From: Selaginella moellendorffii
Lineage: Eukaryota > Plantae > Lycopodiophyta
Direction of reading: 5' to 3'
Assembly: GCF_000143415.4 (NCBI RefSeq)
Contig: NW_003314384.1
Span: 384,816-448,815 of the forward strand
Length of the DNA: 64,000 bases
Shown piece by piece: positions 1-64,000 of the stretch; position 1 is the stretch's first letter, and every line of letters begins with the position of its first letter. The notes under the pieces are model-generated. The model was not told where the DNA came from. It was given only the letters and a program-made list of their open reading frames with translations, and made no database searches. A program made the position numbers and the translations under genes.

Positions 1-653
1 GCACCTAAAGGCAAAAGGTGGGGAGAGTACCCACGGGGCTCACGTAAGTCCACGGTGTTCCGAAATGTTGTCCCGAAGTCCCAAATGGGGGAAAAGAGGA
101 GGAGCAATCCCCGACCACTAAGTCCCATGGTCCTCTGGGGCTTCCTCACCATATGCTTGTATCCTTAGTCACTACACTAGAGCCTGTGGGCCTTGATTTA
201 GTGGCAGTGTCGGCGAACATGGCCATGGACAGAAAAGGGACTTGGTGGGGACCGGAAAAGGGACATTGGGGGAAGGTTATTCCCCATGTCTGTGGGCATC
301 CTAAGGATGCTAAGGAGTGGATCTGGGATGATCACTCATGAACGGATGGCCCACTCTTTGAGAGACGGGACTGTGATGGAGGTGGTGTCAGACCACTGGT
401 GTGACCAAGGTGAATGGGCATGGCCATAGCGTAACGGGCTAATATGTTAGTGGTACCTTGGAGTGTCGGTCATGGGATCGGTCACGTGGAGCACTTGGAC
501 CAAGTGCAAAGGTTGAGTGGCGGGGATGCCATTCTCGGGGCTAGCAAGCCCAAATCTGAAATAGGACTTATGGAGGTTGTGAGTGAAACTCGTCCAAGTG
601 GTCAGAGGTGTGGTTAAGTGACTAAAGTAGAATGGAAAAATTAGTCGCTTACA
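1..653 (+). mobile_element. 3' part of a solo LTR (duplicate of 16870-17522)
   Basis: Matches 16870-17522 at offset 16869; ends ...AATTAGTCGCTTACA followed by CCATA, the same TSD as the 15998-17522 copy. Confidence 0.9.
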
Positions 654-1290
654 CCATATCCTTGATCACTACACCAAAGAATTGCCCCTCTTCCTTTCCA
701 CAATCTAGGATTTTGGGATAACATTTTGGAACACTGTGGCCCTATGCAAGCCTCATGGGTACTCTCCCCACTTTCTACCTTTGGGTGTTCTAGCCATAGA
801 GCTAGAGCAAGGTTCTATTGAGCCATGCCAAATTGGCTTTTCTTTATTGAGAGTCAATGACTATTGAAAAATGAATGTCCTTATATTCCAAACCATCACC
901 ATACCCTAGTGAGTTGGGACTTGAACCCAAACACTAAAAAGTTAGGACTTGAACCCAACCTCCGCATATGCATCTATGGGCGGCATCACCTAGGATTCCT
1001 AGCATGACTCCTAACATCAATGCACCAACTTATACCCAAAGCAAGTTACAAATCACAATTTAGGAACTTAGTTCCTCCAAACTGTCAAGTCCTCTCACTT
1101 GATAAGTCTGTGATCATGCATAGACTCCTCTATACTTGGCCCTATAGGCCACCCTTTTTGAAGTTAGCACCTTTAACTAGGGTCATTGTTCCCTTGACTT
1201 GCCAATCTCACTTAGTAAGTCATTTGACTAGCATAACATGGTTTTATATATAAGCATGAAACTTCTCAACCATTGACTTTCGTTCAAAGC
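654..1290 (-). mobile_element. Degenerate reverse-oriented fragment of the same LTR family (LTR piece plus internal-region piece)
   Basis: 654-830 is the reverse complement of LTR sequence; ~838-1290 resembles the reverse complement of internal region ~33240-33690. Confidence 0.7.
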
Positions 1291-2551
1291 TATCTTTTTT
1301 AACATTGATCCTTTAGGACTATTCCTTGATTCCAATGTCGTTTGCTAATTGTAATTATATTTTGTAGTTTAACATTTTTATTGGATGAAACTGGAAAGAA
1401 TGCAAACTTAACATGAGCTGGAGTTGGTTTATCTGGATCTTTTATAAAATAGATATTAATTACATTAATACATTGACGTGTGGAACAATTGCTAGACAAA
1501 GTGACTTTTGTCAATACACCAGTGTGAAATGGTTGCACATATTCTAAGCATCTTTCCAACTAACACCATAATTGTTTGATACAAGTGATACAAAATGATG
1601 CTATGTCACAATCAATGTTTTTTATGGGAAGGGGAGGTTCTAGCTTAGGATAGTATAATATGTGGAAGTAAATAAAACTTATAATATAAAATATATTTAT
1701 AATTTTTGTTTATTGTTTCCACATAAATGTGAAGCTTGGGCTTTTTTTCACAAAGAAAAAAATCATAAGACACTCATTTAAGTATTTAAATTTAAATTTT
1801 TAATATTAAAATTATTTTTTTTAAATTTTTTTTACAATGATGCAACTTAAAAAAATTTATGTTTGTGCTTGCAAACACAATAACATATGAGTGAATTGTT
1901 TTTAAAGATTTGCTCAAATTTAGATCTGAAATTTTTAAATATGATTATATTTACTTACAGAATGCTAAAATAAGGGAGCTAATTGATTAGAATTTAGAAC
2001 ATATGAGACAAAAAAATAAATGTAAATTAATTTTTCAACTACATAAATAAGTTTTCATATATATTTCTTTCATCATGAAAGGCATACACAAAAAAAAACC
2101 TTTAAAAAAAACTATAAACCTTCGCAAATGTAACTATTAAATTGTTAAAAACTCATTTGTTATATCAATTTTAAGAATTTTTAGCATTGAAACTTTTTTT
2201 AAAAATTCAAATAAACTAATGTGTTTTATGTTCACAAGATTATGAAAATATTTATAGGCCGTAAATTTTGAGCATATAATTACTAGGAAATGCAAACTAA
2301 GCACTTAGGTTTTAAGTGCTACATGAAAAACATAATATTATGTTTTGTAGCACAAAAACAAAAATCATAATATAATTTCACTATTAGGAACCTAACAAAT
2401 TCTAAAAATATTTTAAAAGATTCTAGAAGGTTCTAAAAGTTTCGTGGATTATTCTAAAATATTCTTAAAAGCTAGATTCTAAAGAAATATTCCTAGAATA
2501 TTTCTAATAAAAGTTAGAAGAAAATATTCCTAAAAGAATGCAACATGGGGA

Positions 2552-3060
2552 TTAGAAACAAGCAGCATGCGCACCAGCTAGTTTGAAGTATGATTGCGTT
2601 ATTGCAACAAGTATCATGATCAATCCATCTAGGTTGTTTGAGTGTGCTTCCCATACCTGGAAATCTCTGCAATTCCACCCAAAACGCTTCCAATACAGGC
2701 TTCTGAGCTCCCCCGTTCGCTTAGACTTGTTCATTTTTGCATGTCTGTAGACATGTTGGTTCTTGTTTGTTGCGGCAACTAAAAACTTTCCAATTTCCAA
2801 GACACATTTGTACAAATCCAATTCTTCCAACATCCTAACCAGTCCGAAGGCAGCACCTTGGTGGAATCTTCATGCGGCTTTATTCCTCCCCACCATATAC
2901 TCAAAATCATCCTCATTGAATTCCATGGTGTAGCAATGTCACTAGCTGAAACCTTATGTGCCTGCGCATTTCAAATTCGCCCAAAGCGAAATCCATGTAA
3001 GTCAGCCTATATTGAAGTTGAGTTAGTATTGCTCCTTGTGGATAACACTCTGATGAAGCT
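2552..3060 (-). pseudogene. Possible hAT transposase C-terminal (dimerisation-region) remnant; copy at 19421-19929
   Basis: YWKRFGWNCRDFQ resembles the hAT WWxxxGxxxPxLQ motif; AT-rich TTCTAGAA-type repeats lie nearby (2395-2535). Weak. Confidence 0.3.
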
Positions 3061-3209
3061 CATTTTAAGTTTAACAAAGCTTCACAATTGCATCTTTTTA
3101 TTGAAATCAAGTACAAGCGCACCACACAATTATTCCCATGATCAATCATCCTTGTCAAGTTAGACCAGCAAGACAAGGCATGATTATACATACGACTGCT
3201 ATATATATA

Positions 3210-5024
3210 TCATGTAGGACATGAACAAGCGTTGACGCTCATGTTGACATCACCACCAGCTGCAGCAACAATACTTGTTGGAGCATCCGCAACAGCTTCA
3301 GCCTGGTTCCACATGACCACCCAGCCGCCTCTGCAATCCTTGTCATCGTCGTAACCTTTGCATGAACATGATGCCGAGTCATATTTGCAGCTGTTGTTCA
3401 CACCATCCCAGGTGCCTCCCTGTGAGGTGGTACGAGTTGTAGCCCGACCATTGGAATCCAGCACAATACAAGAATCTCCGTAGCAGTAGCAAGTGAAGCC
3501 AATTCCTCCAACATGACAGTCGTCGTCGTTCTTGCACCCCTCACAAGCCCTGTGGCACTCAAAGTGCTTCGAGTCCCCAGAAATGTCCTTGACAGCTACA
3601 AACTGCTGCAGGATCACACTACCGCGCGGAGTGCTCTTGGTCAGGCACTGGAATCCCCAGTAGCCCTGGTAGTAAGCCTGTAAGTTCCTGCCCACTTGCC
3701 ACTGGCTACTCCCAACAGGGAAACGCCTGAGCACAACTTCCCATATGGGAGTGAACTTGTACTGCACAGCCAAGCTGCTGGTTGCTCCCTCCTCCATGAA
3801 CGTGAACATCAGTTCCTTGCTCCGGTCCTGAGTGAGTTTTGCTCGAGTCTCGGGAGTACCACCTTTCACAAACAGCTTGTTGTGCATTTCCAAGTTCGCC
3901 GACTCCCGCTTGCTCTCCTGGCTTACACCCGCACAGCCTTCCACCCCGGACTGAAGCCCCTCCAGCTTTAGGCACGCCTGGGCCTTGAACTGCTGCTGCG
4001 AGTAGGATTTGGAAGACTTGGCGCTGCTCCATTGCTGCAGCAAGGAGCCCGTGTAGATGGTCGAGATGTAGTGCGAGCCCCACTTTGACAAAAACTGTTG
4101 GAAAGGTGTCCAGCTGCTGCTTACTCCTGGCTCAGCCACCTCCACAGGCAACGTCTGCAGCTCCTCGAAAAACTTGGGATTCAGAGGCAGGTGGTCCACC
4201 TTGTTGCTGTTAAGGGTCTTCATCTTGGAAATAGAGACCGCGTCCAAGGACAGTGCTGAGATCTCTTGCTCCCCGGCACTGATTGAGTTGAAGGTGCTCT
4301 GTAGTGTTGCAGAAACTGCTTGATAGTTCCCAGAGATGCTGGCTTCCGCACCAAGCTGCACCCCCCAATTGCAAATTGTCATTAATGACATACACTGTCA
4401 CATCTCAGCAAAGACTTCTTGTTGAGTTTTGCAACATACGTACCGACATGTAGAACCTCTCTGTGCTCTCATAGAAGCTCGTCTGGTAGTCAACTTTGTT
4501 CACATCCAAGATGATCACTGCATCTTCATTCAGGTTGGAAAAGATGTTGAGACCGCCAGCTTGGGTTTCCAGAATGTTGGCTCTGGGGAGGTAGACCCCG
4601 GTCCCCAGAGAACCCTCTGTTCAAAATGTTCAAAATGCAAGTTGGTCAACTACAGTGCTACCTACCAATTCAGGCTTACCTTGCTCTCCAAGCAGTTGGA
4701 GTAGCTCCCCAGCCGAAAGCACCAGCCCGCCTTGCTGAGGAACGGTGGTAGCCTTGGACAGGGAAACACTCATGTCTGTCTTGTTAACCGTCGACCACTC
4801 CAGGCCTCTGTTGTCCAGAGCATCCAGCAGCACATTGTTTGGCTGCACCAGCACCAGGAGGCCTCCCTTGGGAATGGGAGTTTCCGCACTTTTGCTGCTG
4901 GCGAAGAACGCCAATATGCAAAAGAGAAAGAACAGTGCTGCTAGCTCGTGATACCTGGAAAACTGGTTAGTGGCAACACAATGGCACTGGAGAGAGTGCA
5001 TAGCTACCTTTTAAGAAATGCCAT
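3210..5024 (-). CDS. Secreted MACPF/perforin-like protein with Cys-rich C-terminus, 536 aa, 4 exons (5024-5008, 4954-4680, 4616-4444, 4355-3210)
   Basis: GT-AG introns of 53, 63 and 88 nt give one open frame starting MAFLKRYHELAALFFLFCILAFFASSKSA (signal peptide-like); MACPF signature FLSKWGSHYISTIYTGS; VKGG motif; Cys-rich tail CEGCKNDDDCH...CYCYGDSC. Confidence 0.88.
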
Positions 5025-5681
5025 GGTTGAGATTGAACTTGATGAATTTGCTGAATATGCTGAATACATGAATGCCTTGTGTCCATCATCCAATTTATAC
5101 TGCCTCTGCTACGGTTCAAACCCCACTGTACCTTTTTCTAAAATCACTGTACCCTTTTCGCCTTGGGTCATGGCAAGCATGCTTCTAATTTTCAAGCTTG
5201 ATTTAATCACGTGCCTGAACATACGGAGGCATCCATCCCTCGTGTTGATCAGGCTAAATGCGCTGGTGTTAGTTTTGTAAGTGAATCCCCAAGCCACATA
5301 AAGAATATGGAAGCAACTGTAGCCTTCTCACCTGTGTCCATTAATCGTTGAAGCTATTTGATATAGTCGAGTAGTTGTACTTGCACCAAGAACTAATGGA
5401 CGCCCGTAGTCCTGGAAACGTATTATTTTTACAGATCTCACTGCTTGTCCTTCAACACAAAAGTGGAACAAAGTCAGAATCACTAACAGACTAAAACAAA
5501 AGGGCGTATAAACCTTATTTCAGGTACCTGGATTGGCATGCAAAAGACTCTTAACACACGCACAACTTGAGCTCCCGCTTCCAAACTACGCTAGTCGGTC
5601 TGTCATTGCCTCTCACTGTGCAGTGTCCTGTCCAGAATGATCCCCCGATTCTCAGGACCGTTTCCAGCGGAAGCTGGAATG

Positions 5682-5924
5682 TCAGATATAATCAGGACAC
5701 TTTATCTGTCTGCTAACCTCGCAGAGAATCTCAGCAGCATTAATTTGCGCCAGTGGATCATCTGCCTTTCGAAGTTCCTTTTCTAAGACAGAGAAAATGC
5801 CGGGACTGCGTACTTTCTCAGCAGCTAGTTGTGGTGCAGATGCAGAGTCATTTGCTACATACTTGAGGAGAGGTTCCTGGGATAGAAATTCAAGACATAC
5901 TAGTTCAACGGGTGACTTAGCCAA
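5682..5924 (-). pseudogene. Gene fragment, possibly 26S proteasome chaperone S5b/PSMD5-like; copy at 22551-22793
   Basis: SPGIFSVLEKELRKADDPLAQINAAEILCE recalls the PSMD5 LxxEL...DxLxxxNxxELL repeat and is followed by a GTTAG donor; no complete gene visible. Confidence 0.35.
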
Positions 5925-6704
5925 AATGCACCAGCTGCTTGCGCCACAGTAGAGTCCCTGGCAAAGCGAAACTATTGAGCTCGATTTGTTAATTAGAATA
6001 TGTATGTACTCATTAGATAAAGTGCCTCACTAAAGGATGAACAATGCCAAAAGCTGCTTAGGCAATGCAGTTTCGGCAGAGCTTGGATTGCCATTTTAAT
6101 GTCAAGGAATTTGGCTATCTGTATGAGTAGACACAGAAAAATCAGCTAATGAACCCACTAGAAAAAGAGAAAAGCTGTCTCACTGAGTTGCACTTGCACG
6201 TAAGCTTTCGTCTCGGGGTGGTCACTCTTTATAAGCATTATATATCATCTGCATTCTGGAAGTTTAGAATAGGGCCTAGTATACTTTTCTTGTTGTTCAT
6301 AATTTGCCCCATACATATATGCATTTTTTCAAATCTTAAATAAACCCCCAATTCTTATATATATGTGGAATATTCTGGTTATTTTTGTATAAAGCATATA
6401 TATATTTCCATTAATATAAAAAAATTATTTCACCCTTCTATGACAATTGATATTCTTGCTTTTATCTTTGATGAAATTATCAAAAACTTCCCTATCATGT
6501 TGTGGAAGCAAATATCTCTCGACTTCTGGATGATATGATAATGATGCCAAAGCAATCAAACTTGTCAGTTCCACTAGCATATTATCAGGAAGGTTGTATG
6601 TATATCATGAATTCCCTTCATCATCAGCTTCTGGAGCATCACATTCCTTGTAGTAGCATAGGTTCATTTGAAAATCAGCAGAATCAACTGGAAGATTAGT
6701 TAAT

Positions 6705-8114
6705 TCAAGCACTTCCCTTGTGTCCCTCTAGGTATTGTTCACTTTTTTCCTCATGGAAAGAATTCGACCAACATATTAAACAAACTTCAAATGACTTCCT
6801 TCCAAACCACAATGCACAATCACTCCCAATGCCAAGAGCTGTTTGTGCACTAAGATTTCTTCCTGGTTCATAAACTGTCAAGTTATTCTTCACCCGTGTG
6901 AGCCGGTCTTTGGAGAGAAATGGATTTCCATTTAGCTGAGAAACGATGGTTGACTTGCAGATTTTCTTCCTGTCAACCAAAACTGTTGCTTCCACTTTTA
7001 ATGACTCAGAATCTTCAATATGATGCAGAACAGCATCAAAAGTATGCCTCAGTTCACTTGCTGCTTCAGTAGCTTCTTCAGTAGCTTCTTCTCCTACTAT
7101 ATGTTCCTCTTCAAACTAATCGACTATATCATCCTCTCTGGAATTTTCTGAAACCTTGTGAAAATCCTCAAAATCTTCAGGTTTATCCCACCAATCTCTT
7201 CCAGATATGCCAAGGCCATGAAGAAGTTCTTGTGCTTTGGCTTTACCCTGAATCAGCTCATTAACTATCAGAGCATCTGTCTCTACCGAACTGTAATCCC
7301 CTAAGTCCGCTACTACTCTCTTCCCATCATGCTCTATCTTTTCCCAAATATTTTCCTGTTTCCTGTGAGCTTTAGAGAAAAGCAATGTACCTGCTGCCTT
7401 GCATTCTGCTAGCATGTTCATATTAGTCACACTATGAACAACATCAGCTCCGTCATAACACCATTCATTCCCGATCATTCCTCCTATTTTGGAGAAAAAG
7501 TTCTTGCAAATGTCAGAACCAGTTCTATTAATTGGGACTGGCAAATGTGAATGGTGATCCCAAAAATATCTATCTCAAAAGCAAAATTAACAAAAGAAAA
7601 TTATATATGAAACATACCTGATTAGAAGGATGACAAAGTGATATGATAATTGAATGTCCAAGAAGGTTTCCTTGCTGATGAAGTTGTGTTCCAAGTTCCA
7701 CTTGCTTTCCTTCAGAATCCACAACCTCCATAAACAAAAGAAGAAGGACACCATTGATGCAGCTCTCACTCGCTCTCCAAGGCTCAAGTACGGGTGCAAA
7801 AAGATATCAATATATGATGCCACCACAGCAAGATAAGTTTCGGTCCCCAGCGTACGTGAAGGTTTTCTATATGTTGTTTCTCGCATAATTGAAAGACAAA
7901 CTTGCACTGGCCTGCTACAAAGTCGCTGAGCAGCACCCCAGTTTTGTTTATCAGAGTGCCTGACATCCCCAAGTGGCAGTCTGTGTTTACCATGAAACTT
8001 TTCAAAAACTTCCCAAATGTCATTCAAATGCACAAACTCATCCCCTAGAAACAGTTGTCTTATTGCACTATGCAATGGACTTCTTCCCATTATGCACATG
8101 TATCAAAAGGTTCC
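6705..8114 (-). pseudogene. 3' half of a P-element/THAP9-like transposase, truncated at 8114 by a LINE fragment
   Basis: Motifs GDVRHSDKQNWGAAQRLC and TGSDICKNFFSKIGG (D.xE.xFS-like, E changed to K); near-identical to 25843-27252. Confidence 0.65.
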
Positions 8115-9600
8115 AAGTCCCCTCCCAAAACCAAACAAAGAATAGTGTTAGAAGGGTGCCACTGCAAATGGATCTCATCATCAATCACCCTGCTAAAACA
8201 TGGGAGCCATCTGGTTCGCCACTTCCCCAAATGATCAGGCTTTGCCCATTCCTTTAGGATGACATAGTGGAGGTGAATAGGTGCCAGAGTAAATCTCCAC
8301 CATGTGGCCACAATAGCAAATACTCTTGCTTGTTACCCATCAAAGTGGTGGTGGTTACACACCTCCTAGATTGTTTGTAATCTTGTTGCTCTCCATACTG
8401 GCCAGCATTTATGGCCCATTGCCTCCTAGACCAATGTTCCGACCTCAACACCAATCTCATCCCATTGGACTCACATCTTCCAACCATGTCATCCATGACA
8501 TATGATGTGCCTCCAAGCTGGACTTTGTGGCTGGGCCACGTGCTCCTTTGAACCAGTGGAGCATATTGCCACACCTTGCTTCAAACTCTTGAATGTCCCC
8601 TATCTCATGAGCTACCTTGAGAATTTATTGCCATACTTACTTTCCCATGTCACATTCCCACAGTGCGTGCTCGGCTTGCATCGTCCTAGAACTGTTGTCC
8701 TATTGGAGCCAAAAGTGATTTTGACTTTCTTTTGAATTGGCAGCTTCTAGAAATCTAACATATTGTCCACCATCTGGTTTGTGTCAACTCCTTGCTTGAT
8801 TCATTTTCTCCATAACTTTAGGATCTCTCCACATGCCTCCTCTCTATTCATCAACAAACCATCCCATGCCTCCACCTCAAAGGAGAAGAAACTGTTCAAA
8901 CTTCACCTCCATTCTGTAGGATCCCAATCCAAGTCTTTGATCAGTTGCTGATGCCACCACTTGAGTGTGCCATTCCCCTCAAGTGGGTTGGTGATTGCAT
9001 AATGACTAGCTATTTTGGTGCCTAGTGAAGCACTCAAATCCTCCCCTTGACCTTGTCATTAGTCACCATCAGCATGTACTACTCTTCTCCCATTGGTAGC
9101 AGCATATCCTCCCTTGTCACCTAGAAGGGGCAACCTACATAGAGAGACTATGAACTAAACTTCCACATCGCCATCTCCCCATGCTAGTGATGGGGCCATG
9201 AACACTTGAGTCCACGTGCAGCTTAACTCGTTCTCCATCTGGCTCAATCTCCCATTGCAGCATTACAAAGTCCCTGGGTTTAAAGCACCTTCTCGGCCAA
9301 GGTTGTTCCCTCTTTGCCTCAACCATGGAGGATTTTAGATCTACATGAACTTTGCAACTCTTGCTTGGGTTGAAGACTTGCATCCTCTTTGTGGTCTTCC
9401 TGCAGACCTTGTCCAACACTCCCATAAGCTGTTTCAGTGTCCAAAAGCCCCCTATGTGCAGCTTCTTCAATATCGTGTAGTGGTCCTCTCTAACCAGCAT
9501 TTGGTTACCAGCCCTGAACAATTCGTTAAAGAATAATGGCTGGTTCAGTCAATCCTCCAAATTTGAGCTTGCATTCCTCGTCCATATATGGAGGCTAACA
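8115..9600 (-). mobile_element. L1-like LINE 3' fragment (post-RT region and zf-RVT); partial copy at 23462-24345
   Basis: WLNQPLFFNELFRAG, WPRRCFKPRDFV and WWRFTLAPI segments are homologous to the LINE ORF2 ends at 40285-42400 and 59920-62135. Confidence 0.75.
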
Positions 9601-10328
9601 CTAAAAAGAAAAACTCGCTGAACGAGTGTAGCTTATTGCCCCCTTTTCCATTTCTTCAGATTTTTCTTCAGCTCTTCTATAGCTTCTAGTAATTCATCAT
9701 TCATGGTACCAGCTAGCCTTTCACCGGCCCAAACAGTTGACAAAGGTGGAACCTACAGAACAAACCACATAACATATGACTTTCAAAGCTTACCATAGCT
9801 TTTTCTTTGGAATGTTCACTCAGGCTTACTTCTTTGAAGGCCAGCTCTCCTGCTCATGGGCATGGTTGGTCCCAACCACGTTCAGCCAGAATCCTGACCG
9901 CCGCCGAATATGGTCAGCCGAATGCAGTCGGACAGTTCCGTTCGGCAAAAAAAATGGTGATCGCACTCACAGGGGCTAGATTTCTGATGCTGCTACAGCT
10001 ATCGCCATTGCCACTGCATCTCCACTGCTTTGCTGTTCTCCTGCTGCTATGTATGGAGCGATCCATCCATCCACAAATGCCCAGCCCAGCAAGCCTATAT
10101 AGAATCTGATGAAGAGGGCTATAGCCTATAGGAGCTGCATGCATACCAAGCTCTACAGGGCAACACTCTCCAGTCGGTCAGCCTTTGCTTTCGATTGAGC
10201 ATGGAGCAGCTTGCTGAGGCCTCGCAAATCACCTAGTCCACAACGCTTGAAATTTTTGCCCTAAAATGGAAATTACGATTCCAGTGATTTCAGAGATTTG
10301 ATTCTAGCAATTCTGGCACAATTGAGCA

Positions 10329-10601
10329 ATGGTGCCCGATTGGGCATGGTCCCATGTTACCAAGTTCACTCCTTATGCTTCCAGCAAAGGAGTTGGGTGT
10401 TGGAAATGTAATTATTGTGGAAAAATGTATGGTGGTCTGCCAAAACGAATTAAGGCACATTTTGCTAAAATTTCTGGGCATGATATTGAAGCATGTAGTG
10501 CTTCAAATGTGTCTCTTCATGTTCAGAACCAAATTCACCAAATGTTTATGGAGAAAATTGCAAATACCCCTTTGTCTTTAGTTTCTACAACAAATCTATA
10601 G
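10329..10601 (+). pseudogene. BED zinc-finger N-terminus of the hAT transposase; copy at 25074-25346
   Basis: DWAWSHV...WKCNYCGKMYGGLPKRIKAHFAKISGHDIEAC fits the W..CxxC..H..C BED pattern; catalytic core absent; acidic tail at 12384-12605. Confidence 0.8.
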
Positions 10602-10683
10602 AGTAGGCATTTTGATGGAGCATTTGTTGGTTTATGGTGTATGTAGAAGTTGGTTTATGTACACAGTAACACCAGAGTGGTGG

Positions 10684-12382
10684 TGTGAGACACAAAATCC
10701 CTAGGCCCCAAAGTGGAGCCGGAAAGGGTGCCATGTGGTAGTGGCCGAAGCGAAAGCCCAAACGAGTGTAACACGTTTGGACTAAAAGCTCTGACTTGGA
10801 AGGTTGAGAGCGGAAGTGGAACTCCCAACAAAGTGCTCAAGGAGCGAGCACGAAGCGAGCAATAAGCAAGGCTCCAAAAAGGGACCCAAAAAGGACCAAC
10901 ACATGACATGTGGAAGTGTCCGAGATGGAGTCCGAGGCGGACCCTAGTTGGAGTCCGATATGGAGTCCGAGATGGACCCGAAGTGGAGTCCGAGATGGAG
11001 TCCGATATGGAGTCCGAGATGGACCCGAAGTGGAGTCCGAGGTGGACCGAGACGGAGTCCGAGATGGAGTTCGAGATGGAATCCGAGATGGAGTCCGAGA
11101 TGGACCCAAGATGGACCCGAGATGGAGTCCGAGATGGAGTCCGAGGTGGACCGAGACGGAGTCCGAGATGGACCCGAGATGGAGTCCGAGGTGGACCAAG
11201 ACGGAGTCCGAGATGGAGTCCGAAATGGACCAAGACGGAGTCTGAGATGGAGTCCGAGAAGGACCCGAGATGGAGTCCGAGGTCGAGACCGAGACTGGGA
11301 CCGAGATCGACCGAGACCAAGACCGGGACCGGGACTGAGACCGAGCCCGAGCCCGAGTCCGAGTCCGAGTCCGAGTTCGAGTTTGAGAGGGTGAAAGCCC
11401 AAAGCGTTCATCTCCCAGACCCTGGGGGGTTTGGTGAGCTCCAAAAGTATAGTAGGGGGAGGACTGTAGTGGAGCTAGTTTGGCTAGGAAAGGCCAGTTT
11501 GGCCCAAGAAGGCCAGACCCAGTGTTGGGTGATGAATTGACCACTGGGAAGTCCAAGACTAGAGTGAATACTGACCGACAAGCGGGGTAGCTTGGTGAAG
11601 TGTTCAAGAGCCGGCTCTAGTTCCCCCGGGAGATCGACTGGCCGATGCTCCCAGTCCAAGTGTGGGTGGCACTACCTACTTGGATACCAAGCATGGCTCA
11701 ACGGAACCTCGCTCTAAGCCCATGGCTAGAGCACCTAAAGGCGAAAGGTGGGGAGAGTACCCAGGTGACTTGCATAAGGCCACGGTGTTCCGAAATGTTG
11801 TCCCAAAGGCCCAGACTGTGGAAAGGAAGAGGAGCAGTCCTCTGGGCTAGTGACCAAGGACACAGTCGTGTGGTGAGGAAGTCCCAGAGGACCGTGGGAC
11901 TTAGTGGTCGGGCCGGTGGGCCTCGATCCAGTGGTAGTGTTGGTGAATACGGCCGTGGGCAGAAAGGGACTTGGTGGGGACCAGAAAAGGGATATTGGGG
12001 AAGGATATTCCCCACATCTGTGGGCATCCTAAGGATGCTAAGGAGGGGATCTGGAATGATCACTCATGGACAGATGGTCCAGTCCTTGAGAGACAGGATT
12101 GTGATGCAGGTGGTGTTAGATCACCGGTATGACCAAGGTAAAGGGGCATGGCCTTAGCGTAACGGGCTAGTATGTCGGTGGTACCTTGGGGTGTCGGTCT
12201 TGGGACCGGACACGTGGAGCACTTGGACTAAGTGCAAGGGATGAGTGGCATGGATGCCATTCTCGGGGCTAGCAAGTCCCAAGTCCTGAATTGGACTTAA
12301 GGAGGTGGTGAGTGAGACCCCTCCAAGTGGTCGAAGGCGTGGTTAAGTGACTAAAGTAGAATGGAAAAATTAATCGCTTACA
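10684..12382 (+). mobile_element. Solo LTR (1699 bp)
   Basis: TGTGAGAC...CGCTTACA termini; 5-bp TSD GGTGG on both sides; homologous to the LTRs of 29291-36823. Confidence 0.93.
10915..11385 (+). repeat. LTR-internal tandem array (GATGGAGTCCGA / GATGGACCCGA grading into GACCGA, GCCCGA, GTCCGA hexamers)
   Basis: Directly visible; equivalent arrays at ~16230-16540, ~29520-30035 and ~35315-35825. Confidence 0.95.
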
Positions 12383-12988
12383 GGTGGATTATGTTGAAAG
12401 TGAAGAAATGAAATTTCTAGAGATTAATTTCGACACAATTGCAATCAAACCACAATGGATGAGGATTATAGAGATGCAAGCTAGACTTGAATCTCTTGGT
12501 ATAGAAGATTTAGCTGAAGAAGATCTTCCAAATGAGGATGTGATTGTTGAGGAAGATGCCAGAGATGTCGAGGAACTTGCTGAGGATGTTGAAGAAGATG
12601 AGTAGTAGATGGTTTGGTTTGGTCTAATGCTTTGGTTTGGTTTGGTTTCATGCTTTGGTTTTCTTACTTTTATTAATGTGGTTTTACTAAAAAGGTATTT
12701 TTTTTATCAAAAAAAATTTGTGAACCATTTAGCCATTTGGCATTTCACAGCCGGTCGATAACCACAGTCGGCCGGTCGGCCAGTCGGCGTTTGGAACGGT
12801 CGGGACCAACCATGCTCATGGGTGTGGGTGTGGGTGTGGGTGTGTTGTCACAACCAGCCTTATGTACCCAGTGGAACACCACTCTTTAAGTTTGTGAGAG
12901 CCTTCTGAATTCACTTTCTTGTCCAGCTTCATGATGTCCAGCATTGCAAATGGGGGAGTTGCTCCTAGCACATGTCCATTTTGAACTG

Positions 12989-13564
12989 GACACACAAACC
13001 GGTGCTTGTCCGAGATGCGCACACGGAGCTTGTCTGGAGGAGTAGTATGGTGTTGGGTGGTGTGTGAGGAAACTAGCGGCAGCAAAAGCACTGGAAGGAG
13101 GAGATAGTGTGGCATGACGAGGGTGGCGACGAGGAAGGTGTCCACGGATGAGAAACCCCAGGAAGAGGAGGAGGAGCTCTTGACAGATTGGAGCAAATCC
13201 ATCAAGGCGGCGGCTTCTCCCGGTGGCCGGAACCAAAGGGCATGTACATTCTTCTTTTACAAGAGCTTATGGAGAGAAGCGATTCTTCGCTCTTCTTCAG
13301 GAAGCCCGGCCGTGTCCAAGGATGGGAGAGGAATGCATGGAGCTCTTGCTGGGATGGTGCCGTGGACAGCACTAGCAACAAGCTTGGGTGGGTGATGGGT
13401 AGCAGCATTGACTTCCCACGATCACCATTGTCATCGAGGAGCAGCGGATCCCACGAGTAAGCAGTGAAGCAGCAGCAACGCATTTGCGATGTGGAATTCT
13501 CAGCCATGGCGAGGAGCAGCAGCAGCGTGATCTTCCTGAGCATCTCCCAGTAATAGCTTGTCCA
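12989..13564. repeat. ~570 bp dispersed repeat, inverted relative to 38181-38751
   Basis: Reverse-complement homology; ORF translations match (KVSTDEKPQEEEEELL; LLPIT.PSLLLVLST). Confidence 0.85.
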
Positions 13565-14203
13565 CGCAAGCCGATTGTGAACTCATCTTCTAGTGAGGCC
13601 TCCATGTTGATCTTGCAGGACAGAAGTGCATCCACACTAGGGCCCTATTCCTCTCTGTTTTTTGTCGTTCCGGGTGGGGCAGACTTGAGTTCTCTTGTCC
13701 CATGCCCTAGCTCTGCTGCTGCTGCACATGCTGCTGCTCTGGTGGTGACTCCTGATCTGATCCTAGTGTACCACTCCTGCACTTCTGTGAGACATCCATC
13801 CCTGTGAACCCCCTCAGCTGCAAAAGTATTTGGGATGATTCCCCGCAAGCCTTTCTGACTTGTGACTGGCCTGAGACTCTCATGAAGTTCTTGCACTCTA
13901 GCCAGTGACCATGCAAGTGGATGAAGGGAGGTATCTTCATCCTCTTCTCCACTCTCAGTGGACACTTCACCTTTGGCATGGCTTACACTTTCAGCTTTTT
14001 CCAAGACCTGGCCATCTCCCAACCTAGAAACGTCCACCTCTTCTATCCCATGGTTCTCATCCTATTGGGCTGCTTCTTTGCATGGCTCACTTGCTGCCTT
14101 GCACAACAGTGTTCTAGCCATTGATATAGAGGGCCCTTTCCCGTTCTGGCTTGTTTCCGTATGTGTTCCAGGACCCCGACCTTGTAACAGTCTTCCTCGT
14201 GGG

Positions 14204-14770
14204 AGGACCCGGCGAGATCGCTGAACATGTATGTACATTCCCCATGTCCCAATGGGACTAATACAAAAACTGGGCATGCCACCCTCTCAATGAGTTACTC
14301 TACATGAAGGACCTGGCGAGATCGCTGAACGTGTATGTACATTCCCCATGTTCCAATGGGACTAATACAAAAACTGGGCGTGCCGCCCTCTCAATGAGCT
14401 ACTCTACGTGATCCTCTTGTCACAGCTGGACCTAGTCCTAGAGTAGAAGTGGACGTGGTCGTCTCGATTGAATCATGTCGATGTCCAAGTCTCCCCCATG
14501 AGCTGAACGTAGAACAGAGTCCAAGAGGGACCATTGCCAGCAAATCTCGCCACCTACCATTCTGCCGAAGTATGGGAGCCACCTGGACTGCCACTCCTCT
14601 AGCTGCCTTGGTTTCACCCGCTCCTTTAGGATGGTGTAATGAAGCCGCACTGCTGCAAGAGTGAGTCTCCACCACGATGCCACCACTGTTGATATCCTCG
14701 CTTGTTTCCCATCAAAGAGACCTAGCGAGATCATGGCACCACTTTGTGCAATCCACATTCTCTGTGTGCC
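14204..14770 (-). mobile_element. LINE 3' end fragment with a tandemly duplicated 104-bp 3' terminus (14204-14307, 14308-14411)
   Basis: WWRLTLAAVRLHYTIL...WQSRWLPYF ORF2 tail; ACATGTATGTACATTCCCC...GGGACTAATACAAAAA motif shared with 40285 and 59921. Confidence 0.75.
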
Positions 14771-14854
14771 GTTGTCAAAACAGTGTGATTGAGAGCAAGT
14801 AAAGGAGGTAAGAGAATGAATTTTCATTTATTCGTGATGAGGGAGAGGACAAAA

Positions 14855-14910
14855 GACAACCTGAGACCGGTTTCGTCCTTTTTGGGACTCATCAGCCAGA
14901 TGTAGTTGTC
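14855..14910 (-). ncRNA. Type I hammerhead ribozyme with minimal palindromic helix III (Penelope-like element type)
   Basis: Minus strand GACAAC-TACAT-CTGG-CTGATGA-GTCC-CAAAAA-GGAC-GAAA-CCGG-TC/TCAG-GTTGTC: intact CUGAUGA and GAAA boxes, stem II GUCC/GGAC, bulged stem I, GUC cleavage triplet. Confidence 0.85.
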
Positions 14911-15229
14911 TAGCATCTACCCTAACCCTAGCTTGGCATTGACTCTAATTATATTCTGGCTCTGTTACTTGGCACAAGTCCATGTGGCGGCCATGCTAAG
15001 TGGCATCGCAGCGTTGGCTCGCGAAGATGTGAATATAGCAAAACTAAAGTTGGTTACTTAGCAACAATAGTAGTTGCAGAGAATGTCTTCAGCAGATCAC
15101 TGAAGAGAGTAAGTGTTTGTCTGGTGGATGACGTACCTTTGATGCAAGATAACTTGTAAATGTGGCATGATATAGTGTATGCATTATGTCCACAATGCTT
15201 GTGTCAGTTGTACATAAGTTAAACGCTCA

Positions 15230-15997
15230 TCTAGATTACATCCTCAACTCTATAAAGAAAACTTTATATTGTTCCCAAGATCCCAAAGTCATTCTCTTAT
15301 TAACCCCTTTCTATCCACTGCATTGTGCACAAGTTCAAGCATGAACTAGAGTGGAGAGCCATGTCCTCTCGACATACTACTCCTCAAGGACAGATCCATA
15401 TCTAGGATCTTCCAATTCCAATACAAGTGGTGATATACTTGGCCACGAATAAGAGTTGCATTAAGGAATAGCTCTAATACCAAATTGTAAACAACTAAAT
15501 TTTCCATTCTACTTTAATTACTTAACCACACTTCCGACCACTTAGAGGAGTCTCACTCACAACCTCCATAAATCCTATTCCGGACTTAGAGCTTGCTAGC
15601 CTCGAGAATGGCATCCCTACCACTCAACCTTTACATTTGGTCCAAGTGCTCCACATGTTTAATCCCATGATCAACACCCAAAAACACCACCAACATATCA
15701 GCCCGTTATTGCCCTTTTATCTTTACCACACTAGTGGTCCAACACCACTTGCATCACAGTCCCATCTCTCAAAGACTAGACGATCCGTCCATCAATGGTC
15801 ATCCAAGATGCACTCCTTAGCATCTTTAGGATGCCTACAAAAATGGGGAATAGCCTTCTCCAATATCCCTTTTTTAGACTCCACCAAATCCTTTTCTATC
15901 CATGGGTGTGTTCATCAACACTGCCATTGGGTCAAGGCCCACAACTCCGACCACTAAGTCCTATTGTCCTTTAGGACTTCCTCACCATATAACCATA
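15230..15997 (-). mobile_element. Older reverse-oriented copy of the LTR family (LTR 3' end at 15486, PBS, start of internal region); continues at 17523-18160 after the nested solo LTR
   Basis: Reverse complement of the LTR end (TGTAA at 15486); PBS reverse complement GCTCTAATACCA at 15471-15482; homology to ~31037-31300. Confidence 0.8.
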
Positions 15998-17522
15998 TGT
16001 GAGACACAAAATCCCTAGGCCCCAAAGTGGAGCCGGAAGGGTGCCACGTGGTAGTGGCCGAAACGAAAGCCAAACGAGCGTAACACGTTTGGACTAAAAG
16101 ATTCAACTTGATAGGTTGAGAGTGGGAGTGGAACTCCCAACAAAGTGCTTGAGGAATGAGCATGAAGCGAGCAACAAGCGAGGCTCTAAAAAAGGACCCA
16201 AAAAGGACTAACACATGACACGTGGAAGTGTCCAAGATGGACCCAAGATGGAGTCCGAGATGGAGTCCGAGGTGGACCTGAGGTGGAGTCTGAGATGGAG
16301 TCCGAGAAGGACCTGAGATGGAGTCCAAGATGGACCCGAGATGGAGACCGAGGTCGAGACCAAGACCAGAACCGAGACTGAGACCGAGACCGAGACCAAG
16401 ACCGAGACGGAGACTGAGACCGAGACTGAGACCGAGACCGAGACCGGGACTGGGACCGGGACCGGGACCAAGCCCAAAACCAAGCTCGAGCTCGAGCCCG
16501 AGTCCGAGTTCAAGTCCGAGTCCGAGTCCGAGTTCGAGTCTGAGAGGGTGAAAGCCCAAAGCGTTCGTCTCCTAGACCCTAGGGGGTTTGGTGAGCTCCA
16601 AAAGTATAGTAAGGGGGAGGACTGCAGTGGAGCTAGTTTGGCCCAGGAAGGCCAGACCCAGTGTTGGGTGATGAACTAACCACTGGGAAGTCCAAAATTA
16701 AAGTGAATACGGACCGACAAACGGGGTAGCTTGGTGAAGTGTTCAAGAGCTAGCTCTAGTTCCCCCGAGAGATCGACTGGCCAATGCTCCCAGTCCAAGT
16801 GTGGGTGGCACTACCTACTTGGATACTAGGCGTGGCTCAATGGAACCTCGCTCTAAGCCCATGGCTAGAGCACCTAAAGGCAAAAGGTGGGGAGAGTACC
16901 CACGGGGCTCACGTAAGTCCACGGTGTTCCGAAATGTTGTCCCGAAGTCCCAAATGGGGGAAAAGAGGAGGAGCAATCCCCGACCACTAAGTCCCATGGT
17001 CCTCTGGGGCTTCCTCACCATATGCTTGTATCCTTAGTCACTACACTAGAGCCTGTGGGCCTTGATTTAGTGGCAGTGTCGGCGAACATGGCCATGGACA
17101 GAAAAGGGACTTGGTGGGGACCGGAAAAGGGACATTGGGGGAAGGTTATTCCCCATGTCTGTGGGCATCCTAAGGATGCTAAGGAGTGGATCTGGGATGA
17201 TCACTCATGAACGGATGGCCCACTCTTTGAGAGACGGGACTGTGATGGAGGTGGTGTCAGACCACTGGTGTGACCAAGGTGAATGGGCATGGCCATAGCG
17301 TAACGGGCTAATATGTTAGTGGTACCTTGGAGTGTCGGTCATGGGATCGGTCACGTGGAGCACTTGGACCAAGTGCAAAGGTTGAGTGGCGGGGATGCCA
17401 TTCTCGGGGCTAGCAAGCCCAAATCTGAAATAGGACTTATGGAGGTTGTGAGTGAAACTCGTCCAAGTGGTCAGAGGTGTGGTTAAGTGACTAAAGTAGA
17501 ATGGAAAAATTAGTCGCTTACA
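15998..17522 (+). mobile_element. Solo LTR (1525 bp) nested in an LTR of its own family
   Basis: TGTGAGAC...CGCTTACA termini; TSD CCATA (15993-15997 and 17523-17527). Confidence 0.92.
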
Positions 17523-20078
17523 CCATATCCTTGATCACTACACCAAAGAATTGCCCCTCTTCCTTTCCACAATCTAGGATTTTGGGATAACATTTTGGAA
17601 CACTGTGGCCCTATGCAAGCCTCATGGGTACTCTCCCCACTTTCTACCTTTGGGTGTTCTAGCCATAGAGCTAGAGCAAGGTTCTATTGAGCCATGCCAA
17701 ATTGGCTTTTCTTTATTGAGAGTCAATGACTATTGAAAAATGAATGTCCTTATATTCCAAACCATCACCATACCCTAGTGAGTTGGGACTTGAACCCAAA
17801 CACTAAAAAGTTAGGACTTGAACCCAACCTCCGCATATGCATCTATGGGCGGCATCACCTAGGATTCCTAGCATGACTCCTAACATCAATGCACCAACTT
17901 ATACCCAAAGCAAGTTACAAATCACAATTTAGGAACTTAGTTCCTCCAAACTGTCAAGTCCTCTCACTTGATAAGTCTGTGATCATGCATAGACTCCTCT
18001 ATACTTGGCCCTATAGGCCACCCTTTTTGAAGTTAGCACCTTTAACTAGGGTCATTGTTCCCTTGACTTGCCAATCTCACTTAGTAAGTCATTTGACTAG
18101 CATAACATGGTTTTATATATAAGCATGAAACTTCTCAACCATTGACTTTCGTTCAAAGCTATCTTTTTTAACATTGATCCTTTAGGACTATTCCTTGATT
18201 CCAATGTCGTTTGCTAATTGTAATTATATTTTGTAGTTTAACATTTTTATTGGATGAAACTGGAAAGAATGCAAACTTAACATGAGCTGGAGTTGGTTTA
18301 TCTGGATCTTTTATAAAATAGATATTAATTACATTAATACATTGACGTGTGGAACAATTGCTAGACAAAGTGACTTTTGTCAATACACCAGTGTGAAATG
18401 GTTGCACATATTCTAAGCATCTTTCCAACTAACACCATAATTGTTTGATACAAGTGATACAAAATGATGCTATGTCACAATTAATGTTTTTTATGGGAAG
18501 GGGAGGTTCTAGCTTAGGATAGTATAATATGTGGAAGTAAATAAAACTTATAATATAAAATATATTTATAATTTTTGTTTATTGTTTCCACATAAATGTG
18601 AAGCTTGGGCTTTTTTTCACAAAGAAAAAAATCATAAGACACTCATTTAAGTATTTAAATTTAAATTTTTAATATTAAAATTATTTTTTTTAAATTTTTT
18701 TTACAATGATGCAACTTAAAAAAATTTATGTTTGTGCTTGCAAACACAATAACATATGAGTGAATTGTTTTTAAAGATTTGCTCAAATTTAGATCTGAAA
18801 TTTTTAAATATGATTATATTTACTTACAGAATGCTAAAATAAGGGAGCTAATTGATTAGAATTTAGAACATATGAGACAAAAAAATAAATGTAAATTAAT
18901 TTTTCAACTACATAAATAAGTTTTCATATATATTTCTTTCATCATGAAAGGCATACACAAAAAAAAACCTTTAAAAAAAACTATAAACCTTCGCAAATGT
19001 AACTATTAAATTGTTAAAAACTCATTTGTTATATCAATTTTAAGAATTTTTAGCATTGAAACTTTTTTTAAAAATTCAAATAAACTAATGTGTTTTATGT
19101 TCACAAGATTATGAAAATATTTATAGGCCGTAAATTTTGAGCATATAATTACTAGGAAATGCAAACTAAGCACTTAGGTTTTAAGTGCTACATGAAAAAC
19201 ATAATATTATGTTTTGTAGCACAAAAACAAAAATCATAATATAATTTCACTATTAGGAACCTAACAAATTCTAAAAATATTTTAAAAGATTCTAGAAGGT
19301 TCTAAAAGTTTCGTGGATTATTCTAAAATATTCTTAAAAGCTAGATTCTAAAGAAATATTCCTAGAATATTTCTAATAAAAGTTAGAAGAAAATATTCCT
19401 AAAAGAATGCAACATGGGGATTAGAAACAAGCAGCATGCGCACCAGCTAGTTTGAAGTATGATTGCGTTATTGCAACAAGTATCATGATCAATCCATCTA
19501 GGTTGTTTGAGTGTGCTTCCCATACCTGGAAATCTCTGCAATTCCACCCAAAACGCTTCCAATACAGGCTTCTGAGCTCCCCCGTTCGCTTAGACTTGTT
19601 CATTTTTGCATGTCTGTAGACATGTTGGTTCTTGTTTGTTGCGGCAACTAAAAACTTTCCAATTTCCAAGACACATTTGTACAAATCCAATTCTTCCAAC
19701 ATCCTAACCAGTCCGAAGGCAGCACCTTGGTGGAATCTTCATGCGGCTTTATTCCTCCCCACCATATACTCAAAATCATCCTCATTGAATTCCATGGTGT
19801 AGCAATGTCACTAGCTGAAACCTTATGTGCCTGCGCATTTCAAATTCGCCCAAAGCGAAATCCATGTAAGTCAGCCTATATTGAAGTTGAGTTAGTATTG
19901 CTCCTTGTGGATAACACTCTGATGAAGCTCATTTTAAGTTTAACAAAGCTTCACAATTGCATCTTTTTATTGAAATCAAGTACAAGCGCACCACACAATT
20001 ATTCCCATGATCAATCATCCTTGTCAAGTTAGACCAGCAAGACAAGGCATGATTATACATACGACTGCTATATATATA

Positions 20079-21893
20079 TCATGTAGGACATGAACAAGCG
20101 TTGACGCTCATGTTGACATCACCACCAGCTGCAGCAACAATACTTGTTGGAGCATCCGCAACAGCTTCAGCCTGGTTCCACATGACCACCCAGCCGCCTC
20201 TGCAATCCTTGTCATCGTCGTAACCTTTGCATGAACATGATGCCGAGTCATATTTGCAGCTGTTGTTCACACCATCCCAGGTGCCTCCCTGTGAGGTGGT
20301 ACGAGTTGTAGCCCGACCATTGGAATCCAGCACAATACAAGAATCTCCGTAGCAGTAGCAAGTGAAGCCAATTCCTCCAACATGACAGTCGTCGTCGTTC
20401 TTGCACCCCTCACAAGCCCTGTGGCACTCAAAGTGCTTCGAGTCCCCAGAAATGTCCTTGACAGCTACAAACTGCTGCAGGATCACACTACCGCGCGGAG
20501 TGCTCTTGGTCAGGCACTGGAATCCCCAGTAGCCCTGGTAGTAAGCCTGTAAGTTCCTGCCCACTTGCCACTGGCTACTCCCAACAGGGAAACGCCTGAG
20601 CACAACTTCCCATATGGGAGTGAACTTGTACTGCACAGCCAAGCTGCTGGTTGCTCCCTCCTCCATGAACGTGAACATCAGTTCCTTGCTCCGGTCCTGA
20701 GTGAGTTTTGCTCGAGTCTCGGGAGTACCACCTTTCACAAACAGCTTGTTGTGCATTTCCAAGTTCGCCGACTCCCGCTTGCTCTCCTGGCTTACACCCG
20801 CACAGCCTTCCACCCCGGACTGAAGCCCCTCCAGCTTTAGGCACGCCTGGGCCTTGAACTGCTGCTGCGAGTAGGATTTGGAAGACTTGGCGCTGCTCCA
20901 TTGCTGCAGCAAGGAGCCCGTGTAGATGGTCGAGATGTAGTGCGAGCCCCACTTTGACAAAAACTGTTGGAAAGGTGTCCAGCTGCTGCTTACTCCTGGC
21001 TCAGCCACCTCCACAGGCAACGTCTGCAGCTCCTCGAAAAACTTGGGATTCAGAGGCAGGTGGTCCACCTTGTTGCTGTTAAGGGTCTTCATCTTGGAAA
21101 TAGAGACCGCGTCCAAGGACAGTGCTGAGATCTCTTGCTCCCCGGCACTGATTGAGTTGAAGGTGCTCTGTAGTGTTGCAGAAACTGCTTGATAGTTCCC
21201 AGAGATGCTGGCTTCCGCACCAAGCTGCACCCCCCAATTGCAAATTGTCATTAATGACATACACTGTCACATCTCAGCAAAGACTTCTTGTTGAGTTTTG
21301 CAACATACGTACCGACATGTAGAACCTCTCTGTGCTCTCATAGAAGCTCGTCTGGTAGTCAACTTTGTTCACATCCAAGATGATCACTGCATCTTCATTC
21401 AGGTTGGAAAAGATGTTGAGACCGCCAGCTTGGGTTTCCAGAATGTTGGCTCTGGGGAGGTAGACCCCGGTCCCCAGAGAACCCTCTGTTCAAAATGTTC
21501 AAAATGCAAGTTGGTCAACTACAGTGCTACCTACCAATTCAGGCTTACCTTGCTCTCCAAGCAGTTGGAGTAGCTCCCCAGCCGAAAGCACCAGCCCGCC
21601 TTGCTGAGGAACGGTGGTAGCCTTGGACAGGGAAACACTCATGTCTGTCTTGTTAACCGTCGACCACTCCAGGCCTCTGTTGTCCAGAGCATCCAGCAGC
21701 ACATTGTTTGGCTGCACCAGCACCAGGAGGCCTCCCTTGGGAATGGGAGTTTCCGCACTTTTGCTGCTGGCGAAGAACGCCAATATGCAAAAGAGAAAGA
21801 ACAGTGCTGCTAGCTCGTGATACCTGGAAAACTGGTTAGTGGCAACACAATGGCACTGGAGAGAGTGCATAGCTACCTTTTAAGAAATGCCAT
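20079..21893 (-). CDS. Second, apparently identical copy of the secreted MACPF gene
   Basis: Same exons and identical ORF translations at offset 16869. Confidence 0.85.
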
Positions 21894-23361
21894 GGTTGAG
21901 ATTGAACTTGATGAATTTGCTGAATATGCTGAATACATGAATGCCTTGTGTCCATCATCCAATTTATACTGCCTCTGCTACGGTTCAAACCCCACTGTAC
22001 CTTTTTCTAAAATCACTGTACCCTTTTCGCCTTGGGTCATGGCAAGCATGCTTCTAATTTTCAAGCTTGATTTAATCACGTGCCTGAACATACGGAGGCA
22101 TCCATCCCTCGTGTTGATCAGGCTAAATGCGCTGGTGTTAGTTTTGTAAGTGAATCCCCAAGCCACATAAAGAATATGGAAGCAACTGTAGCCTTCTCAC
22201 CTGTGTCCATTAATCGTTGAAGCTATTTGATATAGTCGAGTAGTTGTACTTGCACCAAGAACTAATGGACGCCCGTAGTCCTGGAAACGTATTATTTTTA
22301 CAGATCTCACTGCTTGTCCTTCAACACAAAAGTGGAACAAAGTCAGAATCACTAACAGACTAAAACAAAAGGGCGTATAAACCTTATTTCAGGTACCTGG
22401 ATTGGCATGCAAAAGACTCTTAACACACGCACAACTTGAGCTCCCGCTTCCAAACTACGCTAGTCGGTCTGTCATTGCCTCTCACTGTGCAGTGTCCTGT
22501 CCAGAATGATCCCCCGATTCTCAGGACCGTTTCCAGCGGAAGCTGGAATGTCAGATATAATCAGGACACTTTATCTGTCTGCTAACCTCGCAGAGAATCT
22601 CAGCAGCATTAATTTGCGCCAGTGGATCATCTGCCTTTCGAAGTTCCTTTTCTAAGACAGAGAAAATGCCGGGACTGCGTACTTTCTCAGCAGCTAGTTG
22701 TGGTGCAGATGCAGAGTCATTTGCTACATACTTGAGGAGAGGTTCCTGGGATAGAAATTCAAGACATACTAGTTCAACGGGTGACTTAGCCAAAATGCAC
22801 CAGCTGCTTGCGCCACAGTAGAGTCCCTGGCAAAGCGAAACTATTGAGCTCGATTTGTTAATTAGAATATGTATGTACTCATTAGATAAAGTGCCTCACT
22901 AAAGGATGAACAATGCCAAAAGCTGCTTAGGCAATGCAGTTTCGGCAGAGCTTGGATTGCCATTTTAATGTCAAGGAATTTGGCTATCTGTATGAGTAGA
23001 CACAGAAAAATCAGCTAATGAACCCACTAGAAAAAGAGAAAAGCTGTCTCACTGAGTTGCACTTGCACGTAAGCTTTCGTCTCGGGGTGGTCACTCTTTA
23101 TAAGCATTATATATCATCTGCATTCTGGAAGTTTAGAATAGGGCCTAGTATACTTTTCTTGTTGTTCATAATTTGCCCCATACATATATGCATTTTTTCA
23201 AATCTTAAATAAACCCCCAATTCTTATATATATGTGGAATATTCTGGTTATTTTTGTATAAAGCATATATATATTTCCATTAATATAAAAAAATTATTTC
23301 ACCCTTCTATGACAATTGATATTCTTGCTTTTATCTTTGATGAAATTATCAAAAACTTCCC

Positions 23362-23461
23362 NNNNNNNNNNNNNNNNNNNNNNNNNNNNNNNNNNNNNNN
23401 NNNNNNNNNNNNNNNNNNNNNNNNNNNNNNNNNNNNNNNNNNNNNNNNNNNNNNNNNNNNN
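23362..23461. other. Assembly gap (100 N)
   Basis: Run of Ns. Confidence 1.
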
Positions 23462-25649
23462 GATTTTGACTTTCTTTTGAATTGGCAGCTTCTAGAAATC
23501 TAACATATTGTCCACCATCTGGTTTGTGTCAACTCCTTGCTTGATTCATTTTCTCCATAACTTTAGGATCTCTCCACATGCCTCCTCTCTATTCATCAAC
23601 AAACCATCCCATGCCTCCACCTCAAAGGAGAAGAAACTGTTCAAACTTCACCTCCATTCTGTAGGATCCCAATCCAAGTCTTTGATCAGTTGCTGATGCC
23701 ACCACTTGAGTGTGCCATTCCCCTCAAGTGGGTTGGTGATTGCATAATGACTAGCTATTTTGGTGCCTAGTGAAGCACTCAAATCCTCCCCTTGACCTTG
23801 TCATTAGTCACCATCAGCATGTACTACTCTTCTCCCATTGGTAGCAGCATATCCTCCCTTGTCACCTAGAAGGGGCAACCTACATAGAGAGACTATGAAC
23901 TAAACTTCCACATCGCCATCTCCCCATGCTAGTGATGGGGCCATGAACACTTGAGTCCACGTGCAGCTTAACTCGTTCTCCATCTGGCTCAATCTCCCAT
24001 TGCAGCATTACAAAGTCCCTGGGTTTAAAGCACCTTCTCGGCCAAGGTTGTTCCCTCTTTGCCTCAACCATGGAGGATTTTAGATCTACATGAACTTTGC
24101 AACTCTTGCTTGGGTTGAAGACTTGCATCCTCTTTGTGGTCTTCCTGCAGACCTTGTCCAACACTCCCATAAGCTGTTTCAGTGTCCAAAAGCCCCCTAT
24201 GTGCAGCTTCTTCAATATCGTGTAGTGGTCCTCTCTAACCAGCATTTGGTTACCAGCCCTGAACAATTCGTTAAAGAATAATGGCTGGTTCAGTCAATCC
24301 TCCAAATTTGAGCTTGCATTCCTCGTCCATATATGGAGGCTAACACTAAAAAGAAAAACTCGCTGAACGAGTGTAGCTTATTGCCCCCTTTTCCATTTCT
24401 TCAGATTTTTCTTCAGCTCTTCTATAGCTTCTAGTAATTCATCATTCATAGTACCAGCTAGCCTTTCACCGGCCCAAACAGTTGACAAAGGTGGAACCTA
24501 CAGAACAAACCACATAACATATGACTTTCAAAGCTTACCATAGCTTTTTCTTTGGAATGTTCACTCAGGCTTACTTCTTTGAAGGCCAGCTCTCCTGCTC
24601 ATGGGCATGGTTGGTCCCAACCACGTTCAGCCAGAATCCTGACCGCCGCCGAATGTGGTCAGCCGAATGCAGTCGGACAGTTCCGTTCGGCAAAAAAAAT
24701 GGTGATCGCACTCATAGGGGCTAGATTTCTGATGCTGCTACAGCTATCGCCATTGCCACTGCATCTCCACTGCTTTGCTGTTCTCCTGCTGCTATGTATG
24801 GAGCGATCCATCCATCCACAAATGCCCAGCCCAGCAAGCCTATATAGAATCTGATGAAGAGGGCTATAGCCTATAGGAGCTGCATGCATACCAAGCTCTA
24901 CAGGGCAACACTCTCCAGTCGGTCAGCCTTTGCTTTCGATTGAGCATGGAGCAGCTTGCTGAGGCCTCGCAAATCACCTAGTCCACAACGCTTGAAATTT
25001 TTGCCCTAAAATGGAAATTACGATTCCAGTGATTTCAGAGATTTGATTCTAGCAATTCTGGCACAATTGAGCAATGGTGCCCGATTGGGCATGGTCCCAT
25101 GTTACCAAGTTCACTCCTTATGCTTCCAGCAAAGGAGTTGGGTGTTGGAAATGTAATTATTGTGGAAAAATGTATGGTGGTCTGCCAAAACGAATTAAGG
25201 CACATTTTGCTAAAATTTCTGGGCATGATATTGAAGCATGTAGTGCTTCAAATGTGTCTCTTCATGTTCAGAACCAAATTCACCAAATGTTTATGGAGAA
25301 AATTGCAAATACCCCTTTGTCTTTAGTTTCTACAACAAATCTATAGAGTAGGCATTTTGATGGAGCATTTGTTGGTTTATGGTGTATGTAGAAGTTGGTT
25401 TATGTACACAGTAACACCAGAGTGGTGGTGTGAGACACAAAATCCCTAGGCCCCAAAGTGGAGCCGGAAAGGGTGCCATGTGGTAGTGGCCAAAGCGAAA
25501 GCCCAAACGAGTGTAACACGTTTGGACTAAAAGCTCTGACTTGGAAGGTTGAGAGCGGGAGTGGAACTCCCAACAAAGTGCTCAAGGAGCGAGCACGAAG
25601 CGAGCAATAAGCAAGGCTCCAAAAAGGGACCCAAAAAGGACCAACACAT
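23462..25649 (+). repeat. Duplicate of 8717-10904 (LINE fragment, hAT left half from 24606, truncated LTR from 25429)
   Basis: Offset 14745; only a handful of transitions differ. Confidence 0.95.
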
Positions 25650-27252
25650 ATATCTCTCGACTTCTGGATGATATGATAATGATGCCAAAGCAATCAAACT
25701 TGTCAGTTCCACTAGCATATTATCAGGAAGGTTGTATGTATATCATGAATTCCCTTCATCATCAGCTTCTGGAGCATCACATTCCTTGTAGTAGCATAGG
25801 TTCATTTGAAAATCAGCAGAATCAACTGGAAGATTAGTTAATTCAAGCACTTCCCTTGTGTCCCTCTAGGTATTGTTCACTTTTTTCCTCATGGAAAGAA
25901 TTCGACCAACATATTAAACAAACTTCAAATGACTTCCTTCCAAACCACAATGCACAATCACTCCCAATGCCAAGAGCTGTTTGTGCACTAAGATTTCTTC
26001 CTGGTTCATAAACTGTCAAGTTATTCTTCACCCGTGTGAGCCGGTCTTTGGAGAGAAATGGATTTCCATTTAGCTGAGAAACGATGGTTGACTTGCAGAT
26101 TTTCTTCCTGTCAACCAAAACTGTTGCTTCCACTTTTAATGACTCAGAATCTTCAATATGATGCAGAACAGCATCAAAAGTATGCCTCAGTTCACTTGCT
26201 GCTTCAGTAGCTTCTTCAGTAGCTTCTTCTCCTACTATATGTTCCTCTTCAAACTAATCGACTATATCATCCTCTCTGGAATTTTCTGAAACCTTGTGAA
26301 AATCCTCAAAATCTTCAGGTTTATCCCACCAATCTCTTCCAGATATGCCAAGGCCATGAAGAAGTTCTTGTGCTTTGGCTTTACCCTGAATCAGCTCATT
26401 AACTATCAGAGCATCTGTCTCTACCGAACTGTAATCCCCTAAGTCCGCTACTACTCTCTTCCCATCATGCTCTATCTTTTCCCAAATATTTTCCTGTTTC
26501 CTGTGAGCTTTAGAGAAAAGCAATGTACCTGCTGCCTTGCATTCTGCTAGCATGTTCATATTAGTCACACTATGAACAACATCAGCTCCGTCATAACACC
26601 ATTCATTCCCGATCATTCCTCCTATTTTGGAGAAAAAGTTCTTGCAAATGTCAGAACCAGTTCTATTAATTGGGACTGGCAAATGTGAATGGTGATCCCA
26701 AAAATATCTATCTCAAAAGCAAAATTAACAAAAGAAAAATATATATGAAACATACCTGATTAGAAGGATGACAAAGTGATATGATAATTGAATGTCCAAG
26801 AAGGTTTCCTTGCTGATGAAGTTGTGTTCCAAGTTCCACTTGCTTTCCTTCAGAATCCACAACCTCCATAAACAAAAGAAGAAGGACACCATTGATGCAG
26901 CTCTCACTCGCTCTCCAAGGCTCAAGTACGGGTGCAAAAAGATATCAATATATGATGCCACCACAGCAAGATAAGTTTCGGTCCCCAGCGTACGTGAAGG
27001 TTTTCTATATGTTGTTTCTCGCATAATTGAAAGACAAACTTGCACTGGCCTGCTACAAAGTCACTGAGCAGCACCCCAGTTTTGTTTATCAGAGTGCCTG
27101 ACATCCCCAAGTGGCAGTCTGTGTTTACCATGAAACTTTTCAAAAACTTCCCAAATGTCATTCAAATGCACAAACTCATCCCCTAGAAACAGTTGTCTTA
27201 TTGCACTATGCAATGGACTTCTTCCCATTATGCACATGTATCAAAAGGTTCC
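25650..27252 (+). repeat. Duplicate of 6512-8114
   Basis: Offset 19138; two differences seen, one creating a CGA-to-TGA stop. Confidence 0.95.
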
Positions 27253-30200
27253 CTATTGAGTTCCACTTTCCAGAGAATAGCCACCCTGACCAAGGTATAG
27301 AGTAAGTTCCTGTTGTTGTATCTCCTAGACTCATGTCTTCAAGCATTAGTCTATGGCTTCTCTAATCTCCATCTGATGAATGGCCAATTAGGGGGCCAAC
27401 AACATTGTGAAGGTGCTGCTCCCATATTTGATGGATTGAGTTCCATTGTTGTCGAACATCTGGAGCTGCAAACTGATTACAAGTAAGTTAAATAGAGAGA
27501 ACCAAGCACAACAACTGTCTGTGCAATGGATTAACCATCAACACTCGTGCATAGTGAGCTTTCTCGTTGTCCAGAAAAGCCTGAGTGATCTGTTCATAAC
27601 CTGCTTCTCCATTCCCAACCTTCACGACAAAACTGTTCACACACTTGTGACCCTCCCCCTTCTTTCCACAAAACCCAAGCAAAGCATCATCACGAGCAAT
27701 CCATTTAATCATCCTTTTAATAACTGTTTTGCCTTTTGCAATCAAAACAGGCACACTCCCTAGCTTGAGCTGTAAATTCTCCATCTTGAACTTGTAAACC
27801 TTAGAAAGGTTTTAAAATATCTCAGATTGCAAACCGATTATGTATCTAAAGTTTGTTCTCATGTCATGCTTTGTTGTCGACAAACTCAGCAATCCAAGGT
27901 TCAAGTGAAGGAAGTTGTTAAGCCTGCTCCCCCCCCTCCCCCCCCCCCATTTTTCTTACTCGCAAAATCCATTTTGTGGTTTCATGGTACCTGTTAAGAG
28001 TGTAAGGAAAAAACTTTGAATAAATAAAAAAATACCTCATTCCTTTTTTTTTCCTAGTTATTCCCTGCAGAAAACCCTGCATCACATGAAGAACCATCTC
28101 CTTGCCCTTGAATTTGCCTTGTTGCCAAGCTTCTTTGAGGTCAGAGTTAAATTTTCTGATATCCTTGCGAATGGCGCTTTCCTTCAAAGTTTCTTTTAAG
28201 CTCCGGCAATGAATTGAAAGAGCTGCTATCCTGCATCTTGTGGTTGATAGTTCCAATGCTAGCCTTCTATTCTCTGCTTGCACTAGCCTGCTGCTATCTA
28301 TGTGCTCAGCTGTAGTCATGTAATCAAGTCTCATTCCATGCCTCTTCAATCTTTGTCCTTGTGGTATTGTTGCTTTGCTTTCCCGTAAAGCACGTCCTTT
28401 GAAGTCACTACAAGCTGGTATTGTCATATAAAACTTGCACTGCTTGTTCTTGAATCCACAGATGTTGTTTGTCACTCTTAGACATTGTTTTGATTTGAAT
28501 GTTTTGTTGACAACAACACCATCTGCTACTGCTTTGAAGTTTGGATCATAGAACCAACAACCTCCTTCTTTTACATCTTGGAGAAGAAGATGAAAATTCA
28601 TAGAACTCAAGCCATATTTGTAATCGTTTGCCAGTATCCAAAGCAAAGTCTTTCAATTCCTATCAACATACAACAAATTATACTATACAAGAAATGACAC
28701 TATGTAAAGCATATGAAATGCTACTTACTTGAAGACTCATCTGAAGATGCTATGAAGTTCTGAGAAGAACTGCTTGATGAGGCTCCTTTTCCTAAAAAAA
28801 TTTAAACAACACATATTATTAACTTTACAAAAACTAGAATGCAATTTTTTACCTTGTGTGAAATAGCTAAGGAGGTTTCCTTGTTTATTGTCAGTGTTTG
28901 CAACTTTAGTTGGCCGACCTCCAGTGCTTCTTTCTTGGCCAGCATTCTTGTGCTTATTCCTAGAAATGTGAACCATCAGATTGTTTAGGAGACTCCCAAC
29001 AGGAGGAAAAAGCATTAACGTCTTCTCACAATGCTTGCAATAAACCCAACTGTTATTCCTCCTCTCATAATTTCCTACACTTGGTTCGTCGAGACTGATG
29101 CAAATGTTAGTTCTCATCGCAAAACCTTTCCACGGTTGCATTCATCAACTTCTCCACTTAGTTTTTTATTTCCTCATGACTAGTAAGTTCAGCAGCTTCA
29201 TTAACACCCTCAATAGAACTTTCCACATTATCTTTTTCCTGATCATTTTTCTCCTGCTGCAGCTGCTTTTTCGTGTAGTTTGCTTCATGCTGTGAGACAT
29301 AAATCCCTAAACCCCAAAGTGGAGCCGCAAGGGTGCCGACGTGGTAGTGGCCAAAACAAAAGCCAAACAAGCGTAACACGTTTGGACTAAAAGGCTCCGA
29401 CTTGAAAAGTCGAGAGCGGGAGTGGAACTCCCAACGGAGTGCTCAAGGAATGAGAATGAAGCGAGCAATAAGCAAGGCTCCAAAAGGGGGCCCAAAAGGA
29501 CCAACACATGACACGTGGAAGTGTCCGAGATGGAGTCCGAGATGGACCCGAGTTGGAGTTCGAGATGGAGTTCAAGGTGGACCCGAGATGGAGTCCGAGG
29601 TGGAGCCTGAGATGGAGTCTGAGGTGGAGCTCGAGATGGACCCGAGTTGGAGTCCGAGGTGGAGTCCGAGATGGACCCGAGTTGGAGTCCGATGTGGAGT
29701 TCGAGATGGAGTCTGAGGTGGACCCAAGATGGAGTCCGAGAAGGACCCGAGATGGAGTCCAAGATGGACCCGAGATGGAGTCCGAGATGGACCCAAGATG
29801 GAGTCCGAGATGGAGTCCGAGATGGAGTCCGAGATGGACCGAGACAGAGTCCGAGATTGAGTCTGAGATGGAGTCTGAGGTCAAGACCGAGACCGGGACC
29901 AAGACCGAGACTGAGACTAAGACCGAGACCAAGACCGGGACCGAGACCGAGACCGAGGCCGAGGCCGAGACCGAGCCTGGGCCTGAGGCCGAGTCCGAGT
30001 CCGAGTCCGAGTCCGAGTCCGAGTCTGAGTTCGAGTCTGAGAGGGTGAAAGCCCAAAGCATTCGTCTCCCAAACCCTAGGGGGTTTGGTGAGCTCCAAAA
30101 GTATAGTAAGGGGGAGGACTGCAGTGGGGCCAGTTTGGCTAGGAAAGGCCAGTTTGGCCCAGGAAGACTATACCCCGTGTTGGGTGATGAGCTGCCCACT

Positions 30201-33200
30201 GAGAAGTCCGAGACTAAAGTGAATATGGACCGACAAGCAGGGTAGCTTGGTGAAGTGTTCAAGAGCCGGCTCTAGTTCCCCCGGGAGATCGACTGGCCAA
30301 TGCTCCCAGTCCAAGTGTGGGTGGCACTACCTACTTGGATACCAGGCGTGGCTCAACGGAACCTTGCTCTAAGCCCATGGTTAGAGCACCTAAAGGCGGA
30401 AGGTGGGGAGAGTACCCATGAGGCCCGCGTAGGGCCACAGTGTTCCGAAATGTCGTCCCAAACTCCCAGACTGTGGAAAGGAAGAAGAGCAGTCCTCTGG
30501 AGTAGAGACCAAGGATATAGTCGTGTGGCAAGGAAGTCCCAGAGGACCGTGGGATTTAGTGGTCGGGCCTGTGGGCCTCAATCCAGTGGCAGTGTTGGCA
30601 AACACGGCCATGAGCAGACAGGGACTTGGTGGGGACTAGAAAAAGGATATTGGGGAAGGCTATTCCCCATGTCTGTGGGCATCCTAAGGATGCTAAGGAG
30701 TGGATCTGGGATGATCACTCATGGATGGATGGCCCAGACTTGGAGAGACAGGATTGCAGTGCAGGTGGTGTTAGACCACCGATGTGACCAAAGTGAATGA
30801 GCGTGGCCTAGTGTAATGGGCTCATATATCGGTGGTACCTTGGGGTGTCGGTTATGGGATCGGACACGTGGAGCACTTGGACCAAGTGCAAAGGCTGAAT
30901 GGCATGGATGCCATTCTCGGGGCTAGCAAGCCCCAAGTCTTGAATGGGACTTATGGAGGTTGTGAATGAAACTCCTCCAAGTGGTCAGAGGTGTAGTTAA
31001 GTGACTAAAGTAGAATGGAAAAATTAGTCGCTTACAACTTGGTATCGGAGCTATTCCTTAGTCCGACTCTTATTAGTGGCCAAGTATATCACCACTTGTA
31101 TTGGAACTAGAAGGTCCTAGATATGGACCTATCCTCGAGGAGTAGCATGTCGAGAGGACATGGCTCTCCACTGAAGTTCATGTGTGAACTTGTGCACGAT
31201 ATGGTGGATGGAAAAGGGCCAGTAAGGGAACGACTTTGGGATCTTGGGAACAGTATAAGGGTTTCTTTAGAGAGCTGAGGATGTGATCCAGATGAGTGTT
31301 TGAGGCAACAAATGAGCTAATGTAGTTGTGGTAAACAACTATAGTTGGGATCACGGGAAAGATGCAGACTCCAAGACAATAACGGAGTCACAAGATTACC
31401 CTCATATAGTTAAGGCTGGTGCTCATAACTTTGAGACTGGAATTTGTGACCGTGGGAGGTCAAATACAGAAGAGGACACCAGTCCTTGAAATGGTAGCCG
31501 GGGCTATCTCTAATAAATGCTGGAACAACCCAAGGAGTTGGGGTTGTACTTAAAGATGAGTTGCTATTCTCATCACATGGACAAGTAGTCCTAAGGGGCA
31601 AAGGTTAGCCCCAAGAAAATCATCAAGTGTTGGAGTAACACTTGTAAAGATGGTCGTTATGAGTAGGACATGAATACAAGTTGTATTCTAGCGAGTTGGC
31701 ACCTCAAAAATTAAGACCTTGCAAGTTGTTGGATTTGCAAAGTCCAAAATGCTAGATGACTCAAGTGGAGTCATGGAATGGTCCTAATGGATTAGTTGAA
31801 GCATTTGGACTGAGGTGTATGGTGCCCTATGAGGTATGGGGAAGATCATAAGATCCAAGTATAAGAACAGTAGGTATCTCACTGATGGCAGGATGTGCCA
31901 TACTAAAGTTGTGGGAAAGATGTTCCCAGAAAAAAGCAACTTTGGCCCAGAGTTGGGTGTAAACACTATGGTGCGGTGCTAACGGATAATTAGCATGAGG
32001 AACAACCATATTAGTTTTGGCAAAGACTTAGACATTAAAAGTAATGTCATAAGGATAGATTCGTGGAGCCAATGGTGTGGAGACACCAAATGTGCCAAGG
32101 TGAGATACCCTGAGGTTATGTTGGTGGGTTCATAAGAACCCCTTGCCAAGGGAATCCCAACGGAAATGGGAATAGCATAGCCTAAACTGGAATGCATGCA
32201 GTTAGAGTGTGGTGACCCAAATAATGATGGAGGTGTGGAAGCACCAGCAATGAGTTGTAGGACTTAATAACTATGAGGCAACTAAGCAAAAGGTGCGAAA
32301 TAATTGGTTAAATTGGTAGAAGTTAACTACCTAAGACTTCTTATAGGGATAAGAAAGTTAGATATACCCTTATAGGGGAGAAATTGCTTATGTTGTGAAA
32401 TAGTAAGTCAATGTTGTAAAGGGAATGCTCATTGCTAAAGAGGGCCATCATTGGGACACCCAAACACTCTAAAACACCAGGAAGTGATGTTTGGTGTCGC
32501 AAGGGCATTAGATAAGGCCCAAGGGACTAAGTCCCTAGCAAATTATGGATAGGAGGTGCTATCCAAATGTCCAAGGTTCTGGAAATGGGAGAAATCTGTC
32601 TACCTGATTTGGACATAGCCAAAAATGGGATTTTGGCAAGGCTAGTGATAGGCATATCGAGTCCCATAAGTAGCAACGTTAATCCCGGTGTGTGGGATTA
32701 TAAAGTGAGCATGCCCAGATTGAAGAACCACTCCCTAAGCTATTGGGTAAGTTCATCCCTATGAATATTTGCTAAGGCATGGTAAAAGGTGCAAAGCTAT
32801 CCTCTTAGTCTTGAGGAGAATAACCAAGGGAAACATATGAGGCCAAAAGGCAAGTAGTATTGGGATGGAACGGAACCATAGAAATCAAAGGGCATAACTA
32901 ACGATGGTTATGCAAGTTGGGAGTGGAGAATCAAAAGGGTGCTCAAGGATGTTACTATTAGCAACCATAATGCCATGGAGAGTCTAAAATATGGAATTAT
33001 CCATATTAGACCATGTGGTGAGTAGGGAGCTTGCAAAAGAGAAGCCTTAGCAAGCTAAGAATCAGAGTTCCTTGAAGGTTCCCAAAGACAATTCTGGGTA
33101 GATAAGTACCTAGAAAGCCAAGTGTAAATGGTTCCTAGAGCGCGTGAAATCAGAGTGGCGCAGCAGAAGCGTGGTCTTGAATCTGGCCATAAAGCGAGGC

Positions 33201-36200
33201 TATCAAGGCTGGGGAAGTAGTTCCCAAGTGTACAAAGAGAGGGCTTTGAACGAAAGTCGATGATTAAAAACTTTCAAGCTTATGCATAAACCATGTTACG
33301 ATGGCCGGATGACTTGCTAAGTGAAATTGGCAAGTTGGGGGAATGAATCCCCTAGTTGAAGGTGTTCACTTCAAAGGGGTGGCCCATGGGGCCGAGCATG
33401 GAGGAGTCCATGCATGATCACAGACTTGTCAAGTGAGAGGACTTGGCAGTGCGGAGGAACTAGGTTCCTAAGTTGTGATCTATAGGGCGCTTTAAGTACA
33501 TGTTGGTGCACCAGCGTGGGGAGTCACGCCAGGCATCCGGTGTGACGCCATCCGTAAATGCATATACGAAGATTGGGTTCGAGTCTCGACCCTCTAGTGC
33601 TTGGGTTCGAGTCCCAAATCATTAGGGCGTGGTGATGGTTTGGAATATGAGGACACTCATATTTCGGTGGTCATGGACTCTCAGTGAGGAGATTGATTTG
33701 GGCACACCGCCAAGCGAGGGATGCCTCAGAGTCGTGATGCAGGGTTAGATTGCTTAGAGTGAAAGCTCGGCATATATAACTTGAACACTTCGGTGCAAAG
33801 GGCACCAAGGACATGGTGAATGAGATGGGGACACCCAATCTCAGTTGCTATGGATCCTTGGCCGGAAGGGCTGGCTTGGGCACACCGCCAAGTGTGGGGG
33901 ATGCCCCCGGGGTCATAGTCAACAATTTAAAAGGGTTTGGAAGACTTAGTTCCTATTGATAGACCTATTAAGGGGTCAAGATGAGATCACTAGGTGATCT
34001 TGTGGCTAAACAAGAACAAGGTCTTTGTTTGGGTTAAGGAATGTGATTCCTAGTTCAAAGTGTTAATTTGAATTATTGATAAAGGTGCGGCTTGGTCAAG
34101 GTGACCAAGTGGGAAGAACACTTAAGGGAAATGAGCTATGTCAATGCTATGGCATAGAAAGTCCGAGGAAAGTAGTATCTATAAGAGATCCAAAGGAGGG
34201 TCTCAAAAAGTTGGGCCATGGATAGAGCCCACGATAAAAAATGTTAAAGAGACATACTAGGGGTGAACACCCTCTGGACTTGGCAAAGCAAAGTGTTTGT
34301 TATGGAACCAAAAGGAAACCTTGAAAATGGAAGTAGCGATTCTATGTTGTTGGGTGCAACAATCAAGGATAGGAGCGAAAGACTAGTGGCTAAGAAAAGA
34401 GCCATGGGAATCATGGGAAAGAATCCAAATGGCAAAGTTAGGCCGAGAACACTAATGTGTTGGGTGCTAACGGATTGTGGGAAAGGCAATGTTTTCCCAA
34501 GGGTGGATTCCCAACCGCTCCAATTCGGCGAAAGTGGATGCTCCAAAGGGGGGAGCGGTAAGGTAGCCAAATAATAGGCAGCCCTAGCACCAATTATGAT
34601 AATTGGAACTTAGTGCCAAAGGTGGCACGATATCGAAGAGAGGATGATGGTACCCTCAAGTAAGAACTTCCTAAGATAAGGAAGTGGAGTTGCACCATGT
34701 GCAACGTAAGGTGTTGGAGACACCTAGGAAGTTGACTGTGAGAAGTCAAAATTAAAAGTTCCAAATGCAAAGGTTATGTCCATGGAATTTGAGACTACTC
34801 GAGAATGAGTAGTGGAATTGAGTTAGAGAGGGTGTCTCTAACAAGTTTAGCGGGAACTGAACCAATAAAAGCGAGCAAACCACCCTAAGTGGTCGAGTGA
34901 GTCTCTAGGTTGGAGAGACTATGCTCCTTAGAGGATGGACAAGGCATGGTGAGCCTTCGGGGTCAAACCATAGACAAATACTGGCTGGGTGCCAAGGATG
35001 GGAATGGTAATACCTACGGGTGTTACTTTATAAAAGGGTTTACCATTAGATGAGGACATCGAACTTCATCTATGGGTGGTGGAGTTGTGAGACACAAATC
35101 TCTAAGCCCCAAAGTGGAGCCGAAAGGGTGCCACGTGGTAGTGGCCGAAGCAAAAGCCAAACAAGCGTAACACATTTGGACTAAAAGGCTCTGACTTGAA
35201 AGGTCGAGAGCAGGAGTGGAACTCCCAGTGGAGTGCTCAAGGAATGAGAATGAAGCGAGCAATAAGCAAGGCTCCAAAAGGGGGCCCGAAAGGACCAACA
35301 CATGACACGTGGAAGTGTCCGAGATGGAGTCCGAGATGGACCCGAGTTGGAGTCCAAGATGGAGTCCGAGGTGGACCCGAGATGGAGTCCGAGGTGGAGT
35401 CCGAGATGGACCCGAGTTGGAGTCCGAGGTGGAGTCCGAGATGGACCCGAGGTGGAGTCCGAGGTGGAGTCCGAGATGGAGTCCGAGGTGGACCCAAGAT
35501 GGAGTCCGAGATGGAGTCCGAGGTGGACCCAAGATGGAGTCCGAGATGGAGTCCGAGAAGGACCCGAGATGGAGTCCAAGATGGACCCGAGATGGAGTTC
35601 GAGATGGACCGAGACAGAGTCCGAGATTGAGTCCGAGATGGAATCCGAGATGGAGTCCAAGAAGGACCCGAGATGGAGTCCGAGGTCAAGACCGAGACCG
35701 GGACTGAGACCGAGACCGGGACCGAGACCGAGACCGGGACTGAGACCGAGGCCGAGACCAAGCCCGAGCCCGAGCTCGAGTCCGAGTTTGAGTCTGAGTC
35801 CGAGTTTGAGTCTGAGTTCAAGTCTGAGAGGGTGAAAGCCCAAAGCGTTCGTCTCCCAGACCCTAGGGGGTTTGGTGAGCTCCAAAAGTATAGTAAGGGG
35901 GAGGATTGTAGTGGAGCCAGTTTGGCTAGGAAAGGCTAGTTTGGTCAAGGAAGACTGTACCCCGTGTTGGGTGATGAGCTGCCCACTGGGAAGTCCAAGA
36001 CTAGAGTGAACACAGACTGACAAGCAGGGTAGCTTGGTGAAGTGTTCAAGAGCCGGCTCTAGTTCCCCCAGGAGATCGACTGGCCAATGCTCCCAGTCCA
36101 AGTGTGGGTGGCAATACCTACTTGGATACTAGGCGTGGCTCAACAGATCCTCTCTCTAAGCCCATGGCTAGAGCACCTAAAGGCAGAAGGCGGGGAGAGT

Positions 36201-37388
36201 ACCCATGAGGCCTGCATAGGGCCACAATGTTCCAAAATGTCGTCCCAAAGTCCCAGACTGTGGAAAGGAAGAAGATTAGTCCTCTGGAGTAGAGACCAAG
36301 GATACATTCGTGTGGCGAGGAAGTCCCAGAGGACTGTGGGACTTAGTGGTCAGGCCTGTGGGCCTCAATCCAGTGGCAGTGTTGGCAAACACGGCCATGA
36401 GCAGACAGGGACTTGGTGGGGACCAGAAAAGGGATATTGGGGAAGGCTATTCCCCATGTCTGTGGGCATCCTAAGGATGCTAAGGAGTGGATCTGGGATG
36501 ATCACTCATGGATGGATGGCCCAGTCTTGGAGAGATGGGATTGCAGTGCAGGTGGTGTTAGACCACCGATGTGACCAAGGTGAATGAGCGTGGCCTAGCG
36601 TAACGGGCTCATATATCGATGGTACCTTGGGGTGTCGGTCATGGGATCGGACACGTGGAGCACTTGGACCAAGTGCAAAGGTTGAATGGCATGGATGCCA
36701 TTCTCGGGGCTAGCAAGCCCTAAGTCCTGAATGGGACTTATGGAGGTTGTGAATGAGACTCCTCTAAGTGGTCAGAGGTGCGGTTAAGTGACTAAAGTAG
36801 AATGGAAAAATTAGTCACTTACACATGCCTAGCTCCACTGCAGTGCTTTGAAACGAAATTGTAATAGGTGTCTTTCAGTTCTGCTCCATAAACAATTCCA
36901 CACTCCTAACACATGATTTTGAAGTGAGTGCATCCACCCCGGTCATATGAAAACAATTCAAACTTGTCTTTCCTCCCTTTTGCTCTCATTTTTCTCTCAT
37001 TCTGCTTGAACGATCTCTTCCAGTCATGTATCTCTCTAGCTGAAGCAAGTTTGGAATTCAAACTAGGTAAAAATCCAGTTGGACCTTCTTCATGAGCTTC
37101 ACTAGTTGCTGCTGAAGATTGCCCCTCTTGAATTGGTTCTACTGCTGCAAGATTAAGCATATGAACCAGAACTTCAGCTCCAAAAAATGGATATCTCTCC
37201 TGCCTACATGTCATTGCAAGGGAAAGGGCACCCAAGAAGACAAAATCACTCTTAACAAGACCCTCAATCTCGTCTGAAACAATAGCTTGGCGAAGCTGAT
37301 GATAAGAACACTCCCTTTGAACCCTGACAAAACCCACAGGCTTCTTTTGATCCCCATCCTTTACATACACAATAACATCATGCTCCAT
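25843..37388 (-). pseudogene. Multi-exon P/THAP9-like transposase gene with N-terminal Ubl-like and zinc-finger regions, interrupted by the LTR element 29291-36823
   Basis: Start MEHDVIVYVKDG (37388); a C..C..H..H finger (ECG...SKHCSGARH|EANY) is split exactly at the TSD; second finger YCKHCEK...H....H; GPLIGHSSDGD (~27365-27400); DKQN and D.xxFFS motifs; several stops and frameshifts. Confidence 0.65.
29291..36823 (+). mobile_element. Full-length non-autonomous LTR retroelement (LARD-like): 5' LTR 29291-31036, 3' LTR 35086-36823, ~4 kb internal region without recognisable gag/pol
   Basis: TG...CA LTRs; TSD CATGC on both sides; PBS TGGTATCGGAGC (tRNA-iMet type) at 31040-31051; purine-rich PPT at ~35073-35085; no long internal ORF. 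Confidence 0.92.
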
Positions 37389-38083
37389 ACCTACCACACC
37401 TGAGATATATTGCCCTCTACAGCCTGCTACTATAGAGAGCCCTAGAGGAGCTCTACCTCCTCCCCTACCCGTACGTATGAAATTTTTCAAATTAAACTCA
37501 ACCCTAAGGCCTATATGTATACATATGGTTTGCACCCAAAATAACCCTAATCCATACATGCAGATGATATATACAGTTATATAAGAGTGACCACCCCGAG
37601 GCTTTTGTATGAGTGGAGAGCCTGTAGTTAGCCCACGGCTTGAAAGTATAACTGCTGATGAGGATAATTTAAATACCATGCTAATCCTTGTGGTGGGTGC
37701 TATTTGCCTTATATATCTGACAGTGTTCTGGAATTATATGCTTTAACAATTTTGCTAGCTACCCTATCTTGAAACCCTAACAATATTAGAACCAGAGGCG
37801 AACCCACAACCGCATTAGGGACCGCACAATCTTCATCTGACGGCCTAGTCTTTTAGAACTCAATTATAAACACAAGAGACAACTCAGCCACACTTTTGTT
37901 TGTTTAAGCGATTTTACAGTTTTGTATTGCTTGCTCCTTGGTGGAGTATGCTATGGAGCGAGTGGTGGTGATGGTGGACGTGTGACATTTGATCGCGCAG
38001 CTATGGCTGTGCTCTGGAGAGCTTGGTGTGCAGGATCTTGGCCATGGTAAGCAGCAGCAACACAATGTGGGCATTCACCTTCC

Positions 38084-39347
38084 TTGATTTGCTCACGTCT
38101 GGGCATCGACGAGTGTGCTCGGGAGAGCTGGGATGCCGCCACAAGAAACAAGCATAGCATCAAGGCATTCTGGGATTGCATGGACAAGCTATTACTGGGA
38201 GATGCTCAGGAAGATCACGCTGCTGCTGCTCCTCTCCATGGCTGGGAATTCCACATCGCGAATGCATTGCTACTGCTTCTCACTGCTTACTCGTAAGATC
38301 CGCTGCTCCTCGACGACAATGATGATCGCGGGAAGTTGATGCTGCTACCCATCACCCGCCCGAGCTTGTTGCTAGTGCTGTCCACGGTGCCATCCCGGCA
38401 AGAGCTCCATGCATTCCTCTCACGTCCTCGGACACAGCTGGGCTTCCTGAAGAAGAGCAAAGAATTGCTTCTCTCCATAAGCTCTTGCAAAAGAAGAACG
38501 TACATGCCCTTTGGTTCCAGCCGCCGGGAGAAGCCACCGCCTTGATGGATTTGCTCCAAGCTGTCAAGAGCTCCTCCTCCTCTTCCTGGGGTTTCTCGTC
38601 CGTGGACACCTTCCTCATCGCCACCCTTGTCATGCCACACCGTCTCCTCCTTCCAGTGCTTTTGCTGCCACTAGTTTTCGCACGCACCACCCATACTACT
38701 CCTCCGGCCAAGCTCTGTGTGTGCATCTCGGACAAGCACCGCTTTGTGTGTCACGTTGGCATCACATCACTGGGTGAGAGCACAAGTTTGGATGAGCACG
38801 GGTGTTCCAAGATTCATCTTGCTGTCACTGTCGTGCTTCCACACAGCAATCGAACTGTGGCCTCAGTGCAGCAGCAAAGAGTAGTTGAGACATATGTCAT
38901 GTACCAGCATCGGCAAAGGAGCAGGGTCGGCAAGGAACTGGAAGCGCGAGATGCGAGTTGCTACAATGGCTTGAGCACTTGCCCGAGGAGCTCGTCTGCC
39001 GGCAGCAGCATGAGCTCAGCTTGACCCTGCTCTTCCTGGCATGTCAAGTTGCTGTTGCTCTCATGGATATGGAGGTTACACAGGGTGGGATGACGAGACA
39101 GGTGAAAGGATTTCTGGAGCCACTGTGCATCTCATCGGCCATGTTATGTATAGTCACAGGAAAACACGCTCTCACCAGCGCAAGAGTTTCAAATGCCTTG
39201 GACAATGCAAAGCAACCATCCACACGGCTGCTCTCAGGTAGCTGGAATGAGGCGTGGGGCTGGTGTATGAAGTTGCTGGTCCAGAATGCAAGGATTGACT
39301 GGATGGACCCAGTATTCAAAGAGTCCATGTACCCAGGAGTTAGTTGA
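38084..39347 (+). pseudogene. Fragmented coding-like sequence of unknown family
   Basis: Chain of stop-interrupted ORFs; part is duplicated in inverted orientation at 12989-13564; no recognisable motif. Confidence 0.25.
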
Positions 39348-39937
39348 TTCCAAGTACGGATGGGTCTTTAGATCTGTTGATAAAGCATCTCAGGAATGTA
39401 CCTTTTGGCATGTGCTGCCACAATGCATCTACCACCAAGGGCTCTTGCAAGATTATATAGTGAATCTTTGTTGTAATTGACAAACCGGGAGCTTGAGCTT
39501 CATTATCGGTGACTCCTCTAACTATTGGTGCAAAAGGTTTGGCTCCATCACTGCTCCCAAGGAAAGTTGCAATACCACAGTCTACAAGAGTCATGCCCCT
39601 CTGAATCATGGTTCATGAAATATGCATGAAGGATGATCACTGAAACAGGCCGAGAACCTGGGGTCCATCACTTTTGAGAGATGAAGTAGGTTTCCTGTGG
39701 AACGATCCTGAGATGGCAAGCTTTATGGAAGATCTGATATTTACTTACTATCTCTTAGGTTAGACAGAATGATGTGATATTGTGATATTTAGGTTCAATC
39801 TCCATAATGTACTCCTCAATAGCGGTTGAGAGAAGTCTTCTCCTTCCTGTGTAGGTGGAGATAACAGCTAGCATGTCTAGTCGACTAACATCTATAAACC
39901 TTACCATGAATGCTTGGATATTGCTGCCATCAAACCC

Positions 39938-40284
39938 TCCCTCCCTGGGGCAGTCGGATGCTGAGGCTGCAGCCTCTAGCGCCTCTTCCAAGAGCGAATG
40001 GCTGAGGCTTGGTTCTTCCTCCACTGCTGCTAGGTGCTGGACGACGTTCCATCTTGGACACAGCAGTGTAAAACAACAAACAGAGAGATTTTGGAGTGAT
40101 TCTTCCCTAAATCTCGCGGCGGATGCCCCCACCGTTGGTAGCAAGTGTGGGAAGATTGGGCACTCTCCCCTTTGTGCTCTCCCTCCTCTAGCTGCACCTC
40201 CAATCACGGCAGCCATGGTGCTGGACGCTGTGCTTCTCCACACCCTAACACGCCAATCATTTTTTAGCTCCCCAGGTTGATGAA
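39938..40284 (-). mobile_element. 5' UTR and ORF1 start of another LINE copy (or terminal direct repeat)
   Basis: Clearly homologous to 59550-59915. Confidence 0.75.
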
Positions 40285-43200
40285 ACATGTATGTACATTC
40301 CCCAATGTCCCGTAGGGACTAATACAAAAACCATGCATGCTGCCTGAAGCTCGTGCTACCTAGTGGAGATCTCCCTCATCTAAAGTGAGACTAAGCCTGC
40401 AGTAGAAGCGGCTGCGGTCACCTCTGTCGTATCGTGTCCAGATCCAAGTCCCCCCTTCATGCTAACCGCAAGATCAACTCTAGGGGTTGCCATCTCCAAC
40501 GAACTTTATTGTGGTCTCCTTCACCAAAACATGGTAGCCATGCTTTCTGCCACTCCTCAAGCCTCTCGAGCTTCCCCCTATCTCGGAGGATAGCATGGTG
40601 AATCCGTATTGCTGCCAGTGTTAGTCTTCACCACTCTACCAGTACCTGTGATACTCTGACTTGTGTCCCATCGAAGTGTGCCCAGCTACGTGCTTCCCAG
40701 TGGGCCTGGACTCCCGTCACACTCCATATCGCCCATCGAGCATGGCCAAGTGCCTCCCACACATGGACTCCTATCTCTGCCCCGGTTGCATCCCATCAGA
40801 CTTGAATCCCCCAACCGTGTCGTCCTCTACACCTGATGTGTCGCAGGGCTGGGCCCTGGGCAGGACCCCTCGCTCCCTCGAACCAGTGGAGCACGTCCCC
40901 ACAGTGGGCCTCAAAATCCTGTGTAACACCCAGCTCCTTCCCTACCTTAATGATCTGGCGCCACACCTCCTTTGCAATGTTGCACTCCCACATCACATGC
41001 TTGACTGTCTTGATGTCGCCACACTCCTTGCACCTGTGACTCATGTCATCCTAGAATTGCTGTCCAACTAGGAGCCCATTGTTTGCTACCAACCATGAGG
41101 TGACTTTCACTTTTTCCTGCATGGGCAGCTTCCACCACCTACTCTGCATCCACCCCATGTGCTATCCACTTCTACCATAGCTTCAGAATCTCCTCTCTTG
41201 CCTCCTCTCATGATGTCAATAGTCCATTATGCTTCCTTGACCTCATAGGAGAAAAAGCTTCCTGTTCCTCGTTGCCATGCAGTAGGGTCCCAATCCAGAT
41301 CTTCAAGTAGTTGCTGTTGCCACCATATTAGTGATCCATCACCCTCCAGGAGTTCATCTGATTCCACCATGTCCAGCCTCTTGGGTGACTGCCTAAGCAC
41401 ACAGATCCTCCCACATACCTCATCATCTGTGACATCTAGCATCACTTGTCTCTCACATGTCGGAAGAAGTGTATCTCCTCTCATGACGCAAAAAGGCCAT
41501 CCTATGTTGTGCTTTGGTGCAGCGATGAACCACACCTCGACGTCCCCTTCTTCCCATGCTGGTGTAGGTGTAGTGAATGCTAGAGTCCACGTCCCCAATG
41601 GACGTCACACTGCATCGTGCTCCTCCCACTCTATTTGCCGCTGGATCGCCACAACGTCCCTTGCTTTAAGGCATCTTCTTGGCCACTTTGTCCCTGCTTT
41701 CTTTTCGTTCACCACTTGGAGGAGTCGCAGAACGTCCAGCAGGATGTTGCATCGCTTCCAAGGTCCAAACAGTTGAGTCCTTCTCACTGTTTGCCACTAA
41801 TCCTTGTCGATCACTCCTGCCAATTGTTTCATGGTCTAGAAGCGTTTGCATGCATTTTCCTCCAGATTGTGTGGTGTGTCTCTCGTCCTAGTGTCACACC
41901 TCCCACCTTGAATAGTGCATTGAAAAACAAAGGCTGGTTAAGCCACTCCTTGGCCCTGGTCAGTGGTGTTTGCTCCAGTGGAAAGGCTCTCCACAGTCAG
42001 TAAAGGCTTTGGATGAAGTTGCCCCCTTTCACTACTTGAGTTGGTCCTTCTGCAAAGAGCCACCGTGGGTCCTCCTCCCACGGTTTGGCTGCATTGTGTT
42101 TGGGGCATATGGCTAGGAGGCTTTGTTGGAACATGAGTCGCCATGGCTGTCTCCCTGTTGCAAGCCCATGAAGAAAATCTTGTACCTCAACACCTTCACC
42201 ATGTCGCTGGGGTCAATGATCTTGAGCCCCCCTAGGATGCACAATCTTGCTGTCGACTGCCATGCCACCTTAGCCATGGTTTGCCTTGTAGCCAATGCTC
42301 CATGCCATACGTAGGTTTGCACCATCTGTCTCACATTTTGCCACTGGCCAGATCGAGAGGTGGTACCAGATGCTGGGGAGGATCACGCTCTTGACTATAC
42401 TATGATCTGAGCTGGGAGCCCGAGTTTCCTTGGTGTCCATTTCTATACTGCAGTTCGGATCCTCCTGAGCAGCATATCATCCTGTGTGGCCGCATTGTAC
42501 TGGACCCCAACCTGTATGCCAAGGTACTGAGTGTCTTCGTCAGGGCACAGCCACTGAAAGCCTATCTCCTGTCCCCAGGCCTCGATGCCGGGCTTTCCCC
42601 AGTTCACTCCTACTGACTTGTTCCAGTTTATGGCTGCTCCTGCTGCCATATTGAAGATTTCCAGCTTGGACCTTGCTGCGTCTAGGTTCCCCAGGGTGGC
42701 AAGCAGGAAAAGTGCGGTGTCATCTACAAAGGCCCTGTCTTGCAGCTCTTGTGCCACGACTTGAGTTCCCTAGAGTTGTAGCTGTTCAGAAGGCAGCATC
42801 AGGCCTTTTATATCCCCTCCATGCGTGAGGAAAGAGCCCAACATCTCTGCTACTATCAGAAACAGGTAGGTGGCGAGTGGACATCCCTGCCTCACTAAGC
42901 ATCCCAAGTGGAAGGTCAGGCCTATCTCTCCATTTAGTGTGACCTGGCTTGATGCTTCCCTATACAGAAGTGAGATACACGAGACCATCCTTGCCGGGAT
43001 CCCTATCCTCCGCATGCAATCCTCCAAGAAGTCCCAATTGACTCGATCATAGGCCTTCTCAAAGTCTAGTAGCCACACTACAATCTGTTGATTTGAGACA
43101 TTTTCCCACCGTTGTGCAAGGAAGTACGTCCATATGTTTTCCATGATCTGTCGTCCCAGCACGAATCCCATCTATTGTTCTCTGATGATGAGAGGCATGA

Positions 43201-46200
43201 TTGGCTATAGCTTGAGTGCCATCGTCTTTGCATATACCTTGTACGATGTGTTGAGCATAGTTATAGGGTGCTAGTTCTTGAGCTCCTGGAGGTCTCCCTG
43301 TTTTGGAATCAATGCGATTTGTCCCTCTAGTATCTCTTCCGGCAGCACCCCTGTTTGCTGTGCACCTCGCCATGTCTTCAGGAGCATCAGGCCAACGTCG
43401 TCCCAAAACTCCTCATAGAATGCCAGAAGGAGGCCGTCCATACTTGGCATCTTGTCATCGTTCAGCTGTTCCAGGGCTCGGTGGAGGTCTTCCAGTGAAA
43501 AGTCGGTCACCAGCATCTCCAGGTACTCATCAAGAACTCTGCGTGGAAGAAAGGACAGCACTCTATTTGTAGTGTGTCTCCTATCCTGGGACCAGGGCTG
43601 GGCAGTGTATAGCTTCTGGTAGAACTCTTGTCCCAGCCCCTGCATTCCCTATTGATCCTCAACCACTTCTCCATCGTCCTTCCTTAGTCCCAGGATTGGG
43701 GGGGAGTCGGTGACTGGACGGATCCCCTTGTAGAAAGCTTTGTTGAGAAGCCGCTCATTCATCGCCCAGCAATCCTCCATGGTACGGAGTCCGGCACTCC
43801 AAGCCACATATTCTTTGTCCTGCAGCTCTACTTCCCTCTCATCCAGTGCTACTGTCCATCTGGCCTTGTCGTTTGTGTGTAGGATCATTCTCTGTGCCAC
43901 CGCCACCTTTTGTCTCACCAGTCTCACCTCCTTTAGGACTTCCCCTCTAAGCGCTGCCTACCTTTCCTAGAGCTTAGTGGAGCAAGTGCCCAGTGCCAGG
44001 ACAAGTTCCCCTTTACTGCCGTCCAATGCTTCCTGGACGAGCTCCACTACTACCTGGTCAGCCATTGTGGCTTTGGTGATCTTCCTCTACACTACCATTC
44101 CTTTCTCCGCCTTTAGCTTGAGAATGCCTCGGAGTGGGTCGTGGTCTGAAAAGGTGGCAAACACAGGCCACGTTTTGAGTCCCCCTCCGTCTTGCTACAG
44201 CCTGGTAGAAGTGTAAATCCTGTCCAGTCAAGCTTGGCACCCCTTTGATTGATGTCTCATGAATGGATGGGAGTGTGCAGCGAACCCTTCTACATGCTGG
44301 AGGTCCAGAACTCCCAGGGCTTTGACTAGCGCTGTCCAATTCTTTCTCTCTCTCCCCTAAATGGTTTCTAGTGAACCTCGCTGGTCACTCAAACCCTCCA
44401 CCATGTTGAAGTCTCCTACCACAAGCCAGTCGTCCGCCACTCCTTGAGTGCTCTACTGGATGTCTATCCACATTTGTGTACGCTCTCTTCTTCAAGTGGG
44501 TGCATATACGTTGACAATCCCAACATGCCCAAAGTGTAGGTGTATGACCAACAGCTATGCTTTCCCTAGGACCAACACCCTATGGTCACGTACTTGCACT
44601 GACCACTTCGTAGAGACAATGATTGCTGCAAGGAGATCTGCCCAATGCTTCCCTCGACAAGCTCTCTTATCACCTCTTTGATTTTCATCTCCATTGGGAT
44701 GTCCCACAATGCCACATTAAGTGGGACACTTCCCCCCTTCAGCCGTGCCTGGTCATCTGCCATGAACCTTGAAATCCACGGGTGAAAGGACACTGCCCAG
44801 CTATTGTCAATGAGTCCATGTAGCTCCTCTGCTCGAGCCTGTGCCTCCTCTGTCTCAAACACCACTGTGTAGCATCCATGTCCGTGTGGGAGTAGGTTCT
44901 TGATTGTAATCCCCTGCTCCAGCATAGCATTCAGCTAGTTCATGGCCATGTGGCCAGTGGGAAACTTCCCCCTGAATACTGCAATCACTGCTCTATGTCA
45001 TAGTTCTTCTTCTCTGGCTGCCACCACCTAGCTGAGTGCCTCGCCCAACTTGACTGCCTTTGCCGTCACCTTGTTTCCCTAACTCTCCGGAGTGAGGCTA
45101 AGTCTTAGAGGCTTCTGTGTGTGGGATTTCATTTACCACCTTTCCTTGTGCAGAGCAGCCTTCTTGTTCTCGCTCAACTCCCAAGTCACCTTGCTCCCCT
45201 GGGTCCTCCGGGTCTTGGTGTGGTGTGGTCCAACACTTGTCTTCCACCTTTTCCCACCCACGTCCTGCCAAGGCTGCCTGTGCTTTTCCTTTTGCTGTGC
45301 TATCCTTTTGTTGTTCCTGGTCCTCCTAAGAACGCATTTCCTCCTTGTGGAGGAACTCCTCCACCTCTTTTGCCATGCGAGGGCCTCCTTTGAGCTACTT
45401 TGGGTCTTTAACTTCCTGCGCACCACCTTGCGTTCTTTCTTTTTCTCCATCTTGTTCTTTTTGGCCTCTCTTTCCCTCTCCTGTCCCATTCGCTTCATCT
45501 CCTCCTCCTGTTCTTCCAGCAGTAGCACCAACGGCTTCACTCTTTTCCCCAGAATCAATTCCTCATTTCGTGTCTCCACCTTTTTGCTAGCTTCCGGGAT
45601 CTCCTTGTCTTGGTCTCTTTGTTGTCCCACTTCCTACTCCTCTTGATCCTTCCACATGCTTGTCACTTCCTCTTGCACTTTAGTTTGTTGGGCCTCCTGG
45701 CTGTTTGTGTACTCTTGCTCTTTTGGTGTGACTAGTGCCTCTGTTGCAAGATCGAGGGCTTCTCTGAGAACAGGGCCAAGAGTTCGGTCTTCTCCCTTGG
45801 GGTGTGTCTCCTGGTGCCATACTTCAGCAGTGAGTATGTCTTGGTGGAGCTGTACTTCGTCCTAAGTGGCCTCCTGCAGAGTGTTCGCAAAGGTTCGGGG
45901 ATCCCATTGCAGCAGTCCTCTCTCTGTCTGGTGTGGCATACATTGTTGCAGCACCGATAGCTGGGGCTCACAGTCAGGCTGATGACTGGGAGACATCCTC
46001 CTCTTAAGTCAAGACAGTAGAGATGTTCTCACTTTGTTGGTCAGATCCGATATGCACCTGTGAGCAAACTTCTGGCTGAGTGACCCTCTCTTGGACTGGC
46101 CCTACCTTTCACTTGTGGCCCTGGTGAGGCAGCGGCTCACCTCTTCCCCTTGGACTTGCTCCTTTACCTCAGTCCTGTGTACCTCCGGTGTTTCCCTGTG

Positions 46201-46655
46201 CCTTCTCATCTGGTCATTTGGCGTCTCCAAGCCCTTCTCTTCTTCTGGATCCATCCTTAACTCTTGTGCATGATGACCTATTGGTATCTCCACAACCGTG
46301 GCTGCCCTCATCGCTGCTGCCGCTGCCCTAGTGGTGACGCCCTGTTCTTACTTGGATTAGGGCATGTCCTGCCTTTGGTTTTTCCAAAGTCCGTCTTCCC
46401 CATGTTGAGAGCCACTCTAAGTCCCATGCACTTAGTGATGGGGGTGAGGAAGTTCAAGTCCAAAGTGCTGCTTGTGGAAACCTCTTCACGTGGTCCGTCA
46501 CCACTGGCTAGATTACCTGAGCCTAGGAATCCACTTGCTTTCTGTACTTCCCTGTTAAGTGCATAGCTTTGCTGTAGAAGGCATCCATGCTGCGTGGGTG
46601 GTGAGGCTGGTTGAGACATCCCTGGCCCAGGTCCTTGTGCCCTTGAAGGCTCCTA
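40285..46655 (-). mobile_element. Degenerate L1-clade LINE, 3' portion (ORF1 with DUF4283-like region, APE endonuclease, RT, zf-RVT); 5' portion at 59014-59915
   Basis: APE motifs NVYAP, VGDFN, LDRIY, SDH (~44130-44530); RT motifs LDFEKAYDRV, RQGCPL, FVDDT (42443-43171); CxxC...HxxxxC (40796-41044); ORF1 FETEE...HPW...VPLNV (44566-44925). Confidence 0.9.
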
Positions 46656-47117
46656 AGCTCTATTTCGTTAAAGTGGGAATTGTCATTATCCCACTTGTAA
46701 AATAAGGTTTCCAAACCTTTATATAGTATATAAATATAACAAAATTCAACTGCATTGAGGCACATGCCATTTTATTTTAAACAAGGAAATGTCTACTCAA
46801 TCACTTCTCCTCCCCCTGCCACTGCTTCACCTCTCTCTTCTCCTTGTCATCGTCGTCCAATTTCTTTCCATCTTTTTAATATTGGCTCAGTTGCTCCGAG
46901 TCTAGGTGGAGCCCAAGTCCCCATTCAATCTTTACTTTCTCCTTATTAATAAAACAACTTCATAGACTTCCAATAACATGCTATAACACTTCTAGTATAA
47001 TGAAAATCCTCTCAAAGAATTGTCTTTTAATATTAAAACAATGGCATGGAACCCCATGCCATAATAAGTTACATTTTTAAATAAATACATGCCATCTCAG
47101 ACTGTTATTTTTTGCCT

Positions 47118-50100
47118 CTAACGCCTATACAATAATCTTGGAATTTCATCACTCTCCACACTATCAGGATTTAAACCCAATAGTAATGCCATCTCTTCTC
47201 TAATACGTCCACGCTCATGTTCAGTGGTCGAAGAACCCATCCGGTTGAGCAGATTATGGAGATGCGGATAGTGCTTGGCTAGACAATATATATGCCATAA
47301 ATGATGACTGGTGTCTGTCCGATCAAATGGCTTCTGATATACCGTTCCATCTGCCATTTGGTTGATTTCTGCAACCACCTCCTGGACTGGCCGGTTCTCT
47401 ATCACCATCGCTCCAAGCCGTTTTGCAAGGTCCCCCAGAATATACGGTTTCTTCTCCCTAGTTTCCATACTGCAAGAGATGGGGTGCACTGCATATGTGT
47501 GCGTGTTCGCTGCAGTTTTAATCGGCGAGTCATCGATGATGAGGATTTCACTTGACCTAGCAGTCCGGTTCATCACTACAGCCTCTGGCTTGACGAAGAT
47601 GGGCTTGCTACCCCTCACATGGACCATAGTCAAGCAATCCTCCTGCGTTAGGAGAAAGTCAAATGGTAATATTACTCGCGTCTGATCATGCATCATCTGT
47701 AGCAACGTTAATGCATTATGGCGCATCATGGATGTCCAAACTCCCAATTGCAAATTGAACCTGGCCCTCTGTTTTAAGTGTCGCATGGTCATTATTAGAT
47801 CTCGCAGTTTCTCCCGTGTGATTAATGTGAATCTGTCTCTTTTGACCAACTTGCGACCGCAGGCTTTGGAGGGTGCAGTGACATTCGAGGACGAGCCACG
47901 CTCATGGGAGAAAAGGACATCATTCAGATCAAAAACGATACAGTACCTTCGCCGTGACTCTGAAATGAAATGTGTCAGCATAAAAAATGGCACAAGTCAA
48001 TTTTACCATCTACAATATTAGCGAATGGTGCTCCCGATGGTCGTTGAGAGGGTTTTAGTCAAGGAAACGTGAAGGGCGGAAATACTCTCCTCTGCAATGT
48101 GGGGTCAATCGCATCCGATGGCGTGTGGGCACATGCCATTTCAGCTGTAGACTCTAGTACAACTGGCTCAACAGTGGCATGGGGTGGTTCCAATGGCATG
48201 TGATCACACGCCATTTCAGCTGGTGCCTCCGTTGGCAAAGTGGACATGACCGAACAGGCAGCAGGGGCGGTGTAGGGAGGTTCCAACGGCGCGTAGTCAG
48301 ATGATTGGGCACACGTTGAGTCTGTTGGAAATGAGGATACGACCGGCTCGGCGGCTGGGGCAGCCTCATGCGGGTCCAATGGCACCTGGTCACCGTCAGT
48401 TGGATACGTGGACAAGATTGACTCAGTGGTATGGGCAGCATCAAGTGGAGCGTGGTCAGCTTGCTTGGCGTTGATATGGATAGTAGCCTCCACCAGCTCT
48501 GATGACTCTTGCAGGCAAGTAGAGTCCACTGGCGGATCCATATGCATGTCTAAATATCTCCCTTCGATTGAGATGGTATCCTCCCGTGCTACTAAAAACA
48601 AACTCATTAGCACATTGAATCGACTATATTGTATTTACCATCAACTGCTATTGAGGAACTAGGACCGATATCACTTGGGCACACTGCTGATTCTGAAGGA
48701 TTGGACATACGTTTCGACCCTTGCTTGGCACTATCCTTCCTCGACACTAAAGGCTAGAGTTTGTAAATTCAACTGAATAATCTCTACTTACCATTTGCTC
48801 TGCGACCTACATGGACAATGTTAGAAATGGTAAAAGGTTAGGAATGGATGTACTATTATTTACCTGATGGTTTGTCTTGTATGACCTTCCTCTGCTGCTC
48901 TTTGGCCACCTCAGGCTGGCCATCGTCGTCATCATCGTCGTCATCGTTATTATGATCGTCACCATTGTGAGGACCATCCAAGTCCTCTTCATCCTCCTCT
49001 TCTTCGTCCTCCTCTTCTTTGTCCTCCTCTTCGTCCTTCTGCTCTTCCTGCTCATTATCTTTCTCTGGCTCCTCATCCCCCTCCTGCATTTCTTCCATAG
49101 GCTGCTCAGGCTGGATGGCTTGTTCTTCCAGGACCATCTTGGGAAAATCATCTGGCCGAGTCTCCATCTCAAAATACAAGACATCCATAGCCTATTTTAG
49201 TGCGTGACCTAGGACCGTATCCTCACCCGACTGTCTTAACATGGTTTCTGCACGTTCTTGCACCCTTCGAAGACGACGAGATGAGAAAAACGTGGCCTTG
49301 ACTTGAAAAGCATCCCTCATCCATTGTACCTCTCCATTGAGATTGGGGAAGGGGAGTCCGCCATAGGAATCTGAGTCAGGAGGTGGTGACTGGCTGCTTT
49401 CACTCAGCCCTTGATCTGCAATGAATGGCATGAGCACACACGCCATAACCGCGAGGCATTACCTATCATCTTTTCGTTGCCCTTCTTCCTTTTTGAATCA
49501 AACGCCTCTGATCCCGACGACAGTCCAACGTGCTTTCGCTTTTTATAACCACTGTCAGTTTGAGCTTGGCTGGTGCTTGCCTGTTTTGCCTTTGAAGAAG
49601 TGTCTCCTGCAAGGAATGGCATGAGACCACACGCCATTGCAAATATAATTTATACCTCCTTTTTTCCTATTGCTTGTCTGTTTGTCCTTCTTCAACGCGC
49701 CACCAGTGCGCTTTTCAGTCCTCGTGTCTGAATATTCACAACGATCTATAATCAAAATGGCGTGAGGCCTCACGTGACCTTACCTTGTGTAGGTTGTGAG
49801 TTCGACCCAACATGGGTATCTTCAACAGTAGCTGTTAACGCCGTTTTAGCAGCTGGGGGTGGCCACGCTCCTGCATACAGAGCTTGTGAGATAACATTTA
49901 AACTTAAAGTGCGTACTCACCAGGTTCGCAGAGAAGATACTGTTTTTCTTTGGCAACTGTAATTATATGCTCCATTGAAGTCACCTCTTCAATGGAGTTT
50001 GTCACCGCAACACACGGGACACCCTTGAGTAGTGCGGCTCGAAAGAATAGTCCGCCGCAGTTGTACTCGACAACGCATTTGCCCTTGGAATCAGAAGCAG

Positions 50101-52477
50101 GTGACCCACCCGCTATTGCGTTGAAGACCTAGCTGAGCATTTCCCATGCTGCACTTGGAGCTTTCTTTGGATTCGAAAGCTCCATAGCCGTCTTCAGTTC
50201 CTCAGGCACGGGTAAATTGACCTCCCTCAGATCAATTCAATCGGCCTTGTCGAACGAAGCTGGGAAGTCACTCCAGTCCCACTCTGCTGCAGGACCAATA
50301 ACAAGGGCGAGTGTGAAGATGCGGACATTCGTTGGTATCTTCTTCTTAGCCATTATCCCATGGATCTCCCGCATCTCCTTGCCTTTCAACTGAGCCTTCA
50401 CCTCGTTCAAGGCCTTCCAGAACTTGTGATAGGATTCGAAGTCGTAGATCATATAGTGGACTGAAGATTCCACCTCCGCAAGTCCCACCATTAAGTCAAT
50501 GATGGAGCTGACTTCGTCTGCATGAGTGATCTCCTCGTTTGTGAAGTCCATCACACAAAAGATGTTCTTAACCTGCTCATCTCCGCGGGAAACGATGCTC
50601 CTCCACCTTTGATCCTCATCCGAATTCACGTATACCCGGTAAGGTTCTCGATAGGCCTCTGCTGCGGGGTTGAGCTGTTTCTGAAGCCGGCGGTCAACAT
50701 CCCTCTTAATGAAATTTGGATACTAATCCAACTTCTCAGCTTTACTTTTCGTGGCATCCCGCAGCAGATCGATGAACTTGGGGGCCCCCTTCACGTACTC
50801 GTCGATGTCTTCATTTGACAACTCCAGCGCTTCCATCATCTCTTGCGTGGTGTCGATGCTCACCCTCTCCACAGCCACTTGCTCGAAGATCCAATCCTTC
50901 AATAGCGCACGAGCTCTCAGAGTCGTGCACAAGTCGTCGTATGTCACAATATGGCCGGGAGTCATTTTGGTCTTGTTGAAGACTACCTCACCACGTAGAA
51001 GAGCATTAGCCACTGTCAGAAGGTCGTCATCGTCTAGAGACCACGAGAAATGCAAGGCGTTGAGCTTCAAATCATTGGGCTTCCGGCCGTCCTCCACACC
51101 CATTGAGTTTAGCAACTCCCCGTCATGGTACCTCCTCAACACATCTACCCATTTGTCAAAAACAACTTTTGTCGCGAGTAGAATGTTATGGATGCTGAGT
51201 GTGTCATTGACCCCCAGTGTTTTCGAGAGAAGACTCGAGAATTCCTGCAATGGAAATGGCGTGAGGCCACATGCTATGCCACATGCAACGAGGCTTACCT
51301 GCCAGGCGCTAGTTGCTAGTGCACGTCCTTGTCCTGGTTTTTGTGGCTTCTTCAGTTGAACCCAGAGCTTCCGTGTTCGTGCCAATGTCTCGTGCAGACC
51401 CGATTTGTAGCACGTTTCTTGCTTGACATTCTACGTGTGGGAGATGTATATGATAGATCGGAGGGGCGAGTTGCCTTTTATCAGGCAGACAACTCTTGTC
51501 TTGAAGACTTTCTTCACCTCCTCGCCCACCATAATATCCACAACTATCTCTTGCATCGCCAAGCTAGAATGCTGCCCGGAGACGACATAGAACCGGATGT
51601 TCTGATCGTCCAACACCTTCCTATTAATCAAGTCTGGAAACCTCGTCTCGCCCTTCATTGTTCGGTAGTAGGGGATCACATCTGTGATGTCGGGTGTTAC
51701 TGGACTTGCCAGCATCTTCTGCTTCAGTTTCTCCACCCACTCATCAGATACTAGCCTGTGGTTGTATTTGCTTTGGATGTCGATACGGCTCACGTCGATT
51801 GTATATACTTTGTTGGAATAGTAACAAGTACTATTATCTGCGATGATTTTTGCTGCCTCTTCTTGCTCTTTCTGCTCTTTGCAGCTCTTCTTTTTGGTGG
51901 GTGTAGTGTTCGAACCCGAGGCAATGGCATCACCGAGTAGCTTCTTTTTTGGAGCAGGAGAGTCGGACGTCGGCTTGAGCTTGACCACCCTTTTCTGCTT
52001 CGGGGTAGTTTCCAGATCGACCCCCTTCCCCTTCGCTTCGTGAACTGGAGGCACTCTCAACGGCTCAATGTTGGAATATAGTTTTTGATCATCGCCGTAG
52101 GTGAGGTCCGTGGATTCCATGTGATCTTCATAGACCCGCAGCGTCTTTGAAATTGTGGGCCTCCTGGACAACCTCTCCCTAGCTCCCTCTAGGAATTCCT
52201 CATAGCCGCTGCCCCCCTCCGGGAAGCCGCTAGGATGTGCAAGGTGGATCTTGAAGGCGGACGCTGTCTCTACCACAAGTGCCAGTCCATATTCTTGCAT
52301 GGAACTGCATGGAGTGTCTGTCACTTGGATGAGGATCCCCATGCATTCTTTTCTCCCACCATTTGTGTTGTACAGCCTCAGATCCTCGCCTTCCATCCCG
52401 AAAGTCCAACTGGTGAGCTCCTCCCCCTTCTCTACATCCACATTGACAATGGCTGGAAGAAGAACGCAATTCCTCGC
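47118..52477 (-). pseudogene. Spliced ~1640-codon gene: ParB-like domain, degenerate beta-class DNA amino-MTase-like region, acidic/low-complexity linker, FCP1/NIF HAD phosphatase; 6 in-frame stops; first exon(s) not resolved
   Basis: Exons 52477-51299, 51244-49921, 49870-49784, 49745-49656, 49606-49463, 49415-48864, 48806-48792, 48746-48639, 48591-48007, 47959-47118 join via GT-AG introns with consistent phase; motifs NHRLVSDEWVEKL...FYVVSGQHS, KCVVEYNCGG...AALLKG, IVFDLNDVL...VWTS...LIIDDSPIK. Confidence 0.72.
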
Positions 52478-53689
52478 CTGTTCAGAAATGCACAACAATT
52501 AGAGCTGACAGATGAAAAGCTAGCAGCTGGAAATAACGTGAGGCCACACGCCATTCACCACTACATCAGATGTCTTGAGGCTGCATCCTAAGATGGCGTG
52601 AGGCTACATGCCATCTGTAACCGGACTGCACTCGAGAGCCCAATCGGTGCATGCCAATGTTGCTACTGAATGGCATGTGGCCTCATGCCATTTTCTACTT
52701 GGCCTAAAAGACTTACCATTTGAAGCCGAATGGAGGCATGACAATCGAGGCCGGACTCGCTAGCGAATGTGCACTGTGTGTGCAGCGGATCTTAGCAGCA
52801 AGGCTACTCTGCCACTTACAGTTGGAGAGTGGCTCTGAAATCTCCTGGGACGCCAAGTGGGCTGCGTGTGGGTGGCGGAGTGGGCGGCGGAGTTGGCGGC
52901 GAAGTTACAAACTGGGTGTGTCTTGAAGTGGACGCCGATGCACACGAGCGCGATGTGGACAAACGAAAGCTAGCTATAAACATGACGGGATGCAAATAGA
53001 TTACTAGGCTGGTCCTGCGAAAATAAAAAACCATAATTGAAAACATTGAAAATGCAAAAAGAAAGGTTTATAATATTTTTGAATTTTAAGCAACCAAAGG
53101 AATGTAAGTAGGGCATGTGTTTGTAAGTTTAAAAATGCCTCAACCACTTAAATTCCCAAGTAAATAAAGCTGTTTCTATTTTTGGTACAGGTAAACTTTA
53201 TAGCGTGTGGGCTCATGCAATTTTGAACCCAAAAATGCACCAAAAATGCTCGACTAGCATTATTCTTTGAATGGCGTGTGGCCTTATATTGCCATAAATG
53301 GACGTACACACACAGCATAATTATTCCTTTACACGGCGAATAATCTTGGCATGGATTGCTGACACGGCATGGCAAAGTTCGAATCACTGACATGGCACAA
53401 CTGGATCGAGGCAAGGACATGATGTGACAAAGTTCAACCTCCGATAGCAAAGTCTAGAAGCTACTCAGTTTGAAATTTGTCAGAGGAATCATAAGATCTG
53501 GTTTGTCAGAGGATTTGATGTGACATTCAAGCATGTGTTATTTTTGAATTCTCGAACTCATTCCTAGGTCTATCATTTTTGTGCGCCGTGTTCTTGGTTC
53601 CGCTGAGCGCAGTGAGTGCTGCTTGTGTAAGCGGCGTTGTGAGCTGTGGTTTATGTGTCTACAAGCGGTTGCGGTATTGTGAGCACCAT

Positions 53690-53795
53690 TGCGAGCGGCA
53701 GTTTATGCGAGTGGCAGTTTGTGCGAGCGGCGCTATGAGCAGTTGCGGTGTTGCGAGCGGCGCTACGAGTAGTTGCGGTGTTGCGAGCGGCACTG
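53690..53795 (+). repeat. Short tandem repeats (TGCGAGCGGC core, ~30-bp period)
   Basis: Repeated TTGCGGTGTTGCGAGCGGCGCTA units. Confidence 0.8.
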
Positions 53796-53984
53796 TCTTT
53801 GGTGTGGCTACCGCTTCCTCTTGATATTCGGCACTTGTGCTTCCTGGTATGTTCACCATGGAATGGCTTAGGACCACATTTAGAAATGGCATGAGGCCAC
53901 ATGCCATCTTGGGCCCTTGCAATTTCATGGCTAGCGTATTGTCATGTATGTTTTTACTTGCCTGCAGCTGTGTGTATATCAAGA

Positions 53985-54174
53985 TGGCATGAGGCCTCAT
54001 GCCATCTTTGGCCCCTGCTAGCCTATTGCCATATTCCTTTTGCCTTGTTGCAACTGTATATATTTTTGTATGGGTGACTAGTCACGCACACAAAAATATA
54101 TACAGTTGCAGCAAGGCAAAAGGAATATAGCAACAGGCTAGTAGGGGCCAAAGATAGCGTGAGGCCTCATGCCA
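53985..54174. repeat. 190-bp near-perfect spacerless inverted repeat (hairpin/cruciform)
   Basis: Arms are symmetric about GTGACT|AGTCAC (54074-54085); each arm ends in a 22-bp palindrome copy. Confidence 0.92.
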
Positions 54175-54327
54175 ATTTTGTGAATGCGAAATTTCACGTA
54201 GGTGTCAATAGCATGTTTGAATAATGGCATGTGGCCTCATGCTATTGAGGTTGTTTGGTATGTTATGATTTAGGCCATTCTCCAATCATTTTTTGTATGG
54301 TCTTAACTTCTTTTCTGCACTTTCAGA

Positions 54328-57300
54328 ATGGCCTTCAGGGTTGGGGAAAAGGTTTACATTTTGAATGGTGGGAAGAGAGTTGCAAAAGGGACCCTTGTGT
54401 CTATGGATCGGAACTTTGTTATACACTGTCAAAGGCTTGGGGAAGGCAATGTTGCTGTATCAGTAGAGACTGTCTTCGATGGGAATGTAGTCGCTATTGA
54501 ACGAGGAGAGATGGTCGTCGGGGTAAATGTTATTGTTGCCTTGAAAAATCTTCAGAAGAAAGCAGATGTTGGGGACAGCGCAAGTGCGACACATGTTCCC
54601 TCCATAGATCTTAAGAACCGTGCTACATGGATTCAGGCAAAGGTGTTTCTAAACAACCCCGAGGAAGAGGTGGTAGCTGAGGGCTTAGCCACAGTTGTCG
54701 ATCCAAGAGATGCGGTTGCTAATCAAGAATTGGGCTGGGATGATATTGGAGTTGCGATTTTAGAGGTTGTTGATACAGAAGAAAACAGTCTGACTATTGG
54801 AAGCATTGTGCGGTGGAAATTGAGGCACTTAGTGTTTGAGAATGTGAAGGATTCACAATCAAACACCATTACAACTGATGACAGAACATCTCTTCATGGG
54901 AAAAGAATGTACACCTTCCTAAAGCGCAGCCAAAGGGATCTAAGCAACGAACCGAAAAGGCAAAAAATGGCGATGGAGGTTCATATGGTCTCGACAGTTG
55001 CTTGTTGCAAGAGGAGGTGCTATCAACATGCTGATTGGGATGCTATTGAAGAGGAGAGAGCAAGATACAAGACATTGTCCTGGAAGGCAGCTCGCAATTT
55101 TGTGTATGAGGCATTACGGTCATCTATTGATGCTTCAGAACATCAGATGGGGGGCATGGTCTTCCAGAGGGGTTTGGTCTGCATGAAGGCATGGAGAATC
55201 ATTTATGGAGTCCCTCGAACCACATTCTACAGAATCAAAACTGAGTTCGAGGAACAAAGGGTTCAACAGGCAGTCCATGGGAATGACGGTACGCACAAAA
55301 CCAGGGGTCATGTTGTATATGGAGAGGCAATCTTCAAGAGGTTTGTCGAGACATGTAGCGAGCAGCAACCACATAAAACCCGCCTCTTGGAAGATGGAAC
55401 ATGAGACACCCAACGAGTTCTCCCTTCCATGTATACCAAAGGGGCCATATTGGAAGATGTGAATCGGGAACTCCAGAGTAATGGCTACAGGAAGCTGAGC
55501 CAATCTAGATTTAGTAGATTGTGGAGCAACAGGTTCAGGGATGTGAGTATAAGAAAGTACTCCAGCTTTTCAAAGTGTGACAAGTGCATTGCTATCAAAA
55601 TGGCTTTGTCGAAGAATTCTTGCAGAGCTCAAGAGCGAGAGACATTGGTTAGAAGGCGGCTTGACCACAACATCGAGCAGAGAAGCTGCAGGACTGCATA
55701 TTATCATAACAGGATTCTCTCCATGGAGAGACCTGACTCTTACCTCTGCATCATCCACGACAAAATGGACCAGAAAAAGACGTGCTTACCTCGACTCAAT
55801 CCTGCCCCCAAGGCAATCTCTTCATCCATGCAGCTGCCTGTATCTCTGTTTGGCATAATCGCTCATGGGCATGGTGCCCAGAACTATGGGAACCTCTTTG
55901 TACCTCTATGGGGTGGAGGGGGTGCAAACATGATGATTGCGTCCCTAGCAAAACACTTAAGGTCTCTGCAAAGTGTGCAGACTGAGCTGAACAGCCAACC
56001 CTTGCATAAGGCCCTTGTCGATCGAACCCCATACAGGGTTCAGCTGGAGGAGGAGCAAAGGCTTGCAGTATCGCGTGGGGCCCCATGCCATCCCAGTGAA
56101 TATGTTGGCCGTCAGATTGTAGGGTTATCACGTGAGGCCTTATGCCATTCCGACGAGGCTGGTTGCCCGGTGAATGCACAGCCTCATCCAAACGAAACAG
56201 AATCTCAAGGAAGTTCTTGCGGCCAATGTGGCCTTCCACCCCATCTTCTGCTCCAAACAGACAATGCTGGCAGTGAGAATAAAAACATGTACGTCTTCAC
56301 GTACTTGGCGATGCTTGTTGCCAAAGGCATATTTGAAATGGTTACACTTGGCTTTCTCATGGTTAGGCACACTCATGAAGACGTTGATGCCATGTTCAGT
56401 CACTTGGTAGAGTCCCTCCGGCGATCCAATGTCCTCACCCTCCCACAACTCTACGATGAATTCCAAAATTGCATCAAAGGCACTGTTGAAGTTGCACTTG
56501 TGACAGAGGTTCCAGACTTTAAGGGGTTTGTAAGAGGCTACATTAGGGACGGATCCGAATCGCTGATTGGCCACTCCAAGCCTCTTCAGTTTCATTTCAG
56601 CATGCGTGACGGTGCTCCAGTGATGAGGTACAAGATGAGAGAATGGGACACAGTGTGGCTGCCAGTAGACGGCATTGAACTCTTCAAGAGAAATCCCATA
56701 ACTGGGGAACCTATGATTCCTCAGGGTTCCCCACGGCCGATGCACCCGAATGGACTCAAAGACCAGGAAAGTATAGTGGCCAGGATTAGACAGCATATTG
56801 CCTTCTGGAAGAGGGGGTTGGTGTTTGGTGGAGAATCCTATTTTAAGAGGTGCAAGCCTTTGCTCGAATACTAGGAGAAGATTATATCTGCTATCCAAAA
56901 TGGGCTGGTTGTATATGAAGAATTGGAAGAGTCCTTTTGGCCAGAACCCAGAGCACCAGATAGTAGCAGAACAATGTCCTCTGGAAATGCAGTGACAGAT
57001 AACGATGTTGAGGATCACTATTGTGGGCCGAGGAACAAGAAGCCGGATTCAGTATTCAATCTAGTACAGGTCTGCAAAGGAATGGTCATGCTTGTCAGAC
57101 CCAGTAATAAAAAACAAATGATATGGGTGGGGCACTGCATCACTGATGCAGAGGAGGACGCGGAAACTAACTCCTTCAATGTAACTGTGGAGTGGTTCAA
57201 GCCAAGTTCTGGATATACGAAGGATTGCCTAGAAAAGAGATGGGTGCTGAATCCAAGGGATCCCAGCATGAGCATATCGGTGGATAATGTTGTGCATGGT

Positions 57301-57396
57301 TGGATGCGGAAGCAGAGTGCCACCATCACCTTGCCAGACCATGCAAGAGATGCAGCAAGAGCATTCATAACCCGGGTTCAAGGTGAGATTCATTAA
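54328..57396 (+). pseudogene. DDD/E transposase, ~1020 codons with two in-frame stops (55402-55404, 56872-56874)
   Basis: Three ORFs in one frame; CDKC cysteine cluster; IIHDKMDQKK, LLQTDNAGSENKN, FLMVRHTHEDVDAMFS catalytic-type motifs; two N-terminal Tnp1/En-Spm-like (VAxG...LG...V.V) repeats. Confidence 0.85.
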
Positions 57397-59013
57397 TATT
57401 CCTTTCTAATGTATTTTATTTCAAGGTGAACAATCCGAATCTGAATCAGAGGAGGTGTGATGGCATGTGGCCTTACGCCATACCTAGGTGAGATGATACA
57501 AATAACAAGTATAAATTCTTAGTTGTTCTAGCAAATCTTACTTAAAGTTTAAGGTGAACAAGCCGAATATGAATTCATCGGATTGTTATAATTGCGAGGT
57601 GATGGCATGAGGCGATACGCCATTTGAGAGTGGTAGCCATTCCTATATGAGGTGAGTGAAATATTTATTAGAAATACCTCATTCAATTGTGCACTTCTAA
57701 GTCTTGGTCCACTCAGTATTGTTTGCATGTTTCTATTTTAATTCTTTCTCTAAAATGTTATTTAGCATGTGGCTTCATGCCATTGCTCTCCACAATCATG
57801 CATTGAATTTTTCTATCCTTGCATAATACTTCTCCATATATATAGCATGTGCGCACATGTGATATGGTTCATTAGGCCTGATATAGTGTGTGAGGTAAAA
57901 CAAAGATGATGTGACATATGCATTTACCAATCACATGTGCATAAATCTAATAATATGGTGTGTGGCCCATATTAATGGCACATAAACCCATATTGTGGGC
58001 TTACGTGCTTTATGTACCATCATTCCCTTGCAGCGTGTGTGTTGGTTTCCTTTTATAACACAACGAACTCCATATTTTAGGGTGAAGAGCGTTCTCATGG
58101 CAAGCACAAAATCTGTAAGTGAGGCAGAAAAGGAGACGGAGAAGGAGATAGGTGAAGATGTAGAATATATAAGTCTTCCAAACTCCCCGTACTATACTCC
58201 AGGTGATCATTTTTCTGAACAAACAGCAACATTAACAATTATCGAGAACGCCCCAGTAACGTCAAAGACAACAATCCAAAGCAAAACAACTGACCTAGAG
58301 AAGGATGATAGTACCGCTGAGAGTACCAAAAAGGAGGTGTCCACTAGCGCTTAGGCTTATAATGGCATGTGCCCTCATGCCATTTACTTGATCACCAAAT
58401 ACCTTTTTCCCTTTGCACTAGTATATCTTAATACCGGTCTGAGAAATAGAATGGCATGTGCCCTCAGGCTTTTTACTAAATCACCTTTGAAAGAAATGCA
58501 AGCCTCTATGTCATAAAAAAAAGGTACTAGAGAAATTCCTTAATAATATGAATGTTATTTAGTTTCATGAAAATACACTAAGGGTCAAATGAGTTAAATG
58601 ACTTCTCCAGACTAGCAATGCCTCTTGCTACACCTTCACAATTAGATTCGTTAGAAAAAGATAACATTGAATAATATCTAAATGTTCTCACCATTAAGTT
58701 ATATGTCTGGCTAATAGGAATGACGTTCATCTTGGAAAGCTCACCACACTCTCAATGAACAAACAAATAGTGTGTGCGCGCATGCCATCACTCTTCTTTA
58801 GCTTCAGATTCGGCTTGTTCACCTTGACAATGAGATTTATTATACAACCAGATGGACTCAATCTGGACACAAAGTCACCGCGCTAGTCACCATGCCCCAG
58901 ATATGTCTAGCCCCTGGACAAAAAACATATAATTTCACGTCATTTTCAAATACTTGAAAATTTGTACCTAGTCCCATTTTACTGAATAAATCCCACTTTA
59001 ACGAAATAGAGCT

Positions 59014-59915
59014 TTCCTGCTCTTCTGCTCCATCATTGCTCCTGCATAGCTCTTCTTCTAGTGACTTGTGCATTGCCACTCCTGCGTTTCTAGGCAGGAT
59101 CACCTCGTCCCGTGTCTCATCTTCTTCCTGTTGGTTCCCAAGATGTCCTGAACCGGGCTCAAGGACTATATTTGGTGTTGGTGACTCCTCTTTGGCCAAG
59201 CTACTTCTGTGTGCACCACCATCCTGTTTCGGTGAGACTAGCTTTTCCAGCTTATCCTTTGGTGTGTCTGCCAGTTCTTTGAGAAGTTGACAAGTGTGAT
59301 GAGCCCTGATCATCATCTCCCTGGTTCCCTGCATGACCTCTTTGTGAGGATCCATGGCTGCGCACTCTGCAAGGTAGTCGCTTTTTGTGTGGTGTGATTT
59401 CTGCCTCAAGCCTGCTTGATCGCTGACAGTGTGCTCATTGCTTCCTGCCGTGCCACTCGAACCTAGCTTTTCACTGTCCCCTGGAGAGCCCAATGATGCC
59501 CTCCTTCCAGTGCTTGGGGTTTTGCTGTTGGTGGCTCTTCCCTTCAGCATCCCTCCCTGGGGCAGTTGGATGTTGAGGCCGCGGCCTCTAGTGCCTCTTC
59601 CAAGTGCAAATGGCTGAAGCTTGGTTCTTCCTCCACTGCTGCTGGGTGCTGGACGACATTCCATCCTGGACACAGTAGTATAAAACAAAAAATAGAGAGA
59701 TTTTGGAGTGATTCTTTCCTGAATCTCATGGCAGATGCCCCCACCGTCAGTAGCAAGTGTGGGGAGATTGGGCACTCTCCCCTTGCGCTCTCCCTCCTCT
59801 GGCCATGCCTCCGATCACGGCAGCCATGGTGCTGGACGCTGTGCTCCTCCATGCCCTAACACACCAATCATTAGCCAATCATTGCTCCTCCACACCCTAA
59901 CCGTCCCTTGGGTTG
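59014..59915 (-). mobile_element. 5' UTR and ORF1 N-terminus of the LINE interrupted by the DNA transposon
   Basis: ORF MECRPAPSSSGG... runs up to the right TIR; low-complexity ORF1-like sequence resumes beyond the left TIR. Confidence 0.65.
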
Positions 59916-59919
59916 ATGC

Positions 59920-62135
59920 AACATGTATGTACATTTCTCCAAGTCCCTTAGGGACTGATACAAAAAAACAAGTAGCCCTTAGTGTTGTTCACTCAACTAT
60001 GCCATCTTGCGATTCTCCACCTAATAGTGACCGCTCCCCTCCAATTGTGGCTGCTATGGTCATCGCCTCTGCAATGCATCCAATGCCAAATCACCACGTT
60101 GAGCCTCCTTTGTTACCATGTCTGGTGGTCTCCATTTCCACTTGACCTCCCCCTCGTGTTCTGTCCCATAGCACGGAGTCCATAGTCGTCGCCAAGCTGT
60201 GAGCACCTCCCTGTTTTTTCCGTGCTCCTGGAGCAGCATATACCTCAAGCGGATAGCAGCCAGTGTGAGCCTCCACCAATTCGCCATGATCGCTGAAATC
60301 TGAGCACTCTGTCCTTCAAAGTGATTGTGGTTCCGAGACTCCCAGAGTGCCTGTAGCCTGGAAGCTGCCATACCTCCCATCTCGTCTGTCCAAGGGCCTC
60401 CTACACTGTGGTCCTGATTTCGGCTAATACTGCGTCCCACCTAACTCGGGTGCCCTATCCTGAGTGTCCCCAACACCCAATCTTCCACCAAGCTGCTCCT
60501 ATACATGGCCCCCTTGCCTCTGGGAACCATTGGGTGACATCCCCTTCTCAAATTTCAAAGTTTTACTTGCTCCCTAGTTCCCTCGTCGCTTTTGCTACCT
60601 GCCTCCACGTCTCTTTGGCCACATCACATTCCCATAGGAGGGGTGTGACTGTCTCCAGTTCCCCGCATTCTGAACACCTGTGAGCATTCTCTGCTTGAAA
60701 CCGCTGTCCTACTAAAAGCCCATTCATCACCACAAGCCAAGAGGTTACCTTTGATTATTCCTGGATCGGTAGTTTCCAGAACGCCACGGTGTTGTCAATC
60801 ACCTAGTCCGCCTCCACTCCTAGTGCGATCCACTTTTGCCACAGTCATGGAATTTCTTCTCTCTCAAATTCCCTGTTCACCATCAGTCCGTTCTACGCGT
60901 CCTTAACCTCATATGTGAAGAAGCCGTTCGCCCCGCATCTCCACGCTATTGGGTCCCAGTCCAGGTCTTCTATTAGCTCTTTCCTTAACCATACTAGTCA
61001 TCCGTCTCCTTCTAGCCAGCATTGTGACTCTACCACTTCTGTCCGTGTTGCTGTTTGTTGCAGCACCCAAATTCGTCCTTTTACTTCATCGTCCAAGACC
61101 TGCAGCATCTGCTGAGTACCCCCTGCCTCGAGGAGTGTGTCACCATGCACTACACGAAAAGGCCTCCTGAGGTTTTGGTCTGGGTCTGTCACGAACCACA
61201 CCTCAGTCTCCCCTTCATTCCATGCTGGGGTTGGCATCGTGAATGCCTGAGTCCATTTTCCAAGTGGCACCTGTTCGCCATCTGGCATTTCCTCCCTTTG
61301 AATTGCCACAAAGTCCCCAATGTGTAACCTTCTTGCTGGCCATTTGTCCACTGTCCGTGCCTTTGTCACTGCCCTCAGTAACCTCAGCAGGTCCCACTGC
61401 ACATCCCGCCACTTCCCTGGCCCAAAGACTTGGAAGCGCCGGGACGATTTCTGTGGATCTGGATCTATCACTCCAACTAGTTGCTTGACTTTCTTGATGC
61501 CTCCCTGGTGTACCCGCTTCCATATGGTGTAGTGGTTCTCTCAACCCAGTGTTCTGTCTCCTGCTTTGAACAACTCATTGAAAAACAGCGGCTGATTCAG
61601 CCAGTCCTCTGCTCTGTTCGGGATGACCCGAGACAGTGGAAATTTCCAGAGCCGATGAAGACCCTGGACCAACTGGCCTCCCCCTACCACCTGTGTTTGC
61701 CCTTCCGCAAACATCCAACGGGGGTCCTCGTCCCAAACTCTTGCAAATCTGTGCTTCGGTCTGATAGCGAGCATGCTCTGCCTGAAAAGAAGCTTCCAAG
61801 CTTGGGCCCCCAGTTAAAGGCCTATTAGTATGACTTTGTACCTCAATGCCTTGCTCATGTCGCTTGGGTTGATTATCCCCAAGCCGCCTAAAACTCGTGG
61901 TCTCGCCATCGACTGCCATGCCACCTTGGCCATCATCTGGCCACTGACCAGTGCTCCCTTCCACACATACGTGTGCACCATGGACCTTATATGTTTGATT
62001 GTTGTCTCTAGAACCGGCCATACTGAGAGGTGGTACCATGTACATAGCAGCACGATGCTTTTCACCACCACCACCCTTGCCAGCAGTCCCAGTTTCCGTG
62101 GCGCCCATTTCTGAATCACTGTTCTGGTCCTCCAC
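59920..62135 (-). mobile_element. Second L1-like LINE, 3' part of ORF2 and 3' end, cut by a Gypsy insertion
   Basis: YVWKG...AKVAWQSM...GGLGIINP, WLNQPLFFNELF and WWRLTLAAIR motifs; shared 3' motif at 59921-59968. Confidence 0.85.
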
Positions 62136-62368
62136 TGTTATGATCCGGCGCAAAAAGACAAAGATCTAGTTGCCCAAGACTATGCTACGCCACCTCTTGA
62201 GGTTCCTCACCACCCAACCACCCCCGAGCTACCTCAAAAGCTCCACTGCGCCGCCGCTCCACTGTGAGCCCTAGGGTAGGTTAAGTCCCTTACCCTAACA
62301 TGCCTTAATATACCCTTGAGCCTCCCTTTGACCGACATTGACCACGTAGTCAAAGCTGGCGCCTAACA
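62136..62368 (-). mobile_element. 3' LTR (233 bp) of a Ty3/Gypsy element
   Basis: TGTTA...TAACA termini; PPT GGGGGGGAAGAAT immediately upstream (62369-62381); LINE frame resumes at 62135. Confidence 0.85.
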
Positions 62369-62442
62369 ATTCTTCCCCCCCAACAAAGTCCTTGTCCCAA
62401 GGACGAGTTGTACCGGTGATCACCCTTTATGGGGAATCCTAC

Positions 62443-63960
62443 TCAAGCTCCTGGTCCATCTTCCACAGCCGTATACATCAAGGAGGCATTGGGCCCGTCA
62501 CTCCGAGATAGTACACCTTTCAACTGGCTGACATAAAATACCGGATGAATTTTCACCCCAACTGGCAGCCGCACTCGATAAGCCGCTTTACCAATGCGCT
62601 CCAGCACTTCATATGGACCAGCATATCGATGGGAAAGTTTATCACTCTTCCCTGTCCGTAAAGGCACCAAGGTGTTCTGCCGCTCACTTGACGGAAAGAT
62701 CACTCTCACAAAGACGAGATCACCCACCTTATATTCCCGGAATTGGCGATGCTCATTGGCAAACTTCTCCGCTCTATCCTGAGCTGCTTGCAAATTCCAT
62801 TTGCACACCACCAGAATCTCATCAAGTTCTGTGGCCAGATCAGTTGCCTCGGAATCAAGCTTATCTTGAACGTCCTTACTCAAATGCAATCCCAACTCCA
62901 CTGCTGTTCGAGGATGCCTTCCAAACATGGCAAAGTAAGGACTTAGCTTGGTTCCACTGTGTTGGCTATTGTTGTAAGCAAATTGCACCAACGGAAGATA
63001 TAAATCCCACTGTCCTTGCCTTTGACCAATGCTACAACGTAGCATATCCTCCACCACCTGATTCACACGCTCAGTTTGCCCATCCGTCTGAGGATGATCT
63101 CCACTCGAGAGTTTCAAAGTCACTTGCATAGCCTTTGCAAAGCTTTTCCAAAATCCACTAGTGAACTTTGAATCTCGATCACTAATGATGTCCTCCGGCA
63201 AACCAAAATTAGGAAAAACCTTCTCCAAGTAAACCGCAGCCAAGTCTGAGGCAGTGACAGTCTTCCGAAGAGCCAACAACCGCACATACTTCGTCAACCG
63301 ATCCACTATGACCCATACTTGCTCCTTTTGCCTCTGTGTTCGTGGCAAACAAGTGATGAAGTCCATAGAGATACTACACCAACGGCTCTGAGGAATAGGT
63401 AAAGGTTGCAAAAGTCCCCCCGGCTTCTCCCGTGGCACCTTAACCCGCTGACAAAGCTCGCATGATTTACAATACTTGAGGATATCAGCCTTCATATTCC
63501 TCCAATAAAAGTTGCGCCTAATCAACTCATACGTCTTCTTCCCCCCAAAATGACCGGCCTCTGGACGATCATGATAGTGGAATAAAACTTGAGTAATTAA
63601 CGCATCCACCCGTGGCAAATAGACACGGCCATTGTAGTAGAGAATCCCATCCACCAATGAGAAAGGAGCTTCCATCTGGTCTCGCAAAGAGGCCACCTCA
63701 GCATCCTGAGCCTGAGCATGCTCAACCAACTGCCCAAACTCGCTGACCACCTTACTCAAATGATGACAAAATCGTGTTCGTAACGTCGTCACATGACGAA
63801 CACGAGATAAAGCATCCGCCACCACATTTGATTTTCCCGGACGATGCTCAATAGGAACTCCCCAAACTCCATGAGTTTGACCATCCAACGAGCTTGCCTA
63901 GTGTTCAACTCCTTCTTGTGTGAAAAGATACACAAGTGGTTTGTGATCTGTCAACACCAC
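62443..63960 (-). CDS. pol: Ty3/Gypsy pol C-terminus (end of RNase H, integrase), frameshifted near 63870
   Basis: TDHKPL, PGKSNVVADALSR, HD...GH...CELCQ zinc finger, ISMDF, SDRD, TDGQTERVN, GPY motifs. Confidence 0.93.

Positions 63961-64000: not shown

What the first reader, a model, noticed from the sequence alone, without database searches (positions are those of the whole stretch)
46751..58788. Dispersed 22-bp palindrome ATGGCRTGWGGCCWCAYGCCAT confined to the transposon
Copies start at about 47041, 48118, 48193, 49425, 49616, 49757, 51256, 52533, 52593, 52670, 53200, 53271, 53886, 53984 (perfect ATGGCATGAGGCCTCATGCCAT), 54154, 54224, 56070, 56127, 57460, 57602, 57762, 57842, 57955, 58362, 58451 and 58767, with weaker ones near 46751 and 47087. 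Length is kept at 22 bp while the flanks are unrelated, as expected for a dimeric protein binding site. The GCGTG/GCATG and CACGC/CATGC variation suggests an ancestral form with two symmetric CpGs, so binding could be methylation-sensitive (inference). The copies are spread internally rather than subterminally, unlike typical transposase-binding motifs.
Basis: seen in the sequence. Interest (0 to 1): 0.88.

Follow-up and report, generated by a model that had tools for sequence, protein, structure and literature searches.

The report
Plant transposon studded with own palindrome
A damaged copy of a 12-kb cut-and-paste transposon, likely from a seedless land plant, carries 24 copies of one 22-letter palindrome, mostly in its non-coding parts, and these are likely landing sites for a predicted ParB-like protein that the element itself encodes, a design already proposed for algal transposons.

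Summary
The palindrome is real: 24 strong copies lie inside a 12,360-bp element (46655-59014; 24-bp perfect terminal inverted repeats, 4-bp target duplication TCCT) and none in the other 51.6 kb. Twenty of 24 sit in the non-coding third. The two halves vary independently, which fits a dimeric protein site and not a hairpin. The element is Sola-like. It has a DUF7869 DDD transposase and, on the opposite strand, a decayed intron-rich gene with ParB-like, helical, methyltransferase-like (no catalytic motif) and NIF-phosphatase-like parts; homologues occur in a lycophyte, a liverwort and a fern. Related elements carry their own, different palindromes. Best reading: the ParB-like protein binds these sites to recognise and regulate its own element, like VANC. 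Binding and function are untested, and the ParB call rests on weak but concordant evidence. The Sola1 + ParB/methyltransferase architecture is published for Ectocarpus, and ParB plus inverted repeats for red-algal Plavaka elements. This is a new land-plant variant of a known kind.

The parts
46651..46654 (.). Left copy of 4-bp target site duplication (TCCT)
   Evidence: right copy at 59015-59018
46655..46681 (+). Left terminal inverted repeat (24 bp perfect, 27 bp at 96%), terminus AAGCT
   Evidence: a contig of run X5 runs on into unrelated DNA at 46657
46749..46770 (.). Half site of the palindrome (10.2 bits)
47041..47062 (.). Palindrome copy downstream of the NIF-like exon
   Evidence: 24.2 bits
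47118..47996 (-). NIF/HAD phosphatase-like frame, likely the last exon of the accessory gene; first motif reads DLNDV
   Evidence: Pfam NIF E 2.9e-6; fused to the same protein in fern homologue P0056
48061..48590 (-). Acidic, proline-rich linker exon (predicted) holding two in-frame palindrome copies, 48118 and 48193
48792..52477 (-). Accessory gene core: 7 predicted exons joined by six 47-57-nt GT-AG introns give one 1124-codon frame with 5 stops (4 TAG, 1 TGA)
   Evidence: no RNA confirmation
49921..50700 (-). Methyltransferase-like alpha/beta part, without a catalytic motif IV
   Evidence: motif columns; secondary structure; weak Rossmann/MTase matches Z 3.4-4.9; inconclusive
50790..50855 (-). 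Helix-turn-helix-like stretch (residues 327-346 of P0002), judged by eye
51299..51829 (-). ParB-like domain (motif VVSGQHS)
   Evidence: PHROG 1033 E 0.009; G-[QL]-H in 6 of 6 aligned rows; Foldseek ranks 2, 3, 19 are Spo0J/ParB proteins, E 0.007-0.16
49425..49446 (.). Palindrome in predicted intron 49462-49416
49616..49637 (.). Palindrome in predicted intron 49655-49607
49757..49778 (.). Palindrome in predicted intron 49783-49728
51256..51277 (.). Palindrome in predicted in-frame intron 51298-51245
   Evidence: homologues have a gap here
52533..52691 (.). Three palindromes (52533, 52593, 52670) in predicted intron 52716-52478
53200..54245 (.). Five palindromes (53200, 53886, 53984, 54154, 54224) and a half site (53271) between the two divergent genes
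53985..54174 (.). 190-bp hairpin (95-nt arms, 92%) with a palindrome at each end; other family copies have a shorter centre or lack it
54328..57396 (+). DUF7869 transposase, 1022 codons with 2 stops; invariant acidic residues D478, D645, D685/D687
56070..56148 (.). Two in-frame palindromes (56070, 56127) in the variable-length insert of the transposase core
   Evidence: insert 53-110 aa in the 8 of 22 rows the pattern could measure
57460..58788 (.). Seven palindromes in the 3' region (57460, 57602, 57762, 57842, 58362, 58451, 58767)
58988..59014 (-). Right terminal inverted repeat
   Evidence: X5 contigs run on into unrelated DNA at 59012 and 59015
59015..59018 (.). Right copy of target site duplication (TCCT)

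Best explanation
The 22-bp palindromes are the internal, family-specific signature of a Sola-like transposon and are likely the binding sites of a dimer of the element's own predicted ParB-like accessory protein, which would let the family recognise and regulate its own copies, probably against host silencing. Shown: the sites, their confinement, their non-coding bias, the independent variation of the halves, the element's ends and two genes. Inferred: each 11-bp half is read by one subunit. The fixed letters are C5, T7 and their mirror images. Position 6/17 accepts T or C at a pyrimidine-G step; methyl-C mimics T there (recalled), so binding would tolerate CG methylation. The methyltransferase-like and phosphatase-like parts lack their usual catalytic motifs and would act as binding or decoy modules. 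Odds: binder is the accessory protein about 0.6; purpose is anti-silencing or self-activation, given that, about 0.6.
For: 24 sites inside, 0 outside. 20 of 24 in the non-coding 3,984 of 12,360 bp, binomial p 3.6e-7 on my own gene model, sites not fully independent; the 4 coding copies sit in a low-complexity linker and in the variable transposase insert. Halves vary independently: position 6 same in both halves 10 of 24 (12.4 expected), position 9 same 9 of 24 (9.8 expected); pair 9/14 is a mismatch in 14 of 24. Relatives have their own palindromes: L001 9 copies, L010 10, L043 4, L022 4, L007 31, L036 9, shuffles 0-1. Complete relative L007 (11.3 kb, target duplication ATAT) has 31 inside and 0 in 9.7 kb outside and carries NIF-like frames on the opposite strand. 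ParB-like call: noted by eye before the scans (note); then PHROG 1033 E 0.009, G-[QL]-H kept in all 6 aligned rows, one reading IVDGQH, Spo0J/ParB at Foldseek ranks 2, 3, 19. Precedents: Sola1-1_Ec32 (PMC12477816), Plavaka PAG3 with inverted-repeat arrays (10.1101/2025.02.11.637652), VANC21 motifs in introns and intergenic DNA (PMC5735166).
Against: No binding, expression or methylation data. ParB support is weak piece by piece: no Pfam or NCBIfam ParB hit, no PDB sequence hit, model pLDDT about 40 over that domain, no Foldseek PDB match at E 0.001. A profile of the accessory family found a ParB-side remnant in only 1 of 80 related loci (L033, E 0.004-0.06), although 29 of the 82 loci then held (80 relatives, 2 phage loci) have 3 or more copies of the L007-type palindrome; most of these loci are decayed or short. 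This copy's differences from the family majority are mostly CG and CHG transitions (13 and 5 of 23), so it was methylated despite its sites. The transposase also has predicted DNA-binding regions and is common to all palindrome-bearing relatives.
Confidence: 0.55

Rival explanations
1. The transposase itself binds the palindromes, as internal enhancer or autoregulatory sites, and the accessory gene is unrelated cargo.
For: Every palindrome-bearing relative was found through its transposase, while the ParB part was seen in only 1 of 80 loci. In several relatives the copies cluster on both sides of the transposase gene.
Against: Only 2 of 24 sites are within 500 bp of an end. The terminal repeats do not contain the motif. 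Seven sites lie in five introns of the accessory gene.
Confidence: 0.22
2. A host transcription factor reads the site and the family has accumulated it to be expressed, for example in the germ line.
For: Five sites lie between the two divergent genes. The core G-W-GGCC-W-C recurs in the L007-type motif.
Against: 0 sites in 51.6 kb of other DNA in this window. The outer arms and length differ from family to family. The window motif with up to 4 mismatches is absent from all 82 loci held.
Confidence: 0.1
3. The copies act as RNA or DNA hairpins (splicing aid, small-RNA source, cruciform), or are by-products of local inversion and duplication without function.
For: Three copies end 7-10 nt before a predicted 3' splice site. 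A 190-bp hairpin and a few duplicated flanks show that duplication does spread the motif.
Against: No compensatory variation between halves. Most sites fold weakly as DNA, -0.7 to -9.4 kcal/mol. No Rfam family reaches its gathering score. 274 of 276 pairs share little flank. C5 and T7 are nearly fixed.
Confidence: 0.08

Closest known systems
Sola1-1_Ec32 of Ectocarpus (PMC12477816; passages and supplement rows read; figure not seen)
   Same: Large Sola-type element, AA...TT termini, 4-bp target duplication, second gene on the strand opposite the transposase with ParB-like and N4C/N6A methyltransferase domains, proposed to bind and modify its own element.
   Different: Here a likely land-plant host, 12.4 kb against 21.5 kb, 24-27-bp against 282-bp terminal repeats, no catalytic motif IV, an added NIF-like domain. 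The word 'palindrom' does not occur in that paper's main text, so no site is described there. Sequence similarity to its protein could not be tested.
Plavaka accessory genes PAG2/PAG3 of Bostrychia (bioRxiv 10.1101/2025.02.11.637652; passages read; supplements not seen)
   Same: ParB-like accessory protein on a giant DNA transposon, with inverted repeats proposed as its binding sites.
   Different: EnSpm/Plavaka transposase; ParB is fused to a 2OG oxygenase and the methylase is a separate gene; repeats are in tandem arrays beside PAG3, whereas here they are single copies spread through introns, promoter region and 3' region.
VANDAL/VANC anti-silencing system of Arabidopsis (PMC5735166; passages read)
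   Same: Family-specific motif accumulated in introns and intergenic parts of a transposon and read by an element-encoded protein.
   Different: Mutator-like element; 8-9-bp non-palindromic motifs in tandem repeats; binding and demethylation are shown there and untested here.
Bacterial ParB-parS, KorB-operator, Noc-NBS (recalled, no call)
   Same: Dispersed palindromic sites with two half-sites; ParB-like domain followed by a helical region.
   Different: The arginine of the CTP-binding motif is replaced by S or T in all 6 aligned rows; no partner ATPase gene was seen; eukaryotic spliced gene.

Membership tests
Sola superfamily (Sola1-like) | 4-bp target site duplication (PMC10741241) | tested here: met
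   TCCT on both sides; relatives L007 ATAT/ATAT and L071 TCAT/TCAT, while L042, L068 and L076 did not match exactly
Sola superfamily (Sola1-like) | Terminal inverted repeats of 11-1124 bp; 2-9 kb, some over 15 kb | tested here: met
   24-27-bp repeats, 12,360 bp, AA...TT termini, as in Sola1-1_Ec32
Sola superfamily (Sola1-like) | DDD transposase | tested here: met
   D478, D645, D685 and D687 invariant in 22 of 22 rows; which of the last two is catalytic was not tested
Sola superfamily (Sola1-like) | Sequence similarity to curated Sola1 transposases | not testable with these tools
   No Repbase library; the founding paper is not held. Pfam calls the domain DUF7869; that DUF7869 equals Sola1 is my inference
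ParB/Srx family | ParB-type N-terminal fold | tested here: inconclusive
   PHROG 1033 E 0.009; Foldseek viral ranks 2, 3, 19; low model confidence; no Pfam, NCBIfam or PDB hit
ParB/Srx family | Arginine-bearing CTP-binding motif (GxxR, recalled) | tested here: not met
   Rows read GQHS, GQHT or GLHS
ParB/Srx family | Helix-turn-helix after the N-terminal domain | tested here: inconclusive
   Two short helices at 328-348 with pLDDT 70-80 and a conserved hydrophobic pattern; no family or fold match
ParB/Srx family | Binds and spreads from a palindromic site | not testable with these tools
   Needs a binding assay
N4C/N6A DNA methyltransferases, beta class | Catalytic motif IV of the (D/S/N)PP(Y/F) type (recalled) | tested here: not met
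   Only an aspartate is kept at that column; no row has PP(Y/F)
N4C/N6A DNA methyltransferases, beta class | Rossmann fold with SAM-binding motif I late in the chain | tested here: inconclusive
   EYNCGG / EYGCGG / DINTGG in 6 of 11 rows; residues 581-636 match Rossmann and methyltransferase units at Z 3.4-4.9 only; no family hit
NIF/FCP1-like HAD phosphatases | Pfam NIF domain above cut-off | tested here: met
   27.5 bits against cut-off 21.8
NIF/FCP1-like HAD phosphatases | DxDx(T/V) catalytic motif (recalled) | tested here: not met
   Window reads DLNDV; P0056 DLNGL; L007 DSKGV, L030 DFYGF
VANDAL/VANC | Motif accumulated in non-coding parts of the element | tested here: met
   20 of 24
VANDAL/VANC | Motifs embedded in tandem repeats | tested here: not met
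   None of 8 tandem-repeat rows holds a site; relatives L007 and L010 do have tandem arrays
VANDAL/VANC | Mutator-like transposase | tested here: not met
   DUF7869, no MULE domain
VANDAL/VANC | Sequence-specific demethylation by the accessory protein | not testable with these tools
   No methylation data
Independent MITE whose ends are the palindromes | Target duplications and shared flanks around copies | tested here: not met

The most novel reading that the evidence does not exclude
Sola elements of seedless land plants run a co-evolving site-and-reader code. Each family carries its own 16-30-bp palindrome and a ParB-derived protein with dead methylase and phosphatase modules; the protein loads at intronic sites even when they are CG-methylated, spreads along the element like a bacterial ParB clamp, and reactivates only its own family.
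Probability: 0.2. Interest if true: 0.8.

Novelty: new variant of a known kind. Interest (0 to 1): 0.52.

Why it matters
Two recent algal genome papers propose that ParB-like transposon accessory proteins bind their own element, but neither defines a site or tests binding. Here a young, abundant family gives a sharp 22-bp site, a candidate reader, and relatives with different sites, so the idea can be tested directly with gel shifts and cross-family swaps. If it holds, it is a second, independently derived VANC-like self-recognition system in land plants, built from bacterial parts, and a possible source of sequence-specific chromatin-targeting tools.

Tried and rejected
No whole genome is held, so genome-wide enrichment was not tested; handles for related loci are not held either. 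Word-based protein searches found no relative of the accessory protein; the index-free search found 9 hits, of which I dropped 2 as spurious (P0051, RTX repeats; P0053, a repeat protein). A single-sequence fold was useless (pLDDT 32). The 16-row fold reached 49.9; Foldseek PDB gave nothing at E 0.001 and VIA-align nothing at Z 5; ParB is not listed there, which excludes nothing. tblastn of the accessory protein against phages and plasmids gave only chance hits (two checked). The exact pattern is absent from viral contigs. No RNA holder is listed on record; laid contigs show no joint matching a predicted intron, so splicing is unconfirmed. The ESM Atlas gave no result for this element's proteins or for P0006, so that line is open. 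Pfam scans of 46 of the 84 long frames listed beside the transposase in relatives found nothing relevant. The repeat 'palindromes' in the left part of the window are tandem coding-like repeats, not this motif. Literature searches for ParB with Sola, plant or Marchantia terms and for DUF7869 (0 papers) found no description of this site or of a land-plant version; subscription journals and Repbase Reports are not covered. No complex was predicted, because the claim is protein-DNA.
Full report
Observation. A matrix from these finds 24 sites at 12 bits or more, all inside 46655-59014, and none in the other 51,640 bp. Of the 28 listed positions 24 are full sites, two are half sites (53271, 46749) and two are not sites (57955, 47087). 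Flanks are mostly unrelated (median 12 of 40 letters over 276 pairs), no tandem array holds a site, and 2 of 24 lie within 500 bp of an end.

The element. Inverted repeats at 46655-46681 and 58988-59014 are flanked by TCCT on both sides. Contigs of four runs cover the element evenly, and contigs of run X5 leave both ends into unrelated DNA, so it is a multi-copy family; depth there is no copy number. In 52500-54300 run X1 differs from this copy at 26 places in 1,801 bp. I classified 23 of the 32 listed rows, dropping 9 that were minority, run-specific or beside an indel: 13 are CG transitions, 5 CHG, 2 CHH, 3 other. This fits a young, methylated, now dead copy in a plant. The plus-strand gene (54328-57396) is a DUF7869 transposase with 2 stops and invariant aspartates in 22 of 22 aligned rows. 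A 4-bp duplication, short terminal repeats and a DDD enzyme match Sola as described in PMC10741241 (passage). AA...TT termini match Sola1-1_Ec32 (supplement row). I could not compare with curated Sola1 proteins.

The second gene. On the minus strand, six GT-AG introns of 47-57 nt join seven exons (52477-48792) into one 1124-codon frame with 5 stops; the other frames have 56 and 62. No RNA confirms this. I noted a ParB-like motif by eye (note) before the scans. PHROG 1033, a ParB-like partition protein family, was then the only hit for that stretch (E 0.009); Pfam and NCBIfam gave no ParB hit. The index-free search gave 9 hits, 7 kept; named ones are from Selaginella, Calypogeia and Adiantum. 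A profile built without the window's protein finds the window's gene at E 2e-58. G-[QL]-H is kept in all 6 rows covering the ParB-like part, one reading IVDGQH, but the arginine of the bacterial CTP motif (recalled) is S or T. The 16-row model is weak (mean pLDDT 49.9, about 40 over this domain). Against viral structures, ranks 2, 3 and 19 are Spo0J/ParB proteins (E 0.007, 0.008, 0.16), rank 1 is unnamed; PDB searches were uninformative. The later part has alternating strands and helices and a glycine-rich loop late in the chain, like a beta-class methyltransferase, but no row has the catalytic PP(Y/F) motif. A NIF-like frame follows at 47996-47118 and is fused to the same protein in the fern homologue; its first motif is also atypical. 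So: ParB-like is probable, methylase-like is plausible and probably inactive, NIF-like is shown as a domain.

Where the sites lie. Seven are in five predicted introns of this gene, five between the divergent genes, seven in the 3' region, one after the NIF frame, two in a low-complexity linker exon and two in the variable insert of the transposase. That is 20 of 24 in the non-coding 32% (p 3.6e-7; my gene model, exon edges corrected by one base without changing any class; sites are not fully independent).

How the site varies. The halves vary independently (position 6: same in 10 of 24, 12.4 expected; position 9: 9 of 24, 9.8 expected), and pair 9/14 is mismatched in 14 of 24. This is what two half-sites read by a dimer would show, and not what a stem would show. 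Positions 5-6 read CA 30, CG 16, TG 1, CC 1 of 48 half-sites. Among the 8 strong sites in 52500-54300, 10 of 11 TG/CA-form positions show no majority difference and 1 (52609) is CpG in the family (contigs drop rare variants). C5 is constrained and position 6 is tolerant. Since methyl-C mimics T at such steps (recalled), methylation-tolerant binding is the better guess. Sites hold 2 CHG among 285 cytosines against 895 of 5,394 elsewhere, which is a property of one consensus and not independent evidence.

Relatives. Eighty loci with 26-40% identical transposases were fetched (best 80 of 497). Several carry their own dispersed or arrayed palindromes of 16-30 bp. L007 is a complete 11.3-kb element with a 4-bp duplication, 31 copies inside and none in 9.7 kb outside (L008 and L009 are the same locus), and it has NIF-like frames on the opposite strand, as does L030. 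Its motif shares the GGCC-centred 8-bp core with the window's but has other arms. Against my reading, a ParB-side remnant was seen in only 1 of 80 loci (L033, weak), so these loci cannot separate the accessory protein from the transposase as binder.

Mechanism. Most likely the accessory protein binds the palindromes as a dimer and so marks members of its own family, with an effect on their expression or chromatin, as VANC does. The binder is inferred (about 0.6), the purpose more so. The transposase is the main rival binder.

Comparison with what is known. PMC12477816 (passages, supplement rows) describes a 21.5-kb Ectocarpus Sola1 element with an opposite-strand ParB-like plus N4C/N6A methyltransferase gene and proposes self-binding, without describing a site in the main text. 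bioRxiv 10.1101/2025.02.11.637652 (passages; supplements not seen, and they may show the repeats) reports ParB-like PAG3 beside tandem inverted repeats in red-algal Plavaka elements. PMC5735166 (passages) shows VANC21 binding a 9-bp motif in introns and intergenic DNA. PMC4738411 (passages) notes ParB-HTH-fused methylases in algae and fungi. PMC5751038 and bioRxiv 10.1101/2021.09.26.461848 (passages) added nothing decisive. Earlier AI notes of this scan report the same design in other genomes; they are leads, not support, but they suggest the pattern is recurrent.

Verdict. Real feature, well-defined site, plausible encoded reader, known kind of system. What is added is the land-plant version, the single-copy dispersal through introns, family-specific sites across the clade, and the apparently dead enzyme modules. 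New variant of a known kind; interest 0.52.

Noticed in passing
window 53985-54174: The 190-bp hairpin between two palindromes is polymorphic in the family: some contigs have a short palindromic centre of about 16 bp, others skip 180 bp and leave one site. It may show how new sites arise by foldback.
   Followed up: partly
window 1-6492 and 16870-23361: A 6.5-kb direct duplication at 99.98% identity, each copy with a 395-codon MACPF-domain frame (3210-4397, 20079-21266); further 99.8% duplications at 6509-8114/25647-27252 and 8717-10904/23462-25649. A very recent tandem duplication or an assembly artefact; the window also holds 100 N.
   Followed up: no
window 10.7-12.4, 15.2-17.7, 29.3-31.3, 35.1-36.8 kb: Four or more copies (76-91% identity) of a 1.7-kb repeat with an internal array of 11-12-bp units, some copies inverted; not classified.
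   Followed up: no
window 57420-57660: Two duplicated units, each between splice-like signals and each holding a palindrome, follow the transposase frame; an inverted copy lies at 58781-58827. They may be small 3' exons of the transposase transcript. A 122-codon acidic frame lies at 57986-58354.
   Followed up: no
window 54376-54490: The transposase N-terminus has a weak match to Transposase_23 (E 0.02, below cut-off), also seen in P0006 and P0024: a possible duplicated reader-like domain.
   Followed up: no
window 62443-63897: Ty3/gypsy-type integrase frame; the element's flanks are decayed retroelement-like DNA.
   Followed up: no
L007 2500-5230: Three tandem NIF-like frames on the minus strand, with a tandem array of the family palindrome directly upstream (5870-7040). 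L068 shares the same left flank but lacks this internal part.
   Followed up: partly
L022 8729-9390: A longer, 26-32-bp palindrome in 4 copies upstream of a related transposase.
   Followed up: partly
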